Source of the DNA: a virus
Taxonomy: Duplodnaviria; Caudoviricetes
Length of the DNA stretch: 57,401 nucleotides
IMG/VR virus record: IMGVR_UViG_3300011013_003468
Span: 1-57,401 of that record
Strand: one strand, 5' to 3'
Under the pieces are notes generated by a model. The model saw only the letters and a list, made by a program, of their open reading frames with translations, did no database searches and had not been told where the DNA came from. Below are positions 1-57,401 of this stretch, piece by piece (positions within the stretch are counted from its first letter, which is position 1; every line of letters begins with the position of its first letter). The translations under genes and the position numbers were made by a program.

Positions 1-1
1 T

Positions 2-1030
2 ATTTTTAAGGGTAGTATTACTACAGAATGCTATCCTGATTTTTACAGCTTCTCCGAAGCGGGTTTCGGAGGAGGTGATAACGGTTGGGCTGTAGGTATC
101 TATCAGCCACAACCTAATCCATTAGATGCCTGGGGTAGACCTATAGAAGTAGACAGAATAAATATAGGTCTACCCGAAGGTGCTATAGGTAGTATTATTA
201 CAGGAACACCTACCAAATTGGATAAGTTAAAATCTTATCCGAACGATTATGCCTTCTTAAGAAAGGCATTAAATAAAAAATATAAGTTCTTTAAGCTCAC
301 ACTCGATGAGCAGGAACAATATTTTAAATATATCGGGCAATATCTTATGATTGATAATGATGATATCAGGAATAGTCCTGGTATCGCTGTAAGTTATGGC
401 ATATTTTGCCATAATAATACAGATTGTGACGAATGGAACTCCCTTGTAAAATGGGCTGAATCCATTGAAAAAATTAGAAATGCAAAGAATAAAAAGAAAG
501 AATTTTTCTCTTTTAAAGAGGAAATGGAAAAAGAATATGATATAAATATCAATATTGTTCCTAATGAAAATGATTTTTATCATTTTTATTGGAATAATAT
601 TGATTTAGGCGATAACCCAAATCATATTAAATTATATTTCGAAGGTATTCAAGCTGCTCAAAAATATGAGCAGAAATACAAAGAATTAAGAAATGAAATG
701 CTGCAAGGAAAAACTCCTGTAGCTTATTACCATTCATTTGAGATAAACAATAGGAAGTCTGTTTGTCTTGAAAATGGGACTCTCAAAGTCCCCAAAAAAT
801 TTATAGGCAAAGCAATTGGAAAAAAAGGTGAAAATATAAAAGAATTCCAAAAATTTTGGAATTTAAAAATAAAATTACTTGAAACCTCTGAAAATGCAGG
901 TTCTTTTAATTGGCAATATTATTATATTTTCTTTGAAAAATATATAAGGAAGATAAATAAGGCTAATTCATACAAGCCTAAAAATCTTCCAAAAATAGTA
1001 TATAAAAATATGGAAAAATATATATTTTAA
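2..1030 (+). CDS. KH-domain-containing protein, 5' truncated by the window edge
   Basis: The frame of ORF 218..1030 is open back to position 2 (IFKGSITTECYPDF...), so the TTG at 218 is probably not the true start. The C-terminal LKVPKKFIGKAIGKKGENIKEFQKFWNLKIKL matches the KH domain GxxG signature. Confidence 0.7.
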   Translation: MFKGSITTECYPDFYSFSEAGFGGGDNGWAVGIYQPQPNPLDAWGRPIEVDRINIGLPEGAIGSIITGTPTKLDKLKSYPNDYAFLRKALNKKYKFFKLTLDEQEQYFKYIGQYLMIDNDDIRNSPGIAVSYGIFCHNNTDCDEWNSLVKWAESIEKIRNAKNKKKEFFSFKEEMEKEYDININIVPNENDFYHFYWNNIDLGDNPNHIKLYFEGIQAAQKYEQKYKELRNEMLQGKTPVAYYHSFEINNRKSVCLENGTLKVPKKFIGKAIGKKGENIKEFQKFWNLKIKLLETSENAGSFNWQYYYIFFEKYIRKINKANSYKPKNLPKIVYKNMEKYIF

Positions 1031-1034
1031 TAAC

Positions 1035-1079
1035 AAAAAAAATAATAAGTTTATTACAATCAACTTATTATTTTTTTTT
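1035..1079 (+). terminator. AT-rich inverted repeat, putative intrinsic terminator
   Basis: AAAAAAAATAATAAGTT-loop-AACTTATTATTTTTTTT immediately after the stop at 1030. Confidence 0.55.
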
Positions 1080-1121
1080 ATACTACTACAATCAACTAAA
1101 AATAATTAAAAAAAATAAATT

Positions 1122-1427
1122 ATGAAAAATAAAATAACAAAAATTATAAAAAAAATAGATAAAAAAATAGAAATAAATAATAATAATAATATTTTTTTAT
1201 CAGAAAATATTATAGGAAAAAGAAAATTAATAAAAAAATTATTGTTAGAAATTTCTAACATTCCTGAAATAATATTTTCTATACAATATTGTGATGATGA
1301 ACTTGATAATTGGACATTACCAGTTTATCTAACAAAAAATAGAATAAACAAGATTATTAAAGATTTATCAATAGATAAAATAAAATTTATCTTATCAGAT
1401 AATTCAGAATTAATTATAAACATTTAA
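1122..1427 (+). CDS. hypothetical protein
   Basis: 101-aa ORF with an A-rich ttATG start context; no motif recognised. Confidence 0.6.
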   Translation: MKNKITKIIKKIDKKIEINNNNNIFLSENIIGKRKLIKKLLLEISNIPEIIFSIQYCDDELDNWTLPVYLTKNRINKIIKDLSIDKIKFILSDNSELIINI

Positions 1428-1437
1428 AAAAAATAAT

Positions 1438-1539
1438 ATGATTACATTAATAATATTTATTGCGATTGCCTTAGTTTATTTTACGGCAAGTAAAAAAGAT
1501 CAAAATTCATGGAAAAAAGATGATGATTACAAAATTTAA
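1438..1539 (+). CDS. small single-pass membrane protein (33 aa)
   Basis: Manual translation MITLIIFIAIALVYFTASKKDQNSWKKDDDYKI*; A-rich leader; not in the ORF track. Confidence 0.55.
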   Translation: MITLIIFIAIALVYFTASKKDQNSWKKDDDYKI

Positions 1540-1576
1540 AAAATTAAATAGTAATTAATTAAAAAAAAAACAGATT

Positions 1577-1795
1577 ATGAAAAAAATGATTTTACTTTTA
1601 GTTCTATTTATTATAGGATGTAAATCCTATAATGATTATAAAAACGAAAATCCATCTAGCCCTGATATGGTAAATGCTTATTTTAAAACATATTAATTGA
1701 TTGATTATCCAGAAACTTTTATTGTAGACATATTACCATTTGTAATAAAAATTAATAAAAAAGTGAAAAAAATAGAATTTAATTATGCAAAGTGA
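1577..1795 (+). pseudogene. truncated paralog of the N-terminus of lipoprotein 2922..3809
   Basis: MKKMILLLVLFIIGCKSYNDYKNENPSSPDMVNAYFKTY*LIDYPETFIVDILPF aligns without gaps to MKKIFLFLIIFIIGCNSYNDYKEENPESPSMQDVYKKTNEWLNNPETFIADIVPF. In-frame TAA where the paralog has GAA; similarity ends near 1750. Confidence 0.85.
1747..1772 (+). repeat. 26-bp direct repeat, copy 1
   Basis: AAAAATTAATAAAAAAGTGAAAAAAA, identical at 2724..2749. Confidence 0.7.
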
Positions 1796-2135
1796 TATAA
1801 ATGATATAGCAATGGAAGCTATACAGGATGCATTATATGCTACTAATAATTTTACATCAGAACAATGTAATAAAATAGCTGATGGCATATTACAATATCT
1901 TGATGATTATTATTTAAAAATTATAAATAAACTAAATTATAAACAAAAAACAAATGTTATGAGAGAAATTATAAACAAGTTAAAAAGAGAGGTAGAGCAT
2001 AAAGAAAGAATGCTAGGTACGACAGCACCTACACAGTGGCTTAGAAAAAAAACTCAAAAAGAATGGGATAAAAGCCAACAGTATAAGATTAAACAATTGA
2101 GAAAGGCTATAAGGATATTAGAATCCACTTTGTAA
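1785..2135 (+). CDS. hypothetical protein, possibly two in-frame fused small genes (internal start at 1959)
   Basis: 116-aa ORF. Internal ATG at 1959 follows an A-rich leader resembling that of ORF 2205. Confidence 0.55.
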   Translation: MQSDINDIAMEAIQDALYATNNFTSEQCNKIADGILQYLDDYYLKIINKLNYKQKTNVMREIINKLKREVEHKERMLGTTAPTQWLRKKTQKEWDKSQQYKIKQLRKAIRILESTL

Positions 2136-2142
2136 TACACAC

Positions 2143-2178
2143 TTTAACCTTTTTCCTGCACACAGCAAAAAGGTTAAA
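2143..2178. terminator. intergenic hairpin (terminator or regulatory)
   Basis: TTTAACCTTTTT ... AAAAAGGTTAAA, a perfect 12-bp inverted repeat; no classic downstream U-tract. Confidence 0.45.
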
Positions 2179-2204
2179 TTATAAACTAAAAAAAAATTTA
2201 TGTT

Positions 2205-2492
2205 ATGGAAAATATTTTTAAAAAAAGCGGCAATTTAAAAAGCCGTTATAAAAAGGTTTTAGAGAGAATAAGAATTGTAGACAATAGGGTTTATAACCAT
2301 TGTTATATTAAAAGCAGTTTAAAAGATTGTACAGAATATTTATTAAATATATTTTTTGTTTTAGATATTTACATAATATCTAAAGAAAAAGATATAAAGG
2401 GTTATAAAGAAGACGATTATTTCATCATCACAGTCGGTGATGCCGATAAATTAAGATATTTTATTGAAAAAAATATAAAAAAAACAAAATAA
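2205..2492 (+). CDS. hypothetical protein
   Basis: 95-aa ORF with A-rich leader and ttATG. Confidence 0.6.
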   Translation: MENIFKKSGNLKSRYKKVLERIRIVDNRVYNHCYIKSSLKDCTEYLLNIFFVLDIYIISKEKDIKGYKEDDYFIITVGDADKLRYFIEKNIKKTK

Positions 2493-2502
2493 AATAAAAA
2501 AA

Positions 2503-2724
2503 ATAAAATTTCAAGATTTAATTAATTTTTGCAATAGAGTCGGTTGGAAACAAGGAATAAGAGAGCTTGAAAAAAACATATATCGAGATGAAAGATTACA
2601 AGCGGAATTATTTGCAGGTAATTATTTTCAACGTAAACAGGCGATGAAATTGTCAAAAATTATTACAAAAAAAAATATAACAATTTTCAAATTAAAGAAA
2701 TATAAAAAGGATAATAATCTTTGA
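2503..2724 (+). CDS. unannotated 73-codon ORF with ATA start (non-canonical start or pseudogene)
   Basis: IKFQDLINFCNRVGWKQGIRELEKNIYRDERLQAELFAGNYFQRKQAMKL...*; fills an intergenic gap with coding-like composition and has no 5' ATG. Confidence 0.45.
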   Translation: MKFQDLINFCNRVGWKQGIRELEKNIYRDERLQAELFAGNYFQRKQAMKLSKIITKKNITIFKLKKYKKDNNL

Positions 2725-2749
2725 AAAATTAATAAAAAAGTGAAAAAAA
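2724..2749 (+). repeat. 26-bp direct repeat, copy 2
   Basis: Identical to 1747..1772. Confidence 0.7.
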
Positions 2750-2819
2750 AACTATTAACAAATAAATTACTTTTAAATATCTTAAAATTAATATTAAAAA
2801 AAACTAAAAATAAAAAAAA

Positions 2820-2903
2820 ATGACTATTACAATAGATTTTATTACATTAATTTTAATAATTATTATAATAATATATCATATTTTTTTTAAAAAAGAAAAA
2901 TAA
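2820..2903 (+). CDS. small single-pass membrane protein (27 aa)
   Basis: MTITIDFITLILIIIIIIYHIFFKKEK*; hydrophobic helix plus basic tail; directly precedes the lipoprotein gene. Confidence 0.5.
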   Translation: MTITIDFITLILIIIIIIYHIFFKKEK

Positions 2904-2921
2904 ACATATAAAAAAAAAGTT

Positions 2922-3809
2922 ATGAAAAAAATATTTTTATTTTTAATAATATTCATTATAGGATGTAATTCGTATAATGACTATAAAGAAGAAAATCCAG
3001 AGTCACCTAGTATGCAAGATGTATACAAAAAAACTAATGAATGGTTAAATAACCCAGAAACTTTTATTGCAGATATAGTACCATTTGCGATACAAATAGA
3101 TGATACTTTAATTTTAAAAAACAGCGAATTTTATAGATACGAAAATAAAAAATGCAATGCAATAAATGAATTTAATAAAAGATTATATGATTTTTTTAAA
3201 AAAGATAATCTAATATTATTAAAACAAAGTAAAAAATATAGAGAATATATTATTTATTCAACTTTCGATAATGTTATGTATTCTCTTATATTAACAACAC
3301 CATTAATAATAGGTACACAAACTATTGGTATATTAGATGCATATAATTTAACTGCAGAAAATGTAGTATTATACAATTTAGTTTCATCAAAATTTTTAAA
3401 AGTTTTATGTTTTAATGAAGATGCATTTTTCTTAAAAGAAGGGAGTCTGAAACGAGGTTTCAAACATATATTTAAGCACACTCCAATTTATTGGATTAAA
3501 AAAGGTTTAAAAGTACCTGAGCACAAAAGTTTATTTTTAAAGAGTGATGAAGAATATATTCTAAAATTATTAGATAAATTTCAAAAATCACCAAATATTA
3601 CAAAAATAAAAAAATTACCATCAAAAACATCAACATATACAGCTTATAAAACAAAATTATTATGTGATGCTAATATATATAGAGAATATATTTTAGTAGT
3701 AGATGAAAATACTAAAGAAATAGTGACTTTTTATCCTACTACAAAAGTACCTATTAAATATTTAAATAATAAATATACAAATTATAAAAAACTAAAATAT
3801 GGAAAATGA
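2922..3809 (+). CDS. lipoprotein with C-terminal putative RNase toxin domain (EndoU/BECR-like)
   Basis: Signal peptide II MKKIFLFLIIFIIG-C; central hydrophobic segment; GFKHIFKH ... YILVVDENTKEIVTFYP resembles polymorphic-toxin nuclease tips. Confidence 0.6.
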   Translation: MKKIFLFLIIFIIGCNSYNDYKEENPESPSMQDVYKKTNEWLNNPETFIADIVPFAIQIDDTLILKNSEFYRYENKKCNAINEFNKRLYDFFKKDNLILLKQSKKYREYIIYSTFDNVMYSLILTTPLIIGTQTIGILDAYNLTAENVVLYNLVSSKFLKVLCFNEDAFFLKEGSLKRGFKHIFKHTPIYWIKKGLKVPEHKSLFLKSDEEYILKLLDKFQKSPNITKIKKLPSKTSTYTAYKTKLLCDANIYREYILVVDENTKEIVTFYPTTKVPIKYLNNKYTNYKKLKYGK

Positions 3810-4051
3810 AAAAAATAAAAATTTATTATCAAGATTTTAAAAATGATTTTATAAAAATATCATTAAAAAATTTTATAAAATTATTTTCATTATTAATTTT
3901 AACAAAAGATAAAGATAAAATATTTTTTATTATAAATAATGAAAAATATACTATTGAACAGCTCAATATAATATTTCAAATGCAAAGTGAAAAATTTTTA
4001 AATTTAAAAAAATTTATTAAACATTTAAATAAAAATAATTTAAAAAAATAA
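3806..4051 (+). CDS. hypothetical protein, candidate immunity protein
   Basis: 81 aa; ATGA overlap with the upstream toxin-like gene. The role is inferred from position only. Confidence 0.4.
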   Translation: MKKIKIYYQDFKNDFIKISLKNFIKLFSLLILTKDKDKIFFIINNEKYTIEQLNIIFQMQSEKFLNLKKFIKHLNKNNLKK

Positions 4052-4074
4052 TAAAAATTTTTCATAGTTTTTTT

Positions 4075-4105
4075 TTTGAGAGGAAAATATTATTATATAT
4101 ATTTG
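4075..4105 (+). promoter_or_regulatory. Bacteroidota housekeeping-sigma promoter (TTTG-N19-TAnnTTTG)
   Basis: TTTG at 4075-4078, 19-nt spacer, TATATTTG at 4098-4105; upstream of the replication module. Confidence 0.7.
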
Positions 4106-4130
4106 TAATAATTATTTTTCCTCTTTTTTT
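4079..4130 (+). terminator. hairpin plus U-tract overlapping the promoter
   Basis: AGAGGAAAA ... TTTTCCTCT followed by a T-run. Confidence 0.55.
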
Positions 4131-4155
4131 AATATAAATCAAAAAATAAAATATT

Positions 4156-4392
4156 ATGGTAATATTAAAATTTAATCGGCAAAATAAAAAATTTATAAAA
4201 AAATTTTATGGAAAAAATTTTAACAGTCTTATTCATAATTTAATACAAGATGAAGAAGAAAAAAACAATTTCTTTAAAAAAAGAGAATATATAAGAAATA
4301 AAAGATTTAATGAAAAAAATATTTTTATATTAAACAATAAGAATTATGAATATATATTTAAAAAATCAAGAAAAAAGTTTTTTAATCTATGA
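4156..4392 (+). CDS. hypothetical basic protein
   Basis: 78-aa ORF with ttATG start, overlapping the PolB start; low complexity. Confidence 0.4.
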   Translation: MVILKFNRQNKKFIKKFYGKNFNSLIHNLIQDEEEKNNFFKKREYIRNKRFNEKNIFILNNKNYEYIFKKSRKKFFNL

Positions 4393-6304
4393 CATAGAAG
4401 TAGGTATAAATTATTTTTATATCTACTTTTTTGACATTGATAAAAAAAGTAATTTTGAATTAGAAATTTCTGAATATGCAAATAATATAAAAGATTTTCT
4501 AAAATTTATAAAAGAGTATAAAGATTATTATTTTACAGGATTTAATTCGTTAAATTATGATGCTAAAGTTTTAAGTTTCTTATTTGACAAAATTAAAAAG
4601 GGTAAAATAAATAATATAGAAATATTTAATTTTAGCGATAAATTAATAAAAAAAGAAACAAATTATAAAATTAAATATTTAAATCATTTAGATTTGGCAG
4701 AAATAGGTGGATATAATACAAAAGCTACATCGGCTTCTCTTAAATTAATTGAATTTAATTTAAGATTACCAAATATTGAAAATTTACCATTTCCACCTGA
4801 AAAAAGAGTAAATAAAAAAGAATTAGAAATCATTAAATATTATTGTAAAAATGATGTTTTTGCTACAAAAGAATTATTTTTTAGTATGCAAAATGAAATT
4901 AGTATTAGATTAGATGATACATATAAAAATATTTTAAATTTACCTAATACTAAATTAGGTGAAGAAATATTAAAGCAAGAACTAAATTTACCTTATTTAT
5001 ACACAAATAAAGAAAATTTTGAAGAAATAGAAATAAAAAATATTATTTTCGATTATATAAAATTTGAAACACCGATTTTAAAAAAATTATTAAAATACAT
5101 ATCTAATAAAGAGATAAAAACTCCAAAAAGTTTTTTTACAGAATTAGATTTTAAAGAATTAGAAGATTTAGAAGGATATTATGTAAAAGATACATATAAA
5201 AATAAACAAAAAAATTTAAATATATGGTATCATAATATGAAAATAGTATTAGGTACAGGTGGACTACATGGCTCTAAAAATGGAATTTTTAAAAGTAGTA
5301 AAAATAGAATTATAATAGATATTGATGTATCAAGTTATTATCCAAATATAGCAATTTCTAACAATCTAATACCTAGCCAAATAAAAAAGTTATTTGAAGA
5401 AAGAAATGAAGATTCTAAAATATTTTTAGAAAAATATAGTTCATTTTCAAAAAGAAGAAAATTATATAAAAAGCCACATCCATTAAATACACTTTATAAA
5501 TTAGCATTAAACATTATTTTTGGTAAATCATTAAAACCATCTAGTATTTTCGGTGATTTAAAATATGGTATGGGGACTACAATTAATGGGCAATTGATGT
5601 TACTAATGTTAATAGAAAAAATTTTTATTAATATATATGATGTTGAATTAATACAAGTAAATACAGATGGAATTACATTGATGGTTGAAAAAGAATATTT
5701 ATCAGAATTAAAAACAATAGTAAATGAATGGGAAGAGACAACTAAATTAAAAATGGAATTTACTTATTATAAACAAATGATAATTGCTAATGTAAATAAT
5801 TATATTGCTGAAAAAGAAAATGGCTCTATAAAGTCAAAAGGAGCATTATTTTCTTATAAAAATTTAGAACATCATAAAAATCATAGTATGTTAATAGTTC
5901 CTATGGCATTAGAAGAATATTTTATAAAACATAATAATCCAATTGATTTTATAAAAAATCATAAAGACATTTTTGATTTTTGTAAAAGAGTTAAATTAAA
6001 AAAAAATACAAAATTAGTTTATAGAACTAAGGATAATGGGTTGTTATTTCAACAAGAATTTGGTAAAGTAACAAGATATCTTGTTACTAAAGATGGAGGC
6101 AAATTAGTTAAAATATTTGAATCTGATAAAGAAGAACAAGTAGAAGCTGATTATTTTACTATGCCTGTAAATAGAATTGATAACAATAACATAAATATTT
6201 TATTTAAAAAAATAGATTATAATTATTATATTAAAAAAACATTAGAATACATCAAAAAAATAAAAAACAATGAAAGTATTAATAACAATATTTTTAATAA
6301 CTAA
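4346..6304 (+). CDS. polB: family B DNA polymerase with 3'-5' exonuclease
   Basis: ExoI YDIE, ExoII FNSLNYD, ExoIII YCKND; motif A DVSSYYP, motif B KLALNIIFG, motif C NTDG. Confidence 0.93.
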   Translation: MNIYLKNQEKSFLIYDIEVGINYFYIYFFDIDKKSNFELEISEYANNIKDFLKFIKEYKDYYFTGFNSLNYDAKVLSFLFDKIKKGKINNIEIFNFSDKLIKKETNYKIKYLNHLDLAEIGGYNTKATSASLKLIEFNLRLPNIENLPFPPEKRVNKKELEIIKYYCKNDVFATKELFFSMQNEISIRLDDTYKNILNLPNTKLGEEILKQELNLPYLYTNKENFEEIEIKNIIFDYIKFETPILKKLLKYISNKEIKTPKSFFTELDFKELEDLEGYYVKDTYKNKQKNLNIWYHNMKIVLGTGGLHGSKNGIFKSSKNRIIIDIDVSSYYPNIAISNNLIPSQIKKLFEERNEDSKIFLEKYSSFSKRRKLYKKPHPLNTLYKLALNIIFGKSLKPSSIFGDLKYGMGTTINGQLMLLMLIEKIFINIYDVELIQVNTDGITLMVEKEYLSELKTIVNEWEETTKLKMEFTYYKQMIIANVNNYIAEKENGSIKSKGALFSYKNLEHHKNHSMLIVPMALEEYFIKHNNPIDFIKNHKDIFDFCKRVKLKKNTKLVYRTKDNGLLFQQEFGKVTRYLVTKDGGKLVKIFESDKEEQVEADYFTMPVNRIDNNNINILFKKIDYNYYIKKTLEYIKKIKNNESINNNIFNN

Positions 6305-7181
6305 TTTAAATCCTTCTATTAATCATAAAGAAAATTTAATTAAAATGATTAAAAAATGGGAAGGTTTAAAATTAACAATTTATGATGATAATGGATATGA
6401 TGCTATAGGTTATGGGTGTCGATATTTTAAAAATTTAGATACAATAACTGAAGCACAAGCAGATTCGTTGCTAAGAGAACAATTTGATAAAAATTTAGCA
6501 ATAGTAAAAAAAAGATTCTTTGATTTAAATTATACTCAATATTTAGCATTAGCTGATATTTCATTTAATTGGGGAATCGGCAATCTAATAAAATCAAATT
6601 TAATAAAAAAAAACCAAATAGATACCAATATTCTTTTTCATTATCGAAAAGTAGATGAATTGCCTACTTATAGAAAAAGAAGAGAATATGATCTATTTTT
6701 ATTTAACTATAATTTATTAACACAAAAAACAAAAAAAATGGAAGAAAAATTCAAAAAATTATTCTTATTGTTAGAAAAAAAGAGAAATTTCATTGAGGCT
6801 TTAGAAGAAAAGCAATTTGAAACAAAAGGAATTATTGTTATTGATAATAATGAATTTGATATTAATAAATCAAACGAATATGTTATCAAAACTAAAATTT
6901 TACCTTATCTTTTATCTTTAAAAGCGGCAAATAAAGATTTAAAAGAAGCAGGAATTTCAGAGATAAAAATCAGAAATTATCCAATTGAGTCTTATATAGA
7001 AGATTCTAAAATGAAAATTAATAAATTAAAATTATCAGAATTAAAAAAGGAGTACGATAAATTATATAATAGAATATTTAATAATAAAGGAATTCCTGAA
7101 GATCTTAAAATCGAATTTAGCAACAAAGAGCTATTTAAAGATTTAGAAAATGAACTTAACAAATTAGATGAAATTGTTTAA
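6270..7181 (+). CDS. GH24-type lysozyme (aa ~20-150) in frame with a second coiled-coil protein (from M157, nt 6738)
   Basis: WEGLKLTIYDDNGYDAIGYG, ITEAQADSLL, ALADISFNWG, RKRREYDLF; hydrophobic N-terminus. Confidence 0.8.
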   Translation: MKVLITIFLITNLNPSINHKENLIKMIKKWEGLKLTIYDDNGYDAIGYGCRYFKNLDTITEAQADSLLREQFDKNLAIVKKRFFDLNYTQYLALADISFNWGIGNLIKSNLIKKNQIDTNILFHYRKVDELPTYRKRREYDLFLFNYNLLTQKTKKMEEKFKKLFLLLEKKRNFIEALEEKQFETKGIIVIDNNEFDINKSNEYVIKTKILPYLLSLKAANKDLKEAGISEIKIRNYPIESYIEDSKMKINKLKLSELKKEYDKLYNRIFNNKGIPEDLKIEFSNKELFKDLENELNKLDEIV

Positions 7182-7185
7182 TAAT

Positions 7186-7212
7186 AAGGGGAGATTTATT
7201 CTCCCCTTTTTT
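7186..7212 (+). terminator. intrinsic terminator
   Basis: AAGGGGAG-ATTTATT-CTCCCCTT followed by TTTT. Confidence 0.8.
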
Positions 7213-7227
7213 AAATAATAAAAAAAA

Positions 7228-8331
7228 ATGAATAGAGATGAAATACAAAAAGAGGCTTTTGAGTCATTATTAAAAAATTATAATGATGGTAATAATCGTC
7301 TAATACTTAATATTACCATGAGAGTTGGAAAAACAAGGATAGCATTATTATTTTTAAAAGAAAAAAAAATAAAAGAAGTAGATATATTAGTTCCTTATAA
7401 AACAAATATAGAAACTTGGAAAAAAGAAAAAGAATTAATATATCCTGAATTAAAAATAAATATATTAAATTATAGAAGTATAACTAAATTAAAATCAGAA
7501 TATATTATTTTAGATGAAATTCAAAGTTTAACTATGAATAAATATAAATTAGCTAAAGATAAACTAGAAAATGCTAAATTATTATTAGGTTTAACTGGAA
7601 CATTACCTAGAGATCTAAATAAATTATTTGTTTTATTACATAAATTAAATTTTTTAATTTCATATACGTATGAATTAAAAAATGCAATTGAAGATAATAT
7701 AATAAATGATTTTGAATTAGTAATTATTTATTCAAAATTAGATATTAAAAAGAATATACAAATAAAAACTAAAAATTTTAATTTTAAAACTTCTGAAAAG
7801 AAATCTTATAATTATTACACAAAAAAAATAGCACAATATCCTAGTAAAAAAAATAGATTAGCAAGAGCTTCAATTCTTTATAATTTAAAAAGTAAAATCG
7901 AAACAACTAAATCATTATTAAATTTGATTAATAATAAAAAAACACTTATTTTTACAAAAAGAATTGAAATTGCAAAGTTAATTTGTAAAAATGTAATTGA
8001 TTCTAAATCAAATGATAATGAAAAATTATTGTCTGATTTTATTAATGATAAAACAAATTATTTAGCAACAATAGAAATGTTAAAATTAGGAGTAACTATT
8101 CCTAATATAGATTATATTATAATAGAAAGTTTTGATAGTAATCCTGGTGTATTTATTCAAAAAATAGCCAGAGGTCTATTAAAAACTGATGAAAATAAAA
8201 AATTAAAAGTATTTATAATTGTTGCTAAAAATACAGTAGAAGAAGAATGGGTAAATAAAATAATTCCTTCTTTTAAAAAAGTAAAGAAGTTTAATTATTA
8301 TTTAGGTAATTTTAATAAAATTGAAGAATAA
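7228..8331 (+). CDS. superfamily 2 helicase
   Basis: MRVGKT (motif I), ILDEIQ (II), LTGT (III), GVTIP (V), QKIARGL (VI). Confidence 0.88.
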   Translation: MNRDEIQKEAFESLLKNYNDGNNRLILNITMRVGKTRIALLFLKEKKIKEVDILVPYKTNIETWKKEKELIYPELKINILNYRSITKLKSEYIILDEIQSLTMNKYKLAKDKLENAKLLLGLTGTLPRDLNKLFVLLHKLNFLISYTYELKNAIEDNIINDFELVIIYSKLDIKKNIQIKTKNFNFKTSEKKSYNYYTKKIAQYPSKKNRLARASILYNLKSKIETTKSLLNLINNKKTLIFTKRIEIAKLICKNVIDSKSNDNEKLLSDFINDKTNYLATIEMLKLGVTIPNIDYIIIESFDSNPGVFIQKIARGLLKTDENKKLKVFIIVAKNTVEEEWVNKIIPSFKKVKKFNYYLGNFNKIEE

Positions 8332-8825
8332 TGGAAATAAATAAAGAAATAATTAGAATATTATCAGAAGAAGATATTTTAGATGAAGGTTTATTATATT
8401 TATTATCTGTATATCATAATATTAAATATGATTTTAACGAAATCATAGTAAATAAAGTCAATAATTTGAATTTTTTTGAAAAAAATTATGATACTAATGA
8501 AATAATTTGGAATATAAATTTATATGGTGATAATATAACTCAAGATTTTATAGAGCAATATAGAAGTTTGTTTATACAGATAGATACTAGTTTAAGAGGG
8601 GATAGAAAAACTATAATAAAAAAATTTAAAAAGTTTTTTCTAGAATATCCACAATATAGTAAACAAGATATTTTAGATGCAGCCAAATTATATTTAGAAG
8701 ATTGTTTATATAAAGGATATCATATAAAATATATTCAAAATGCAAATTATTTCATTGAAAAACAAAGAAATCCTACTGGAAGTAAATTATTAACATATTT
8801 AGAAATTCTTAAAGAAGAGCAATAA
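8331..8825 (+). CDS. replication-module protein (possible initiator or helicase loader)
   Basis: Coupled between the SF2 helicase and DnaB; DILDAAKLYL...YIQNANYFIEK...SKLLTYLE resembles phage replisome-organizer C-termini. Confidence 0.45.
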   Translation: MEINKEIIRILSEEDILDEGLLYLLSVYHNIKYDFNEIIVNKVNNLNFFEKNYDTNEIIWNINLYGDNITQDFIEQYRSLFIQIDTSLRGDRKTIIKKFKKFFLEYPQYSKQDILDAAKLYLEDCLYKGYHIKYIQNANYFIEKQRNPTGSKLLTYLEILKEEQ

Positions 8826-8827
8826 CA

Positions 8828-9913
8828 ATGGAAGAAAAAGTAAAAAAAATTTTAGATAATACCAAAAAAGGATTGTCTTTTGGCTTAAAAAATTTAAACA
8901 TTGCTACAGGTGGTATTCAAAGAGAAGCAATTTATACTATAGGTGCAGCACCAAAAGTAGGTAAAACAATGTTTGTAGATTATGCTTTTTTATTATCTCC
9001 TTATTTAAATGATTATTTAAAAGGAAGAAAAATTAAATGGATATATTTTTCTTTTGAAATCTCAAGAGTTAGAAAAATGTTTAGATTAGCTCCTTTTTTT
9101 TTCAAAACTGATTTTAATAAAGAAACATTTTTTCATAAAGGAAAAGAATATAAAATAAATTATATGTATCTAATTGGAAAAATGTTAGATGATGATGAAG
9201 AATTAATAAAAGTTAAAGAAGAAGATAAAAAAATTTTTGAAGAAATATATAAAAATAGACTATTTCCACTATTTGGTGGAATGATAAATGGAAAATTTAT
9301 AGAAGGAGCAGTAACTGTAATAGAAATGGCTGAAAATCCAACAGGTTTAAGAAATTATATTCTTAATTATGCTAAAGAAAATGGTAATTTTATTACTATG
9401 CCTTATACGACATTAGATAATTATGGAAAAAAAATAATTAAACAAAAGATAGTGGATTATAAGCCAAATGATGAAGAATTATATACTATTATTATTGTAG
9501 ATCATATAAGAAAATTAAAATCAGAAAAAAATTATAATATAAAACAAATTATAGACAAATGGTATCAATACCAAGTTGAATTAAGAAATTGGTGTGGATT
9601 TACTTTTGTAAATGTAGCACATTTAAATAGAGGTATTGATTCTATAGATAGAATGAGATTCAATAAAGATAAAATATATCCTGGTTTAAGTGATTTTAAA
9701 GATTCAGGAAATTCAGGAGAAGAATCTGATTATGTAATAACAGGTTTTAATCCTAATGAAGATAAATTTATGTTAAAAACTCATTTTGGACATTATTTAA
9801 CTAGTTTTCCTGGATATAGAAGCTGGCATTTAATTGCTAGTAGAGATACTAAACCAGCTCATTTTTTTACACAAATAAATGGAAACAACAATATAATAAA
9901 ACAAATAAATTAA
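8828..9913 (+). CDS. dnaB: DnaB-like replicative helicase
   Basis: Walker A GAAPKVGKT, YFSFEIS, IIVDHI, HLNR, DFKDSG; lacks the N-terminal domain. Confidence 0.85.
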   Translation: MEEKVKKILDNTKKGLSFGLKNLNIATGGIQREAIYTIGAAPKVGKTMFVDYAFLLSPYLNDYLKGRKIKWIYFSFEISRVRKMFRLAPFFFKTDFNKETFFHKGKEYKINYMYLIGKMLDDDEELIKVKEEDKKIFEEIYKNRLFPLFGGMINGKFIEGAVTVIEMAENPTGLRNYILNYAKENGNFITMPYTTLDNYGKKIIKQKIVDYKPNDEELYTIIIVDHIRKLKSEKNYNIKQIIDKWYQYQVELRNWCGFTFVNVAHLNRGIDSIDRMRFNKDKIYPGLSDFKDSGNSGEESDYVITGFNPNEDKFMLKTHFGHYLTSFPGYRSWHLIASRDTKPAHFFTQINGNNNIIKQIN

Positions 9914-9919
9914 AAAATT

Positions 9920-10618
9920 ATGGCAAATATAGCAATTGTAGGTAAATCAGGAACAGGTAAAAGTACTTCTTATGGTCAATTACCAGAAATAGGAATTAAA
10001 GGATTAAATCCAAAAGAAACTGTAATTATAAATGTAACAGGTAAAGAATTGCGATTTAGAAATTGGAGAGAATTTTATAAAGATAGTATATCAGAAAACG
10101 GTAATTATCTTGAAACTTCTGACGCTTCTATAATAATAAAAGCTATAAAATTTATATCTGATAAAAAAACAGATATAAAAAATATAGTTATTGATGATGC
10201 TCAATATATAATGGCTTTTGAATTTATGGCAAGAGCTAAAGAAAAAAGTTATGAAAAATATAATGATATTGGGAACAAAATGTATAAATTAACAGAAACA
10301 GCAAGGACAAGTAGAAGAGATTTAGATATTTATTTTTTATGGCATCCTGAATTAGATGGTAATTTAGAATATAAAATGAAAACTATTGGTAAAATGGTAG
10401 ATAATTATCTTACATTAGAAGGACTTTTTACTGTTATACTTTATACTAAAGTAATAAGAGATAGTGAAAAAGGAATAATATATCAATTTGTAACTAATAA
10501 TGATGGAGAATATCCTGCTAATACACCAGTAGGTATGTTTAAAGATTTATATATACCTAATGATTTAGGATATGTATCTGAAAAAATACATGAATATTAT
10601 AATATTAATCAAAATTAA
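9920..10618 (+). CDS. AAA-family P-loop ATPase (Sak4/AAA_24-like)
   Basis: GKSGTGKST, IVIDDAQY, KTIGKMVD, LEGLFTVILY. Confidence 0.8.
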   Translation: MANIAIVGKSGTGKSTSYGQLPEIGIKGLNPKETVIINVTGKELRFRNWREFYKDSISENGNYLETSDASIIIKAIKFISDKKTDIKNIVIDDAQYIMAFEFMARAKEKSYEKYNDIGNKMYKLTETARTSRRDLDIYFLWHPELDGNLEYKMKTIGKMVDNYLTLEGLFTVILYTKVIRDSEKGIIYQFVTNNDGEYPANTPVGMFKDLYIPNDLGYVSEKIHEYYNINQN

Positions 10619-10623
10619 AAAAA

Positions 10624-10836
10624 ATGAAAGAAAGAAAACAAATTAAAATTAGTGAAATCATTAAATTATTAGAAAATGGCTATACAAGAAAAAATATAGC
10701 TGAAAAATATGATTTAAAACCAATCGAATTAAAAAGATTATTTTCTCATCCTGAATTAAAGGGAAAAAGAACTAAACTACAATCATTTGATATTATCGAT
10801 GATACAATAAAGGACGATCAAAATATAAATTGGTAA
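10624..10836 (+). CDS. small helix-turn-helix protein
   Basis: LLENGYTRKNIAEKYDLKPIELKRLF has an HTH pattern. Confidence 0.6.
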   Translation: MKERKQIKISEIIKLLENGYTRKNIAEKYDLKPIELKRLFSHPELKGKRTKLQSFDIIDDTIKDDQNINW

Positions 10837-10867
10837 AATTTTTTATAAATAAAAAAAAATAATAATT

Positions 10868-11527
10868 ATGAAATACACAGGAGAAAAAGAAAATAAGCAT
10901 TCAAATTTAAAATTTGGATTAAATCAAGGTTTTTATTTAACCGAATTTAAAATAGTAGAAGAAAATAATTCTGCATATTTATTAATAGAATTAAAAAAAG
11001 GTGATATAAAAATCAATAAAAGATATTATACTATTAGTGATAATCTTGATGAAAAAACAAGAGAAAAAGAAGAATATTTAAGAGTCAGATTAATAATTAA
11101 ACTCTTGATTGAAATAACAAATAAAACAGAAGATGAATTGAAACAAATTTTTGCTAAGGATATTAGTGAAATTGATTTTATGAAATTAGCAACAAGTCTT
11201 GTTCCATCAAATATTAAAAATAAGAAATTTGATATCTTTTTACAATATCAATATAATATTAGAGATAATGTAGATAGAACTTTCTTAGAATTACCAAGAA
11301 ATGTTTCTCAAGGAATATTTTTAACAGAACATAGAGAAGGAGATTGGAAGGAAGTAAGAGATGAAGATGGATTACATTATGTTAATTCAAAAGGAGAAAA
11401 ACATCCTTTTAGTAGAAGTAAATGGTTCTTAGAACAAAACTGGAGCATTCAGCAAAAAAAAGATAATTCTAAAAAAGAAGATTATGATTTTCCAGATGAT
11501 GTTAAAGTAAATGATATGCCTTTTTAA
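10868..11527 (+). CDS. putative single-stranded DNA-binding protein
   Basis: Acidic tail ending DDVKVNDMPF, typical of SSBs; lies between the ATPase and primase. Confidence 0.6.
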   Translation: MKYTGEKENKHSNLKFGLNQGFYLTEFKIVEENNSAYLLIELKKGDIKINKRYYTISDNLDEKTREKEEYLRVRLIIKLLIEITNKTEDELKQIFAKDISEIDFMKLATSLVPSNIKNKKFDIFLQYQYNIRDNVDRTFLELPRNVSQGIFLTEHREGDWKEVRDEDGLHYVNSKGEKHPFSRSKWFLEQNWSIQQKKDNSKKEDYDFPDDVKVNDMPF

Positions 11528-11536
11528 AATAATGTT

Positions 11537-12490
11537 ATGAAATATTTAGATGAACCAAAGAAATTGATATTTGATAATCAAATATTATTATTTACATTAA
11601 TCTATCAAATACCAGAACCAAGAAAGAAATATCTTTCACCTTTTAGAATAGATAAAACACCAGGTTGTTATTTTTGGCTTGCTGACAATAATAAATTATT
11701 TTTCGTAGATTATGGAGATATCAAAATAAGAAGAGATATTATTAGTTTTACTAAAGATTTATATAAGTTTAATTATAATCAAGCAATAAATTATTTAATA
11801 TCTTTAATTAAAGATAAAAATAATTTAATTTTAAAAAATAAAATTACAAAATATAAATTTTTAAAAAAAACTAATAATAAAACTGATATAGAAATAAAAT
11901 CTAGATATTTCACAAAAAAAGATGTTGAATATTGGAAACAATATTCAATATCTTTATATGATTTAATAGATAATCATAAAAATTATAAAATTATTCCAAT
12001 TGAACATTATAAAATTAATAATAAAATAAAGATCATTCCAGATAATATTTCTTATGCTTATATTTTTGATAATAAAAAAAAAATTTATACACCATATAGC
12101 GAAAATAGGAAATGGATATCAAGTGTGACTAAAGATTTAATTGGTAAAACAAATAAAAGATTTGATAATCTTGTAATTACAAAATCTGTTAAAGATGCAA
12201 TTTTATTAAATAAATTAAATTATGATTATCTTATTTTTCAATCAGAATCATCTTTTCCTAATAAAAAAATTATTAAAAAAAATATTCAAAAATATAAAAA
12301 CATTTATATAAATTTTGATAATGATCAAACAGGTCGTAGATATTCAATGATTCTTTATTATATATTAAAATATGAATTTGGTATAAATGCAAAACAAATA
12401 TTTACAAAAAAAGAAAAAGACAATTCTGATTTTACCAAAAAATACGGTTTAAATTCTTTAAACAATATTTATAAATCAATTATTTATTAA
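11537..12490 (+). CDS. DNA primase (Toprim, crAss-like type)
   Basis: SPFRIDKTPGC degenerate Zn-binding domain; VITKSVKDA and INFDNDQTG Toprim motifs; KDNSDF. Confidence 0.85.
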   Translation: MKYLDEPKKLIFDNQILLFTLIYQIPEPRKKYLSPFRIDKTPGCYFWLADNNKLFFVDYGDIKIRRDIISFTKDLYKFNYNQAINYLISLIKDKNNLILKNKITKYKFLKKTNNKTDIEIKSRYFTKKDVEYWKQYSISLYDLIDNHKNYKIIPIEHYKINNKIKIIPDNISYAYIFDNKKKIYTPYSENRKWISSVTKDLIGKTNKRFDNLVITKSVKDAILLNKLNYDYLIFQSESSFPNKKIIKKNIQKYKNIYINFDNDQTGRRYSMILYYILKYEFGINAKQIFTKKEKDNSDFTKKYGLNSLNNIYKSIIY

Positions 12491-12512
12491 ACAAATTTAA
12501 AAACAGAAAATT

Positions 12513-12737
12513 ATGAGAAAAATACAAGTTTATTTAAATTCATTAGATGAAATTGAATTTGAAGATAATACCACATGGGGTGAATTAAAAAAATATTTAG
12601 TTTATAATAAAAATTATCCATCAGCTGTAAAAGCATTAGATGATAATAGTAATATTTATTCTAATGATGCTGATAAATTACCTGATGGTAATTTGAGTTT
12701 AACATTAATTATTGAAAAAACTAATTATGGTATATAA
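12513..12737 (+). CDS. ubiquitin-like (beta-grasp) protein
   Basis: 74 aa; strand-strand-TTWGELKKYL helix ... D-x-x-LPDG-terminal strand; ends TNYG-I; first gene of an E2/JAB/E1 cluster. Confidence 0.72.
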   Translation: MRKIQVYLNSLDEIEFEDNTTWGELKKYLVYNKNYPSAVKALDDNSNIYSNDADKLPDGNLSLTLIIEKTNYGI

Positions 12738-12761
12738 TTAAATTTTAAATAAAATAATAAG

Positions 12762-12796
12762 AAAGAAGTAAATTTATAATTTACTTCTTTTTTTTT
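12762..12796 (+). terminator. intrinsic terminator/attenuator between Ubl and E2 genes
   Basis: AAAGAAGTAAATT-TAT-AATTTACTTCTTT followed by TTTTTT. Confidence 0.7.
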
Positions 12797-12807
12797 AAAA
12801 TAAAGTT

Positions 12808-13881
12808 ATGAAAACATTAAAAAAAATATTAATAGATAATATAGAAAAAGAATTAAATTTAATTAAAATAGAATACGAAATAAAAGAAAAAGAAAATGGT
12901 AATATAAATGTATTATTATATTATCCTGAAGTAAATTTAAATTTAAATTTAACAAAAAATGATAAAATAATTAAAAATGTTTATAAAATTATTGATTTAT
13001 TTATTTTAATTGAATTTAATTTAAAAAATCCTAACATTTTTATTTCAGGTACAAGAACTACATTTAAAAAAAAAGAATTAGCAGTAGGATTTATTCATCC
13101 ACATCTTCCAAAATTTAGTAATTTAAATACTTATAATTCTTCTAATTCTCCTAATAATTTAAATTATTTTTGCTTAGGTAATAGTGATTTAAGAGATGAT
13201 ATTTATAAATTAACTAAAATAATTACTTCATATTTTGAAGATGCATTAGTAAATACTTATTTAATTGAATTAAAATTTTTATTAAAAAAATTTTTTTATG
13301 ATGTAAATAGTTTAGCTCATACAGAATCTGTATCAGGTATTCCTTATATTAGTTATACACAAGTATTATCAAATAATTTGATATCTATAAATGATTTTTC
13401 ATTTGTATTAAATAAAAGTAATTCATTAAGTATACTTATTGAAGAAATATTAAATTATATTATTAATAATAATTTGATAGATAAAGTAATAATAAAAGAT
13501 GGTTTTATATATGATATAAAATTAAATTTAACTAAAAAAGATGTAGATAATATTTTAAATAAAGTAGATTTATCTATTTATAATACTATTTTATTAAATA
13601 ATATTATAGTTTTTAATATCGATGAGGATTATGATAATACTTATATTTATAATGGAAGAGATAATTATAATTTAAGTATAATAACAAAAAATTTAAAAAA
13701 TGGACTATATTATATAAATTTTAAAGATAAAATATATGAGTTTAAAATTATAGAAGATGTAGATGAAAAAGAAAATCATTTGATAGAATATAATTTACAT
13801 CCAAAATTAAAACAAATAATTATAAATACAATAAATAACAATTTAAAAGAACAAATGTTAAAAAACCAATTAAAAAATTAA
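12808..13881 (+). CDS. prokaryotic E2-like ubiquitin-conjugating protein
   Basis: FIHPHL (H97) followed by YFCLG (C122, the only Cys seen); long C-terminal extension; operon context. Confidence 0.68.
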   Translation: MKTLKKILIDNIEKELNLIKIEYEIKEKENGNINVLLYYPEVNLNLNLTKNDKIIKNVYKIIDLFILIEFNLKNPNIFISGTRTTFKKKELAVGFIHPHLPKFSNLNTYNSSNSPNNLNYFCLGNSDLRDDIYKLTKIITSYFEDALVNTYLIELKFLLKKFFYDVNSLAHTESVSGIPYISYTQVLSNNLISINDFSFVLNKSNSLSILIEEILNYIINNNLIDKVIIKDGFIYDIKLNLTKKDVDNILNKVDLSIYNTILLNNIIVFNIDEDYDNTYIYNGRDNYNLSIITKNLKNGLYYINFKDKIYEFKIIEDVDEKENHLIEYNLHPKLKQIIINTINNNLKEQMLKNQLKN

Positions 13882-13885
13882 AATT

Positions 13886-14704
13886 ATGAAATGTATAATT
13901 AAAAAAGAAATTCACGATCAAATACAATATGTTTGTCAAAAACATCCAAAAATAGAATGGGCAGGCATATTTTTTTATAAAATTAATAAAGATAAAATTG
14001 AAATTTTAAAATTTATGCCTCAAATATATGGAAATTTTGGAAGTGTATCTACTAATGAAAAAATAGAATTAAAAACAGTTAAATTTAGAAATAAAAATTT
14101 TAAAAAAGAAGAATTAAAAAATATATATACAGGTAGAATACATTCACATAACAATATGAATGTATTTTTTAGTAATACTGATAAAGATCATTTAAATCAA
14201 TTAGTAAGTGTTAATCAACCAATATTTTCTATTGTTACTAATAATAATAGTGAATATCTTGGTTATTTAGCTTATTACGTAACACCATTTTATAATATTA
14301 AAAAATTAATTATTGAAGAAATAATTCCAGAAATAGAAAATAATATAAAGGTATCTGATGAATTTAAAAAATTGGTAGATGATATGGATATTAAAAAATC
14401 TAATAATTATAGTAAAATTAATTTTAATATAAAAACACCAGAATCAAAACGTTTTGAAAATTATGAATATTATAATTATTTTGATGATAATTTTAATCAT
14501 GAAGAATTTACTGATGAAGATGATATACTTATAGAATTATATGATGATTATATTGATTTTTTAAATGATCGATTTCAACAAATTGAAATTGATTATAATA
14601 ATTTTAAATATTTTCATACACCAAAAATTTTAAATGAATTTTTAAAAGAAAACAACAAATTAAAATTAAAAGATAAATTTTATAAACTTATAAATTCAAT
14701 ATAA
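13886..14704 (+). CDS. JAB/JAMM (MPN+) metallopeptidase, deubiquitinase-like
   Basis: E24 in IEWAG and H86-S-H88-x7-S96-x2-D99 (IHSHNNMNVFFSNTD). Confidence 0.9.
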   Translation: MKCIIKKEIHDQIQYVCQKHPKIEWAGIFFYKINKDKIEILKFMPQIYGNFGSVSTNEKIELKTVKFRNKNFKKEELKNIYTGRIHSHNNMNVFFSNTDKDHLNQLVSVNQPIFSIVTNNNSEYLGYLAYYVTPFYNIKKLIIEEIIPEIENNIKVSDEFKKLVDDMDIKKSNNYSKINFNIKTPESKRFENYEYYNYFDDNFNHEEFTDEDDILIELYDDYIDFLNDRFQQIEIDYNNFKYFHTPKILNEFLKENNKLKLKDKFYKLINSI

Positions 14705-15411
14705 TGAAAACAAAAGATAGATTTAAAGGATTTGATTGGATGAAACCCATATTAAATAATGAAGCACCAATAATAGAAATAATAGGTTGTGGTGGTATAG
14801 GTAGTAATCTTGCTTATTTATTAGGAAGAATTGGATATAAATTAGAAATATCTGATTTTGATATTGTTGAACCACATAATCTTGGTGGTCAATTTTTTGC
14901 TAATAATCAAATAAATATAAAAAAAGTAGATGCTATTAGAGGTGTTTTGAAAGCATTTACTTCTGATTCAGATTATAATAAATATAGAGATGAAAGAAAA
15001 AACAAAATATCAAGACGTTATACTGTAATGGCAGTTGATAATCAATCAACAAGAAATAATTTATTTAATCATTGGAAAGAGAGTTTACTTAATGATCCTG
15101 ATAATAAAGATAATACATTTCTTATAGATGCTTCTTTAACAGGTGAAACCTATCATTTATATTATTTAGATAAAAGAACATCTGAAGAATATATTCTTAA
15201 ATATAAAGAATATTTAGATAAAATTATAAAAAATGAAATTGGTTGTACAGTAAAACAAACAAGTCATATTGCAATGAGATTAGCTGCTGATATTACTGTT
15301 TTGATTAATAATTATTTTAGTAATAAAATTAATAAAAAAGATTTTAGAAAATTATATTTTCATAAATCTTTTAATGCAGTATTAAATAAAGACGAAATAG
15401 AATATTATTAA
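14704..15411 (+). CDS. E1/ThiF-family adenylyltransferase
   Basis: IIGCGGIGS, DFDIVEPHNLGGQ, KKVDA, AVDN, candidate catalytic C181 (IGCTVKQ); TAATG overlap with JAB. Confidence 0.92.
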   Translation: MKTKDRFKGFDWMKPILNNEAPIIEIIGCGGIGSNLAYLLGRIGYKLEISDFDIVEPHNLGGQFFANNQINIKKVDAIRGVLKAFTSDSDYNKYRDERKNKISRRYTVMAVDNQSTRNNLFNHWKESLLNDPDNKDNTFLIDASLTGETYHLYYLDKRTSEEYILKYKEYLDKIIKNEIGCTVKQTSHIAMRLAADITVLINNYFSNKINKKDFRKLYFHKSFNAVLNKDEIEYY

Positions 15412-15427
15412 TATAAAACAATTAATT

Positions 15428-15991
15428 ATGAAATTTAATGAAGAATACGTACATCACGATTTAGATTTTTTTTATTTTAATATTAAAATACCATTATTGT
15501 TTTTAAACAGAAATAATGAAGATAATTCTAATGATATTAATGATATTTTAAAAGAGAAAAATATTTATTATTTACCTAATTTTGAAAAAGAATTTGATAT
15601 TTTTACAAACCCTGATGAACTTGACGTAAATGATGTATTTGTTAATATTAACGAAGTTTATAAATTAAATTATCAAGGTATAACACATTATGCTTATAAA
15701 GGTTTATTTTTTAATGGTTTGTTTGATATTGAAAATACAATTTTTGCTTATATTATAACAGATAATTATCTTGATTATTTAATAATTGATAGACAATTTT
15801 ATAATAAACATAAGAGAGCTATGAATTTTTTATCATCAAAATTAGATTTACCAAGAAATCCATTATTATTAATTGATAATTTATCGAGTTTAATACAAAA
15901 AGTTAATTTAAAATCAACAGAACAGAATATTAATTATATTAAAGATAATCTTAAAATAACTGATGATAAAATAAATTATAATTTATTATGA
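15428..15991 (+). CDS. hypothetical protein downstream of E1
   Basis: 187-aa ORF starting 16 nt after E1; no motif recognised. Confidence 0.65.
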   Translation: MKFNEEYVHHDLDFFYFNIKIPLLFLNRNNEDNSNDINDILKEKNIYYLPNFEKEFDIFTNPDELDVNDVFVNINEVYKLNYQGITHYAYKGLFFNGLFDIENTIFAYIITDNYLDYLIIDRQFYNKHKRAMNFLSSKLDLPRNPLLLIDNLSSLIQKVNLKSTEQNINYIKDNLKITDDKINYNLL

Positions 15992-16551
15992 AAAATATTA
16001 AAAAGAAAAAAGTAATAAACAACAAAACATTTATGTTTTTAGTCCCAATTCTTCGATATTATGGAGATAATTTTATAAATTATATTAATAATATTGATAG
16101 AGTTGCATTTGGAATATCACAAAAAGGAATTGATTATAAAAATGATAGACCAATATTTATTTTAATAAATTCATCTTTTAATACAAAATTTTTTAATGAA
16201 TTTTTGCAATGGATTAGAACAAAATCTTTTTATATTACAGATTATATTTTTGGTAATGCTAATAATAGTGATTATCACATGATAGTCATTAAAACACCAG
16301 ATGTATTTAAAGACGCTTATGATAATTTTATTATTGGTAAATATTCTAAGATGTTTGATGAAAAAGATATAAATACTTATTTTAAATCAAATGTATCTAA
16401 AAAGATTTTAAAAAAATCTAAAGGTGAATATTTATTAGTAAAAGAAATAAAAGATGAATTTGATGTTGAAATAAATATTAAAGATGTTATTGAAAATCCT
16501 GATAAATATGAATTTTCTTTGCCACCATTAAAAAAAAACGAGGAATTTTAA
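15988..16551 (+). CDS. hypothetical phage protein
   Basis: 187-aa ORF with ATGA overlap; NKTFMFLVP and FIIGKYSKM look like a conserved phage family, but I cannot name it. Confidence 0.65.
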   Translation: MKNIKKKKVINNKTFMFLVPILRYYGDNFINYINNIDRVAFGISQKGIDYKNDRPIFILINSSFNTKFFNEFLQWIRTKSFYITDYIFGNANNSDYHMIVIKTPDVFKDAYDNFIIGKYSKMFDEKDINTYFKSNVSKKILKKSKGEYLLVKEIKDEFDVEINIKDVIENPDKYEFSLPPLKKNEEF

Positions 16552-16560
16552 ATAATTTTA

Positions 16561-16588
16561 TTTAAATTTGTAGAAAATAAAAATTATG
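16561..16588 (+). promoter_or_regulatory. TAAATTTG (-7-like) promoter element and leader
   Basis: TAnnTTTG 15 nt before the ATG at 16586; 25/28 identical to the leader of the 4071-aa gene. Confidence 0.6.
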
Positions 16589-17167
16589 GCAAATTATTTA
16601 ATAATTACTCAAAAGAAATTACCTGTTCCAGGTGATATTGTAGAGCATATTAATTTATATACAGGAAATGAAACAATTTTAAAATATTCTTCTTTTCCTG
16701 AAGCTCAAAGAGCTGTTGGTAGAATTATATCTTTTTTATATGATAATAATTATTATGATATATATGTAGCTATTATTACTTATGACAATTGTAATTGTTG
16801 TAGAAAAATAGTAGATGTATTATTTTTAAAAAAAGTTATAGAAGAAAATATAAATTGTACAACACTAATATCACCTGAAGATATTAATGATATAACTTGG
16901 AATTTGCAAGGTGGTGAGTCTGATAATATTACAATAACTAATTATATTCCAAATGAAGATTGGACAAGTATAATAATTACTAGACAACCTGAATATGGTG
17001 AGTTATCACAATCAGGTTTTCAGTTATTTTATACTGCTATTAATACAAATTTACAATTATCAGATATAATAGAATATAAAATTGTATCAGTAATAACTGG
17101 TTGTAGTAAAACAGGTAAAATAATGATAAGAATTAATTCTAATATAATTCCTAATCCAAATTCATAA
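16586..17167 (+). CDS. putative virion/decoration protein with Ig-like (Big_9/cadherin-like) domain
   Basis: IITRQPEYGELS...LFYTA...SDIIEYKI Ig-like pattern; CNCC cluster. Confidence 0.55.
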   Translation: MANYLIITQKKLPVPGDIVEHINLYTGNETILKYSSFPEAQRAVGRIISFLYDNNYYDIYVAIITYDNCNCCRKIVDVLFLKKVIEENINCTTLISPEDINDITWNLQGGESDNITITNYIPNEDWTSIIITRQPEYGELSQSGFQLFYTAINTNLQLSDIIEYKIVSVITGCSKTGKIMIRINSNIIPNPNS

Positions 17168-17177
17168 ATATAATATT

Positions 17178-17606
17178 ATGAGAATAAAAATAATAAATAA
17201 ACACAATGTATCTATACCTAAATATGCTACAAAAGATAGCGTAGGAGTTGATTTACATGCTAATTTAAAAAAAGATATAGTATTAAATCCAAATGAAAGA
17301 ATTTTAATATCTACTGGAATTTATATTAAATTGCCAAAAAATGTAGAAGCTCAAATAAGACCACGTAGTGGTTTAACTTTAAAACATGGTATAGCAGTAT
17401 TAAATTCACCAGGTACTATAGATTCTGATTATGTAGATGAAATAGGTGTAATACTTATTAATCTGTCAGCAAAATCATATACTATTAAAAATGGTGATAG
17501 AATTGCACAAATGGTTTTTAATAAAATTAAAAAAATAAAATTTAAAAAAGTATATAAATTAAAAAAAACAAGTAGGATAGGTGGTTTTGGCTCGACTGGC
17601 AAATAG
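17178..17606 (+). CDS. dut: trimeric dUTPase
   Basis: All five motifs present: GVDL, RSG, GTIDSDY, GDRIAQ, RIGGFGSTG. Confidence 0.97.
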   Translation: MRIKIINKHNVSIPKYATKDSVGVDLHANLKKDIVLNPNERILISTGIYIKLPKNVEAQIRPRSGLTLKHGIAVLNSPGTIDSDYVDEIGVILINLSAKSYTIKNGDRIAQMVFNKIKKIKFKKVYKLKKTSRIGGFGSTGK

Positions 17607-17637
17607 AGTAATAATTTTTTTTTGGTTAATACTTTTC

Positions 17638-17665
17638 CCCCTCTTATTTCAAGAGGGGTTTTTTT
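17638..17665 (+). terminator. intrinsic terminator
   Basis: CCCCTCTT-ATTTC-AAGAGGGG followed by TTTTTTT. Confidence 0.85.
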
Positions 17666-17692
17666 AACATTAATAAATAAAAACAAATTATT

Positions 17693-17980
17693 ATGAGAAA
17701 TTATGGTAGATTAGATCCACAAAATTGGAAAAATAAAAAAATATCAGTCTTAATAAAATTAAATAATAAATATTCTGAAAAAAATATTTATGATAATATT
17801 TCATTATATGATATTAAAATTATAAAAAAAAAAGATCATCAAATAGTTAAAGCTTATTATGATTATGAATATTATGATTATGGATTATATGATACATTTA
17901 ATGATAATGAAATTATAGAAGAAATTAAGCCATTGATAAATGAAAATATTATATATGATATGTTAAAAATAAATTGGTAA
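17693..17980 (+). CDS. hypothetical protein
   Basis: 95-aa ORF with ttATG leader. Confidence 0.6.
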   Translation: MRNYGRLDPQNWKNKKISVLIKLNNKYSEKNIYDNISLYDIKIIKKKDHQIVKAYYDYEYYDYGLYDTFNDNEIIEEIKPLINENIIYDMLKINW

Positions 17981-17981
17981 A

Positions 17982-18605
17982 ATGAAATCAACGAATTATA
18001 ATTTTACTTCTAATGAAGAAAAGTTAATATTTTATTATTTAGAAGAATTAAAAGATGATAATTTTATAAAAAAAATTATTTATCAACCAGAAAGTTTTAA
18101 TTTATTTAATGGATTAGAAAAAAAACAATTTATAAAAAAACAACTTAAAACAAAAATTAAGAAAAAATATTATAAAAATAATTTTTTAATCAATAAACGT
18201 ATATATACTGCTAATTTTAAAGTTATATGGAATGATAAAAAAAAAGATATTTTAAAATTAATACAAGATATCTCAAATAATGAAATAGATAGAAATATTC
18301 CATTTTTTTTTCAAAAAATAAAAACTAATAATAAAATAGAATATATTTCTTTTTTAGAAGTAAAAGGAAATTATGATAAAAATGGTGATCAACGTTCATT
18401 TTTGTCAAGAACTCAACCCTGGATATGGGAAAAATATAATATTTATATCCAAATGATTAAACCTATAATTTTATTTAAAAATACTTTTATTCCTAAAAAA
18501 ATTATTGAAGTAATGTATTATAAAAAAAAGTATAAAAATAAAAATATAGGTGATAAAAAATATGATTTTAAATATAAAACAAAAAATGAATTTTTAAATA
18601 ATTAA
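17982..18605 (+). CDS. PD-(D/E)xK nuclease-fold protein (resolvase/endonuclease I-like)
   Basis: SNEE, YQPESF, IYTANF, FLEVKG. Confidence 0.65.
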   Translation: MKSTNYNFTSNEEKLIFYYLEELKDDNFIKKIIYQPESFNLFNGLEKKQFIKKQLKTKIKKKYYKNNFLINKRIYTANFKVIWNDKKKDILKLIQDISNNEIDRNIPFFFQKIKTNNKIEYISFLEVKGNYDKNGDQRSFLSRTQPWIWEKYNIYIQMIKPIILFKNTFIPKKIIEVMYYKKKYKNKNIGDKKYDFKYKTKNEFLNN

Positions 18606-18616
18606 AATAAAAAATT

Positions 18617-18937
18617 ATGAAACAAAAAGTAAAAATTATTACAAATGATTCTTCTGATAATTTTACATTAAGTATAGGAGTTGCAATAGCAAAAATAGAA
18701 AAAAAAAATAAAAAATTTTATGATATTGTATTATTAAAAGATAGTATTTATCTTAATTATGTACTCGAACCAGTATTGATAGAAGAAAAAGACATTATTT
18801 TTATAGATGATGAAGAATTTGATAAATATTATAATTTATTAGTTAATAAACTTAAAAAAAAGACTTTTGATATGGAAGTAGAATTATCAAATATACAAAC
18901 TTATTTAGATAATTTAAAAAAATTTTGTTATGAATGA
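18617..18937 (+). CDS. hypothetical protein
   Basis: 106-aa ORF in operon. Confidence 0.6.
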   Translation: MKQKVKIITNDSSDNFTLSIGVAIAKIEKKNKKFYDIVLLKDSIYLNYVLEPVLIEEKDIIFIDDEEFDKYYNLLVNKLKKKTFDMEVELSNIQTYLDNLKKFCYE

Positions 18938-19253
18938 TATAAAAATTTTAACCGAAGATAATGTAGAATTTTTTATATGTTCTGATTTTAAAGAAGTTGA
19001 TAAAATAGTTTATCAATTATTTAAAAAAGATATTATTAATATCAAATCAGGATTAAAAATATTATCAAAAAATCCCGAATTAGTTTCTGTTACTTATAAA
19101 TATAATGGAACTATAGACTGTTATTTAAATAATGAAATCGTTAGAACTGAAATAAATCATATAAAAATCTACGATAAAATAAATATTTATTTAACTACTT
19201 ATATTAAAAGCACTGATATTTTAATAGAAATTCCATTAAAAAATGTGGTATAA
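18930..19253 (+). CDS. hypothetical protein
   Basis: 107-aa ORF overlapping both neighbours. Confidence 0.6.
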   Translation: MNDIKILTEDNVEFFICSDFKEVDKIVYQLFKKDIINIKSGLKILSKNPELVSVTYKYNGTIDCYLNNEIVRTEINHIKIYDKINIYLTTYIKSTDILIEIPLKNVV

Positions 19254-19881
19254 AGAAACTATTAGAACAGAATATGATAATATATTATTAAGTATTCAAT
19301 ATTCTTTTGATGAATTAAGAGAAAATATAGAAAAATTTTTTAATATTAATTCTAAAGCTCTTTTAAAAAAAAGTAGAATGAAAGAAATTGTAGATTATAA
19401 AACTATATTTTTTTTAATTACAGAAAAACAATATCCACAAAAAAAGATAGCAGATTATCTTAATAGAAAGCGTTCAGGATTAGTAATTATAAAAAAATAT
19501 AGAATTAATAATATACGGTTTATTACTTTATATAAAAATTTTTTAAAATATTGGCTAGATAAAAAAGATAATAAAAAAATAGAAATATTTAATACTAATA
19601 ATTATATTTTTGAATTAGAAGAAGAAATTTTTAATTTAAAAAAAGATTTAAGTATTTTAAAAGAAGAAAATAAAGAATTATTATATAAAAACAAATTATT
19701 TTATATAAAAATTGATGAAATAAGATATAGTTTATTAAAATATATGTATAATAATCCTTTATATGATATAAAAAGTAATAGTGTTATAGAAAAACTAAAA
19801 AATATATTTGGATTTGATGATATCTCTTCTTCTAAAATCTACAAAGAATTAAGAAAATATAAAGATAAGGAGCTAAAATAG
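19243..19881 (+). CDS. DnaA domain IV-like HTH protein with coiled coil
   Basis: IEKFFNINSKALLKKSRMKEIVDYKTIFFLI...QKKIADYLNRKRSGLV matches the DnaA C-terminal pattern. Confidence 0.65.
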   Translation: MWYKETIRTEYDNILLSIQYSFDELRENIEKFFNINSKALLKKSRMKEIVDYKTIFFLITEKQYPQKKIADYLNRKRSGLVIIKKYRINNIRFITLYKNFLKYWLDKKDNKKIEIFNTNNYIFELEEEIFNLKKDLSILKEENKELLYKNKLFYIKIDEIRYSLLKYMYNNPLYDIKSNSVIEKLKNIFGFDDISSSKIYKELRKYKDKELK

Positions 19882-19900
19882 CTTCTTACCTTTTTTTTTT
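19866..19900 (+). terminator. terminator at the convergence of the replication and virion modules
   Basis: TAAGGAGCTA-AAA-TAGCTTCTTA-CC followed by T10. Confidence 0.7.
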
Positions 19901-19912
19901 GTACTATTAATT

Positions 19913-22900
19913 TTATTTTTTCTTTTTTTCTTTTTTCTTTTTTTCTTTTTTTTCTTTAATTAATTTTCTATCCCAATAATCTTTTGAAGGTATTGTCCAA
20001 TCTTTTTTAGTATAATTTCCTAATCCTCCATAATTAACAAAAGCAGGAATAAATGCTCTATTAGTATCTCTTAATAAAGGATGTTTATTATTTTTTGTTT
20101 TATTTAATTCACCAAAAATACTTTTTTCTATATCTCCTAATAATTTAATTACATTTTGTAACCAAGTTACTAAACTTATTTGACTATAATTATTATAAAT
20201 ATCTTTTGGCTTTGCATATAATGTAGCATTACTAATAAGATTCATTATTTTATTTTCAAAAAATAAATATAATTTATGTTTATATTTACCTTCTTCATCG
20301 TCATCATCATCCGCACCTCTTAAACTAGATAACATTAATTTAAATGCAATCATTGCTAATAATATTGATATATCAGCAATATTAGCTTGTAAATTTTTAG
20401 TATCTAATTCATTTAATTTTAAAGATTTTAAATTAGCTTGCCCATATTTTGTTGCGATTCCAAATAAATGTAATGGTGTAAATAATGATTTTTTTAATAT
20501 ATTAAAACTAACAATAGCTAATTCTTTAATAAATCCTATTTCAGTATTAACATTATTAAAAGAAGCTATTGTTGCACCTAATGCTCCTGTAATTAATGAT
20601 GTAATAGGACCTCCTATAAGACCTATAGTTGCACCAAAAATTCCTCCACTAATTGGTGTAAATGATCTATATCTACCTTTTACTTTTTTATCTTTAGTGA
20701 AAATACTTTCTTGTTCAGTAGCAAATCTTTGCCATATTTGATTTGGTAGCCATGTTTTAAATAATGATACTGCTCTACCTGCAGGATTTGATTTTAGTAA
20801 CATACCACCCAAAGATTCATAATCACCATGAATACTTGCTATTGCTTGTAATACTTTATTTTTAAATGTATTATAATTATCTCCTTTAAAATTTTCCCAA
20901 TTATCTATATTTTCTTGACTTCTAAATTCTTCTTTTAATCTCAATGTATCATTTACTACTTCAAAAGCCGTAAATTTATTACCATCAAAAATAGGAACTT
21001 TTTCACCTGTTTTTGCATTAGTTATATAAGTATCTTGTAATATTGCTAATACATCAGCACCTTGATTTCTAAATTCTATTGAAGAAATTGATATATGATA
21101 TGGTGATAATTTATGTATATTTCTAAATCTTGATTTAACAGAATTTTTTTGTAATTCATTAGATGTATCTTGAAGAATTTTATAATCTTCTATAATATGT
21201 TTTAAAATATCCCATTGTTTAGCAAAATCACTATGCTTATTTATTCTTTTTCTAAATCCTTGACTAACAAATAATTCTGCATGACCCATATTACCTGGTG
21301 TCCAATATAATCCTGATGTATCTGCAATCATATTAGCAAATTTTCCTTCAATTCTATTTGTTATAGCTGAAGAAACATTATACGCTAAACCTTTAAATAT
21401 TATCAACGATAATATACCATCTACTATTGAACCTATAGATAATCTATCACCTACATTATTTATTATATTATTTATTTTTTCTATTTCATCAATTAATTCT
21501 TTTTGTTTTGCTTTATCAGTATTTGTATTTTCTAATTTTTTTAATTCTTTTAAATAATTATTTCTAATTCCTAAAAATTTTTTTACTTCTTTAAATTCTT
21601 CTTTTGATACTAAAGCACCTGTTTGTAAAAACATAAAAAATCTTTTAAATATTTTTTTATCATAATAAGGTTTTTTTGTTTTTAAACCTGTAAATATTTT
21701 TTCACTTATTTCTTTATTTTTTCCTTTAACTAACCTATTATAAGCAAATTCCATTCTTTTATTAGCTCTTACTCTTTCTTTATCAGTTCTATTTAATAAT
21801 TTTTCTATTAAATTCATAACACCTTTTATCTTCGTATTTTTTTCTATATTAGTATAATATTCTTTTAAAGTATTCATTATAGGTTCTGTTTCTAATCTTG
21901 CATTATATGTTGCTGCTGCTGTTAATGCTGTTCTAATAATTCTTGGTATATCTTGTGAACTTTCATTTGTTATTCTATTTAATGCTATTTTATACATTAA
22001 TTCTTTTACATCAATGTTTAATATACCTATATATTTTTTTAATAAATTAATATCGGGTTTTACATTAAATTGTTCTGCTAAAAATGTTAATTGTGAATTA
22101 GTTAGATTATGAATATTATTGATAATATCTTTACCATTTATTGATTTCCAATAAATTAATAATTTATCTATAGTTGTTTTTAATTCTGTTTGTTTCCTAT
22201 CATAAAATTTTTTATTTATACCTTTATTAACTATTTCATTATCATAAATAGTTTTTGAAATAACAAAATTTTTACTAAAACTATTTAAAAAATTCTTAAA
22301 TATTGATTTCTTTTTTGAAGATATTGTTCCTTTTTTATTAGAATCTAACATTATTTCAATAAATGTATTTTCTATTGCAGGTATAGAACTAGCAGGTAAA
22401 CTATGATATTGATCAGAAAATGTAATATTTATATATTTTAATGCATCTTCTAATGCTTCCCAATAGTTATATAAATCTTCATCTTCTAAAATATATTTAA
22501 AATCTTTATTATAATATCCAGTATCTTTTTCTATTTCTTTATTTGTATATGCATCTTTATATTTTATCTTTTGCTTAGGTAAAAATGTAGTATATCTTAT
22601 ATCTAATGTATATCCATTATCAGAAAGACCATGATTTTTTTCAAAATATTTAGCTACATAAAATGGATTAGATAATTCGTTTTTATATTTTAAATAATTT
22701 TTAATTTTTTCTTTATGCTCTTCATCATCTTTAATTCTTCCATCTATTAATTCTTCACTAACATTAGATTTAGCTCTAAATTCTTCAATATTTTCTATTA
22801 TTTCTTTTATTATTTTATTATATAATCTTGGATTAAGAATTTTTTTTAAATTTTCAGTATATTCTTTATCTTCTTCTAAAAATTCTTCAAATTCTGTTCC

Positions 22901-25900
22901 TTTATATTTTTCTACAATATCAGTTAATTTATTTATATCTATTATATTGGCATTCTTTAATAACCACCTATATTTTGGTTTAACATTTTTTTCTTTTATT
23001 ACTTTATTTTTAAAATCTTTAAACCATTTAGGGCTAAATATATTTATTAATTTACCTGTTTTTGTTCCATCTAAATTCTTTTCAAAAAATATATCATAAG
23101 ATGTTGCTGTAATTCCTAAACTTTTATATTCCTTTAATTTCTTTTCTACTTTTAATTGAACTGTATCTAATTTATTTAATACTTTAGCCATATCACCATT
23201 AGCTTCATCAATAGCCTTTCTCATTTCGCTTAACATTATTTGTGGAATAAGACTATCTTCTGAAAAAGTATTTGTAGATAAATTTTGCATCATCATATCC
23301 CAAATACTAATATCTGGTTTATTTTTTATTAATTTTTCTATTGTAAGTCCTTCAAAATTTTTTAATAATGGTGAAGTTGATAATATTTCATTGACTTTAT
23401 CAGCTAATATATTTTTAAGTTTATTTTCTATACCTATAAAATCATCTTTTATTTTATATAATAAATCTTTTATTTCTTTTAATGATTCATCTACTCCTAT
23501 CATTTTTAATAATTCTTTCGTAAATAATAAATTCTTATTATCTATCTCAAAATTTCCAATATTTTTATAAAAATTTATAATATTTTGTATTTCAATTTTA
23601 TTTTTAATTGGATCTTTCATTAAAATATTCTCAATTAAATATTTATGATCATTGATCATACTATTTAAAAATTTAATATAATCTACATTTTTCTTTTTTA
23701 ATAATTCATATATATTATTTAAATTTTCTATTATATGATATAATTTAGATATTTCTGTATCTAATTCTTTTATCTCTTTTGGATTACTATTTCTTTTTTT
23801 AATTCTTAATCTATTTATTCTTTGTTCTAATTCTTTTATATTAGTATTTAAAATATTTTTAAAATTATTTTTTAAATCAATTATATTTGAATTTAAAGAT
23901 AAAGGTAAAAGATCTTCTTCATCTAATGTATATAATGTAGGAACAAAATCATCACTAAAATTTCTTTCTATAATATCATTATTATTCATTACTTTTTTTA
24001 TATATTCTTTTGATGGCGCTATTACTATTTCGTTTGTATTATTATAAAAATCATAATAAACTATTCCAGAACCATAATCCATATTTATTTTAGATGCTAC
24101 CAATTCACCATTTATACCTTTTTTAATAATTAATGAATCATCTTCTATTCTATCTAAATTATTTCTATATCTATTAAAAATATCATTTATAATTAATTTT
24201 TTTATTCGTTCTTTTTCATTTTTATAAGATTTTTGATTTGGATATGGGATTGTTTCAGTAGGATAATCTAAATCAATTCTTAATAAAAATGCATCAGCTA
24301 AAGTTCTTCTTAATCTTTCTTTTGTTGCTTTTGCTAAATTATTAAAAGATTTTATAATCCAGTGAATAAATGTTTTCCACCATCTATTAGCTTCACCTTT
24401 TTGTAATATAACTTGATTTGTTACTTCTTCTACTAATTTTTCTTTACTTCCCCATTTTTCAATACCTTCTCTCACAATAGGTGTATCTTTAAACCATTCT
24501 AAATATTGATGTACATACTGATATGGTAAATAATATTCATCTTCTTTTTTATCAGAATTATCAACTATTGCAAATAATGCATTTAAATTATTTTTATTAT
24601 CAATATCAAATTTTATATTTTTTAAATTTATTTCTGGATATAATTCTTCTAAAATAGTAGTTATATTATTATTTATTTGTTCTTTAATATCTTCTGATTT
24701 TTGATAAAATATATTATCGTTAGATTCATTAGAACTTAAATCTATTTTTTTATTACTATTTAAAACAAATTTTGTTAATTCTTCTAATGTAGTATTAGGA
24801 TTGATATTTTTTGAATCTATTTCTGATAAATTAAATAATTGTTTTATATAATCTATTAAATTATTCCAAAACATTTTAATTTTATCAATCAAATTTTTAT
24901 CTTTTTGTTTATCTAATTTATTTTTAGCATATAAATCAATAGCTCTTGCTATATATTCATGATCTTTATTAGAAGTATAGTTTTTATCTACATAATCAAC
25001 TACTTGTTTATTACTTTTAGCTTCTTCTAATAAATTATTATATAATTCAGGATTAGTCTTTTCTATTTGTAATAAAAAAGGATGTGTGAATATCTCGTGT
25101 ATAGCACTTGTTTTATCAGCTTTTCCTTTTACTAAATAAGCTTTTTTAGTTTCGGAATTATAAAACCCTGATGGTATATCACTATTATTTTCTTGATAAA
25201 AATTTTGTCCTTCTAATTTTTTATTTATTTGATATTTATTTTTTAAATAATTAGATAACCATTCTAAAGCATCTTTTCGATTTGTAAATTCTAAATTAAT
25301 TTGAGCTTCCATAGCAGCTTTAACGATATTACCTAATTCCTTTCCAGTTTTAAATCCTAAAGCTAATAAATCTTTTCCTGTTATTAATGGTTTTATTTTT
25401 TTACTATCTCCAAATTCTTTTTTAAATTCTTTAAGTAATTCATTAAATTTTTTAATTGTTTCTGGTACAGGTGTATTTTTATTATTTCTGCCTAACATAT
25501 CTGCTTCCATTAATCTTACTAATTCTTCAATAGATGCACTTTCTAATCTTTTTGATAACTTTATAAAAGCAGATTTTTGTCCTTTTATATCTTGAATAGA
25601 TGTTATAGTAGCATGTGCTAAATGTTCTTTTATAATAGGAATGACTTTTTTTATTATAGAATTTCTTATTCCTAATTTTTTTAAAAATTTTTCACTAATT
25701 TCTGCACTTTTTGCTTCATGACCTCTTGATGTTATTACTTCTCTATTCTTTTTTGGTACAAATGTTTTTTTTGTAGTATCTATTTTTCCAATATCATGTA
25801 GTAATGCACTAAACATTAAAACTGCTTTTTCATCTGCATTTAAATTTTCTCTTTTAGCAATATTATTTGCAACATTCATTACCTGTTTAGTATGTTCTTC

Positions 25901-28900
25901 TACATCCCCTTCAGGATGATACTCAAAATCTTGTTCTATATCTTTAAGTTTTATTAATTTTGGGAAATATTTTTTACCAATACCTGTATCTCTTAAAAAA
26001 TCAAATATTAATTGAGGATTACTCCCTTTAATAGCCCATTTTAACCATTCTTGTTCTATTCTTTCTTTAGGTAATTCATCTATCATATTTTTTTCTACCA
26101 TATCACGGATTAAATTAGCTGTTTCTGATGCCAATTTATATCCCATTCTACTTTGAAATTGCATAGCTCTCAAAATTCTCAATGGGTCTTCTTTAAATTT
26201 ATCGCTAACATGCCTTATAATACCTTCTTTTAAATCTTTAATTCCCCCATAATAATCGTACAAAGTTTTGCTTATAGGATTATACCCTAAACTGTTCCAA
26301 GTAAAATCACGTCTTTCTGCTGCTTCTTTTATAGTGATATTTTTATCAAATTCTGTTTTGAATCCTGTATATCCTTTACCTGTTTTATTTTCTCTTCTTG
26401 GTATAGAAAAATCAAACGGCTCTTCTATATCTACTAATTCAGTAGTACCTTTTTTATAAGGTATAAACTTTAATATTCCAAAACTTTTTCCTACTTCATT
26501 TACTTTACCATATTTCTCTAATATAGATTGTAATTCTTCTAAGGATACATTGTATATTTCTATATCAATATCTTTAGGTTTTTTACCTAATAAAGCATCT
26601 CTTACAGCTCCTCCAACAATAAGAGAGTTCATATTCTTATTATTTAATTCTATAAGTACAGGATTAAGTAAATTTAATAATTTTTCATTTATTGGTATAT
26701 CTACTTTTTGTTTTTCTATATTTTTTAAATTTTCTAACTCTTTTATTATTTTTAATTTCTGTTCAAAAACATTTTTGCTTGAATTAAGAATTTCTTTAGC
26801 ATTTTCTTCACTAATTAATTCAACAGGAATATTAAACCTATTACTTAAATCACTAGCAAAATTTTCTAAAGTATTTTCTATTTCAGATTTAGTTACTTTT
26901 TGAAATGGAAATTCATCTACATCAAAAAGATTATTATTATTATTAATAGGTTTTACTTTACTCCTAATTAAAATTCTTGGATATTTACGCATTCCTTCTT
27001 TTAATGCTGCTATTTTGACATTAGCTTTTATTTTAGGATCATCTTCTTCATTTTCATTATTTATTACTTCTTCATAAATATCATTTATATCTTTTTTTAA
27101 ATTATTATAAGTTATAGTAGGTTTTTTTTCACCATTAACTTCCAAATCTTTTAATTTTTTTTCAATTACTTCAACTTGTTCTTTTAATTCTTTTATTAAT
27201 TCATTATTTTTATTACTATATTTTTTACCATAAGATAATAATTTTATTCTTTTTTTTAATTTAACCATTTTTTTTATTAAAGTATAACTATTATTATCAT
27301 TTTGCACTTTAATTTTAGGTTCAATTAATTTGCCATATCTTTTATCTAATATATCATTAATACCATCAATTAATTTTTTAGTAGAATAAGGTACATCATC
27401 ATCATATTCTATTCTAAAATTATTATAAGTAAGAGCTATAGCTAGTTCATTATGATCGTATGTTAATTTATTTATTATATTAGTTAAATTTGGTTGTACT
27501 GCATTTAATGATTTTGATTCAGGTGCTTTAGTATAACTAATCCCTGCTGTTTCTTTTTTTAAATATTTATCAAAGTAAGCATACGAATCCCAAACACTTC
27601 CGCTATGAACATCTCTGTTTGCAGCCCATTTAATATCTTCTGATTTAGGAAATATTTTAATTCTTATTTTATTACCAAAACCTTCGAGTTTAGTAATTCT
27701 TTTATTAATTGGTTTAGTAAGTGCTGATACAATAAATTCTATTTTTGCTTTTTTATTATCTTCAATATTATTTAATAAATTTTGAAGCATTAATTCTAAA
27801 TCAAAATTTGAATATCCTCCTACAATTGAATAAAATCCTTGCCCTCTACTATATATTTCTTCCGGATTATATATAATATTATTAGTTTTTAACCATTTTT
27901 TTATAATTTTTATAGATAAGTTAAAATCTTTGTTTATTTCTGCAAACTTTTCTAATTCATCATCTTTAAATATATCTTCATTTTCAATTTCAAATTTATC
28001 AACTGGTATTACACTATCATCATAATCATCTAGATTTATTTTTTTTAATTTAAATAATTTAGTAATATGATTATTTGCTTCTTGATAAGTTTTAAAAGTT
28101 TTATTATCAGGTGTAGTATATATTACTTCATAACCTGGTAATATTAGTTTAGAATTTCTATAAGCTAATAAATCAGCTAAATTACCTAAAGTCATATCTG
28201 GTCTTAATTCTTCTATTTTAACTTCTCTTTTAGAAAACAATGATTTCATATAATCAGTCATTTGTTCCCATAATTCTTTTAATAGAGAAATTAAATTTTT
28301 ATCTTTAACTTTATCTAATCTATCAGCAATATATTCACCTAATAATTGAACAATAGCTTCTTCTTGTTGCTCTTCTAAAGAATATTTTTTTTCTACAATT
28401 TTTACATTTGGAAAATTTTCAGAATTTTTTATGTATTGTTTAAATGTATAATAATCTCCAAATTCTATTTTTTTTTCATCTCTATATTTAAAAGATAGTT
28501 CTTTATATTTGTAGTATTTTTTAACTCTATCTAAAACTTCTTTACCTCTACCAGTTTCAAGTTCTTTAAGTAGGCTTTGATATAAAGATGTTTCTTCATT
28601 AAAGTTACTAATTGGTTCACTTTTAATATCTTCAAGCATCTGCTTATAAGATGCAGCATGTCTGTCAATAGTTTTATCAGAAACAGCAGCTCTATTTTCA
28701 CCTCTCTCTAGTTGTGCTTTAATTCTTTTTTTAGCTAATTCGGGATTTAATTCCATTAATTTATATTGAATATTAGCTGTAGGTATTTCTTTTTTAATAG
28801 CTCTTATGAATGGTAATCTCTTTTCTTTCGTTAAATTAGTAGTATCAAATACCACTTGTTTACCTTCTTTTAAAGCATTTATTGCTCTTTTAGCAGCTTC

Positions 28901-31900
28901 AGCATAAATTTCTTTATCTTTAGATTTATCATTTATATTACCTGTAAATTCTACTCTCATTGCATCAGGTTCTATAACTACTAAATTTTTTTGAGGTAAA
29001 GATTTGATAAATGTACTTTTACCACTTCTACTTGTTCCTATAGGTAATAATACATCAAACTTATATTGTCTATTCTTAATAGCTCTAATAATAGGATGTC
29101 CTAATATTTCGTGTATAGGAGTATCTAATGTTGCATGATTTAAATTTATTATTGCTGTATTATCTTTTAAATAACCTTTATAATTTTTATTATTATCTAA
29201 CCATTCTTCTGCATCTTCCTTTGAATTAGCATAATATATATCTTTATTTTTAGATTTTATTTCATTGTCTATTACAATCCATTGCCCATCTCTATATATT
29301 ATTTGTGGATTTTCAAATTCTATATCTAAACCAATTCTATAAGCCATTCTTTCAGCTAAATCTCTAATAGTTTTTTCAGAAGCTACATAATCTTCATCTG
29401 ATTGGTTAGTATTGTTTTGGTAATAAATATTATCATCTGAATTTTTCTTTACATTATTATAAGCTTCCTTTAAAGCTCTCATAAATCCTCCATTAGGACC
29501 TTCCCAAAATTTATCTCCAAATCCTTCATGTGTTGATTTATTTAAATATTCTAAACCTCCTCTTTCATCTATACCTTTTATTAATTCAGGATGCTGCTCA
29601 AATTTTAATTCGAGAATACGAACTATTATGTTAAAAGATTTAGATATATCTGCTTTAAATCTTCCTCTTGGTTTAAATACTCCTTTATTTCCTTGTCTAT
29701 AAGCAAGATCATCAAATTTACCTGATTTAAAAGTTTGATAAGCGTGTTCTGAATTTTTAAATATATATGTTTTTCCTGATTTTGTTTTTATTTTAATTTG
29801 CAAATTATTTCCAGGATTAGTTAATTTTCTAGCAAATTTAGAGCCTTTACTTGTTATATTTTCTCCTTTTATATTTTGTTTATTTTTATTTTCATTATTA
29901 TTTAAAATTAAAGGACTTAAATCTGCATCATTTATTTTATCTTCAAAAACATTATTATCTAAATTTATTAATCCTATATTTTCTTTTTTTAGATTTAATT
30001 TGTCTTCTTCTGCTAAATATAATTCTAATTTCTTTTCATTTATATTTTCTTTTTTTAAATTTTCTATATTAGATTTAAATTTATATATATTAGTTTTAAT
30101 TCTAACTTTTGATTTAGCTCTTGTTATAGCTGTATATATCCATCTATTTTTATTCCATTTATCAGATATCCAATCAGCATCTATATATACATTATTCCAC
30201 TCATTACCTTGAGATTTATGTGCTGTTATACTATATCCATAAGTAGCTATATTAACTTTTTTATCCCAAATATTTTCTTTACCATTATAAAAAGAAAATG
30301 GCTGTTGATGAAAAAATTCATTTGTTAATAATTGAGATCCATGTAATGATGGAATAGGTAATTCAGGAAATAATAAGGTATAAGTGCTAACTTCTTTATT
30401 ATTTAATATTGTATCATGATATATCAATATTCCTTTTAATTTTATATTTCTTGGATTAAATTCAGTACCAACATTTATTTCTTCTTCAAATTTTTTTATT
30501 ATTTCTGGATTTTTTACAGTATATATGTCACTGTTCATAAATGCATTGTTTGAAACAGAAATTAATTTTTCATTATTGTTAATAGCATTATTAGCTTTAT
30601 CACCATATTTAACTTCTCTTATTTTTCTATTATAAAAAAGTCTATTTTTATTTGTTGATACTATTACAACATATTCTTTATTATTTTTAAAATCATCAAC
30701 TAACTCTTGTCCAAAATTACTTACTTTTTTAAATTCATCAGAATTAGGATTATATATATTATCATTATTTGTTCTTAAATCTGTAGCTGATAATAATATA
30801 TCACCGTCTTGTCTTTTTACTTCTTGTAATTCATATTTATTTTCTTTTTTAAATATTTCTTTATTCCATTTAAATAATTCTGGATTTTTGCCTACAGGTT
30901 CTAATTGGAAACCATCACCCAAAAATATTATTTTATTATTACCTAATTTAGCTTCTTTTATTAAATCATTTAATATTTTTTCATCTATCATAGAAGCTTC
31001 ATCAATAATATATACTTCATCATTACCTAATCCTTTATTAATCCATTCACCTGTTTCTGGATCTGGTGAACCATATAAAACTTTATGTATTGTAGAAAAA
31101 TTATTATCATCTTTATCAGCATTGAATTTTTCTTTTAATCTTTTAACAGCTGCATTTGTTGGTGCTAATAACATTCCTTTTGAATAATTAGCTATATTTT
31201 CTGCAATAGTTGTTTTACCTGTTCCTGCAAAACCCGCTAATAAAAAGAAATTATCATTGGAATTTAAAAAATTTTCTATTTTTAATAAAGCATTCTTTTG
31301 ATCATTAGTATATATAATTTTATTTTTTCTCATACCTAAAATAGAACCTGATATATTTCTATTTAATTTATTTAATATTTTTTCTCTTTGACTTCCACTT
31401 TTATATACTTCTCGACCTTTTGATGTTTTATTTAAAGAAATAATTCTATTATCGTTTAAAATAAAATATTTACTATTGTTATATTCTATAATTCTATTTT
31501 CATCATATTGCTGCTTAATAAGAACTTTATTTTTAATTGTTTCATCGGTAACTTCTTTACCATTTTTATAAACCATTTTACTATCAGGCATTATTATTAT
31601 TTCATATTGGTCTATTTTAAATGTATTAGAAATAGATTTTTTAGTTTCTGATTTTTCAGATTGCTTTGATATTTCTGTTTTTTCTAAATTATTGTTTAAA
31701 TATTCTATTGCTTTATCATAAGAATCTATAAATTTATTACTATTAATAGCTTTAAATAATAATATCGGTTTTTTAAAATTTTTAGAAGCATATTTTAATA
31801 TTTTATTAATTATATTTTTTTTTAAAAAATCTTTTGATAATTCTGTTAATTGATTATTTATATTATTAATATTATCATTATAATTTATCTTTTCATCATC

Positions 31901-32128
31901 TAATATTCTATTTATTATATCTATTTTATTTGTAGGAATATTTTTACCTTTTGTTATATTCCATATTTTATATGCAACATTTATTGCAAATAAATCATTA
32001 TCTTTTCTCTTATTACGTAATTTTACTGACTTAAATTCTTCTATGCTTAATGGCTTTCCATCAAACATTTTAACAATTGAATTAAAATCATTTCTTACTT
32101 CTATATCATCTATTTGTGGACAAAACAT
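19913..32128 (-). CDS. 4071-aa polyvalent virion (ejection) protein: SF1B helicase, NADAR, zincin-like peptidases, polynucleotide kinase, CCA-adding enzyme/HD, membrane-spanning C-terminal region
   Basis: AGFAGTGKTT/DEASM/TAHKSQG/YTAITRA; FKNSEHAYQ..KFEQHPEL..DKFW; HEILGH; GTSRSGKST..DTTN; VGGAVRD..DID..RRDFT..EDPLR..LLHDIGK; HEIFTH; glycine-rich hydrophobic helices; adjacent to the virion RNAP. Confidence 0.88.
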   Translation of the reverse strand: MFCPQIDDIEVRNDFNSIVKMFDGKPLSIEEFKSVKLRNKRKDNDLFAINVAYKIWNITKGKNIPTNKIDIINRILDDEKINYNDNINNINNQLTELSKDFLKKNIINKILKYASKNFKKPILLFKAINSNKFIDSYDKAIEYLNNNLEKTEISKQSEKSETKKSISNTFKIDQYEIIIMPDSKMVYKNGKEVTDETIKNKVLIKQQYDENRIIEYNNSKYFILNDNRIISLNKTSKGREVYKSGSQREKILNKLNRNISGSILGMRKNKIIYTNDQKNALLKIENFLNSNDNFFLLAGFAGTGKTTIAENIANYSKGMLLAPTNAAVKRLKEKFNADKDDNNFSTIHKVLYGSPDPETGEWINKGLGNDEVYIIDEASMIDEKILNDLIKEAKLGNNKIIFLGDGFQLEPVGKNPELFKWNKEIFKKENKYELQEVKRQDGDILLSATDLRTNNDNIYNPNSDEFKKVSNFGQELVDDFKNNKEYVVIVSTNKNRLFYNRKIREVKYGDKANNAINNNEKLISVSNNAFMNSDIYTVKNPEIIKKFEEEINVGTEFNPRNIKLKGILIYHDTILNNKEVSTYTLLFPELPIPSLHGSQLLTNEFFHQQPFSFYNGKENIWDKKVNIATYGYSITAHKSQGNEWNNVYIDADWISDKWNKNRWIYTAITRAKSKVRIKTNIYKFKSNIENLKKENINEKKLELYLAEEDKLNLKKENIGLINLDNNVFEDKINDADLSPLILNNNENKNKQNIKGENITSKGSKFARKLTNPGNNLQIKIKTKSGKTYIFKNSEHAYQTFKSGKFDDLAYRQGNKGVFKPRGRFKADISKSFNIIVRILELKFEQHPELIKGIDERGGLEYLNKSTHEGFGDKFWEGPNGGFMRALKEAYNNVKKNSDDNIYYQNNTNQSDEDYVASEKTIRDLAERMAYRIGLDIEFENPQIIYRDGQWIVIDNEIKSKNKDIYYANSKEDAEEWLDNNKNYKGYLKDNTAIINLNHATLDTPIHEILGHPIIRAIKNRQYKFDVLLPIGTSRSGKSTFIKSLPQKNLVVIEPDAMRVEFTGNINDKSKDKEIYAEAAKRAINALKEGKQVVFDTTNLTKEKRLPFIRAIKKEIPTANIQYKLMELNPELAKKRIKAQLERGENRAAVSDKTIDRHAASYKQMLEDIKSEPISNFNEETSLYQSLLKELETGRGKEVLDRVKKYYKYKELSFKYRDEKKIEFGDYYTFKQYIKNSENFPNVKIVEKKYSLEEQQEEAIVQLLGEYIADRLDKVKDKNLISLLKELWEQMTDYMKSLFSKREVKIEELRPDMTLGNLADLLAYRNSKLILPGYEVIYTTPDNKTFKTYQEANNHITKLFKLKKINLDDYDDSVIPVDKFEIENEDIFKDDELEKFAEINKDFNLSIKIIKKWLKTNNIIYNPEEIYSRGQGFYSIVGGYSNFDLELMLQNLLNNIEDNKKAKIEFIVSALTKPINKRITKLEGFGNKIRIKIFPKSEDIKWAANRDVHSGSVWDSYAYFDKYLKKETAGISYTKAPESKSLNAVQPNLTNIINKLTYDHNELAIALTYNNFRIEYDDDVPYSTKKLIDGINDILDKRYGKLIEPKIKVQNDNNSYTLIKKMVKLKKRIKLLSYGKKYSNKNNELIKELKEQVEVIEKKLKDLEVNGEKKPTITYNNLKKDINDIYEEVINNENEEDDPKIKANVKIAALKEGMRKYPRILIRSKVKPINNNNNLFDVDEFPFQKVTKSEIENTLENFASDLSNRFNIPVELISEENAKEILNSSKNVFEQKLKIIKELENLKNIEKQKVDIPINEKLLNLLNPVLIELNNKNMNSLIVGGAVRDALLGKKPKDIDIEIYNVSLEELQSILEKYGKVNEVGKSFGILKFIPYKKGTTELVDIEEPFDFSIPRRENKTGKGYTGFKTEFDKNITIKEAAERRDFTWNSLGYNPISKTLYDYYGGIKDLKEGIIRHVSDKFKEDPLRILRAMQFQSRMGYKLASETANLIRDMVEKNMIDELPKERIEQEWLKWAIKGSNPQLIFDFLRDTGIGKKYFPKLIKLKDIEQDFEYHPEGDVEEHTKQVMNVANNIAKRENLNADEKAVLMFSALLHDIGKIDTTKKTFVPKKNREVITSRGHEAKSAEISEKFLKKLGIRNSIIKKVIPIIKEHLAHATITSIQDIKGQKSAFIKLSKRLESASIEELVRLMEADMLGRNNKNTPVPETIKKFNELLKEFKKEFGDSKKIKPLITGKDLLALGFKTGKELGNIVKAAMEAQINLEFTNRKDALEWLSNYLKNKYQINKKLEGQNFYQENNSDIPSGFYNSETKKAYLVKGKADKTSAIHEIFTHPFLLQIEKTNPELYNNLLEEAKSNKQVVDYVDKNYTSNKDHEYIARAIDLYAKNKLDKQKDKNLIDKIKMFWNNLIDYIKQLFNLSEIDSKNINPNTTLEELTKFVLNSNKKIDLSSNESNDNIFYQKSEDIKEQINNNITTILEELYPEINLKNIKFDIDNKNNLNALFAIVDNSDKKEDEYYLPYQYVHQYLEWFKDTPIVREGIEKWGSKEKLVEEVTNQVILQKGEANRWWKTFIHWIIKSFNNLAKATKERLRRTLADAFLLRIDLDYPTETIPYPNQKSYKNEKERIKKLIINDIFNRYRNNLDRIEDDSLIIKKGINGELVASKINMDYGSGIVYYDFYNNTNEIVIAPSKEYIKKVMNNNDIIERNFSDDFVPTLYTLDEEDLLPLSLNSNIIDLKNNFKNILNTNIKELEQRINRLRIKKRNSNPKEIKELDTEISKLYHIIENLNNIYELLKKKNVDYIKFLNSMINDHKYLIENILMKDPIKNKIEIQNIINFYKNIGNFEIDNKNLLFTKELLKMIGVDESLKEIKDLLYKIKDDFIGIENKLKNILADKVNEILSTSPLLKNFEGLTIEKLIKNKPDISIWDMMMQNLSTNTFSEDSLIPQIMLSEMRKAIDEANGDMAKVLNKLDTVQLKVEKKLKEYKSLGITATSYDIFFEKNLDGTKTGKLINIFSPKWFKDFKNKVIKEKNVKPKYRWLLKNANIIDINKLTDIVEKYKGTEFEEFLEEDKEYTENLKKILNPRLYNKIIKEIIENIEEFRAKSNVSEELIDGRIKDDEEHKEKIKNYLKYKNELSNPFYVAKYFEKNHGLSDNGYTLDIRYTTFLPKQKIKYKDAYTNKEIEKDTGYYNKDFKYILEDEDLYNYWEALEDALKYINITFSDQYHSLPASSIPAIENTFIEIMLDSNKKGTISSKKKSIFKNFLNSFSKNFVISKTIYDNEIVNKGINKKFYDRKQTELKTTIDKLLIYWKSINGKDIINNIHNLTNSQLTFLAEQFNVKPDINLLKKYIGILNIDVKELMYKIALNRITNESSQDIPRIIRTALTAAATYNARLETEPIMNTLKEYYTNIEKNTKIKGVMNLIEKLLNRTDKERVRANKRMEFAYNRLVKGKNKEISEKIFTGLKTKKPYYDKKIFKRFFMFLQTGALVSKEEFKEVKKFLGIRNNYLKELKKLENTNTDKAKQKELIDEIEKINNIINNVGDRLSIGSIVDGILSLIIFKGLAYNVSSAITNRIEGKFANMIADTSGLYWTPGNMGHAELFVSQGFRKRINKHSDFAKQWDILKHIIEDYKILQDTSNELQKNSVKSRFRNIHKLSPYHISISSIEFRNQGADVLAILQDTYITNAKTGEKVPIFDGNKFTAFEVVNDTLRLKEEFRSQENIDNWENFKGDNYNTFKNKVLQAIASIHGDYESLGGMLLKSNPAGRAVSLFKTWLPNQIWQRFATEQESIFTKDKKVKGRYRSFTPISGGIFGATIGLIGGPITSLITGALGATIASFNNVNTEIGFIKELAIVSFNILKKSLFTPLHLFGIATKYGQANLKSLKLNELDTKNLQANIADISILLAMIAFKLMLSSLRGADDDDDEEGKYKHKLYLFFENKIMNLISNATLYAKPKDIYNNYSQISLVTWLQNVIKLLGDIEKSIFGELNKTKNNKHPLLRDTNRAFIPAFVNYGGLGNYTKKDWTIPSKDYWDRKLIKEKKEKKKKEKKKK
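25250..26690 (-). other. domain: class II tRNA nucleotidyltransferase (CCA-adding) with HD domain (approximate bounds)
   Basis: VGGAVRDALLG-KDIDIE, PRRE, RRDFTWNSL, EDPLRILRAMQF, ERIEQEW, HPEGDVEEHT, LLHDIGK, LITGKDL. Confidence 0.92.
28600..29065 (-). other. domain: polynucleotide kinase-like P-loop kinase (AAA_33/Pnkp kinase; approximate bounds)
   Basis: PIGTSRSGKSTF, EPDAMR, VVFDTTNL, lid AKKRIKAQLERGENR. Confidence 0.8.
29440..29870 (-). other. domain: NADAR/YbiA-like hydrolase (approximate bounds)
   Basis: LTNP, FKNSEHAYQTFK, ILELKFEQHPEL, DKFWEG..GFMRALKE. Confidence 0.75.
30090..31320 (-). other. domain: Dda/RecD2-like SF1B helicase (approximate bounds)
   Basis: GFAGTGKTT, APTNAA, STIHK, IIDEASM, GDGFQLEPV, EVKRQ, YSITAHKSQG, YTAITRA. 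Confidence 0.92.
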
Positions 32129-32153
32129 AATTTATTTTTTTTACAAATTTAAA
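32126..32153 (-). promoter_or_regulatory. TAAATTTG (-7-like) promoter element and leader of the polyvalent gene
   Basis: Minus strand TTTAAATTTGTAAAAAAAATAAATTATG in the 30-nt intergenic gap. Confidence 0.6.
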
Positions 32154-32158
32154 AATTA

Positions 32159-35100
32159 TTAACAATTTTCATGTTCATTATCTAATATATTTTTTAATAT
32201 AGATAATTTTTTATTTATTTCTTCTTCTTCTTTATCTTTTTCTTTTTTTATATTCTTATTCATATTTTCTTCAATTTTATTTTCTTCAATTTTATTTTTT
32301 TCAACTTTATCTTCTTTTATTTCTTTTTCCTTTATATTTGATTCGGTTTTCTTATTATCTATTAAATTTTCAGGATAATATTCATTATATACAAAATTCA
32401 TAATTCTTATTGCTGCTTCTTCAGCTAATGAACCTTTTTTAAATATTCCTAATTTATTTAAAAAGTTTCTAATTGCATTAACAAATTTACTAATAATATT
32501 TTTCCCTTTATATTTTTTAGAATTTAATAATTGTATAAAATTTTTATTAGTGAACATACCTGTTATAAATTCTCTAACATTATATAAAGGATAAAATGCT
32601 TCTTCTTCAGGTGTTAAACTGACTTCTAAATTAGATAAATTATTAATACCTTGAATATGCATCTTATCTAATTTATTTTTCATAGAGATATAATAGGGAT
32701 TAGTACTAAATAATTTTAATGCTTCTATATATATATTTCCTAATTCTTTAACATGATCTGGTGCATTAGGATCTAATATTAATCTTCCATTTGATTTTAT
32801 AAAATATTTTTTTAATTCATCACTTGTTATACTATGAATATATTCATGAAGTAAATTTATTAATAATTTACTTGGTGTATTCGATTCATTTGGATTTAAT
32901 ATAATAGTACCATTTTTATAAGTACCTTTTGCGTTTAAAGAACTATCAAATTTAATATGTATTGTTGATTTATTAAATTTAATAAATTCTGTTATCAAAT
33001 CTTTAAATCTTTTATTATTATCATTTAATATTGATAATATATATCCTAACAATTCTTGTAATTGATCATTATCAATATAACTTTTAATTTTTTGTAATTT
33101 ATCTTCTTTTGTAGTATTACTAATAGATGCTTCTTTTGATTTTTCTATTTCTTTTTCAATATCTATTGCTAATAAACTATTTTTATTAAAAATTTTAATA
33201 TGACCTCTTTTAATCGTAGGTATTTCTATATATTTATTATTTATTAATTTATATAATTTATATCTTTTATTTTTATCATCTGTTTTTTGGTATTTGGCTA
33301 TAAATTCAGGAACTAAATCTGGATTTTCAATAGCTTGTTGTTCTAATTCTTTAATTTTATTATCATCTTTAACTTTATATGCGTATTCAGGATAATTTTG
33401 AAATAATTGTGTTATATAATTTGTTATATTTGTAGATAAATTAATAAAATCATTATAATTAAATAATTCTTTAGTAGCACCTATATTTTTAAAATAACTA
33501 AAAGGAATATATTTTGTAAATTCAACAGGACCAGTTTGTGGATTAGTTAATAAATTATAATTTATTAAATCTTGTGCATAATCTCTACTTGTATAAAAAC
33601 TTTCTATTTTATAATAATATTGTGGTTCAGTATATCCTGTATATCCCAATTCATTTAATTCTTCTACACTAAGTTTCCCATAATTAATTACTTTATAACT
33701 TTTACCATTTAATTTAAATTTTCCTCTTTCATTAATTTTTAAATCTAATTTATTTTCTTTACTTAATATTACATTAGCATTTGAAGAAATAATAGGTTCA
33801 AAAATTTTAGAATCTAATTCTTTATAATTAGCAGTATCATAATTATAATCTGGCAATTCTATATTTGAAGCTATTAACTCATCTATTGCAGAATATAAAG
33901 CATCTTCATATAGTAAAGATCCATTTGTGTTTACAAATTCTATTGTTGAATATTGACCACTCTTTTTAGCAATTTTAAAATCTAATCTTTTTAATAATTC
34001 ATTAGAAAATATCGGATGATTTCTATTTTTTAATAATTCTGAATATAATGCTAAAGATATATTATTTTTGGTATCTAATAACAATCTATTTCTTTCATTT
34101 TCTATAGTACCAGAATAAAAAGGTAAAATATCATCAGTTAATAAAAAATTTTTAATATTCGCCCAAAATATTTTACTATATTCTTTTTTCTTGTATTTAT
34201 TAGTTGCATTTGATGATGCTAAAAATTTATTTAATTCATTGTGTAATAAGAAATTAAATTCAGGATAATAAGAACTATAAAATTTTATAGTTGTAGACAA
34301 TCCTTGTAGTACCATATTAGATAAATAATTACTAGGTTTTATAAGAGTATTATATATTTCTATAAAACCCATATCTAAATACTTATTCTTATCAACAGTT
34401 GATGTAATTGGTATTACTTCACCTAATAAAACATTAGGATTTTCAAACAATCCGTTTGGAGATATTAAATATTCTAAATTATTAACAAGATCTTTTATTT
34501 CTGTAAAATCACCTGCCAAACGCTTAGATATATCCAAAGCTGTTACTGTATTTAATAATACATCATTATATTGACTCAAATTAAGAAATGTTTTTAATAT
34601 TATAGCTTGAAATTCTTTATTAGGATTAGTTAAATTATTTATTAAATCTTCTACATTTATAATTTTATCAGTATTTATATTATCAAAATTTTCTATGTTG
34701 TATTTTTTTAATATTTTTTCTAATAATTTACTTTCAGCATTGGCTTCATAATCTGAACTAGCAGCTTTTAAATTTTCTATCTCTTTAACATATTCTTTAA
34801 TAATAGGTTGTGATAAAAAATAATATGATAAATAAATATTACCTTGTGAACTTTTTGCTTGATCAAAGCCTGCTAATGTTAATAATTCATCTACATTTAC
34901 TGTATGTTTATTTAAATTAACTTTACCTAATACATTAGCTTTCATATTATCTACCGCTGTTTGTACTCTTTCTTCTATTACTTCTGTTATATTTCTATTA
35001 CCATCTAAAGTTTTTATTTTTCCTAATTTACCATCAAAACTTATAATGTTACCTTCAATATCTTTAAATTTTGGAAATATACTTGGATCTGATACTTTTA

Positions 35101-38100
35101 AAGTTTCATCTATTTGTTGTAATAAAGAACTAAAATTACTTTCTAAAGCGTAAACACCAATTAATATAGAACCAGATGAACCTTTTTTCATTGTATCATT
35201 ATGATATTCATCATCAAATATTCCAAAATTATATTTTGTTCTACCTTTATTTATTAATTTATCTATTGTATTTGCTTGATTTATAGCTTCATCTAATGGC
35301 AATACCTTTAATATTTTTCTTTGTACTTCTTTTTGTGGTGAAGCTAATATTTGATTATACATATATATAATTTCATTTTCAATAGATTTTTTAATTTCTT
35401 CTTTTTTTTCTTTTATTTCATTTTCAATAGATTTAATTTTTTTTCTTTGTTCTTTTTTAGATAATTTTTTAAATTCATAATTTTCTTTTACATTTTCACC
35501 ATTCTTCTTAGCTTCTAAAAAATCTTTTATAAAATCTGATTTATCTAATTTATATAAATATTTATATTTTTTATATTTATTTTTTAAATCATTTAATTCT
35601 TCTGTTAAATTATCTATATTAACATCTTTATTATATTTTGTTATTTTACCATCTTCATTTATATCATACCAGTAACTATATGTAAATTCTTTATCAAAAT
35701 CAAAATCTAATCCTTTTGTTTTTAATAAATTATCAGGAACAATTATAACATCTCCTTGTACTTCAGGTAAAAATCCAGCTATTTCAATTGCTGCACTTAA
35801 TGAATGACTTGATGTTGGTATTCTTGTACTAATTAATTCTAATAATTCATCATCTATCATTCCTGGTTTTAAAACTTTCCTTTTAGTTTTTTCATCTATT
35901 TCCCAATATTTTTCATCTGTAATATCTATTAACTTATTATTTTTATCTTTAAAACGTGATGGAACAAAAACTTGGAATCTTTGTAAAACTTTTTTACCAT
36001 TTTTATCTTTTATATAAGAATTTTGTAATCCTTTTTCAAAATCAAATTTATTAGTATATATAATATTATCTAAATCTATATTTTTAGTATCTGCTATTTC
36101 CCACCCTGCTGATGATGAAGCTATATAAGAATATCCAGGAAATTTTAATTTTAAAATATTATTTCTAACTATTGATATTAATAATGCTTGAAATTTTTTA
36201 CTGTCATTAAGCATCCATAAAGGAATATCAAAATATATTTTTTGTTCACCATTTTTTTCTTCTTTTGTTTTATAACTAATACTATCAATATCACTTGTAT
36301 TTAAATTTCTACTTTTAGCTTCTTTTTTTATAAGTTTTATTAAATTTTTTACAAAAATCTTATTATTAGCATTATTATTTAATGAAAATCCTAATTCGTC
36401 TTTTAATTGCTCTGTTATTATATTTACTAAATTTATAAGATATTCTTCATGTTTTTCTCTTAATTCTTTACCTGTAATTGCTTTATTATGATAATTAAAT
36501 ATAAAATTAGTAAAACCATTGCCAAACATTAATTTACTTAATTGAGTTACCATACTTACAGTATTTGGCTTATTTTTACCTGCTTTATACGGTGCTTCTT
36601 GTTGTATTCTAAAATAATTATTTGATAAAACTAAACTTGCTTTTTTTAATTCTTCTATTGTTAAATCTCTAATAGTATTATTAGGATGATATATATTTAA
36701 TGGTTCTTTAATATTCCCTAATTTTGTAGCAGTACTATATGAAGCAATAACATTTTTATTACTATCGTTTTCTAATTTTTCTAATGCTCTTCTTAATTTA
36801 TTTATTTCTTTACCAATAGTTGTCTGTGGTATTAATACTATTGCTGCTGATTTTATATAAACTAATCTATTAGCATCATTTTCTTGATCAGGTATAAATC
36901 CTCCATATACAGGTTTTTCATTTTGTAATACTAAATTTAATTCTTCTTCTGATAATAAATCTTCTTTTTCTAATTTTAGACCTTTATTTTCTTTTTCAAT
37001 TTGTCTATTAATTTTTTCTAATAATTTATCATAAGTTTTTCTATCTATCTTACCATAAGTTAATAAATGATTTAAAGCAGTTCTTGCTGTTTGATATTCT
37101 TGAGCATCAGTATCTTCTATTTCCATAAAATATGATAATATATTTTTACTATCATATTGTAAAATAAGATTTTTTAGATAATCAATACCTTCTCTTAATT
37201 GTGATTCTGTATCTTTAGATACATTTGGTAATTTATTTTCTAATAATAATGTTAATTCATTTTGTGTTTCTTTTAATAATTTAGTTAATTCTGTAACTTT
37301 ATTACCTATTTCATTACCATAATGTAATGATGCTATATATCCTAAATTATCTGATAATTTTATATTATCTTTTAAAAATACTCTTATATGACTTGAATTT
37401 CTTGAATTTTCAGAAACTATACCAGGAGCTATTAAAATTGCTAAACGTTTACTAACATTATCATAAGCTTTATTTAATACACTTCTAATATTAGTACTTT
37501 CCCACGGTTTTTCTTTATTATCCAATCCTTTTGTGTATAATGCTAAATCACCTGCATATAATTGGAATATAGCAGAATTATGCAAAATATCATTTACTAT
37601 ATAATCTGCTACTGCTATTTGTGTATTTTTTAAACTTTTAAATTCGCCTCCTATTTTTGATATATAATTATTAGAAAATTTGATAGATTTTCCCTTTTCA
37701 TCTATTATGCCTAGTTCTACTAATTTTTTTAATTTTTTATTATATTTAGATAGTAACATACTATTTAAAATATTATAAAAATTTTGTCTTGAATCTTCTA
37801 TAACATTATCCAAATTACCTTTTGAAAATAATTCTTGTATATGTTTTCCATCTATTCTAACATTATTTAATTCCTTAATTGAAAATATTAATCCTGATTC
37901 TTTATAATTAGCAATATTGGGATCTTTATTTTCAATAAGAATATTATACATTCTTTTAATTTCAGGAACAACTACTTGTTCATATATTACTTTTAAAATT
38001 TTATCATCAAATTTTTTTAATTTTTTATTATTTTCAAAATTCAAATGACTTTCTTTTATTTTTAAAGCAGGAAGTAATAATAATAATTGTTGTGTTTTAT

Positions 38101-41100
38101 CAGACATTGTAGGAAACATTTTTCTAACAAATCTTGTTTCAAATCCCTTATATATAATATCACTTGTAGGATTTGACATATCTTGAAATAAAATTAAATT
38201 AACTATTTCTTTATCTAATTCTGATAACTTTGTAACATTAAAATCACCAAATAATTTACTACCTATTTTTTGTATTGCACTTAGAGATAAATATTCTAAT
38301 TTAAAATAATCTTTATATTTTCCTGGTTTTAATAGAGATTCTAATATAATATTATCCGATAATATACTAAATTTTTTTAAATTTTTAATAAAATTTTTAT
38401 CATTTTTTAAATTATCAGTTAATTCAGTAGCCATATTTCTACTATTAATAAGATATATATTTTTACCATTTATATTTATAGATAGTGATGGTGGATAACT
38501 ATTATAAGTACTTTCTATACCAGTAATAGTATACCCATTAGAACCCATTAAATCTTTTAAATGTGGTAAATTATCTAAATTATAATTTTCATCTATATTT
38601 TTTCCATTATCTAATATATATTTAAAAATACGACCAATAGAATTTATATTTGTTTCAGAATCTATTCTTACTAATTGATCTAAAGTATATGTTTTTATTT
38701 TTTTATTTTCTCTTATTCTTATGCCAACATCACTTAAATATTTTATTGTATTTTTATCTACATTTATACCTAATTTATTTAATATATTTTTAATTTTAAT
38801 ATGAATTTCTTCATTAGTATAATCAATTTTTTCATTTTTACCATAATAAATATCATCACCAATTTTATAAAAATAAATTTCACCAATTCCTTTTTTATTA
38901 TTTTCTATTCCTATATTATAAGAATATTTTACAAATTCATTTGATTTATTATTTAAAATAGCTTCTGCTATTAATCCAATATTTCTTGTTCTTTTATCAT
39001 TTTTTAATTTTTCAATTGTATCTTTTGAAAATTTACCGCCTTTCAATAATTTATTAAAAATATTATTATTTAATTTTAAAACACTATTTGAATTTTTTAC
39101 TGACGGAATAACTTCTAATATATCTTTAACAATTTCATTATAAAAATCTTTATTAAATGAAAATTTATCATTTTTATAATTAAATAAACCTGAAATTTGA
39201 AATCCATTATTCCAACTATTCATTATTCTTCTTCTAATATCTAATATATTAGCATCTTGAACTTTAAAATTAAATTCTTTATTTTTAGTTTCTTGAATAG
39301 TTGGGCTTTTCATTATTATAAAATGCTTTGCAAAATTAACAACAAACTGTGTTTTTAATAAATCATCTACTTTATTTAATCTTTCTATTAAATCATTAAC
39401 CCAAAATATTTTATCTTTATATTTTTTTAATTTATTTATCATCAATTCATAATTAGGAGATATGTCTTCTTCAAATAATAACAATTCTGCTACTTTATCA
39501 TATATTTCATCAAAATAATAGTATATTGGTAATCCATAAGAGTTTAATACAGGTTTGTTATTTTTTGTTCTAACTTCTAAATTATCAAAAAATCTTCGTA
39601 ATTTATAAGGAAATTTGCTTTTACCATTTTCTTCTAATATACTTTTGCCAAATTTTTTTTCATATCCTTCTACATTTTCTTCATTTATACCATAAATATC
39701 TTCTTCTGTCATTTGACCTGAATATGATTCGTCTGATTCTTCTATATTAATATCGTTTTCTTCTATTTTGGTTTTAACAATATTTATTTTTTCATACACT
39801 TTTTCTTTAGCTAATTCTAATAATTTATCAAAATTCTTTTTTACAATATCATATCTTTTTAATAAATCTTCTGTTTTTGATTTTAATAATAATAATTTAT
39901 CACGAACTTCTTTATCTAATTTATCTTCGTATAATTCTAAAGCTTTATTTGTATCAAACAATAAATTTTTTTTATCTTCTATTGTTTTTCCTAGAACTTC
40001 ATCAAATTTTAATTTTAATTCTTTATTTAATTCTTCTTCTAATATTACATTATTATCACTTTGATTTAATTCATTAAATTTATCTGATATTTTATTAGAT
40101 AAATATCTAACCATTTCTGAAATTTCCATAGGATTCATACCCTCAATTTCAGTTATATTATTATAATATTCTTGTAGCGATTTTAATGTTAAGATTTTTG
40201 GACTTAAATCATTGCCATAAACACTATCGATATTATTAGTATCTATATTTAATTTATCTGCTTCTTCAAGTAATTTTTTAACAATATCAGGTAATTCGTT
40301 TTCAATAATTTTATCTATTTTTTCTTCTTCTTTTACTAACTCTGATTCTTCTTTAATATCAATTTTTTGTTTATTTTCTGATTTCAAAATTAATCGATAT
40401 TTAATAATAGGTTGTACTAAAGTTATCCATTTTGGATTATTATTATCCCCTATATTATAAGATAAAATATTACTTTCAAAATTATCAGCTAATATTTTTG
40501 ATAAAGTTCTATCTGCTACAATACCATTATCTGTTAATAATGGAATTTCTTTATTATAATAATTATATAAATTACTTTCTGTAGTTGCTAATCTAATTTT
40601 ATTACCATTTCTATCAAACCATTGATCTATTTTTTCAGATAATTTATTATCAGTTTTATTATTAGGATCTATAACTAATAAATCATGATTCATATTTTCA
40701 TCGATTGTATCTAATATAATTCTATTTCCTAAAATACCAATATAAACAGGCTTTCTTGATAATGAATTAGCAACTTTTGTTACAAAATTTGCCAATGTAT
40801 TATTAATAGCATCTTTTACACTATTAAATTCATCTACTGTTTCTCTACTAAGTCTAATTATTGTAAAATTTTTTATATAATTCATTAATCCCATTATATT
40901 ATCTAATGAAATATCAATTTGATTATTTACTACATTTAAATTTTCTTTATTAGTATTTGGAGAATAATAGGTTTTTATTGCATTTTTAATTGATTCTATT
41001 ATTTGTTTATCTTCTAAATTATGTTCATTAGTTTCATTATTATGCGGTTGAGTTAATTTATATATTCCATATACTTTATATTGAATACCTTTAACCATTT

Positions 41101-44100
41101 GATATCTTAAAAATCTTATATCAACATTATTTCCTATTTTTATATTATTATGAAAGAATATAATTTTATTTTCATCATCTATGGTATGTGCACCTGGTTT
41201 ATCACTTTTACTAACATCTATTATATGTTTTTTACCTTTAAAAATTATTTGACCTGCACTTTGACCATTTCTAATTACACTAGATATATTAAAATCTGGA
41301 TTTCTTTTAGATAAAGCTAATGATTCTCCTGTTTCTATTTGTGAACCTGTTATATCTGTTATTTCTATATCTAAACTTCCGTTTTCATATAATAATTTTC
41401 TAAATTCTTTAACAGTTTTTCTTGCTTCTTTAATTATTGCTTTTTGCTTTTCTGTATTTTCTTTTCCTATATGTCTTTTATTATACCAACTTGGTATATT
41501 TACTAAAAATATTTGTTCATTTGTAGTTGGATCAACAGCTACAAAAGGAAAATTATCAATATACTCTTGTGAACCTATTTCAAAATTCCAATCTTTAAAT
41601 GGTTTACTACCAAGATTGTTTCCTTCATTATCATATATAGTTACTACAACATTATTAAAATCTTTAGCAGGTTTAATTTTAAATTTTTTACCTACTTTCA
41701 TATAATCATAATCAACACATTTTTCAGGTGCAATATCAGTGCTTTCTTTTGGTTGTTTAGTTTTAGGATCAATAAATATATAAGTAGCTTTTAATTCACT
41801 TGTAATTATTTTAGAAGTAAATGTTTCATCTTCTTCTTCTTTTTCTTCTTCTTTTTCTCTATTATTTTTTTCTTCTTCAATCTTATTTTTTTTATCCTCT
41901 TTTTCAGTTTTTTCTAATTCTTTAGTATCTTCAATATCTTCTAATTCAGTATTAACAGGCTCTATTGTTTCTTCAAATTCTTCTATTAAAGAATTGATTG
42001 GATTAAATACTTTATTATAAATTTCTTTATAATTTGCTTTTTTAAAATTATTATCTTTCCATGCAACTACAAAATAATTAAATAATTTATCAATTTCTTT
42101 TTTTGGATAAAATTGTTTTAAATAACGTAAAAAATTTTCAAAAGATGGATCTTTACCAATTTGATATTCTAATTTTTTAATCATTTGATTTAAAAGTCCT
42201 GCTCTTTTAATTCTAGCTTTTTCACTATATGATTTAGGATTAAAGTCATCATTTATAGATTCTTCATCAAATAATTCGTCTAACGGAGATTTTTCTTTTT
42301 TTATTTCTTCTTTTTTTGTTTCCTCGTTTTTTGTTTCTTCTTTTTTTGTTTCTTTTGTTTTTTCTTTTTTCTTTATTTCTTCTTTTTTTTCTAATTCCTT
42401 TTCTAATTTTTTATTTTCACCAATAACTTCATCACCTGTTTCTTCAACATTTTTAAATATTTCAAATATCTGATCTATTTCTCTTTCAGGTTTTGGTTCT
42501 TTATCATCTATCTTTTTATCATCTACGGGTTTTTCAAAATTTGTATTATCTAAACTTGCATTATTTACTATAGTTTTAATTTTTAATTTTTTAGATTTAA
42601 TAACTTTTTTATCTATTAGTTCTTTTTTTTCTTTTTTTATTTTTTCTAATGGTTTTCTTTTTTTATTTAATTCTTCATTATTTTTTATTCTTTTTTGTAT
42701 TGCTTTAATTACTTTTTCTTGATGTTCAGGTGATAATTGTGTTTGTAATTCTTTTTTAATAGATTCAAAAGCTTTTTTTGTAGATAATAATCTAGCATTA
42801 TCATTTATTAATGTTTGTATTTCTATAGGGTCTTCATTATATACTCTATAAAAATTATCTGTAACTTTCCCTCTAAATTTTTCAATATAATCTAATGTTT
42901 TATATAAATTTTCTAAATTATCAATATTTTTATTATCTATATTTTGTTCATTTGTTATTTTTAATTTTTTTTCTTTACCTTTAACATTTATAGGTTTTGA
43001 CTGATTTTTAAAAACACTTTTATTAGATGTTAGTTCTACTATTTTTTCTTTTATTATATCATATAATGAATTAGCAGCCGCTTTATTTAAATCATCTGTT
43101 ATATTATCTATTGAATATCCTTCATGAGTATAATTTAATAATTTTTCTTTTAAATTTTTATCTGTATTATTAATACTTTCTTGCAAAATATTTTTATTAA
43201 ATGCTAATACAACAGCATCTTCTAATGAATTTCTATCTACATGCTCTTTATAAGTATCATATATTTTTTGAAAATTATTAATATCATTAGTATAAGTATC
43301 TATTTCTTTTAATAATAAATCTTTTGTTTTAGGATTTTTTAAATTTAATTCTTTTAATAATTGTTCATCATTTGATGATAAACCTTCTTTTAATGCTGAT
43401 AAATATTCTTTATATGATTTTAAAGCTTTCCCTTCTCTATTTGAAACATGATCTAAATGTAAAGCATGAATCCCCATAACAGCATTAAGACTTCTTCTAT
43501 TAGCCATTGCCTCTTCAAAGTTACCTTTTTGCTCTGCTTTTTTAATTTCTTTTATTAATTCTATTTTTCGTCCTACTAAGGTACTATTATAAATATTATA
43601 TTGATCATCAAAATATTTTTCTGTTCTGTTATTCATTATTTTTCTAACAACAGGTGAGCCAAAATCCATTATAATACCACCAATAGCTCCACCAAAGAAT
43701 GCATTCCAATTATCAGCATCTTTCATATATTTATTAAATCTTTTACTAGCTAAAATTGGTTTATCTATTAAACCTGATGCTAATTTAGAATGATATGCTG
43801 ATTCATCTTGAATAATATTTTGAATAAATTCTTCACTTCCTTCTGATAATGATATAGCTCCTGCTTTTGCTATTCCTCTACCTACAGCAGTTGGTATTTT
43901 AGAAATTAATTTTTCCATTAATTCTTCTGATGCACCTGATACAGGATTGACAAACATTGTCCTAATACCTACAACATCTAAAATAGCTAATGGCATATTT
44001 TTCCAAAAAGTTTCGCTTGCTGCTCTTGAACTTAATGCAATAGCTGAATCTTTATCAAAACCTTTTTGTAAATACTCTTGTTCTAATTGATTTTGTGTTT

Positions 44101-44794
44101 GTTCTGCTTCTAATACTGATTCCTTATATCTTGAAAATACAGCCATTGTAGTAGCAAAATTTTTTATTTTTTTTGATTTACTTGCTATTTTAAATATATC
44201 TGTCATTTTTTCAGTTGCCGATAATGCTTTAGGTATTTCAGCAACATCACCTATTCCACCAGTAGCTGCTGTTATTAAAGCTGTTTCTAACATTGCCTCC
44301 AAAGCTAATCCTGTTACTTGTCCAGCTGTTTTTATTTGATTAAACCACCATGCTGGGTCAGCAAAATTAACACTACCTGGTTTCTTTTCATAAATAGGTT
44401 TTTCTGATTTGCGTATATTATTAGCTGTTCTAAAAAAAACATTATTAATTTCACCATCTATTAATCCTATTGAATTTAAACCAGCCCTTATATCTACTGT
44501 TGATCCTAATGCTTCTATAAATCCAGCTGCAAATTCCTTTCCAAAATTAGCTGCTCCTCTACCTATTTGCTCACCTAATGGTTGTAATAAACTTGCCATG
44601 TGTACAACATCAGGTGTTGATAAATTAGGATTTACATTATTTAAATACTTCATTTGTTCATCGTAACTATGTATCCCTACAAGACCTCCTGTTCTTAAAA
44701 TAGCTTCTCTTGCTTTGCCATTAAATGGATTTACATATTTAGCATTTATTATATTAGGATTATTTTTTATTATATATTTTGGATCAGTATTCAT
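32159..44794 (-). CDS. 4211-aa virion RNA polymerase (crAss-like two-barrel type) with N-terminal ejection-protein-like region and C-terminal zincin
   Basis: Catalytic loop GLDFDFDK (35693-35707) preceded by RIPTSSHS; TDAQEY; KPVY..YIKSA; HEYIH..REFIT zincin (32834-32848). Confidence 0.9.
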   Translation of the reverse strand: MNTDPKYIIKNNPNIINAKYVNPFNGKAREAILRTGGLVGIHSYDEQMKYLNNVNPNLSTPDVVHMASLLQPLGEQIGRGAANFGKEFAAGFIEALGSTVDIRAGLNSIGLIDGEINNVFFRTANNIRKSEKPIYEKKPGSVNFADPAWWFNQIKTAGQVTGLALEAMLETALITAATGGIGDVAEIPKALSATEKMTDIFKIASKSKKIKNFATTMAVFSRYKESVLEAEQTQNQLEQEYLQKGFDKDSAIALSSRAASETFWKNMPLAILDVVGIRTMFVNPVSGASEELMEKLISKIPTAVGRGIAKAGAISLSEGSEEFIQNIIQDESAYHSKLASGLIDKPILASKRFNKYMKDADNWNAFFGGAIGGIIMDFGSPVVRKIMNNRTEKYFDDQYNIYNSTLVGRKIELIKEIKKAEQKGNFEEAMANRRSLNAVMGIHALHLDHVSNREGKALKSYKEYLSALKEGLSSNDEQLLKELNLKNPKTKDLLLKEIDTYTNDINNFQKIYDTYKEHVDRNSLEDAVVLAFNKNILQESINNTDKNLKEKLLNYTHEGYSIDNITDDLNKAAANSLYDIIKEKIVELTSNKSVFKNQSKPINVKGKEKKLKITNEQNIDNKNIDNLENLYKTLDYIEKFRGKVTDNFYRVYNEDPIEIQTLINDNARLLSTKKAFESIKKELQTQLSPEHQEKVIKAIQKRIKNNEELNKKRKPLEKIKKEKKELIDKKVIKSKKLKIKTIVNNASLDNTNFEKPVDDKKIDDKEPKPEREIDQIFEIFKNVEETGDEVIGENKKLEKELEKKEEIKKKEKTKETKKEETKNEETKKEEIKKEKSPLDELFDEESINDDFNPKSYSEKARIKRAGLLNQMIKKLEYQIGKDPSFENFLRYLKQFYPKKEIDKLFNYFVVAWKDNNFKKANYKEIYNKVFNPINSLIEEFEETIEPVNTELEDIEDTKELEKTEKEDKKNKIEEEKNNREKEEEKEEEDETFTSKIITSELKATYIFIDPKTKQPKESTDIAPEKCVDYDYMKVGKKFKIKPAKDFNNVVVTIYDNEGNNLGSKPFKDWNFEIGSQEYIDNFPFVAVDPTTNEQIFLVNIPSWYNKRHIGKENTEKQKAIIKEARKTVKEFRKLLYENGSLDIEITDITGSQIETGESLALSKRNPDFNISSVIRNGQSAGQIIFKGKKHIIDVSKSDKPGAHTIDDENKIIFFHNNIKIGNNVDIRFLRYQMVKGIQYKVYGIYKLTQPHNNETNEHNLEDKQIIESIKNAIKTYYSPNTNKENLNVVNNQIDISLDNIMGLMNYIKNFTIIRLSRETVDEFNSVKDAINNTLANFVTKVANSLSRKPVYIGILGNRIILDTIDENMNHDLLVIDPNNKTDNKLSEKIDQWFDRNGNKIRLATTESNLYNYYNKEIPLLTDNGIVADRTLSKILADNFESNILSYNIGDNNNPKWITLVQPIIKYRLILKSENKQKIDIKEESELVKEEEKIDKIIENELPDIVKKLLEEADKLNIDTNNIDSVYGNDLSPKILTLKSLQEYYNNITEIEGMNPMEISEMVRYLSNKISDKFNELNQSDNNVILEEELNKELKLKFDEVLGKTIEDKKNLLFDTNKALELYEDKLDKEVRDKLLLLKSKTEDLLKRYDIVKKNFDKLLELAKEKVYEKINIVKTKIEENDINIEESDESYSGQMTEEDIYGINEENVEGYEKKFGKSILEENGKSKFPYKLRRFFDNLEVRTKNNKPVLNSYGLPIYYYFDEIYDKVAELLLFEEDISPNYELMINKLKKYKDKIFWVNDLIERLNKVDDLLKTQFVVNFAKHFIIMKSPTIQETKNKEFNFKVQDANILDIRRRIMNSWNNGFQISGLFNYKNDKFSFNKDFYNEIVKDILEVIPSVKNSNSVLKLNNNIFNKLLKGGKFSKDTIEKLKNDKRTRNIGLIAEAILNNKSNEFVKYSYNIGIENNKKGIGEIYFYKIGDDIYYGKNEKIDYTNEEIHIKIKNILNKLGINVDKNTIKYLSDVGIRIRENKKIKTYTLDQLVRIDSETNINSIGRIFKYILDNGKNIDENYNLDNLPHLKDLMGSNGYTITGIESTYNSYPPSLSININGKNIYLINSRNMATELTDNLKNDKNFIKNLKKFSILSDNIILESLLKPGKYKDYFKLEYLSLSAIQKIGSKLFGDFNVTKLSELDKEIVNLILFQDMSNPTSDIIYKGFETRFVRKMFPTMSDKTQQLLLLLPALKIKESHLNFENNKKLKKFDDKILKVIYEQVVVPEIKRMYNILIENKDPNIANYKESGLIFSIKELNNVRIDGKHIQELFSKGNLDNVIEDSRQNFYNILNSMLLSKYNKKLKKLVELGIIDEKGKSIKFSNNYISKIGGEFKSLKNTQIAVADYIVNDILHNSAIFQLYAGDLALYTKGLDNKEKPWESTNIRSVLNKAYDNVSKRLAILIAPGIVSENSRNSSHIRVFLKDNIKLSDNLGYIASLHYGNEIGNKVTELTKLLKETQNELTLLLENKLPNVSKDTESQLREGIDYLKNLILQYDSKNILSYFMEIEDTDAQEYQTARTALNHLLTYGKIDRKTYDKLLEKINRQIEKENKGLKLEKEDLLSEEELNLVLQNEKPVYGGFIPDQENDANRLVYIKSAAIVLIPQTTIGKEINKLRRALEKLENDSNKNVIASYSTATKLGNIKEPLNIYHPNNTIRDLTIEELKKASLVLSNNYFRIQQEAPYKAGKNKPNTVSMVTQLSKLMFGNGFTNFIFNYHNKAITGKELREKHEEYLINLVNIITEQLKDELGFSLNNNANNKIFVKNLIKLIKKEAKSRNLNTSDIDSISYKTKEEKNGEQKIYFDIPLWMLNDSKKFQALLISIVRNNILKLKFPGYSYIASSSAGWEIADTKNIDLDNIIYTNKFDFEKGLQNSYIKDKNGKKVLQRFQVFVPSRFKDKNNKLIDITDEKYWEIDEKTKRKVLKPGMIDDELLELISTRIPTSSHSLSAAIEIAGFLPEVQGDVIIVPDNLLKTKGLDFDFDKEFTYSYWYDINEDGKITKYNKDVNIDNLTEELNDLKNKYKKYKYLYKLDKSDFIKDFLEAKKNGENVKENYEFKKLSKKEQRKKIKSIENEIKEKKEEIKKSIENEIIYMYNQILASPQKEVQRKILKVLPLDEAINQANTIDKLINKGRTKYNFGIFDDEYHNDTMKKGSSGSILIGVYALESNFSSLLQQIDETLKVSDPSIFPKFKDIEGNIISFDGKLGKIKTLDGNRNITEVIEERVQTAVDNMKANVLGKVNLNKHTVNVDELLTLAGFDQAKSSQGNIYLSYYFLSQPIIKEYVKEIENLKAASSDYEANAESKLLEKILKKYNIENFDNINTDKIINVEDLINNLTNPNKEFQAIILKTFLNLSQYNDVLLNTVTALDISKRLAGDFTEIKDLVNNLEYLISPNGLFENPNVLLGEVIPITSTVDKNKYLDMGFIEIYNTLIKPSNYLSNMVLQGLSTTIKFYSSYYPEFNFLLHNELNKFLASSNATNKYKKKEYSKIFWANIKNFLLTDDILPFYSGTIENERNRLLLDTKNNISLALYSELLKNRNHPIFSNELLKRLDFKIAKKSGQYSTIEFVNTNGSLLYEDALYSAIDELIASNIELPDYNYDTANYKELDSKIFEPIISSNANVILSKENKLDLKINERGKFKLNGKSYKVINYGKLSVEELNELGYTGYTEPQYYYKIESFYTSRDYAQDLINYNLLTNPQTGPVEFTKYIPFSYFKNIGATKELFNYNDFINLSTNITNYITQLFQNYPEYAYKVKDDNKIKELEQQAIENPDLVPEFIAKYQKTDDKNKRYKLYKLINNKYIEIPTIKRGHIKIFNKNSLLAIDIEKEIEKSKEASISNTTKEDKLQKIKSYIDNDQLQELLGYILSILNDNNKRFKDLITEFIKFNKSTIHIKFDSSLNAKGTYKNGTIILNPNESNTPSKLLINLLHEYIHSITSDELKKYFIKSNGRLILDPNAPDHVKELGNIYIEALKLFSTNPYYISMKNKLDKMHIQGINNLSNLEVSLTPEEEAFYPLYNVREFITGMFTNKNFIQLLNSKKYKGKNIISKFVNAIRNFLNKLGIFKKGSLAEEAAIRIMNFVYNEYYPENLIDNKKTESNIKEKEIKEDKVEKNKIEENKIEENMNKNIKKEKDKEEEEINKKLSILKNILDNEHENC
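42292..42400 (-). repeat. degenerate 15-nt coding tandem repeat (KKEET-like linker)
   Basis: Encodes KKEEIKKKEKTKETKKEETKNEETKKEEIKKEK. Confidence 0.6.
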
Positions 44795-44795
44795 A

Positions 44796-47282
44796 TTAAT
44801 TATTTTGGCTATTTAAATTATAATAAAATGTTTGTATATCTTGACTTATACTAAATACAGGTTTAACATTTCCTATTTGTGGATAATTAAATAATGTTGG
44901 AGTGTTACTATCAGTAGTACTATATGGTTTATATTTATTTGTTTTATCATCTTTTATATAGTAAAAAACTTGATAAGTAGTATTACCATTAATAGTAATA
45001 GGTTGTATAGATGTTTTTATTTTATCATCATACCAATAAAATATTTGAGGTGTTGCAGTATTATCAGGTGTATAATTACTTATTACAGAATTTCGAGCTA
45101 TTTCTTTACCCATTGTAACCACTTCGCTATAAGCAGGATTAACTATTGTTTCCATAGCACCTTGAGCAAAATCACTATTAGGAGTTTTATTTTTAATTAT
45201 AGTACCAGCCAATTGTTGTATAACAGGTGAATCTCTTTTATAAATTATTCTAATAACACCATTTTTTCCTTCTTGAGATTTTAATTTTTTTATACCAGGC
45301 ATTTTTTCATCTACATGATAATCAACAGCTACAAATTCGTCTCCTATATTAGTCATAGCTAAAGGTGTAACATAATCATTGAATTGTTCTTGAGTAAGGT
45401 TACTAAAAAATAAACCACGTTTTCTTCCAATAATATGCTTTTTATATGTTGTAGTATATGATGATGGATCAGCATAAGCTAACATATCATTAGAATATAC
45501 GCCAGGAGAATTAACAACAGCATTATACAAACCTGCTTTAATAGTAGGATCATTATTAAATTGAGTTAAATCAACACCTGTAAATTCTATTTGATTATAT
45601 TTTTGATTAGTACTATACCAATTATTAAGTTCTGTTCCATAATCAGTTTTAAGACTTTTATATAATTTATAATGATTATGATCATTTATTATTTGCTGTG
45701 CTTCTTGTTCAGAATAGCCAAAATTTATAAGTGTTTGTTTACCAATACCATAAGAGGCTTTACCAGTAGTACTAATTAATCTTATAGCTTGATAATATTC
45801 TTTGTTATGTTTTTCTATTTCATTACCTCTAGTATAATTAGCTTTATACCAATCTACTTGGTTTTGAGTATATTTACCATTTTTTACTAATTCATCAGTT
45901 ACATCATTATTAGCTTGATTTCCAATATTTTTTAAACGTTTTAAATTATCTTGATAATTATTATAAAATATTTTTTGATTTTGTTTATATGATTCTAATT
46001 CTTGTCTTTCTTCAGGAGTTATAGTACCTGTATAATCATTACCTGTTGCTTTTTTAAATATTTGTTTATCTTGTTCATTAGGATTGCCTTTTAGCAATCT
46101 ATCAACACTATTTACATTATTTTGAGTATCTGTTATTCCATTTTTTAAAATATTTATTTGTTCTCGAATACCTTGAACATTAAATTTATTAGGATCTAAT
46201 ATTTGATTTACTGTTGTACTTGCATTATAAGTATCTGTAATTGCTGTTTTAGGATGCGCTAAATTATATTTATATTTAGCTAATTCTTTTGCATCTTTTG
46301 CTCTTTGCTTTTGTAATTCAAATGGATCTGCTGTTATTCCTGTAGTTCCGCTTTTAATTTTTTGATAAGAATATTTTATCATAGGTGCAGTAGCATTTTT
46401 ATATACCATATAATCAATATAATTTTGTGCAGGATTATCTTTTTGACCTATAATATTACCATTAATATCTTTTATAGGATTACCATTAACATCTACTAAT
46501 TTCTCAAATTGTTTACTAAAATTTTTATCTAATGTTGAATCAACCATAAAACGCTGTTGTAAATAAGCCATTGCTTTTGGATCACCATATATTCTGCTTG
46601 TTACTGCATTATAAACTTCTTGTGGTGATACTTCTTCTAAACCACTTATTGTCTTTTTCCAATATCTACCATCTGATGTAACATTATATGTAGTATTTTC
46701 ATCTGCTTTAAATCCTTTACCTTCTAAATCAGCTAATTTCCCTAAATCTACATATTCAGCTGGTGATACTGGACTAAATGTATTATATGTCCCTTTTTCT
46801 GGATTGTAATTTGTTCCTTGCCATTTAATATATTCATAAGTTTTTAATTTCTGTATATCTTCTGGTGTATATTTATCAGGATGTTCTTGAACTAATTTAT
46901 CTAAATTTTGTGATGAAGTTTGATAAGCATTATAATTACCTTCTATTAATCCCCATTCACCTCTTGTTTTATTAATATACATTTCTTTTCCAATATTTTT
47001 AATATCAGGAATTATATTACGCCAATTAAGAGTATTATTATATAAATTTTCTGTCGCACTATTTATTTTTTTATCATAAATATCATTTATTTCTTTCATT
47101 CTATTGGTATCTATTTCACCAAATCCGTGACCTACATTTACTTCTGATAATTTTTCTAATCCTTCTAAACTTTTATTTATCATTTGATCATTAAACTGTA
47201 CTGATTTTATCATTAATTCTTCAGGTAATTTTAATGTAAAATCAAGCATTTGTGATCTACTTGTTTTATAAAATCTTCCCAT
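44796..47282 (-). CDS. putative virion cargo/ejection protein
   Basis: 828 aa, no Cys seen, directly upstream of the RNAP; call is from crAss-like synteny. Confidence 0.6.
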   Translation of the reverse strand: MGRFYKTSRSQMLDFTLKLPEELMIKSVQFNDQMINKSLEGLEKLSEVNVGHGFGEIDTNRMKEINDIYDKKINSATENLYNNTLNWRNIIPDIKNIGKEMYINKTRGEWGLIEGNYNAYQTSSQNLDKLVQEHPDKYTPEDIQKLKTYEYIKWQGTNYNPEKGTYNTFSPVSPAEYVDLGKLADLEGKGFKADENTTYNVTSDGRYWKKTISGLEEVSPQEVYNAVTSRIYGDPKAMAYLQQRFMVDSTLDKNFSKQFEKLVDVNGNPIKDINGNIIGQKDNPAQNYIDYMVYKNATAPMIKYSYQKIKSGTTGITADPFELQKQRAKDAKELAKYKYNLAHPKTAITDTYNASTTVNQILDPNKFNVQGIREQINILKNGITDTQNNVNSVDRLLKGNPNEQDKQIFKKATGNDYTGTITPEERQELESYKQNQKIFYNNYQDNLKRLKNIGNQANNDVTDELVKNGKYTQNQVDWYKANYTRGNEIEKHNKEYYQAIRLISTTGKASYGIGKQTLINFGYSEQEAQQIINDHNHYKLYKSLKTDYGTELNNWYSTNQKYNQIEFTGVDLTQFNNDPTIKAGLYNAVVNSPGVYSNDMLAYADPSSYTTTYKKHIIGRKRGLFFSNLTQEQFNDYVTPLAMTNIGDEFVAVDYHVDEKMPGIKKLKSQEGKNGVIRIIYKRDSPVIQQLAGTIIKNKTPNSDFAQGAMETIVNPAYSEVVTMGKEIARNSVISNYTPDNTATPQIFYWYDDKIKTSIQPITINGNTTYQVFYYIKDDKTNKYKPYSTTDSNTPTLFNYPQIGNVKPVFSISQDIQTFYYNLNSQNN

Positions 47283-47284
47283 AA

Positions 47285-49222
47285 TTATTGTGTTTTTAAA
47301 TCTTGTGTATTACCATTATCATTATACATAATTAAATTTCCGTTTTCATCTACATTAAATCCAATGCCATATTGAGATAATGTTGGTAATATTTGTAAAA
47401 ACATTTTATTTTGTAATATTGAATTAGTATCAGCACCATATTTTTGTAAATATGTAGCAGATGTATTTAAATCTTTATTTAAATTAGTATAAAAAGCATC
47501 TCTATCTTGTCTATTAGCTAAATCAGCTTGATATTCTGCACCCATAGTAACTTTATCCCTTTGATTTTCCATAGTAGCTTTTTGTGCTTGTATTTGAGAC
47601 ATTGTATTTAATAAAGATTTAGTAATATTTTCTCTTGCTTTTAATGTTTGCATGTGAGTTACAGTATCTAAAGCTCTTTGAACATTTACTGTTCTTGCTG
47701 ATTCCCTATTTATTCTATTAGAAGTATTAGAATATAAATCAATATCTTTTAAATATTCATCAGCTATTGATTTAGCCATTTGACCAGTTTCGTCTAATGT
47801 CTTTAATCCTTTATTACCATAATTTTTAAAAAAACTTCTATTTTGTAAATCTTCTAATCTATTTTTAAGAGTTAAAGAAGCAGGACCAATACCTCCTAAT
47901 AATGTTCCCATAGAACCAATGGCATCTCCTATAGTTCCATTATAATCATTTAAAAAAGGATTATAATTACTATTTTGATTTGCTGGTACACCTTCTGATG
48001 GAGTAGGTACTGGATTTTTTGGTTCTGTTAATGGCTCTTGGTTTGTAGTTTCTGGTTGTTTTACTTGTGCTAAAGGTTCTGTATCTGTATTTTCAATTTG
48101 ATTTATTTCATCTGGTTGTGTTGGACCATTAATATTAGTTGTATCTTTTATATTATTAATACCAGTAGTATCTGTTGTATCGATAGGAACAATACTACCA
48201 TTTACATATTGTAAATTATTATTTTTTAAAGTATTATTAAAATTATTTTTATATGTATCATTATTTTTATATAAATATTGAGAAAATAAACCTAAATTTG
48301 GTAATGTAGATATTTCTATACCATTATCTGTATGTGTGTTACTATAAATATCTTTTTTAATATATCCATTTGCTCCTAAATTAGAATTAGTTGCTTCATT
48401 TATTTTAGCTTTAAAATTTTCAAAAGTTTCAGGATATTCTCTGCCAGTTGTATTTTTATAAAAATCTGTAAATTCATTAAAATTATTTTCATTTAAATAA
48501 TCTGATATAGATTGTGCTACAATAGGATATTGCCAATATTCTATTGAATTAGGATCTTTAGGATCACCACCTGTTGGGATACCATCACCTCCTGTTCCAT
48601 AAGCATATTTTTTACTCATTTTTTGAGTAATCATTTCATTTACCATATTTTGAAATTCTGTATCATAATACTCTTTTAAATTATTTACTTCTTCTATTCT
48701 TTCTAAAGTATTTTTATTTACTATATCTGTAGTATCTTTATTATATTTCTTTTCTAATTTCTTATTTTGCTTTTCTCTTTCTAATTTTCTTTCTGACATT
48801 GTTTTACCATCTATTTTTATTCTATTTGAATAAACTTTAGTACCTTCTTCTAAATTAGTTTGAATACCACCTTGTTCATGTGTTTTACCTTTTAATTTTG
48901 CTACTTGACCATTTGGAGTTTCTATAGCTTCATTATTTTCTAATTCTTGTCCATTATTATTAACTATACCACCCATAGCAAATACTTTATTATATATTTG
49001 TCTCCATAATGGAGGATTATAATAATTAGGTGTTTCAAAAGGATCTGCACTTGGCAATCTTTTATTAGTCTCACCCAAATTTGCTACAGATTTATAAGCC
49101 ATTTGACTACTCAACTGTCCACCAATTGATACTGCTGGAGAAGCCAAATTACCTAAACCCCCAAGACCATAATCTTTAGCTGCCGTATTTATTAAATTCA
49201 TTATTAAATCTTCATTATTCAT
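47285..49222 (-). CDS. putative virion cargo protein (crAss-like)
   Basis: ELENNE...GKTHEQGGI...KVYSNR motif of the kind seen in crAss-like internal virion proteins; P/T/Q-rich linker; helical C-terminus. Confidence 0.65.
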   Translation of the reverse strand: MNNEDLIMNLINTAAKDYGLGGLGNLASPAVSIGGQLSSQMAYKSVANLGETNKRLPSADPFETPNYYNPPLWRQIYNKVFAMGGIVNNNGQELENNEAIETPNGQVAKLKGKTHEQGGIQTNLEEGTKVYSNRIKIDGKTMSERKLEREKQNKKLEKKYNKDTTDIVNKNTLERIEEVNNLKEYYDTEFQNMVNEMITQKMSKKYAYGTGGDGIPTGGDPKDPNSIEYWQYPIVAQSISDYLNENNFNEFTDFYKNTTGREYPETFENFKAKINEATNSNLGANGYIKKDIYSNTHTDNGIEISTLPNLGLFSQYLYKNNDTYKNNFNNTLKNNNLQYVNGSIVPIDTTDTTGINNIKDTTNINGPTQPDEINQIENTDTEPLAQVKQPETTNQEPLTEPKNPVPTPSEGVPANQNSNYNPFLNDYNGTIGDAIGSMGTLLGGIGPASLTLKNRLEDLQNRSFFKNYGNKGLKTLDETGQMAKSIADEYLKDIDLYSNTSNRINRESARTVNVQRALDTVTHMQTLKARENITKSLLNTMSQIQAQKATMENQRDKVTMGAEYQADLANRQDRDAFYTNLNKDLNTSATYLQKYGADTNSILQNKMFLQILPTLSQYGIGFNVDENGNLIMYNDNGNTQDLKTQ

Positions 49223-52200
49223 AACTTATTTGTTTTAATCCTGTTATAGAAAATATTTTAAATAAATAATTATTACTATTATTATAATATAATCTTATTC
49301 CTATATAATTATCTCTAAAAGATTGTAATTCATTCCAAGATTTATTAATATCAATAGTAATATTATTTAAAATTTTATCTATATAATAATTTTGTTGTAA
49401 ATTTATTAAATTTTTATTAAAAATAGGTAAATTATAATTAATTCTATAATCTCTTATTTCATTTAAATTAAATATTCCTTCTTTTTTTGATACTAAAATA
49501 CTATCAATATCGTTGGTTACTTGCCTTTTTAACCACGTTGGATTTTCTTTTTTTATATCTAAAAGTCTTACTCCTGAACATTGATAAGAATTATAAAATA
49601 TTACTTTATCAAAGAAATTTCTTCTAATTTCTGTACTAGTTTGTGTATCATAATTATATATTTCTGATTTAGTAATTATTTTTAAAAATTCATCTATATA
49701 TTGAAGTAAATTATTTTTAGGTAATATTATCTCTATTATACTATCATAAGTATTATTATAAAATTTACCATATTTATAATCTATATTATGATCATATATA
49801 TAAGAAGTAAAATTTAATAATTGTGTTTGTTTTATAGATTTAAAAGAATTTTCAGTTCTATAATATTTATAAGGTAAATATGAATGAAAACTTCTCCAAT
49901 TCATTGTATTTAATGAAAAACTAATAGTAAAACTATTATTTAATATATTAGAATTAGTTATAGGAACATAATTATTTCCATTATATATTTCCCAAATATT
50001 TGTATTAAAATTAAATCTATAGTCATAAGCATCTAAAGTATAATCTTTTTTAGTTAATATTATTCTATTATATTTTTCATCAAATACAGTTAAAAATCCA
50101 TATCCTTGTGGATCATGTGTTATTTCTTTAAATGATATTTGAGAATAATCTCTTAATTTACTTATTTCAAAAGTTAAATTATTTTTAAACCATTTTTTCA
50201 TTCCTATATCTGAAAGACATTTAAGACCTTCCTCAGTTATTAAATATACTTTATTATTATTATCATCAACAAAAAATATAGAATTCATAAATTTTAAAAT
50301 AGAATCTTTATATGTAGTTCCACATACACCTATTTCATCATCAACCATTTTAGCAGTATCCATTGATAAAAATTCACCTGTTCCTATATAACTAATAAAA
50401 TCTTTATTAACTCTTTCTTGATAATTTGGTGGAATTTTATATAACATTCTTTCTGTAAAAATATATAATGTATTATTTAATGTTTTTATATCTGTAATTT
50501 CGCCATAATTATTATCTATATCTCTATAATTATTTGGTAAAAATACTTTGTAATTATCTGTTCTACTTTCATCAAAATTTCTTTGAGAATATAAAATTCT
50601 ATTTTTCCAAGTTTCTAAGCATTTAGAGTTACATTTATAAGTTAATGGTATTGGAAAAAATACTTTTTCTTTATTTTTTCTATTATAATCTTCATTTAAT
50701 TGATATATTTCTGGTGTACTTATAGGTATTAATGTTAATGTATTATCACCATTATTATCTTTTCTTGTTTCATCTTGTCTTAAATACTTAGATCTTGTAT
50801 AAGTATTTAATTCATTAAAATCAAAAGAATCAAAATAAGATGTAGCCCCACTATTAATTTTTAATCTTAATTCTGTATTTAATTCTGATTCAACAAATAC
50901 TCCTTCTATATTTTCTGCAACATATAGTAAAGTATCATCATTTTCTTGTTTTGCATTTAAATCAACATCTGTATTATAATTAAAATCTTTGTTATTAATA
51001 ATATCTTTTAATTCACCACTATTTATATCTTTTAATAATTGTGATAATAATTCAGAACTTATAGCAATTAAATTGCCTATAATATTAGCTAATAAACCAA
51101 TTGCTACTGCAATACTTGATCCTCCTGTTAAAATAGTAACTGTTAATATCCCAGTAAATTCTAATATATTTGCTACAATATTAGATATAGTATCTGCCCA
51201 TCTCCTTTTTTGTAAAGAACCATAAAAAGTACTATGATATTGTGGAAAATGTTGAATATAAATATCACCTTCTTTTACTACAATATCATGTGATGTTGCT
51301 AAATTAGTATGTGTTTTATAATATTTTATATTTTCTAATACAGGATGTATATCTTCGTTTCCTGTTTCAAATCTTACATAAAATAAATCGTCTTTATGAG
51401 CTTCTGTTTTAGAAAATGATAAACCACCATTTTCAGATTTATATATCCCAACAGAACTATCTAATTCTGCATTTATCAATGTATAATTATTAGAACCATA
51501 ATAAACATTTTCTTTTCTATCAGCAGGCTTTAAATAAAACGAATCACTTATAGTTAATTCTTGTTCACCTATTATATCAGAAGGATCATTATAATCTAAA
51601 TAATTATAAGTATGATAATGATATATTGTATGTTTTATACCACAATACCAATCTTGACCATCAGTATCATATTTAATTAGTCCATAAAACAATCCTGTTG
51701 ATGATGTACCAGGGAAAGCATTTTTTTGATAACTTTCTGTATATGCAATTAATTCTTGTCTATAAATTCCTTCTATATATATTTTTTTTGGATATAAAGC
51801 ATCTTTATGAAAAAGTATTTTTGGACTTTTTCCATAAATTATATATCTTGCTTCATTGGTAGTAGTCTGAGAATTATTAAAATAACAATTTACAATATAA
51901 TTATTTTCAGTATTATCAGAACTTGTTTTTATATTTAATGATTGAATAAATCCTTTATCTATAATTTTTCTATTTTGTTCATCTCTTTCACCTACTACAA
52001 TAAAATATCCAATTGCATTTTCTGGTAATTGAATATTAGAAAATTTAATATTTAATAATTGTAAATTTTTTTGATTTATTGGATTATTAATAATTGTTGT
52101 AAATTCTGAAGAATTAAATGCATACAAATTATTTGCATCAATACTATCTAATGTATAAGTATCTGATAATTTTCCATAACTAATAGGTATTGTTAATGTA

Positions 52201-53777
52201 GATGAATAATCATCTTCGTAAATTAATATTGATTTAGATTTATCATCTTTATTTTTTTTATATTTTATAGTAATTAATACAGGATAACTTGATGGCGGAA
52301 CTTCTTCTGTTAATTGTACTTTAAATATTTTTATTTTACTAGATGGATTATTATTTGGAGTAACCAAAGGTATATCATTTCTATCAGGAAATTTATGATG
52401 TCTAATTTTCTGTCCTGTTAAAGAATTACCCCAATAATCATTTCCCCAAAAATCTTGTCCATTTAATGTATCTCTATTTTCATAAGTATTATTAACTACT
52501 TCATAAAAATCCATATTAGATGAATTATTAGACATATTTTCTGGTCTTCCTGGTATATGATAAACAGGTGATTGTGTTCCATCTTTAAAAATATATACTA
52601 TTCCAAAAGCATATACTTCTCCACCCATAAATCCCATTTTTATTGTAGTATTAGATTTAGGATTTTCGTGTATAGTACTTTCAAAAGCAGAAACTTGCTT
52701 TATATAATAATCTGCTTTTATTGCAGAAGCATATCTTTGCAAAGAACACCAATCTATTTCTTTACCTTTACCATTTGCTAATATCAATCTATCATCTAAT
52801 TGTGTAATATGTTTTACTTTTGCTATATCTGGTTTATCTAATAATAAATCTTCTTTTGTTGTTTTCGTATATCCTTCATTATTTCCTGTATATATTATTT
52901 TTGTATCTTCTATTGAATATTCGTTACTAACTAAAACTTCTGTTATATTACCTGTATGTGCTCTTGCTATTATTATTGCTATTCTAAAATATTTAAAAGT
53001 TTTTTTATTTTCTTCTTTATGATTTAATTTAATAACAAGTTTTTTATTACATTTAGATTCTTTAAATAAAGTATTTAAAAGAGAATCTGAAGAATCATCT
53101 GTAAAAGATCCTTTTATTTTATTATAATTACTAGAATGATTTTCTTTATATACATTAACAGTTTCAGAAGTTGTTATCCAATTAGTTGAATTTAAATCTT
53201 CATTTAAATATTGAATAGAAATGTTATAAGAACCCGCATATAATTGCCCATCACTATTTTCTACACTTAATTCTATATCAGGAAAAGAATAATCATCTAT
53301 TAAATTTAATTTTTCAGGTATTAATGTATTATTTTCAAATAAATAATTTAAATTATTTAAATTAATATATCTTGGCTTATTATAATAATCTGTAAAATAT
53401 ATTGTTTTTTCACAACCTCTGATTTTTCTATAAGTTCCATATACTTTATGATATTTACTAAGATTTAATTCTGAACATAAAGGAATAATAGTTTCTTTTA
53501 CACCATTATTATCTAAATATATACCCGAATAATTATTATTATTATTTACAACAAATAATACTGTTTGATTATCACCAATATAAATAGAACCAATAACAAT
53601 AGAATTATCAAATATCAAATTTAATTCATTAGATGTTTCATTACTTAAAAATGGTTCGTTTTTTTCAGTAGTATTATCTACATAATTAAGTGCAAATTTA
53701 TATGTATTTTCGGGTTGATATATTTCTGTATTATCTGTATGTAAACCTTTTAAATTATTTGTATATATTTGTTCCAT
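49215..53777 (-). CDS. tail muzzle/stabilization protein (P22 gp10-like, crAss-like)
   Basis: 1520 aa, beta-rich; KGLHTD..YKFALN start, IYFTDYYNKPRYIN, GEVYAFGIVY, WRSFHSYLP; follows the ring-protein gene. Confidence 0.75.
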   Translation of the reverse strand: MEQIYTNNLKGLHTDNTEIYQPENTYKFALNYVDNTTEKNEPFLSNETSNELNLIFDNSIVIGSIYIGDNQTVLFVVNNNNNYSGIYLDNNGVKETIIPLCSELNLSKYHKVYGTYRKIRGCEKTIYFTDYYNKPRYINLNNLNYLFENNTLIPEKLNLIDDYSFPDIELSVENSDGQLYAGSYNISIQYLNEDLNSTNWITTSETVNVYKENHSSNYNKIKGSFTDDSSDSLLNTLFKESKCNKKLVIKLNHKEENKKTFKYFRIAIIIARAHTGNITEVLVSNEYSIEDTKIIYTGNNEGYTKTTKEDLLLDKPDIAKVKHITQLDDRLILANGKGKEIDWCSLQRYASAIKADYYIKQVSAFESTIHENPKSNTTIKMGFMGGEVYAFGIVYIFKDGTQSPVYHIPGRPENMSNNSSNMDFYEVVNNTYENRDTLNGQDFWGNDYWGNSLTGQKIRHHKFPDRNDIPLVTPNNNPSSKIKIFKVQLTEEVPPSSYPVLITIKYKKNKDDKSKSILIYEDDYSSTLTIPISYGKLSDTYTLDSIDANNLYAFNSSEFTTIINNPINQKNLQLLNIKFSNIQLPENAIGYFIVVGERDEQNRKIIDKGFIQSLNIKTSSDNTENNYIVNCYFNNSQTTTNEARYIIYGKSPKILFHKDALYPKKIYIEGIYRQELIAYTESYQKNAFPGTSSTGLFYGLIKYDTDGQDWYCGIKHTIYHYHTYNYLDYNDPSDIIGEQELTISDSFYLKPADRKENVYYGSNNYTLINAELDSSVGIYKSENGGLSFSKTEAHKDDLFYVRFETGNEDIHPVLENIKYYKTHTNLATSHDIVVKEGDIYIQHFPQYHSTFYGSLQKRRWADTISNIVANILEFTGILTVTILTGGSSIAVAIGLLANIIGNLIAISSELLSQLLKDINSGELKDIINNKDFNYNTDVDLNAKQENDDTLLYVAENIEGVFVESELNTELRLKINSGATSYFDSFDFNELNTYTRSKYLRQDETRKDNNGDNTLTLIPISTPEIYQLNEDYNRKNKEKVFFPIPLTYKCNSKCLETWKNRILYSQRNFDESRTDNYKVFLPNNYRDIDNNYGEITDIKTLNNTLYIFTERMLYKIPPNYQERVNKDFISYIGTGEFLSMDTAKMVDDEIGVCGTTYKDSILKFMNSIFFVDDNNNKVYLITEEGLKCLSDIGMKKWFKNNLTFEISKLRDYSQISFKEITHDPQGYGFLTVFDEKYNRIILTKKDYTLDAYDYRFNFNTNIWEIYNGNNYVPITNSNILNNSFTISFSLNTMNWRSFHSYLPYKYYRTENSFKSIKQTQLLNFTSYIYDHNIDYKYGKFYNNTYDSIIEIILPKNNLLQYIDEFLKIITKSEIYNYDTQTSTEIRRNFFDKVIFYNSYQCSGVRLLDIKKENPTWLKRQVTNDIDSILVSKKEGIFNLNEIRDYRINYNLPIFNKNLINLQQNYYIDKILNNITIDINKSWNELQSFRDNYIGIRLYYNNSNNYLFKIFSITGLKQISYE

Positions 53778-54637
53778 CAGTGTTTTAATTTTTGAATTTC
53801 ATTCTGTTTACTAAATAAAGTATAATAACTTCTAGCATTATATGGTTTTAGCCATGCTTGAGCAAAATTTTCCATTTCATCAATAGATTTAGGTATCATA
53901 GCTTGACTAGCTGCTTGTGAACAATACTTATTCCAATCTATTTCTGCTTTTTGTAATTGAACATTAGAATTTGTTTCGCCTGCATAAAATCTTCTTAATG
54001 CCATTTTATATATTATATACATTGTAATAGCTGTTATATAACTATAATTATCAGGTATTAATGGATAACCATTCTCATCTAAAGGTATTCTATTATAAGA
54101 TATTGCTATAGAAAAATCAGTAAAATTAAATCTTAAATATTGTCCATTAATAATAGTATATTCATATTTACAAGTAGTATTTATTTTATCTGTACAATCA
54201 TAAGAAGATGAAAATGTAGATGTACTTAATCTAACTACATCATATAAAAAATTTTGATACCAATTTGTATCAGATACTACAAAAATTGTAGAAAAACATT
54301 CTTTATCACCTAAATTATTTTTTATAATTTTTTTATCAGCTGAGCATATATTTATATCACCTTTCTTTTTTAGATTATTTATACAATCGCATACAGAACT
54401 TATATCTTTATTTTTTAATACAATAATTTGATTTAAGCTTATAATATCTGATGGTAAAGTAATTTGATAATTTGTAACAGTAAAAAATTTAGTTACAGTT
54501 TCCATTGCAGGAACAGCATTTATTGCTGATAATGCTTCACCTGCCCATTCTACTACATCTGCTTCATTTAAATTTGTATAATTAAAATCACGTTGTAATT
54601 TAGTAAATATAGTATTTATTGTAGTAAATTTAATCAT
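53777..54637 (-). CDS. tail ring/tubular protein (P22 gp4-like)
   Basis: DVVEWAGEAL, IPLDENGYPLIPD, WNKYCSQA; crAss-like synteny. Confidence 0.7.
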   Translation of the reverse strand: MIKFTTINTIFTKLQRDFNYTNLNEADVVEWAGEALSAINAVPAMETVTKFFTVTNYQITLPSDIISLNQIIVLKNKDISSVCDCINNLKKKGDINICSADKKIIKNNLGDKECFSTIFVVSDTNWYQNFLYDVVRLSTSTFSSSYDCTDKINTTCKYEYTIINGQYLRFNFTDFSIAISYNRIPLDENGYPLIPDNYSYITAITMYIIYKMALRRFYAGETNSNVQLQKAEIDWNKYCSQAASQAMIPKSIDEMENFAQAWLKPYNARSYYTLFSKQNEIQKLKH

Positions 54638-55127
54638 TTTTTATATTTTTATTTTTTAACCTTTCTTTTTTAGATTTTATAATAATATATTCTTTACCTG
54701 CTTTAATATTCTTAGCAACTGTTCTTTTATTTGTATATGAAAATATTAAATTATAAAAAGATCTATTTATTAATTTTGTAGTATCTTTCATATAAGTTAT
54801 TCTATATCTTATACCACCTGTTTCTTCATTAAGATGCCATATTAAAGTTTTATTTTTTTTAGCTTCTTCATCTTCTTTCCATAATTTATTTGTAGCACCC
54901 CAATCAGGAGCTAATCCTACTATTTTACCATTTATTATTTTAGGTTTTATTTTATTACCAATAATTGCTATTTTACCCAAATAAAATGGTAATTTTATTA
55001 CTTTACCATCTATTATTTCTTGCATCATAAACTTGATAAAAGAATAAATTATTTTAGTATATTTTTTATAAGATAATTTACGAGAATCTATTTTATCTTT
55101 GTATATTGTTCTTATTGTAATCATCAT
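54630..55127 (-). CDS. IHF/HU-like protein of the crAss-like structural module
   Basis: IIYSFIKFMMQEIIDGKVIKLPFYLGKIAI has an HU/IHF-like pattern; DWGAT. Confidence 0.65.
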   Translation of the reverse strand: MMITIRTIYKDKIDSRKLSYKKYTKIIYSFIKFMMQEIIDGKVIKLPFYLGKIAIIGNKIKPKIINGKIVGLAPDWGATNKLWKEDEEAKKNKTLIWHLNEETGGIRYRITYMKDTTKLINRSFYNLIFSYTNKRTVAKNIKAGKEYIIIKSKKERLKNKNIKND

Positions 55128-55807
55128 TTAGAATTTTGTAATAAACTATCTTTATTATCATTTGTTAAATCTTCTCTAATAACGGAAAATTCACTAACTA
55201 ATTCTTTTAAAGTTAATTCTATAATAGGTTCTATCATATCATCATCAGTAGGAAATTCTTGTTCTAAAATATCTATGCATTTATAATCATCATTACAATT
55301 ATAAGTTAAAGCTTGTGTAATATCTTTAAAATAAGCATTAATTATAACTTTTTTCATTTTATAAGAATGAATAAAATAAATATATTTATCTTTAATAAAA
55401 TACCATTGTTTATTTTTAGTATATTTATTTCCTGATAAATATTTTAAATTATTAAAATCAATATAATTAAATTTAACTTCCCCATCTAATGAAGAAATAA
55501 ATTTAATTATATATTTATTTTTAAATATTTGTACATCAGGTATTTGACATATTGATTTTGAAATATTGCAAGTTGCAGGTAAAATGCAAATATCTTTAAA
55601 TAAAGGTGAATTTTCTATTTCAATTTTTAAATTATAATAGTAATTATCAGATAAATTTATATTTTTTGAAAGTTTTTTATTTGTTAAAAAATTATTACTA
55701 CTTATAAGTTTATTATAAATATGTCTTGAAGTTAATCTACTATCATCTGATTGTACACCTTTAGAATAAAGAGATTGCACTCTCTGTATTAATTCTATTA
55801 TTTTCAT
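55124..55807 (-). CDS. tail ring/neck structural protein
   Basis: SDDSRLTSRHIY, YLSGNKYT, EFP, EDLTND; crAss-like synteny. Confidence 0.6.
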   Translation of the reverse strand: MKIIELIQRVQSLYSKGVQSDDSRLTSRHIYNKLISSNNFLTNKKLSKNINLSDNYYYNLKIEIENSPLFKDICILPATCNISKSICQIPDVQIFKNKYIIKFISSLDGEVKFNYIDFNNLKYLSGNKYTKNKQWYFIKDKYIYFIHSYKMKKVIINAYFKDITQALTYNCNDDYKCIDILEQEFPTDDDMIEPIIELTLKELVSEFSVIREDLTNDNKDSLLQNSK

Positions 55808-56519
55808 AATATTCTTTTAATTGTTTAGTATAATTATCAACTATATATACATCATAACTATATGGTTTTATATGTATTATTCTTTTATTAATAATTGGAA
55901 TTTCTAATTGTTTTAAAATTAATTCATAATGATTTAATTGTAATTGATATTTATTAAAAGGATTTGATTTTAATTTTAAAAAAGGTTCATATAAATGATC
56001 ACCATAATTTTTAAATAAATCTTTATTTGTTTTAAAATCATCAATTACAATACCATTAAATAATTCATTATATAAAATCATATCTATAGTACCTGCAAAT
56101 TCAAATTTTTTATGATATCCTTTATATTCAGAAAAAATAGGTTTTAAATTATTTTTATTTAAATCTTGAAAATATTTAAATATTCCAATTTTATAACTTA
56201 AATTTTTATCATCTAATGAAATATTTTTAATTTTTTTATTAAAATAATCTTCTGCAAATTTATGAATATTTGTTCCTTTAAGTGCTGCTAATTCTCTTTT
56301 ATTATCCCATTCTGATAATATTTCATTAACAGTTTTATTTTGTTTTTTTGCTACAAAATTTGCTATATTTTTATCAAAAGGTTTATAAAATTGTTTTATT
56401 CTTTTACTTACAGATTCATATTTTTTATTATTTACTTTATATTCATGCAAAAATTCATCGAAAGTTAAATCTTTAAAAGAATTATTTAAAATTTTTAATA
56501 TGTTTGTTAAATTTTCCAT
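55761..56519 (-). CDS. PD-(D/E)xK exonuclease (Cas4/RecB-like)
   Basis: GTNIH, SE, AGTIDMI, DDFKT, YQLQLNHY. Confidence 0.85.
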   Translation of the reverse strand: MENLTNILKILNNSFKDLTFDEFLHEYKVNNKKYESVSKRIKQFYKPFDKNIANFVAKKQNKTVNEILSEWDNKRELAALKGTNIHKFAEDYFNKKIKNISLDDKNLSYKIGIFKYFQDLNKNNLKPIFSEYKGYHKKFEFAGTIDMILYNELFNGIVIDDFKTNKDLFKNYGDHLYEPFLKLKSNPFNKYQLQLNHYELILKQLEIPIINKRIIHIKPYSYDVYIVDNYTKQLKEYYENNRINTESAISLF

Positions 56520-56563
56520 TTTTATTACAAAGTAAACAAAAAAAATAATAATAATAAATATTT

Positions 56564-57211
56564 TTATACATTATTTTTTTCTTTATAATTATTATAGATT
56601 TTAATAAATTTATCAATAACTTCTTTTTCGATATCTAATGATACCTCAAGTAATTTATTTCTTCTTATTCCATTTTCTAATAATTTTAAATCAAAAAATT
56701 CATAAGAAAATTGTTTCATACATGGTATTAAAATTTCATTTTTTATAATCTTTATAAAATAAGATATATTTTTTATATTTAAATTTTTATAATTAATATA
56801 ATAATTTATATTATTTATATATTGTTTAAATATGTCATTTAATTGATTTATTGTAACATCAAAATCATATAATAATATATCATTTATTACAGATAAAAAA
56901 CAATTGAGACTAATATTTAATATATTAATTAATTCTAAATTTTCAATTATATTTATTTCTATAATTGTATCTAATTGTTTTTTTAATTTTATTTCTAAAG
57001 TTTTTAAAAAAATTGTATTTTTAATATTATCATATAAAAAATTTAATTTATGTAATATTTCTTCATGTTGTTTATCATGTTCATCTGTTAGTTTTAATTT
57101 TTTATCCATTTGCTTTTTGTCAATTATTGTTTTAAAATAAGCAGCTAAAGAAGTTAATAAGCCAGTTCCTATTAATATTTCACTAATAAATTGTTCAAGA
57201 ATTTTATTCAT
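56564..57211 (-). CDS. membrane-anchored protein (possible holin-associated)
   Basis: Single N-terminal hydrophobic helix ILIGTGLLTSLAAYF followed by a coiled coil. Confidence 0.5.
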   Translation of the reverse strand: MNKILEQFISEILIGTGLLTSLAAYFKTIIDKKQMDKKLKLTDEHDKQHEEILHKLNFLYDNIKNTIFLKTLEIKLKKQLDTIIEINIIENLELINILNISLNCFLSVINDILLYDFDVTINQLNDIFKQYINNINYYINYKNLNIKNISYFIKIIKNEILIPCMKQFSYEFFDLKLLENGIRRNKLLEVSLDIEKEVIDKFIKIYNNYKEKNNV

Positions 57212-57216
57212 AACTA

Positions 57217-57399
57217 TTACATATTTTTATAAGCATCTATACAATGATCTTTTCCAAAAATTTTATTTATAAATAATCTAATTCTATTACCAAAAGGTGT
57301 TAAAAGATTATTAGCTTCTAAATATCCCATAGCTTGTGAAATAGTATGTTTTTTATTAGCAAACAATGTATCTCTTTCTTTTGTTACAAAAAGCTCAAT
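57217..57399 (-). CDS. 3' end of a small phage protein (partial)
   Basis: Manual translation ...KHTISQAMG...LTPFG...INKIFGKDHCIDAYKNM*; resembles the TISS..G / D..HC small phage protein pattern. Confidence 0.6.
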   Translation of the reverse strand: MELFVTKERDTLFANKKHTISQAMGYLEANNLLTPFGNRIRLFINKIFGKDHCIDAYKNM

Positions 57400-57401
57400 A
57401 A

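What the first reader, a model, noticed from the sequence alone, without database searches (positions are those of the whole stretch)
12513..15411. Phage-encoded ubiquitin-like conjugation operon (Ubl-E2-JAB-E1) inside the replication module
Seen: four consecutive co-oriented genes right after the primase. They are a 74-aa beta-grasp-like protein, a protein with HPH...FCLG (sole Cys122), an intact JAMM motif (E24, H86, H88, S96, D99), and a ThiF/E1 with GxGGxG and a candidate thioester Cys181. JAB and E1 are translationally coupled, and no sulfur-transfer or cofactor genes are nearby. Known: bacterial E1-E2-JAB-Ubl systems (CBASS Cap2/Cap3, Bil, PRTRC-type cassettes) conjugate proteins, and the characterised ones act in anti-phage defence. 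Inference: here the virus carries the whole cascade. It could tag host proteins or its own replisome, or counter host Ubl-based defence. The Ubl and E2 calls rest on weaker motifs than the E1 and JAB calls.
Basis: partly seen in the sequence, partly recalled or inferred. Interest (0 to 1): 0.93.

Follow-up and report, generated by a model that had tools for sequence, protein, structure and literature searches.

The report
Phage-encoded ubiquitin-like conjugation gene set
A crAss-like phage carries, next to its primase gene, four genes that look like a complete miniature ubiquitin-type protein-tagging kit, and the same kit is present in cultured gut phages where nobody seems to have described it.

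Summary
Four co-oriented genes follow the primase: a 74-aa protein, a 357-aa protein with one Cys (C122) behind an HPH motif, a JAB/JAMM peptidase and a 235-aa ThiF/E1-like enzyme.

- **E1 and JAB** are confirmed by profiles.
- **The 74-aa protein** has a predicted ubiquitin-like beta-grasp fold. Its Gly73 is invariant in 9 relatives.
- **Spread:** JAB sits beside E1 in all 72 related IMG/VR loci. The four-gene set is also in Bacteroides phage crAss001 (gp79-gp76), annotated as 'hypothetical', 'metalloprotease' and 'thiamine biosynthesis'.

Best reading (0.6): JAB trims the Ubl after Gly73, E1 adenylates it and holds it on invariant Cys181, and it passes to Cys122 of the E2-like protein and then to unknown targets. 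No biochemistry exists. A sulfur-carrier role is the main rival. I rate it a new variant of a known kind, high interest.

The parts
11537..12490 (+). DNA primase (Toprim). This is context: the module starts 23 bases after its stop.
   Evidence: PHROG phrog_12622 DNA primase 1.7e-25; Pfam Toprim_2 1.1e-4. The order primase then Ubl recurs in cr106_1, cr126_1 and crAss001.
12513..12737 (+). Ubiquitin-like (beta-grasp) protein precursor, 74 aa, ending ...TNYG73-I74.
   Evidence: ESM Atlas model pLDDT 0.81, TM 0.71-0.77 to ubiquitin-family model clusters. G73 is invariant in the 9-sequence alignment A3. Relatives carry 1 to about 215 extra residues after that Gly. No Pfam Ubl family hit.
12759..12796 (+). 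A+T-rich hairpin followed by a run of U, between the Ubl gene and the E2-like gene. Possible attenuator or terminator.
   Evidence: RNA fold -16.1 kcal/mol, z -3.83, 1 of 200 shuffles folds as well. The consensus terminator scan did not call it. Function is inferred only.
12808..13881 (+). E2-like protein, 357 aa. UBC-like N-terminal domain (about 1-170) with H97-P-H99 and the sole Cys122. The C-terminal half (about 175-357) has no assigned fold.
13886..14704 (+). JAB/JAMM (MPN+) metallopeptidase, 272 aa. Catalytic domain about 1-130, plus a C-terminal extension.
   Evidence: PADLOC JAB PDLC00890 4.7e-9 over residues 2-131, and five further JAB models. Pfam Prok-JAB 7.4e-4, below its cut-off. 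E24, H86, H88, S96, D99 present. H86, H88, S96, D99 invariant in 65 of 65 homologues.
14704..15411 (+). Minimal single-domain E1-like adenylyltransferase, 235 aa, with invariant Cys181. Its start overlaps the JAB stop (TAATG).
   Evidence: Pfam ThiF 7.1e-12, above its cut-off. phrog_15670 1.8e-27. The family profile against PDB: UBA5 1.7e-18, MoeB 4.4e-15, Uba1, MccB, ThiF, Cap2, BubCD. C181 and the nucleotide-site residues are invariant in 65 of 65.

Best explanation
The four genes form one phage-encoded ubiquitin-like protein conjugation module, expressed with the replication genes. The proposed course has five steps. (1) The 74-aa beta-grasp protein is made as a precursor, and the JAB peptidase removes what follows the invariant Gly73. 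Here that is a single Ile; in relatives it is up to about 215 residues. (2) The minimal E1, probably a homodimer like MoeB or UBA5, adenylates the Gly73 carboxylate with ATP. (3) The Ubl moves to the invariant Cys181 of E1 as a thioester. (4) It moves on to Cys122 of the UBC-like protein, whose HPH motif stands where classical E2s have HPN. (5) It is joined to lysines of unknown phage or host proteins. The uncharacterised C-terminal half of the E2-like protein may choose the targets, since no E3 is evident. JAB may also reverse the tagging. What is shown: the identities of E1 and JAB, their conserved catalytic residues, gene order and its conservation. What is predicted by models: the beta-grasp and UBC-like folds. 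What is inferred: every chemical step and the targets.
For: E1: Pfam ThiF above its cut-off. The family profile hits UBA5, MoeB, Uba1, ThiF, Cap2 and BubCD. ATP-site residues and Cys181 are invariant in 65 of 65 distinct homologues.

JAB: PADLOC 4.7e-9. The HxH...S..D motif is invariant in 65 of 65.

Ubl: beta-grasp model with TM 0.71-0.77 to ubiquitin-type clusters, and Gly73 invariant. In relatives the Ubl domain ends K(T)KSG(G) and is followed by 1 to about 215 further residues. In crAss001 gp79 the Ubl is fused to a 135-residue tail. In cr106_1 an HNH endonuclease gene separates the two parts two residues after that Gly: the Ubl part is 82% identical and its alignment ends at ...KIKSG, and the tail part matches at 6e-8. 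So the Gly marks a natural boundary. Type II BilA has the same layout, a conserved Gly plus up to nine residues removed by the JAB BilC (PMC10557695, passages read). BubAB is a Ubl-E2 fusion cut by its JAB-E1 (PMC11601596, abstract and section 5 read).

E2-like: the AF2 topology is that of the UBC fold. In the search of about 48,000 PDB representatives, 34 of 50 top rows are by title E2, UEV, RWD, Cap2, BubB or UFC1 entries. All 50 top rows of the second look are E2, UEV, Cap2 or VPS37A entries. Cys122 lies in the loop before helix 127-144 and is invariant, as are H97 and H99. More distant positional equivalents read HPH-x6-C-x-G or PNPH-x5-C-x-G. By established knowledge this resembles the HPN-x7-C motif of classical E2s.

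Linkage: JAB is next to E1 in 72 of 72 IMG/VR loci. A protein of at least 300 aa lies directly upstream of JAB in 58 of those 72. The JAB and E1 genes overlap.
Confidence: 0.6

Rival explanations
1. Sulfur-carrier pathway. The Ubl is a ThiS, MoaD, TtuB or CysO-type carrier. E1 adenylates it, a host sulfurtransferase makes the thiocarboxylate, and JAB trims the precursor or releases a product, as QbsD and Mec+ do. The 357-aa Cys/His protein uses the sulfur to modify a nucleotide, DNA or tRNA, which would suit its place among replication and nucleotide genes.
For: The best NCBIfam hits of the E1 are ThiF models (PRK08644 2.6e-17), and MoeB and ThiF are among the top PDB sequence matches. The E1 is a minimal single domain like MoeB or ThiF. 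The Ubl ends in Gly. The module lies between the primase and dUTPase genes. JAB trimming of sulfur carriers is established knowledge (QbsD/QbsE, Mec+/CysO; recalled, not from a call).
Against: All ThiF and MoeB NCBIfam scores are far below their cut-offs (63 against 159 bits). No rhodanese, cysteine desulfurase, PP-loop or cofactor gene was found among the 29 neighbouring ORFs scanned. The partner protein models as a UBC-like fold with an invariant Cys, which sulfur-carrier pathways do not use. The window's Ubl ends in a single Gly (YG), and many relatives end in ...ADNA or ...ADGA rather than GG.
Confidence: 0.15
2. Processing-only or non-Ubl E1. The beta-grasp is merely a cleavable N-terminal pro-domain released by JAB, as proposed for the lambda tail proteins TAPI/TAPK. 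The E1-like enzyme activates some other carboxylate (a peptide as MccB or PaaA do, or a tRNA base as TcdA does). The 357-aa protein would then be a non-catalytic UEV or RWD-like adaptor.
For: The E1 profile also matches MccB (2.2e-13), TcdA (2.6e-12) and PaaA (7.5e-10). Ubl fusions to other domains are common in this family. UEV and RWD domains are among the structural matches. A phage Ubl with a JAB but without E1 or E2 chemistry is described for tail assembly (PMC1779556, passages read).
Against: An adaptor would not need an invariant Cys with flanking invariant His residues. E1 Cys181 is invariant in 65 of 65. Ubl, E2-like, JAB and E1 genes stay together across very divergent phages. The window's Ubl has only one residue to remove, so it is not a pro-domain of anything.
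Confidence: 0.1
3. Counter-defence by deconjugation or decoy. The module's main job is to undo or swamp host Ubl-type immunity (Bil, CBASS Cap2 or Bub-like), with JAB acting as a deconjugase and the phage Ubl/E1/E2 competing with the host cascade, rather than tagging targets of its own.
For: The JAB's best matches are JAB models of the defence-system library (PADLOC). The E1 matches 22 'E1-E2' (Cap2-type) models there. Characterised bacterial Ubl cascades act in anti-phage defence (PMC10557695 and PMC11601596, parts read).
Against: A deconjugase alone would do. Keeping Ubl, E1 and E2-like with all catalytic residues argues for an active cascade. The host is unknown, so no matching host system can be shown. 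The module sits in the replication block, not among typical early anti-defence genes.
Confidence: 0.1

Closest known systems
Type II BilABCD operons (bacterial Ubl, E2, JAB and E1 anti-phage systems; Chambers et al., PMC10557695)
   Same: The same four parts as separate proteins. The Ubl has a conserved Gly followed by a few non-conserved residues that the JAB removes. No E3. The E2 has a catalytic Cys with nearby His.
   Different: BilD is a large E1 with inactive and active adenylation domains and a separate Cys domain (PMC11601596, section 5). Here the E1 is one 235-aa domain. There is no sequence match of the Ubl or the E2-like protein to PADLOC models. The module is encoded by a phage with a crAss-like virion and replication gene set, not by a bacterial defence island. 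In this family the conserved His residues lie before the Cys (HPH...C), whereas in BilB the conserved His lies after it.
UBA5-UFC1-UFM1 (eukaryotic ufmylation)
   Different: There is no demonstrated orthology. The processing protease here is a JAB metallopeptidase, not a Cys protease. The E2-like protein carries an extra C-terminal half of about 190 residues.
Bub (6E) operons (PMC11601596)
   Same: The Ubl can be fused to the next protein and cut free by the system's JAB. The E1 is a single adenylation unit. BubCD and BubB appear among the matches.
   Different: Bub works through oxyester intermediates and its E1 lacks a catalytic Cys (abstract read). Here the Cys of both E1 and E2-like are invariant. 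JAB and E1 are separate genes. A BubE/DUF6527 homologue was not found in the Pfam scans of neighbours.
CBASS Cap2/Cap3
   Different: Cap2 is an E2-E1 fusion whose substrate is a CD-NTase, not a beta-grasp Ubl. No CD-NTase or effector was found here.
ThiS-ThiF, MoaD-MoeB and JAB-containing sulfur-carrier clusters (QbsCDE, CysO/Mec+)
   Same: Minimal E1, a beta-grasp ending in Gly, and JAB trimming.
   Different: NCBIfam ThiF and MoeB scores are far below their cut-offs. There is an added UBC-like Cys protein. No sulfur or cofactor genes lie nearby. GenBank's label 'thiamine biosynthesis protein' for the phage homologues is probably a misnomer.
Lambda/T1 tail-assembly Ubl (TAPI) with JAB (TAPK) (PMC1779556)
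   Same: A phage-encoded Ubl with a C-terminal Gly next to a JAB peptidase.
   Different: That pair lies in tail genes and has no E1 or E2. This module lies in the replication block and has both.

Membership tests
E1-like superfamily (Pfam ThiF, PF00899) | Rossmann-type adenylation domain scoring above the Pfam gathering threshold, with the GxGxxG loop and conserved acidic, Asn and Lys nucleotide-site residues | tested here: met
   45.4 bits against a cut-off of 28.1. G28, G30, G33, D51, D53, N59, K74 and D112 are invariant or nearly so in 65 homologues.
E1-like superfamily | Catalytic Cys able to take the Ubl as a thioester | tested here: inconclusive
   Cys181 is invariant in 65 of 65. However, the alignments to solved E1s stop at profile position 120, so positional equivalence to a known catalytic Cys was not shown.
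JAB/JAMM (MPN+) metallopeptidases | E ... HxH ... S ... D zinc and catalytic motif on a JAB-domain profile match | tested here: met
   E24, H86, H88, S96, D99. PADLOC JAB 4.7e-9 over residues 2-131. Pfam Prok-JAB is only 19.8 bits against a cut-off of 25.
Ubiquitin-like beta-grasp modifiers | Beta-grasp fold | tested here: met
   ESM Atlas model pLDDT 0.81, TM 0.71-0.77 by query to clusters carrying PF00240 ubiquitin, YukD, Sde2-Ubi and ThiS. This compares predicted with predicted models. There is no Pfam hit.
Ubiquitin-like beta-grasp modifiers | Conserved C-terminal Gly exposed for adenylation | tested here: met
   G73 is invariant in 9 of 9 and is followed by 1 residue here and 1 to about 215 in relatives. 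Exposure by cleavage is inferred.
E2/UBC superfamily | UBC fold: N-terminal helix, four-strand antiparallel meander, Cys loop, C-terminal helices | tested here: inconclusive
E2/UBC superfamily | Catalytic Cys in the loop after strand 4, preceded by an HPN-type motif | tested here: inconclusive
   Invariant C122 follows invariant H97-x-H99. Relatives read HPH-x6-C or PNPH-x5-C. Residue-level superposition on an E2 active site could not be obtained.
BilABCD (Type I/II) | [quoted passage not shown] | tested here: not met
   The E1 is 235 aa with one adenylation domain. The feature is as stated in PMC11601596, section 5.
Bub (6E) | Oxyester chemistry (no catalytic Cys in E1), a JAB-E1 or E2-E1 fusion, and a BubE (DUF6527) serine protease | tested here: not met
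   Cys is invariant in E1 and in the E2-like protein. The genes are separate. No DUF6527 hit was found in the Pfam scans of neighbours.
CBASS type II (Cap2/Cap3) | E2-E1 fusion protein with a CD-NTase substrate and an effector | tested here: not met
   E2-like and E1 are separate genes. The PADLOC 'E1-E2' hits cover only E1 residues 24-95 or so. No CD-NTase was found in the scanned neighbours.
PRTRC cassette | Scores above the NCBIfam cut-offs for PRTRC_ThiF and PRTRC_A, B, C | tested here: not met
   PRTRC_ThiF 26.3 bits against 144.75; PRTRC_A 12 against 101.8; no hit for the other parts.
ThiF/MoeB sulfur-carrier adenylyltransferases (equivalogs) | Score above the NCBIfam equivalog cut-off, with a ThiS or MoaD partner and sulfur or cofactor genes in the neighbourhood | tested here: not met
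   PRK08644 63.1 bits against 159; TIGR02354 36.8 against 152.2; MoeB 23.9 against 266. No such neighbours were found.

The most novel reading that the evidence does not exclude
crAss-like phages of Bacteroidota (including the cultured crAss001, the PhiCrAssBcn phages, DAC17 and the Flavobacterium FpV4 group), together with a large set of roughly 100-kb phages found on Clostridia-labelled contigs, run their own minimal ubiquitination-type cascade during infection. It would consist of a Ubl made as a cleavable precursor or fusion, a 220-235-aa E1, a previously unrecognised E2 family with an HPH/NPH...C motif, and a JAB. This would be the first complete Ubl conjugation system encoded by viruses of bacteria, used to tag phage replication proteins or host proteins, and would mirror the host Bil, Bub and CBASS systems from the other side of the arms race.
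Probability: 0.5. Interest if true: 0.9.

Novelty: new variant of a known kind. Interest (0 to 1): 0.8.

Why it matters
Ubiquitin-type conjugation in bacteria has so far been characterised as host immunity against phages (Bil, Bub, CBASS Cap2/Cap3).

A complete cascade carried by phages themselves would show that viruses of bacteria also use protein tagging, as eukaryotic viruses exploit ubiquitin. It would add a minimal E1 and a new E2 family to the picture of how the system evolved.

It would also correct a widespread mis-annotation ('thiamine biosynthesis protein', 'metalloprotease', 'hypothetical').

The same genes are present in cultured phage-host pairs (crAss001 gp76-gp79 with Bacteroides intestinalis; DAC17 with B. 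thetaiotaomicron). The hypothesis is therefore directly testable in one of the most abundant phage groups of the human gut.

Tried and rejected
- **Complex prediction** (E1 x2, Ubl 1-73, E2-like 1-200). No verdict: the runs scored 0.01, 0.41 and 0.02 against a mark of 0.32. I take this as neither support nor evidence against.
- **Homologues of the E2-like protein.** The word-indexed search found only the protein itself. tblastn against 50,697 phage records found none. The exhaustive HMMER search gave 11 hits. I left P0002 (1849 aa, seven stretches matching only residues 168-258) out of alignment A1.
- **The search for related loci with A1** failed because the alignment has no conserved stretch. 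With the single E1 protein it found nothing. The E1 alignment A2 worked.
- **Homologues of the Ubl.** The word-indexed search found only the protein itself. The A3 profile against PDB sequences gave only chance-level hits at E>=0.17.
- **Group A against group B.** Profile-profile comparison of the window-type E2-like family (A) with the 450-520-aa proteins at the same position in other phages (B) was not significant; only the PH motif aligned. Homology of A and B is therefore not shown by sequence.
- **ESM Atlas model of the E2-like protein** was poor (pLDDT 0.45), with only sub-threshold likeness to Prok-E2_D and Prok-E2_B clusters.
- **Pfam family PF14460 in the window:** no match.
- **Literature.** No paper in the searchable library links crAss-like phages with ThiF, JAB, MPN or ubiquitin-like systems. 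The main text of Yutin et al. 2021 (PMC7886860) has none of these words. Supplements were not read. Subscription papers, including the 2018 crAss-like family paper (not held), could not be checked.
Full report
**What is in the window**

The window is a 57,401-base IMG/VR virus record, estimated 63% complete, with about 20% G+C. It is crAss-like. Pfam finds the crassvirus muzzle protein (2.1e-35) and tail ring proteins 1 and 2 (1.3e-48, 3.4e-25) on the minus strand. A replication block lies on the plus strand: a Helicase_C/ResIII-type helicase, a DnaB-like helicase, an AAA ATPase, the primase and dUTPase.

Directly after the primase (11537-12490) come four co-oriented ORFs:
- 12513-12737, 74 aa;
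- 12808-13881, 357 aa;
- 13886-14704, 272 aa;
- 14704-15411, 235 aa.

- the 357-aa protein has a sole Cys122 in FCLG, behind H97-P-H99;
- the JAB has E24, H86, H88, S96 and D99;
- the E1 has G28-C-G-G-I-G33 and Cys181;
- the JAB stop and the E1 start overlap (TAATG).

**The two enzymes that profiles recognise**

The 235-aa protein is an E1-like adenylyltransferase.
- Pfam ThiF scores 45.4 bits against a cut-off of 28.1.
- It matches phrog_15670, a family of unknown function, at 1.8e-27.
- A profile of 17 homologues hits UBA5 (1.7e-18), MoeB, Uba1, MccB, ThiF, TcdA, Uba4, Cap2, the SUMO and NEDD8 E1s, and BubCD among solved structures. These alignments cover only the Rossmann half.
- It is not an equivalog of ThiF, MoeB or the PRTRC ThiF. 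All NCBIfam scores are far below their cut-offs.

The 272-aa protein is a JAB/JAMM peptidase. PADLOC JAB models reach 4.7e-9 over residues 2-131. Pfam Prok-JAB stays just below its threshold.

In 65 distinct homologues of each enzyme:
- E1 G28, G30, D51, D53, N59, K74, D112, R117 and Cys181 are invariant;
- JAB H86, H88, S96 and D99 are invariant.

**The 74-aa protein**

No sequence library names it, and the word-indexed search found only the protein itself.

The ESM Atlas holds a confident model (pLDDT 0.81). That model superposes at TM 0.71-0.77 (by query) on clusters whose aligned part is ubiquitin (PF00240), YukD, the Sde2 ubiquitin domain or ThiS/MoaD-like. This is a comparison of predicted with predicted models, but it is clear.

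Positional homologues from related loci share 25-33% identity, and Gly73 is invariant in 9 of 9. In those relatives the domain ends K(T)KSG(G) and then runs on for 1 to about 215 residues.

crAss001 gp79 is such a fusion: Ubl, then KIKSG, then 135 residues. In the related cr106_1 an HNH endonuclease gene lies between a 92-aa Ubl gene and a 130-aa gene.
- The Ubl gene is 82% identical to gp79 residues 1-90, and the alignment ends at ...KIKSG.
- The 130-aa gene matches the gp79 tail at 6e-8.

So the conserved Gly is a natural boundary between two units, as expected for a processing site. The same layout is documented in two bacterial systems. In Type II BilA, a conserved Gly is followed by up to nine residues that the JAB BilC cleaves off (PMC10557695, passages read). 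BubAB is a Ubl-E2 fusion cut by its JAB-E1 (PMC11601596, abstract and section 5).

**The 357-aa protein**

This was the weakest call, so most of the effort went here.
- It has no Pfam, NCBIfam, PADLOC or PHROG family and no match in GenBank phages by tblastn.
- An exhaustive HMMER search of 1.84 billion representatives gave 11 proteins at E<=1e-3.
- Ten of these, leaving out one 1849-aa repetitive hit, align with invariant R83, H97, H99, C122, G124 and P179.
- The profile hits no PDB sequence even at E 10.

AlphaFold2 with this shallow alignment gives mean pLDDT 57.7. Most of residues 1-170 have block pLDDT 61-87, dropping to about 42-44 in the 101-120 loop. The order of elements is helix 2-19, strands 22-27, 33-50, 53-71 and 76-87, a short helix, a long loop that carries H97/H99 and C122, then helices 127-144 and 148-170. 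That is the order of elements of the UBC fold.

The structure searches gave the following.
- Foldseek finds nothing at E<=1e-3. Its best row is Rad6 at 0.098, and several other E2s are in its top 50.

**Synteny**

With the E1 alignment I fetched 72 IMG/VR loci.
- JAB lies beside E1 in 72 of 72. In most the order is large protein, JAB, E1; L062-L071 have E1 then JAB.
- A protein of at least 300 aa sits directly upstream of JAB in 58 of the 72.
- Nine distinct ones of these ('group A'), plus cr106_1, FpV4 and the window, match the window's E2-like profile and read Y.HSHL...FC.G...ES..G.PY.
- The other 43 distinct ones ('group B', 343-564 aa) do not match it by HMM or hhalign. They do carry P(N/H)PH-x5-C-x-G or HPH-x6-C-x-G. 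Across 37 aligned members the Cys and Gly are invariant.

By established knowledge the classical E2 motif is HPN-x7-C.

Small beta-grasp-like ORFs precede these proteins.
- Group A forms end at a Gly, as described above.
- Group B forms are 75-82 aa and end ...VKADNA or ...ADGA(R). They are often fused to, or adjacent to, a 130-aa domain found in 38 loci.
- Others end ...VKQVKG-NL or -NM.
- A few give weak Pfam hits to SAMP2, Ub-Mut7C, RnfH or ThiS, all below threshold.

On an E1 tree the window sits in the group A clade on a long branch.

The same group-B arrangement is seen on 16 of 32 contigs fetched from the species-genome collection, mostly MAGs labelled Clostridia.

**Named phages**

The E1 family occurs in 74 of 50,697 GenBank phage records when searched with the cr126_1 protein. 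These are 29 Bacteroides phage records (crAss001, the PhiCrAssBcn series, DAC17), 29 Flavobacterium psychrophilum phages of the FpV4 type, uncultured crAss genomes and a few others. Xanthomonas and Erwinia jumbo phages appear with another query.

In crAss001 the order is gp80 primase, gp79 (Ubl plus tail), gp78 (GYMHSH...PCTG...VESINGVPY), gp77 'metalloprotease domain' and gp76 'thiamine biosynthesis protein, ThiF'. One record calls its homologue 'E1 enzyme family protein'.

I found no paper in the searchable library that joins crAss-like phages with ThiF, JAB or ubiquitin-like systems. The main text of Yutin et al. 2021 has none of the words. Supplements and subscription papers were not seen, so prior mention elsewhere cannot be excluded. 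E1-like genes alone have been noted in Asgard archaeal viruses (10.1101/2021.07.29.454249, passages read).

**Mechanism and rivals**

The best-supported reading is a Ubl conjugation cascade: JAB trimming after Gly73, adenylation by the minimal E1, a thioester on Cys181, transfer to Cys122 of the UBC-like protein, then conjugation to unknown targets. All chemical steps are inferred.

- The main rival is a sulfur-carrier pathway of the ThiS, MoaD or CysO kind with JAB trimming. It shares the minimal E1 and the Gly-ended beta-grasp. It does not explain a UBC-like partner with an invariant Cys, it finds no sulfur genes nearby, and it is not backed by equivalog scores.
- A processing-only role, or a non-Ubl E1 substrate, is made less likely by the invariant Cys residues and by the window's Ubl having just one residue to remove.
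- A pure counter-defence or decoy role is possible as the biological purpose, but it does not need a full active cascade.

**Comparison with known systems**

The module works like Type II Bil. It has the same four parts, including the Gly-plus-tail Ubl that a JAB cuts. It also resembles the UFM1 system in the type of its E1.

It is not a member of Bil (BilD is a multi-domain E1), Bub (oxyester chemistry, fusions, BubE), CBASS Cap2/Cap3 (E2-E1 fusion, CD-NTase) or PRTRC (scores far below cut-off).

I rate it a new variant of a known kind. It is phage-encoded, sits in the replication block, and has a minimal E1, an unrecognised E2-like family and Ubl precursors with long tails.

**Not settled**

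A predicted-complex job gave no verdict and counts neither way. Still open:
- residue-level superposition of Cys122 on an E2 active site;
- the fold of residues 175-357;
- the targets;
- the host.

Noticed in passing
window 12759-12796: An A+T-rich hairpin followed by a run of U lies between the Ubl gene and the E2-like gene (-16.1 kcal/mol, z -3.83). It could act as an attenuator, so that more Ubl than enzymes is made. The consensus terminator scan did not call it.
   Followed up: partly
window 19913-32128 (-) and 32159-44794 (-): Two giant ORFs of 4071 and 4211 aa lie back to back on the minus strand, next to the muzzle and ring protein genes. They were not analysed here. Very large proteins of this kind are typical of crAss-like genomes (recalled).
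   Followed up: no
L001 (cr106_1) 1734-2937, compared with L110 (crAss001) 1442-2119: An HNH endonuclease gene sits two codons after the conserved Gly of the Ubl. It splits what is one gene (gp79) in crAss001 into a 92-aa Ubl gene and a 130-aa tail gene.
   Followed up: yes
L028 7295-8440 and about 30 other group-B loci: A protein of about 382 aa just downstream of the E1 gene is a reverse transcriptase (Pfam RVT_1 1.3e-20). It forms a cluster of 30 such neighbours and may be the RT of a diversity-generating retroelement. It is not part of the Ubl module in the window.
   Followed up: partly
L021 2786-3184 and 37 other loci: A conserved 130-aa domain without a Pfam family is either encoded just before the group-B Ubl or fused to its C-terminus (Ubl first). 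It is a candidate fifth component or built-in substrate. The window has no counterpart.
   Followed up: partly
L009 3064-3708, L002 2577-3446 and 7 other loci: The tails fused after the Ubl Gly in group A begin 'LSY.EI(R/K)', contain a very acidic stretch, and form a family of their own (9 loci by jackhmmer). Their function is unknown.
   Followed up: partly
L076 (Xanthomonas phage PhiXhv-15) 2283-5657: In 228-kb Xanthomonas and Erwinia jumbo phages the E1 homologue follows an 892-aa hypothetical protein and lies near topoisomerase genes. Whether that large protein holds the JAB and E2-like parts was not examined.
   Followed up: no
window 15988-16551: A 187-aa protein two genes after E1 matches phrog_14962 (3.1e-27) and recurs in 15 related loci about 1.9 kb after the E1 gene. 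Its function is unknown, and any link to the module is untested.
   Followed up: partly
window 2-1030: The ORF that runs off the window's start contains a KH RNA-binding domain (Pfam KH_1 2.1e-7).
   Followed up: no

What the first reader, a model, noticed from the sequence alone, without database searches (positions are those of the whole stretch)
19913..32128. 4071-aa polyvalent virion protein that looks like an injected anti-defence repair kit
Seen, N to C: Dda/RecD-like helicase, NADAR, zincin-1 containing a polynucleotide kinase, an unknown domain, zincin-2 containing a CCA-adding/HD enzyme, a degenerate zincin-3, and a long helical region with hydrophobic helices. Known: the large genes beside the crAss-like virion RNAP encode packaged proteins thought to be delivered into the cell. 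NADARs can reverse DarT1-type guanine ADP-ribosylation, and Pnk kinases and CCA/HD enzymes heal RNA ends. Inference: the phage delivers pre-made enzymes that undo DNA ADP-ribosylation and tRNA damage before phage genes are expressed.
Basis: partly seen in the sequence, partly recalled or inferred. Interest (0 to 1): 0.9.

Follow-up and report, generated by a model that had tools for sequence, protein, structure and literature searches.

The report
Giant multi-enzyme crAss-like phage cargo protein
A 4071-residue phage protein joins a helicase, an ADP-ribose remover and RNA-end repair enzymes to a core that relatives pack into the virus particle beside their RNA polymerase, so it is probably delivered into the cell ready-made.

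Summary
The ORF is real: 19913-32128, minus strand, 4071 aa. These are an SF1B Dda/RecD-like helicase, a NADAR fold (Z 12.0 to 8BAU), a zincin-like module with a nested Pnkp-type kinase, a conserved unknown domain, a second zincin-like module around a CCA-adding/HD enzyme, a degenerate third zincin, and a helical core.

Two corrections apply. The zincin motifs read HEXXXH, a variant already described for polyvalent proteins. The "unknown domain" is a very conserved, unnamed family (147 clusters).

The core (aa 2679-4070) belongs to the family of phi14:2 gp65 and crAss001 gp49. Both lie next to the virion RNA polymerase gene, and their records or papers list them as found in virions by mass spectrometry. 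The upstream 4211-aa ORF holds that polymerase.

The protein has one cysteine where about 26 are expected. Cysteine suppression is a published hallmark of ejected phage proteins. Packaging and delivery are therefore well supported by homology. The "anti-defence repair kit" role is plausible but untested: no RNA ligase was found, and the helicase may instead feed the ssDNA-dependent polymerase.

One new observation came up. The single cysteine is residue 3, and the polymerase protein ends in cysteine. This terminal pairing recurs at 44 of 51 junctions in 37 metagenomic loci and in seven named phage genomes.

The parts
19913..32128 (-). Whole ORF, 4071 aa plus stop (protein P0001)
32120..32122 (-). 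TGT codon for Cys3, the only cysteine in the protein
30029..31861 (-). SF1B Dda/RecD-like helicase, aa about 90-700, with its motifs intact
29414..29911 (-). NADAR-fold domain, aa 740-905. The motif SEHAYQTFK holds the Glu and Lys.
27929..29416 (-). Zincin-like module 1, aa 905-1400. HEILGH sits at aa 1006-1011 and EEAIVQLL at aa 1256-1263.
28592..29068 (-). P-loop kinase nested in zincin-1, aa 1021-1179. It resembles Pnkp-type polynucleotide kinases and carries GTSRSGKST, EPDAMR and DTTN.
26879..27946 (-). Conserved domain of unknown function, aa 1395-1750. The most conserved part is about aa 1395-1610.
24569..26878 (-). Zincin-like module 2, aa 1751-2520, apparently split. HEIFTH sits at aa 2344-2349 and HEYIARAI at aa 2390-2397.
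25259..26731 (-). Class II CCA-adding nucleotidyltransferase plus HD phosphohydrolase, aa about 1800-2290
24029..24691 (-). Degenerate zincin-like module 3, aa 2480-2700. It reads YQYVH where the orthologue P0004 reads HEYAH.
19919..24094 (-). gp65/gp49-family core, aa 2679-4070
20324..21442 (-). Stretch holding the three hydrophobic windows (aa 3563-3581, 3828-3855, 3917-3935). An acidic DDDDDEE patch follows at aa 3940-3946.
32159..44794 (-). Upstream 4211-aa ORF (P0002). It holds the crAss-like virion RNA polymerase region (DFDFD at aa 3030) and a C-terminal HEYIH zincin-like module.
32162..32164 (-). TGT codon for Cys4211, the last residue of P0002. It lies 39 nt upstream of the Cys3 codon of P0001.

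Best explanation
**What it is.** The ORF encodes the last member of the virion-packaged, RNA-polymerase-associated cargo set of a crAss-like podovirus whose nearest named relatives are the Flavobacterium Fipvunavirus phages. Its C-terminal about 1400 aa form the core shared with phi14:2 gp65 and crAss001 gp49. About 2650 aa of enzyme cassettes lie between its cysteine-bearing N-terminus and that core. They are a 5'-3' SF1B helicase, a NADAR glycohydrolase, an HEXXXH zincin with a nested Pnkp-type kinase, a conserved unknown domain, a second HEXXXH zincin around a CCA-adding/HD enzyme, and a dead third zincin. It is therefore a polyvalent protein in the sense of Iyer et al. 2017.

**Inferred mechanism.**
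1. The protein is packed in the capsid with the polymerase protein P0002.
2. It is threaded out, unfolded, ahead of or together with the DNA, and refolds in the cell.
3. The active zincins may then cut it into separate enzymes.
4. The enzymes work at the entry site before any phage gene is expressed.
   - The helicase opens the incoming DNA.
   - NADAR strips ADP-ribose from exposed bases.
   - The kinase, HD phosphoesterase and CCA-adding enzyme restore RNA ends.

**Shown here:** domain identities, intact motifs, family membership, synteny and cysteine suppression.

**Inferred:** packaging, ejection, cleavage and every substrate.
For: **Domains.**

**Core family.**
- An HMM built from 26 relatives, without this protein, hits aa 2679-4070 at 874 bits.
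- The family HMM hits crAss001 gp49 at 88 bits in three collinear stretches.
- It hits phi14:2 gp65 at 60 bits.
- It hits Fpv1 ANB40276 at 471 bits.

**Synteny.** The order polymerase gene, then this gene, on one strand, is seen in the window, Fpv1, crAss001 and phi14:2.

**Virion presence of relatives.**
- phi14:2 record notes.
- PMC10172136, passages.
- Preprint 10.1101/2020.03.07.982082, passages.

**Cysteine suppression.** One cysteine was observed against 25.9 expected. The precedent is PMC11445570, passages.

**Polyvalent hallmarks.**
- PMC5512222 (passages) describes zincin modules, including an HEXXXH clade, as the hub domain of such proteins.
- Orthologue P0004 carries ART-PolyVal.
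- Of the 150 best of 201 matches to the NADAR domain, most lie in proteins of 1000-6500 aa.

**Precedent for NADAR.** Phage NADAR proteins counter DarTG1 by removing ADP-ribose from DNA (PMC11257639, passages).
Against: - No virion proteomics, expression data or enzyme assay exists for this phage.
- No RNA ligase was found in the protein or in the other ORFs scanned. Anticodon-loop repair therefore could not be completed by this protein alone.
- The window is only 57.4 kb and is all that is held of the genome. Relatives sit on contigs of 88-100 kb.
- PMC10172136 (passage) gives 6 copies per virion as an example for each polymerase-associated protein. That suits action on the entering genome better than repair of a bulk tRNA pool.
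- Pfam does not recognise the NADAR or zincin modules directly.
- The kinase matches to Pnkp are weak: E 1.4e-3 and 2.1e-6, below the curated cutoff.
- The CCA/HD cassette was found in none of the 37 related loci. It is a one-off here.
- A read-level test for assembly chimerism could not be run.
Confidence: 0.55

Rival explanations
1. The cassettes are accessories of early phage transcription, not counter-defence. The helicase unwinds the entering double-stranded DNA to give the ssDNA-dependent virion polymerase its template. The kinase, HD and CCA-adding enzymes process the ends of the phage's own early RNAs. NADAR clears adducts from the template.
For: [quoted passage not shown] Its structural relative QDE-1 needs a helicase and RPA (preprint 10.1101/2020.03.07.982082, passages).
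- The protein follows the polymerase directly, and its core family is annotated 'RNA polymerase associated'.
- In related loci L013, L014 and L020 the helicase sits at the C-terminal end of the ORF that lies directly upstream of the dyad-bearing ORF, the place the polymerase protein has in this window. That upstream ORF did not match the polymerase query in those loci.
Against: - No known role exists for a CCA-adding enzyme or a 5' kinase in phage mRNA synthesis (my knowledge).
- No tRNA gene lies in the window.
- Most family members lack all of these enzymes, so they are not needed for transcription as such.
Confidence: 0.25
2. The domains are offensive host-takeover effectors, not repair enzymes. 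The nucleotidyltransferase or kinase would modify or block host tRNA or other targets. NADAR would degrade ADP-ribose-derived immune signals.
For: - PMC5512222 (passages) predicts that domains of polyvalent proteins target several host macromolecules or systems on delivery.
- PMC9503650 (passages) argues that phage NADAR domains mainly target low-molecular-weight ADP-ribose derivatives.
- Orthologue P0004 carries an ADP-ribosyltransferase.
Against: - The best family match for aa 1833-2219 is the housekeeping-type 'multifunctional CCA addition/repair protein' (5.3e-56).
- The head-domain sequence strings located (GGAVRD, DIDIE, RRDFTWN, EDPLRILRA) are the ones I recall as motifs of CCA-adding enzymes, not of toxin nucleotidyltransferases.
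- Tested phage NADARs de-ADP-ribosylate DNA (PMC11257639, passages).
Confidence: 0.12
3. The giant ORF is not one functional protein. It would be an assembly chimera or a decaying fusion whose cassettes are not packaged.
For: - The sequence is a single metagenomic contig, and only one public run holds it. That run is probably its source.
Against: - The frame is open for 12.2 kb in DNA of about 20% G+C.
- Cysteine is suppressed across all domains.
- Catalytic motifs are intact.
- Independent contigs share the same domain junctions. P0005 has zincin-1, unknown domain, then core. P0004 has kinase, zincin-3, then core.
- The N-terminal MxC matches the family pattern.
Confidence: 0.04

Closest known systems
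phi14:2 gp65 and crAss001 gp49 (RNA-polymerase-associated virion proteins of Crassvirales); Flavobacterium phage Fpv1 ANB40276
   Same: - Homologous core: 60, 88 and 471 bits to the family HMM.
- The same place directly downstream of the virion polymerase gene.
- Few cysteines, one of them near the N-terminus: the only one in gp65 and gp49, one of two in ANB40276.
- phi14:2 gp65 also carries an HExxH motif, described as zincin-like in the preprint.
   Different: Those proteins are 1349-1596 aa long. The P0001 enzyme cassettes matched none of the reference proteins of these three phages (phi14:2 gp65-gp71, eight crAss001 proteins, two Fpv1 proteins), and the helicase, kinase and CCA/HD words were not run against them separately. 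This protein has about 2650 extra residues with five enzyme-type domains.
Polyvalent proteins of phages and conjugative elements (Iyer, Burroughs, Anand, de Souza, Aravind 2017, PMC5512222)
   Same: - Many unrelated catalytic domains in one giant polypeptide.
- Encoded among virion genes.
- Interspersed zincin-like metallopeptidase modules, including the HEXXXH form.
- Predicted delivery with the DNA (passages).
   Different: - The main text of that paper has no occurrence of NADAR, CCA, polynucleotide kinase, RecD or crAss. Its supplements were not seen.
- The zincin modules and the conserved unknown domain here match no Pfam model, including the PolyVal and LPD models if the library holds them.
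T4 AdfN (gp30.3) and other phage NADAR anti-DarTG1 proteins (PMC11257639)
   Same: - NADAR fold.
- A Glu and a Lys seven residues apart, as in the E36 and K43 mutants listed in that paper.
   Different: - AdfN is a small stand-alone protein. That text has no occurrence of 'virion' or 'packaged'.
- Here the domain is embedded in a probable virion cargo protein.
- It is too divergent for a direct Pfam hit.
Bacterial Pnkp kinase domain and E. coli-type multifunctional CCA-adding/repair enzyme; T4 Pnk/Rnl tRNA repair
   Same: - P-loop, Asp-x-x-Arg and DxTN elements align with PDB 4JST and 4GP7. From memory, these are the Clostridium thermocellum Pnkp kinase domain.
- The nucleotidyltransferase head plus HD layout matches NF008137 over profile positions 1-354 of 409.
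   Different: - All scores are below the equivalog cutoffs.
- No phosphatase of the Pnkp type and no ligase were found.
- Both enzymes are nested inside zincin-like modules of a giant protein.
Ejection proteins and virion RNA polymerase of N4-like phages (Schitoviridae)
   Same: Giant virion-packed protein delivered with the DNA, zincin module, and strong cysteine suppression (PMC11445570, passages; PMC5512222, passages).
   Different: - The polymerase family is unrelated: single-subunit T7-like in N4 (my knowledge) and two-barrel here.
- N4-like proteins are described as lacking cysteine altogether. Here one terminal cysteine is conserved.

Membership tests
Polyvalent proteins (Iyer et al. 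2017) | Two or more unrelated effector-type domains in one large polypeptide | tested here: met
   Helicase, NADAR, kinase, CCA-adding and HD domains, plus three zincin-like modules
Polyvalent proteins (Iyer et al. 2017) | Encoded by a phage or mobile element among virion or transfer genes | tested here: met
   The same-strand block carries PHROG 'virion structural protein' hits and the virion polymerase
Polyvalent proteins (Iyer et al. 2017) | Zincin-like metallopeptidase module: HEXXH or HEXXXH helix plus a downstream Glu helix | tested here: inconclusive
   The motifs are present, and zincin-2 is homologous (E 5e-6) to a Pfam SprT-like-positive module of P0004. There is no direct Pfam or PDB hit.
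Polyvalent proteins (Iyer et al. 2017) | Transferred into the recipient cell with the DNA | not testable with these tools
   Indirect evidence only: virion mass spectrometry of relatives and cysteine suppression
gp65 (phi14:2) / gp49 (crAss001) polymerase-associated virion protein family | Sequence homology over the core | tested here: met
   874 bits to an HMM built without this protein. The family HMM gives 88 bits to gp49 and 60 bits to gp65 in collinear stretches. The E-values there refer to sets of 7 to 10 proteins.
gp65 (phi14:2) / gp49 (crAss001) polymerase-associated virion protein family | Gene directly downstream of the virion polymerase gene on the same strand | tested here: met
gp65 (phi14:2) / gp49 (crAss001) polymerase-associated virion protein family | Present in purified virions | not testable with these tools
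   No data exist for this phage
NADAR superfamily | NADAR fold | tested here: met
   Z 12.0 (rmsd 2.7, 134 residues aligned) to 8BAU, 11.4 to 2B3W and 7.0 to 8BAT. The next row scores 2.9.
NADAR superfamily | Match to Pfam PF08719 | tested here: not met
   No hit for this domain at E<=10. Nine of the 23 aligned sequences (this domain and 22 short relatives) hit weakly, best E 6.3e-4.
NADAR superfamily | Catalytic Glu and Lys in the sEHxxQxxK helix | tested here: met
   SEHAYQTFK lies at aa 793-801. It aligns with the matching YbiA stretch. The spacing equals E36/K43 of AdfN.
NADAR superfamily | ADP-ribosyl glycohydrolase activity | not testable with these tools
   Needs an enzyme assay
Pnkp/T4 Pnk-type polynucleotide 5'-kinase | P-loop plus Asp-x-x-Arg acceptor site; family model match | tested here: inconclusive
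   The motifs align with 4JST and 4GP7 at E 1.4e-3. TIGR04075 gives 26.3 bits against a cutoff of 750 for the whole three-domain protein. Pfam AAA_33 is met at 62.7 bits against 27, but that family is broader than polynucleotide kinases.
Class II CCA-adding enzyme with HD domain | Nucleotidyltransferase head and HD domain; equivalog model | tested here: inconclusive
   Pfam PolyA_pol scores 76.4 bits against a cutoff of 23, and HD 39.8 against 22. NF008137 scores 190 bits against an equivalog cutoff of 451. CCA versus poly(A) specificity cannot be read from these scores.
SF1B RecD/Dda helicases | Family models and helicase motifs | tested here: met
   AAA_30 scores 75.9 bits against 27, and UvrD_C_2 45.1 against 27.4. 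PHROG 325 scores 1.6e-62. The motifs are located.

The most novel reading that the evidence does not exclude
**Reading.** The polymerase-associated cargo proteins of crAss-like phages would be joined head to tail by disulfide bonds between single terminal cysteines. Here that is Cys4211, the last residue of the polymerase protein, and Cys3 of this protein. They would leave the virion as one continuous thread in a fixed order and fall apart in the reducing cytoplasm. Gene fusion, as in this 4071-aa protein, and a terminal disulfide would then be two interchangeable ways of keeping the chain unbroken. The enzyme cassettes would be extra wagons in that train.

**What was observed.**
- This protein has one cysteine, at residue 3. 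P0002 has two, one of them its last residue.
- 37 IMG/VR loci hold 51 junctions between consecutive same-strand ORFs of 300 aa or more:

| Junction type | Count |
|---|---|
| Upstream Cys in last 8 and downstream Cys in first 8 | 44 |
| Neither | 6 |
| Downstream only | 1 |
| Upstream only | 0 |

- In control ORFs, 7 of 125 have an N-terminal cysteine and 12 of 125 a C-terminal one.
- phi14:2 shows the pattern exactly. gp67 has its only cysteine as the last residue. gp66 has cysteines at 3 and 2179 of 2180. gp65 has only Cys3.
- Pairs of the same kind occur in crAss001, Fpv1, IAS virus, Rudgehvirus jaberico, cr114_1 and cr271_1.

**What is inferred.** The disulfide itself is inferred. My searches found no report of it.
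Probability: 0.4. Interest if true: 0.85.

Novelty: new variant of a known kind. Interest (0 to 1): 0.66.

Why it matters
**Pre-made enzymes at entry.** If the protein is delivered as predicted, a crAss-like phage carries ready-made enzymes into the cell. They could open its DNA, remove ADP-ribose from it and heal RNA ends before any phage gene is read. That would extend the polyvalent-protein idea to the polymerase cargo of crAss-like phages. Each domain can be tested against DarT1-type and tRNA-cleaving defences.

**An uncharacterised domain family.** The conserved unknown domain and its HEXXXH zincin partner form a large family: 147 clusters among proteins of at most 2238 aa. It has no Pfam, PDB or PHROG match and no hit in 50,697 deposited phage genomes. 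It is a clear target for structural and biochemical work.

**A cheap decisive test.** The terminal-cysteine pairing suggests how several megadaltons of cargo protein could be ordered for ejection. It can be tested by running virions of cultured phages such as phi14:2 or crAss001 on gels with and without reducing agent.

Tried and rejected
- **Pfam on eight segments at E<=10.** It gave no NADAR, peptidase or LPD-type hit. The NADAR call had to come from the fold.
- **phmmer of the whole protein against the PDB.** It found only CCA/poly(A) polymerase and helicase chains.
- **Profiles against the PDB.** The core family profile (A2) gave only coiled-coil noise. The unknown-domain family profile (A4) gave nothing at E<=10.
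- **ESM Atlas on the unknown domain.** No usable hit.
- **tblastn of the unknown domain against 50,697 phage records.** No match.
- **The search for related loci.** The C-terminal 695 aa found no relative in IMG/VR. Alignment A3 then gave 37 loci.
- **Self-BLAST of the whole protein.** It printed no off-diagonal hits. Segment-wise BLAST did.
- **An N-terminal leader shared with the core family.** It was not detectable by HMM. Only the MxC motif is shared.
- **RNA ligase inside the protein or its neighbours.** I considered this and found none.
- **Intein or intron at the Cys junctions.** I considered these readings. Most gaps are -17 to 25 nt, which is too short, and the cysteine positions vary.
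- **PMC10172136 on gp49.** It says a homologue of gp49 has a crystal structure. In my test gp50, not the gp49-family profile, matches 6VR4.


Full report
**1. The ORF**

The ORF listing gives one ORF at 19913..32128 on the minus strand, 4071 aa, starting at ATG. A 4211-aa ORF (32159..44794) lies directly upstream on the same strand. The window is 16-27% G+C. At that composition a stop codon should appear about every ten codons (my estimate), so an open frame of 12.2 kb is not chance. The window is all that is held of the genome: one contig of 57,401 bases.

**2. Setting**

The plus-strand half encodes replication genes: DNA polymerase, primase, helicases and a Sak4-like protein. The minus-strand half is a virion block:
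- a 1520-aa protein matching PHROG 15100 'virion structural protein' (3.1e-203);
- two proteins of 645 and 828 aa;
- the 4211-aa protein P0002 (PHROG 16227, 4.3e-139);
- the 4071-aa protein P0001.

P0002 aa about 2836-3066 matches crAss001 gp50, the IAS virus 'RNA polymerase' and other crassvirus genes in 93 phage records. gp50 matches the solved phi14:2 polymerase 6VR4 at 6e-32. P0002 itself matches phi14:2 gp66 over aa 2547-3062.

**3. Domains, N to C**

*Helicase.* Pfam AAA_30, AAA_19 and UvrD_C_2 cover aa 276-677. PHROG 325 'Dda-like helicase' covers aa 88-693, and NCBIfam RecD2 also matches. The motifs are intact.

*NADAR (aa 740-905).*
- Pfam finds nothing, even at E<=10.
- The ESM Atlas pointed to NADAR and Phage_30_3 clusters at 0.91.
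- phmmer against 1.84 billion representatives found 201 proteins at E<=1e-3. Most of the 150 listed are 1000-6500 aa long.
- In alignment A1 (this domain plus 22 short relatives), 9 of the 23 sequences hit PF08719 weakly, best E 6.3e-4.
- The A1 profile's best PDB hit is YbiA, 2B3W, at E 0.07.
- The AlphaFold2 model on A1 has pLDDT 89.7.
- Foldseek ranks 2B3W, 8BAU and 8BAT first.
- VIA-align gives Z 12.0, 11.4 and 7.0 for these three. The next row scores 2.9.
- The helix SEHAYQTFK has Glu and Lys seven residues apart, like E36 and K43 of T4 AdfN.

*Kinase (aa 1027-1162).* Pfam AAA_33 scores 6.1e-17. The nearest PDB chains are 4JST, 4GP7 and 4GP6 at E about 1.4e-3. The P-loop, EPDAMR against SSDFCR, and DTTN against DATN align. 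From memory, these entries are the kinase domain of Clostridium thermocellum Pnkp. NCBIfam TIGR04075 'polynucleotide kinase-phosphatase' scores 2.1e-6.

*CCA/HD (aa about 1800-2290).* Pfam PolyA_pol and HD, PHROG 2244 (3.7e-72) and NF008137 'multifunctional CCA addition/repair protein' (5.3e-56) all match. The strings GGAVRD, DIDIE, RRDFTWN, EDPLRILRA and LLHDIGK are present.

**4. Zincin-like modules**

The motifs read HEILGH (aa 1006) and HEIFTH (aa 2344), which is HEXXXH. PMC5512222 describes exactly such a variant among the metallopeptidase modules that are the commonest hub domain of polyvalent proteins (passages).

- **Internal duplication.** aa 1242-1359 align with aa 2377-2493 at E 7.5e-14.
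- **Zincin-2.** It aligns at E 5e-6 with a module of relative P0004 that passes Pfam SprT-like. There is a one-residue gap inside the motif.
- **Zincin-1.** It aligns in two pieces with P0005. P0005 has about 40 residues in place of aa 1021-1179, so the kinase is an insertion just after the metal-binding helix.
- **Zincin-3.** It aligns at E 1.3e-33 with a P0004 module that reads HEYAH. P0001 reads YQYVH there, so it is inactive.
- **CCA/HD inside zincin-2.** A small HMM of the N-terminal half of the module hits aa 1751-1817 (3.6 bits) and aa 2279-2356 (10 bits) with complementary profile ranges. This is weak support.
- **P0002.** Its C-terminus (HEYIH, aa 3983) also hits this HMM, at 9.8 bits.

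**5. The unknown domain (aa 1395-1750)**

It has 147 relatives at E<=1e-3 among proteins of at most 2238 aa, at 39-62% identity. About 50 columns are invariant across 45 sequences. In many of these proteins it follows the HEILGHP-type zincin module. The precomputed Pfam labels of the 120 listed proteins include ART-PolyVal, NADAR, DUF7831, AAA_33, RNase H and SF1 helicase families. It has no Pfam hit, no PDB hit, no Atlas hit and no tblastn match in 50,697 deposited phage records. Its function remains unknown.

**6. The core**

Searches with aa 3300-4071 found two long relatives, P0004 (2812 aa) and P0005 (2867 aa), and 28 shorter ones. Most of the shorter ones are 1400-2140 aa, without Pfam domains, on contigs of 88-100 kb. 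tblastn found 29 Flavobacterium Fipvunavirus phages. In Fpv1 the match is ANB40276 (1596 aa), directly after the roughly 4400-aa 'structural protein'.

- An HMM of 26 relatives built without P0001 hits aa 2679-4070 at 874 bits.
- The family HMM hits crAss001 gp49 at 88 bits in three collinear stretches.
- It hits phi14:2 gp65 at 60 bits.

These E-values refer to sets of 7 to 10 proteins, so the bit scores are the measure to use. Both genes follow the polymerase gene on the same strand. The phi14:2 record annotates gp65-gp67 from MS/MS proteomics. PMC10172136 lists gp47, gp49 and gp50 among crAss001 virion proteins found by mass spectrometry (passages). The preprint 10.1101/2020.03.07.982082 says the three proteins are in virions, are fused in some phages, and that gp65 has a zincin-like domain (passages).

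**7. Cysteine**

P0001 has one cysteine, at residue 3. P0002 has two, at 1026 and at 4211, its last residue. The 828-aa and 645-aa ORFs have none. The 24 other ORFs of the window have 49 cysteines in 7695 residues. P0001 should therefore have 25.9, which gives Poisson P 1.5e-10. PMC11445570 reports the same suppression in the ejection operon of N4-like phages and cites the idea that passage through the periplasm selects for it (passages). All enzyme cassettes of P0001 share the suppression, so the whole chain seems to be under the constraint of an ejected protein.

**8. Terminal cysteine pairing (beyond the finding)**

- **Core family.** 27 of 31 members have a cysteine in the first 8 residues and none has one in the last 6.
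- **Unknown-domain proteins.** Of the 120 listed, 102 of the 115 that start with M have an N-terminal cysteine and 67 of 120 a C-terminal one. Only 19 internal cysteines occur in 171,061 residues. The 19 proteins that also contain the core have 18 N-terminal and 0 C-terminal cysteines.
- **37 IMG/VR loci.** Their 51 junctions between consecutive same-strand ORFs of 300 aa or more split as follows:

| Junction type | Count |
|---|---|
| Upstream Cys in last 8 and downstream Cys in first 8 | 44 |
| Neither (ends of the chain) | 6 |
| Downstream only | 1 |
| Upstream only | 0 |

  Some loci are near-duplicates: L005/L006, L013/L014, L030/L031 and L017/L038. In controls, 7 of 125 ORFs have an N-terminal cysteine and 12 of 125 a C-terminal one; a second control set gives 1 of 29 for each.
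- **phi14:2.** gp67 (1797 aa) has its only cysteine as the last residue. gp66 has cysteines at 3 and 2179 of 2180. gp65 has only Cys3.
- **crAss001.** gp47 has only Cys2339 of 2341 residues. gp50 has cysteines at 5, 1334 and 2404 of 2412. gp49 has only Cys5.
- **Others.** Fpv1, Rudgehvirus jaberico, cr114_1, cr271_1 and IAS virus show the same pair at the junction before the last giant ORF. IAS virus has more internal cysteines, and its polymerase lacks the N-terminal one.
- **The window.** P0002 ends ...ENC (TGT TAA), and 30 nt later P0001 starts ATG TTT TGT.

I read this as a head-to-tail disulfide link, which is an inference. Bayfield et al. report other disulfides in crAss001 virions, but the word 'cysteine' does not occur in that text. 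The phi14:2 preprint has neither 'cysteine' nor 'disulfide'. Two literature searches found nothing on it.

**9. Function**

- **Packaging and ejection.** Both are supported by homology, synteny and cysteine suppression. Neither has been shown for this phage.
- **NADAR.** Phage NADARs remove ADP-ribose from DNA and defeat DarTG1 (PMC11257639, passages). PMC9503650 argues for small-molecule substrates and notes NADAR genes among virion genes (passages).
- **Kinase, HD and CCA.** PMC7824862 describes phage polynucleotide kinases, HD-type phosphatases and CCA-adding enzymes as RNA-repair parts that normally go with ligases (passages). No ligase was found here, and no tRNA gene lies in the window.
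- **Helicase.** phi14:2 gp66 transcribes single-stranded but not double-stranded DNA. A helicase next in the chain may simply open the template.
- **Distribution of cassettes in the 37 loci.** NADAR occurs in 6 loci, the helicase in 3 and kinase matches in 10. CCA/HD occurs in none, so the cassettes vary and CCA/HD is peculiar to this phage.

**10. Limits**

- Only one run holds the sequence, and it is probably the source.
- The second structure job was unavailable.

**11. Verdict**

This is a new variant of a known kind: a polyvalent protein grafted onto the crassvirus polymerase-associated cargo protein. Two by-products deserve follow-up: the unnamed conserved domain and the terminal-cysteine pairing.

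Noticed in passing
window 32120-32122 and 32162-32164; loci L003-L044: Giant cargo proteins next to the crAss-like virion polymerase are almost free of cysteine, apart from one near the N-terminus and/or one at the C-terminus. These are paired across gene junctions: 44 of 51 junctions in 37 IMG/VR loci. The pattern is exact in phi14:2 gp67, gp66 and gp65. The last protein of each chain has no C-terminal cysteine.
   Followed up: yes
window 26879-27946 (-), aa 1395-1750 of the ORF: A very conserved domain (about 50 invariant columns in 45 sequences, 147 clusters) with no Pfam, PDB, PHROG or Atlas match and no hit in 50,697 deposited phage genomes. In many of the relatives aligned it follows an HEILGHP-type zincin module.
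   Followed up: partly
window 13886-15411 (+): Adjacent ORFs with a weak Prok-JAB hit (E 7.4e-4, below cutoff) and a ThiF/E1-like hit (7.1e-12). Fpv1 also has a gene annotated ThiF. This may be a ubiquitin-like conjugation or deconjugation pair of unknown role.
   Followed up: no
window 44796-49222 (-): Two ORFs of 828 and 645 aa with no cysteine at all lie between the 1520-aa protein (PHROG 'virion structural protein') and the polymerase protein. They sit where crAss001 has cargo proteins gp45 and gp46. Homology to those was not tested.
   Followed up: no
L005, L026, L029-L031 (IMG/VR loci): Some Cys-to-Cys junctions are separated by 700-1500 nt instead of fewer than 30 nt. What lies in these gaps (small ORFs, introns or mobile genes) was not examined.
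   Followed up: no
L043 (cr114_1, NC_055897): The annotated giant genes hold 9, 69 and 38 in-frame stops under table 11, so this crassvirus reads a stop codon as a residue in its late genes. The terminal cysteine pair is still present.
   Followed up: no
L013/L014, L020, L005, L010, L028, L033: In these relatives the NADAR and/or helicase cassettes sit at the C-terminal end of the ORF upstream of the junction. In the window they sit at the N-terminus of the downstream protein. The cassettes therefore lie on either side of the junction.
   Followed up: partly

Follow-up and report, generated by a model that had tools for sequence, protein, structure and literature searches.

The question raised by this locus is whether a complete CCA-adding enzyme is truly part of one giant protein of an uncultured phage and, if so, where and on which RNA it would act. 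The window (the whole 57-kb stretch of DNA analyzed) belongs to a record with an estimated completeness of only 63%, about one third of the genome being absent.

The giant reading frame and its Cca module

The protein concerned, P0001, is encoded by the final gene of a minus-strand block, starting 30 nt past the stop codon of an upstream giant gene. The features first considered were as follows.

19913..32128, minus strand: multi-enzyme carrier P0001, one uninterrupted ORF of 4071 codons
25244..26635, minus strand: whole Cca module, residues 1832-2295, made up of the class II nucleotidyltransferase (head, neck and body), the HD domain and a helical extension at the C-terminal side
26213..26620, minus strand: nucleotidyltransferase head, residues 1837-1972, carrying motifs A-C as well as the flexible loop (Pfam PolyA_pol, E 3e-21)
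25499..25900, minus strand: HD phosphohydrolase domain, residues 2077-2210 (Pfam HD, E 6e-10)
Residues 1839-1844: nucleotidyltransferase motif GGAVRD
Residues 1853-1857: nucleotidyltransferase motif DIDIE
Residues 1910-1923: flexible loop PRRENKTGKGYTGF
Residues 1939-1945: nucleotidyltransferase motif RRDFTWN
Residues 1958-1966: nucleotidyltransferase motif DYYGGIKDL
Residues 1980-1987: nucleotidyltransferase motif EDPLRILR
Residues 2022-2028: nucleotidyltransferase motif ERIEQEW
Residues 2071-2080: HD motif HPEGDVEEHT
Residues 2110-2115: HD motif LHDIGK
Residues 2136-2138: HD motif GHE
Residues 2168-2172: HD motif EHLAH
Residues 2208-2210: HD motif EAD

In the DNA of this gene, a stop codon is expected about every 9 codons, and the probability of a stop-free run of 4071 codons, calculated from the ORF's own base composition, is about 3e-205. 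GC3 was low throughout, with values of 0.05-0.10 in all segments, the Cca segment included. On the basis of this probability and of the uniformly low GC3, a chance ORF or gene-calling artefact was rejected. The database record likewise gives a product of 4071 aa.

Residues 1813-2293 correspond to positions 25250-26690 on the minus strand, where the original prediction had placed a full CCA-adding enzyme of class II, HD domain included. This assignment was confirmed, as Pfam, PHROG, NCBIfam, BLASTP, motifs, the structural model and Foldseek all agreed on the E. coli Cca type, and every motif that had been named was located intact within residues 1839-2210. Family searches were run with either the whole protein or residues 1800-2300 (P0003) as query. 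The PHROG family phrog_2244, 'tRNA nucleotidyltransferase', matched residues 1832-2277 (E 4e-72) over profile positions 2-384 of 392. The top NCBIfam model was NF008137, 'multifunctional CCA addition/repair protein' (E 1e-57), whose score of 195.6 bits falls well below the equivalog cut-off of 451 bits, so that the Cca function is transferred from a distant relative.

Identity to E. coli K-12 Cca was 28% (BLASTP, E 2e-47), with both the nucleotidyltransferase and HD parts covered and the flexible loop aligned without gaps. The AlphaFold2 model of the module reached a pLDDT of 93.6 and a pTM of 0.92, and its best Foldseek matches were solved class II CCA-adding enzymes. The HD metal ligands, located within or beside the domain (H2071, H2079, H2111-D2112, H2137, H2169 and D2210), were kept in 23 of 23, 52 of 54 and 149-156 of 158 sequences of three nested clades around the module; for the catalytic residues of both active sites, the corresponding counts were 22-23, 52-54 and 146-157. 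Judged from its sequence, the module is a complete enzyme of the E. coli Cca type, consisting of a class II nucleotidyltransferase and an HD phosphohydrolase, with predicted activity. It shares with E. coli Cca the two-domain architecture, all motifs, the loop length and the loop sequence GYTGF, but differs in being an internal part of a 4071-residue protein, in having an additional C-terminal helical extension of about 75 residues, and in lying in a separate tree clade with a score under the equivalog cut-off.

Stand-alone phage CCA-adding enzymes (for example Escherichia phage Av-05 AII27611, Sinorhizobium phage phiM7 gp269 and jumbo-phage Cca) also combine Cca with HD, at 26-32% identity to the module, and are interpreted as repairing tRNA 3' ends. 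They are separate genes of about 410-480 aa among metabolism genes, whereas the present module is embedded; in the tree, three of them clustered with E. coli Cca and not within the 158-member clade to which the module belongs.

Layout, lineage and genomic context of the protein

The layout of P0001, as read from its domains, is that of a conserved C-terminal module of about 1,430 residues joined to a putatively acquired N-terminal enzyme array of about 2,600 residues. The array contains a Dda-like helicase, a predicted Pnkp-like polynucleotide kinase and the complete Cca/HD module. The remaining features are listed below, together with the upstream neighbor.

32159..44794, minus strand: P0002, giant virion-structural protein of 4211 aa (PHROG phrog_16227, 'virion structural protein', E 4e-139)
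30050..31867, minus strand: Dda/RecD-like SF1 helicase region, residues 88-693 (PHROG phrog_325, E 2e-62)
28643..29050, minus strand: P-loop kinase of the bacterial Pnkp type, residues 1027-1162 (Pfam AAA_33, E 6e-17)
25082..25099, minus strand: HEIFTH at residues 2344-2349, the second HExxxH motif, located in a helical module directly after the Cca module
24266..24589, minus strand: conserved module of about 110 residues, residues 2514-2621, common to P0175, P0014, P0026 and P0027 (BLASTP)
19952..24217, minus strand: conserved C-terminal module, residues 2638-4059; in FpV4-like phages its ortholog is a protein of ~1,600 aa in its own right, with its gene just behind the giant RNAP-like one
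20312..20392, minus strand: strongest hydrophobic, membrane-span-like segment, residues 3913-3939 (Kyte-Doolittle scan)

Within the helicase region, Pfam identified AAA_30 at residues 276-448 (E 4e-21) and UvrD_C_2 at 631-677. The kinase matched the NCBIfam model TIGR04075 (bacter_Pnkp) at E 1.3e-8 over profile positions 12-148, far under the cut-off. Its best PDB sequence matches were the 171-residue chains 4jst and 4gp7 (E 1e-3), which represent the Clostridium thermocellum Pnkp kinase domain. Read by eye, the kinase appears to be inserted within a helical module that bears HExxxH at residue 1006, in its part preceding the kinase; self-BLAST gave no repeat. At the position of HEIFTH, the relatives have HExxH, for example HEMAH in P0175, and in the ~110-residue module their HExxH is degenerate in P0001 (YQYVH). 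No protease was identified, and the HExxxH motifs of P0001 deviate from the HExxH of the relatives.

The C-terminal module was 42% identical to P0175 over 1494 columns and 23% identical to FpV4 ALN97146 (E 1e-41, from residue 2884). No PHROG or Pfam family covered it, and ten shorter relatives of 1519-2139 aa were likewise without a Pfam domain. The FpV4 ortholog is annotated only as 'hypothetical protein'. Weaker hydrophobic segments were found by the Kyte-Doolittle scan at residues 3563-3583 and 3837-3855. An ortholog was present in 26 of 50 related records, with a length of 1559-1698 aa in 24 of the 26. A sister protein, P0175, has the same C-terminal module and kinase (69% identity), with ART-PolyVal and SprT-like domains at the position of Cca. 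From these comparisons, the enzyme array is best described as having been added to a protein that FpV4-like Flavobacterium phages conserve. None of the 50 related records, which include 16 with a completeness of 90% or more, gave a Cca match in a search that included a positive control; the Cca module is dispensable for this lineage.

The core of P0002 is two-barrel RNA-polymerase-like, with DFDFD at residues 3030-3034 (nt 35693-35707). A model of its residues 2651-3450 (pLDDT 76.3) had 6vr4 as the sole significant PDB match (E 1.4e-16), which is the virion-packaged RNAP of the crAss-like phage phi14:2. Gene synteny with FpV4 was also observed, the successive products being 1961, 598, 732, 4287 and 1596 aa in FpV4 and 1520, 645, 828, 4211 and 4071 aa here. 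PHROG assigned 'virion structural protein' to the 1520-aa and 4211-aa genes of this co-directional block, which P0001 closes. From this position, and from the conserved ortholog at the same place in FpV4-like phages, the virion or ejection protein of the original prediction is plausible, and because the gene directly follows that of a virion-RNAP-like protein, the Cca enzyme may be delivered with the phage DNA. A 4071-residue protein may not fit through a podovirus-type channel unless unfolded or processed.

Embedded Cca modules in other phages

Cca modules were found in 31 other giant proteins from independent assemblies, and 75 of the 159 full modules examined were embedded in larger proteins. 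The original prediction had regarded such a fusion as unusual, which does not apply in general but does within the phage's own lineage, where the 50 related records gave no match.

Among the carriers were ART/Kinase-PolyVal proteins, giants resembling virion RNAP and a tape-measure protein. In the same Cca lineage, the tape-measure carrier was P0028 (PhageMin_Tail, E 2e-25), and Kinase-/ART-PolyVal carriers were P0011 and others according to precomputed Pfam annotation. P0016, P0017 and P0018, three proteins of 5.7-6.1 thousand residues, have the Cca module followed by a region matching an RNAP-like profile (E 1e-28 to 6e-19), after a gap of about 320 residues in the first two and about 316 in the third. 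Carriers of these three kinds are expected to be virion-borne.

A Pnkp-like kinase was nested inside the Cca module of P0008, P0013, P0014, P0026, P0027, P0029, P0043 and P0047, and Pfam positions placed a nucleoside-diphosphate kinase (NDK) inside that of P0039. The module of P0007 has a 644-residue insert, and NDK is given for this protein by precomputed Pfam, its position being read by eye. The nested partners would fit a role in handling nucleotides and RNA ends.

A giant phage polypeptide that combines numerous conflict-related enzyme domains is also the pattern of the polyvalent proteins of phages and conjugative elements (Iyer, Burroughs, Anand, de Souza and Aravind 2017, PMC5512222), which are predicted to enter with the DNA. 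Its main text discusses nucleotidyltransferases as protein modifiers, and a term search limited to this main text gave 0 occurrences of 'CCA'. The signature domains ART-PolyVal and Kinase-PolyVal occur in relatives with the same Cca lineage or C-terminal module, whereas the Pfam search detected no PolyVal-signature domain in P0001 itself. P0001 is best explained as a phage 'polyvalent' multi-enzyme protein, probably virion-delivered.

Possible role of the Cca module

The best reading, which we hold with middling confidence, is that the module repairs tRNA 3' ends as part of a polyvalent protein that the virion probably delivers. In this mechanism, in which we infer packaging and ejection as well as enzymatic activity, action on tRNA and which defence is countered, P0001 would be packaged alongside other giant virion proteins and would enter the cell with the DNA. 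The HD domain would remove blocking 2',3'-cyclic or 3'-phosphate groups, and the nucleotidyltransferase would use CTP and ATP to restore C-C-A where tRNAs lack it. In this way, capacity for translation would be kept or regained in a cell whose tRNA 3' ends are being clipped or blocked by a host defence.

The original prediction pointed to early-infection defences acting on tRNA acceptor ends, and the module may be an answer to these. Defences of this kind have been documented. The toxSAS enzymes are described as pyrophosphorylating the tRNA CCA end. Cas12a3, one representative of which comes from a Bacteroidetes bacterium, is described as cutting the 3' CCA tails of tRNA (PMC12851939). If the reading is true, tRNA-tail repair brought in by the phage would reverse the damage that the host inflicts on tRNA ends.

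Phage T4 Pnkp/Rnl repairs tRNA against the PrrC anticodon nuclease, healing and sealing the anticodon loop by separately expressed early proteins, with a ligase needed. The likeness lies in end-healing enzymes set against a tRNA-cutting defence, P0001 having a Pnkp-like kinase domain; the target would differ, being the 3' tail and not the anticodon loop, and neither an RNA ligase nor a tRNA gene was found in the 57-kb window. Precedents for large packaged enzymes that are active in the cell before phage gene expression are phi14:2 gp66, of which P0002 is a structural relative by its model, the N4 virion RNAP and the tape-measure-fused RNAP of Thermus phage P23-45. These deliver transcription, whereas P0001 would deliver tRNA-end repair.

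Alternatively, P0001 could be made late and act in the producing cell only and not at entry, unpackaged and perhaps as a polyprotein cut into separate enzymes, with Cca keeping tRNAs chargeable during infection or maturing phage tRNAs that lack an encoded CCA. Stand-alone phage Cca genes are indeed common (495 phage records, mostly annotated as tRNA nucleotidyltransferase), a jumbo-phage survey treats these as RNA repair genes (PMC7824862), and the modules with HExxxH and HExxH that adjoin the enzyme domains might act as processing peptidases. We nevertheless regard this alternative as rather unlikely, since the gene closes the virion-protein block directly behind the virion-RNAP-like gene, the block conserves its C-terminal module, and the same Cca lineage is fused into a tape-measure protein and RNAP-like giants. 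A further point against it is the lack of tRNA genes in the window, although about a third of the genome is missing.

It is still less probable that the Cca fold serves another task, either poly(A)-polymerase-like tailing of host or phage RNAs, or degradation of cyclic-nucleotide or 2',3'-cyclic-phosphate immune signals by the HD domain. The best PDB sequence match was E. coli poly(A) polymerase I (E 1e-27, head and neck). For polyvalent proteins, degradation of signals and not RNA repair is proposed for their 2H phosphoesterases (PMC5512222), and some related giants (P0030-P0032) pair a nucleotidyltransferase head with 2H phosphoesterases and have no HD part (precomputed Pfam, coverage). However, the PcnB models of NCBIfam scored 107 and 100 bits, far lower than the Cca model, and the E. 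coli Cca alignment extends over the HD domain, which is absent from PcnB, as is the loop GYTGF. The tree also favored the Cca type, its clade with the module being distinct from the PcnB root; among the Foldseek matches, CCA-adding enzymes outranked E. coli poly(A) polymerase, which was only 15th and had a lower TM-score. Conservation at both active sites argues against a function of HD only.

Finally, a fusion produced by chimeric assembly or by read-through of separate genes, conceivable for a metagenomic contig whose sequence was found in a single run, possibly its source, is extremely improbable, as the frame is open on either side of the module, GC3 is uniform along the ORF, and the 31 other giants carry the module in independent assemblies.

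The Cca/HD module and its assignment

P0001, the 4071-residue giant protein, was found to combine several enzyme domains within one uninterrupted reading frame, as listed below.

19913-32128, minus strand: carrier ORF, last of the block of giant genes, 4071 codons, uninterrupted
Residues 88-693 of the minus-strand ORF: Dda/RecD-like helicase (Pfam, PHROG)
Residues 1027-1162 of the minus-strand ORF: P-loop kinase (TIGR04075, PDB 4jst)
25244-26635, minus strand: complete Cca module, residues 1832-2295, matching PHROG 'tRNA nucleotidyltransferase' over almost the whole profile (E 4e-72)

Pfam placed a PolyA_pol head and an HD domain (HD at E 6e-10) in the Cca module, and BLASTP against E. coli K-12 Cca yielded 28% identity spanning both domains (E 2e-47). 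The top NCBIfam model was NF008137, 'multifunctional CCA addition/repair protein', with 195.6 bits (E 1e-57). Because this score lies below the equivalog cut-off of 451 bits, the module is a distant relative and not an equivalog by the NCBI rule.

The original prediction had described a full CCA-adding enzyme with intact nucleotidyltransferase and HD motifs. Every motif it named was found, and PHROG, Pfam, NCBIfam, BLASTP and AlphaFold2/Foldseek were in agreement. Motif A, aligned to E. coli Cca, consists of GGAVRD at 1839-1844 together with the catalytic carboxylates D1853/D1855; motifs B to E are all present as RRDFTWN (1939), DYYGGIKDL (1958), EDPLRILR (1980) and ERIEQEW (2022), respectively. 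Motif D (EDxxR) is the nucleotide-selecting template. The flexible loop separating motifs A and B, which is shortened in CC-adding enzymes, reads PRRENKTGKGYTGF against ARTERKSGSGYTGF in E. coli Cca, without gaps; in the BLASTP comparison with E. coli Cca the gap-free loop pairing is RRENKTGKGYTGF (window) and RTERKSGSGYTGF (E. coli). The HD metal ligands H2071, H2079, H2111-D2112, H2137 and D2210 likewise aligned with those of E. coli Cca.

Assignment as a bacterial poly(A) polymerase I (PcnB) was also considered. By sequence alone, the best PDB match was poly(A) polymerase I, limited to the head and neck. The PcnB models scored more weakly, with 107 bits for TIGR01942 (cut-off 305.65) and 100 bits for NF008634 (cut-off 702), so that both values fell below their cut-offs, and an HD domain is present in the module. 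An AlphaFold2 model built from 57 stand-alone relatives (pLDDT 93.6, pTM 0.92) displayed the sea-horse arrangement of head, neck, body and tail. Its top Foldseek matches were solved class II CCA-adding enzymes, at E 9e-17 to 1e-14 and TM 0.57-0.75 (target length), the best originating from A. thaliana, T. maritima, B. stearothermophilus and a psychrophile; in 15th place, with a TM-score below those of the CCA-adding enzymes, came E. coli poly(A) polymerase. The activities predicted for the module are CCA addition to tRNA 3' ends and, for the HD domain, phosphatase and 2',3'-cyclic phosphodiesterase activity.

The carrier ORF and its enzyme array

The window has a G+C content of about 20% and is organized in two opposing parts. 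The plus strand up to 19881 is occupied by genes for replication and lysis, among them those for a DNA polymerase, helicases, a primase, Sak4 and an endolysin, and a block of very large genes runs on the minus strand from 57211 down to 19913. The endolysin-like gene (phrog_7, 6270-7181 plus) lies amid the replication genes, immediately behind the DNA polymerase gene, whose end it overlaps. The record is a single contig of 63% estimated completeness, and no tRNA genes were found in its 57 kb.

The carrier ORF begins 30 nt past the stop of the 4211-codon gene (32159-44794). In DNA of this composition stops should occur about every 9 codons, giving p ~3e-205 for an open frame of 4071 codons, and GC3 ranged from 0.05 to 0.10 in all ten ORF segments. 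As far as the sequence can tell, the in-frame fusion is real. Recent uptake of the Cca segment from a GC-richer donor was rejected: its GC (0.263) and GC3 (0.10) only slightly exceed those of the remaining ORF and therefore give no sign of such a donor.

The kinase matched TIGR04075 at E 1.3e-8 over profile positions 12-148 only, far under the whole-protein cut-off. It also matched PDB chain 4jst at E 1e-3, with GSSGSGKST paired to GTSRSGKST and SSD to EPD as the candidate Walker A and catalytic-Asp segments; its best relatives are kinase domains from bacterial polynucleotide kinase-phosphatase (Pnkp).

Residues 2884-4067 aligned to a 1596-aa protein in the equivalent gene position of Flavobacterium phage FpV4 (E 1e-41), the gene order being 1961, 598, 732, 4287 and 1596 aa in FpV4 vs 1520, 645, 828, 4211 and 4071 aa in the window. 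Ten metagenomic relatives of this C-terminal module measure 1519-2139 aa and carry no Pfam domain; a single-sequence query of IMG/VR found no relatives. When 50 of 75 related IMG/VR loci were searched, an ortholog of the module was present in 26 of the 50 records, with ORFs of 1559-1698 aa in 24 of these 26, 1817 aa in one and 2308 aa in one. Three hydrophobic segments are found in the C-terminal module of P0001.

The sister protein P0175 (2812 aa) has in common with P0001 residues 2638-4059 (42% identity), the kinase (69%) and a 110-residue module, and bears ART-PolyVal and SprT-like domains in place of the helicase and Cca. Judged from these alignments, the N-terminal ~2,600 residues of P0001 are a variable enzyme array appended to a conserved protein, a pattern that matches the 'polyvalent proteins' as described in PMC5512222.

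With respect to membership in this class, a helicase, a Pnkp-like kinase, a nucleotidyltransferase and an HD domain, all conflict-type enzymes, occur together in one phage ORF. The signature domains ART-PolyVal, Kinase-PolyVal, MuF and LPD were not detected in P0001 by Pfam, and Atlas matches to LPD38/39 were weak; the ortholog P0175 does have ART-PolyVal, as do further proteins that carry a Cca module of this lineage. P0001 accordingly shares the multi-enzyme layout of polyvalent proteins (Iyer et al. 2017, PMC5512222), with none of their signature domains detected.

Residues 1-275, 690-1030, 1160-1835 and 2280-2900 gave nothing significant in Pfam (E up to 1) or NCBIfam, nor was an RNA ligase found by these two sources in the unassigned stretches; residues 1330-1800 had no usable Atlas match. 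A NADAR/YbiA-like domain at about 740-920, suspected by eye from 'NSEHAYQ', had no Pfam, NCBIfam or PDB-sequence support and was dismissed. Self-BLAST at E 1e-3 revealed no internal repeats.

Two helical modules, similar to each other as judged by eye, contain HExxxH (HEILGH at 29096-29113 and HEIFTH at 25082-25099, both minus) where relatives show HExxH (HEMAH in P0175, for instance). At 24266-24589, a third such module reads YQYVH instead of the HEYAH or HEFAH of its relatives. These modules may be variant or inactivated metallopeptidases, of a type that might process polyvalent proteins.

Recurrence of the module in other giant proteins

A word-indexed search restricted to proteins of 2239-7125 aa identified 31 other giants (2252-6058 aa) carrying a Cca module, at 26-65% identity. 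HMMER retrieved 36,470 proteins at E ≤ 1e-3, of which the best 150 representatives were examined. Together with the giants, some cluster members and seven named reference sequences, these representatives made up 177 matching sequences; 18 partial ones were left uncounted. Among the remaining 159 whole modules, 75 were flanked by over 150 residues and 84 were apparently stand-alone, in a sampling that leans to relatives of the query and in which short proteins are possibly fragments.

In a FastTree phylogeny of 166 modules (483 profile columns, rooted on E. coli PcnB), all 23 members of the clade that contains the module of P0001 are embedded (support 0.98). A larger clade enclosing it (support 1.00) has 54 members, 8 of them stand-alone and the other 46 embedded. 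A 158-member clade (support 0.99) leaves out E. coli Cca and three Ccas from phages. Motif A is kept in 22-23 of the 23 sequences of the nearest clade, and the catalytic residues of both active sites in 22-23/23, 52-54/54 and 146-157/158 sequences of the nested clades. For the donor, which the original prediction sought by phylogeny, the ten nearest stand-alone or short relatives gave no candidate, as their entries bear no organism names.

In the 50 related records, no Cca match was obtained by a search that recovers the window's own copy. The claim that such a fusion is unusual consequently holds for the phage's own lineage (0/50) but not in general, given the 31 other giants and the 75 of 159 modules that are embedded.

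The position of the module among carriers ranges from N-terminal to C-terminal, and usually the module, sometimes with the kinase, is all that carriers have in common. They include the tape-measure protein P0028 and the Kinase-PolyVal/ART-PolyVal protein P0011. Three carriers of 5.7-6.1 k residues have the module about 320 residues (P0016, P0017) or about 316 residues (P0018) upstream of an RNA-polymerase-like region, with profile matches at E 1e-28, 2e-27 and 6e-19.

Nine of the 177 sequences contain a Pnkp-like kinase. The Cca module itself is the insertion site in P0008, P0014, P0026, P0027, P0029 and P0043, and coordinates place the kinase there in P0013 and P0047 too. Most of these inserts lie in the Cca head domain, flanked by a beta-strand and the loop motif, forming a nested two-enzyme domain. 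In P0039 a nucleoside-diphosphate kinase (NDK) is inserted between neck and HD, according to Pfam positions; P0007 has NDK on its precomputed Pfam list and a 644-residue insert in the module, at a neck-HD position assigned by eye. Both kinds of insert suit an enzyme that uses CTP and ATP and acts on RNA ends.

Other inserts were also observed. An intein with a LAGLIDADG endonuclease lies inside the Cca head domain of P0083. Eight otherwise stand-alone metagenomic Ccas of 611-788 aa (P0063, P0070, P0076, P0080, P0084, P0094, P0104 and P0170) carry a 100-270-residue insert where the RNA-binding neck meets HD, which matched no Pfam family in the seven scanned (all but P0170).

Virion context and proposed role

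Two genes of the giant block, those of 1520 and 4211 aa, carry the PHROG label 'virion structural protein'. P0002, the 4211-aa neighbour, had no match by sequence in PDB or Pfam, and fold comparison alone succeeded. Relatives of its RNA-polymerase-like region, missed by a single query, were obtained from IMG/VR with a two-sequence alignment, and residues 2651-3450 were modelled from 24 IMG/VR homologues (pLDDT 76.3). At E ≤ 0.001 this model matched a single PDB entry, 6vr4 (E 1.4e-16, probability 1.00, TM 0.55 over the query length), which is the two-barrel RNA polymerase that crAss-like phage phi14:2 packages in its virion. The motif concerned is located as follows.

35693-35707, minus strand: DFDFD motif of P0002

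This motif corresponds to DFDxD, which the abstract of the phi14:2 preprint gives as the site of catalysis in virion-packaged proteins; its invariance in the 24 homologues is in part an outcome of the search itself, since one of the patterns used contained it. The 4287-aa 'putative structural protein' of FpV4 is a P0002 homologue (29% identity, motif DYDID). Given this homology and the fold likeness of P0002 to the phi14:2 enzyme, a virion RNA polymerase of the crAss type is probable in FpV4-like Flavobacterium phages.

The gene context suggests that P0001 would be packaged and then ejected into the cell with the DNA. There the HD domain would clear blocked 3' ends, and the nucleotidyltransferase would rebuild CCA on host tRNAs at entry or soon after, a repair that would counter host defence, as the original prediction had proposed. 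Points against this role are that no ligase was found, that the module is absent from all 50 related records and that it is only distant kin of characterised Cca.

Attacks of the required kind are described in recent reports, in which tRNA 3' tails emerge as a target of bacterial immunity: Cas12a3, one example of which is from a Bacteroidetes bacterium, cleaves tRNA CCA tails (PMC12851939), and toxSAS enzymes pyrophosphorylate the tRNA CCA end. A broader reading, which we put forward only tentatively, is that several unrelated phage lineages pre-load Cca/HD repair in ejected giants, so that attack on tRNA tails is reversed on entry, before phage gene expression. The giants would be virion RNA polymerases, tape measures and polyvalent proteins, some with a nested polynucleotide or nucleoside-diphosphate kinase, and the attacks would be CCA clipping of the Cas12a3 type or 3'-end blocking by toxins.

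Stand-alone phage Cca genes and polyvalent proteins are already known. In the literature searched, no CCA-adding enzyme was described within a virion or polyvalent protein or as a counter-defence, and no embedded-Cca lineage; 'CCA' has 0 occurrences in the main text of the 2017 polyvalent-protein paper (PMC5512222). The survey reveals a diversified lineage of Cca modules residing inside giant phage proteins, and the polyvalent-protein repertoire would be extended from DNA- and protein-directed enzymes to repair of the translation machinery. The Cas12a3 authors state (PMC12851939) that a viral counter to tRNA-tail cleavage is not known. Being complete and conserved, and built into proteins whose entry together with the phage DNA is probable, the CCA-rebuilding enzyme offers a concrete candidate for such a counter, and if the broader reading is true, pre-loaded Cca/HD would be the means of resistance still sought in that paper.

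A minor observation concerns the N-termini. A Cys within residues 2-6 (MxC, MxxC) was found in 11 of 12 database members of the C-terminal-module family (P0001, nt 32114-32128; P0175; P0176-P0185) and likewise in the FpV4 ortholog ALN97146, in a family where Cys makes up 0.17% of residues. Among Cca-bearing giants 5 of 30 show this signature, as do 14 of the 134 remaining Cca matches, for the most part those closest to the clade of the P0001 module; it may serve in packaging or processing or as a leader.
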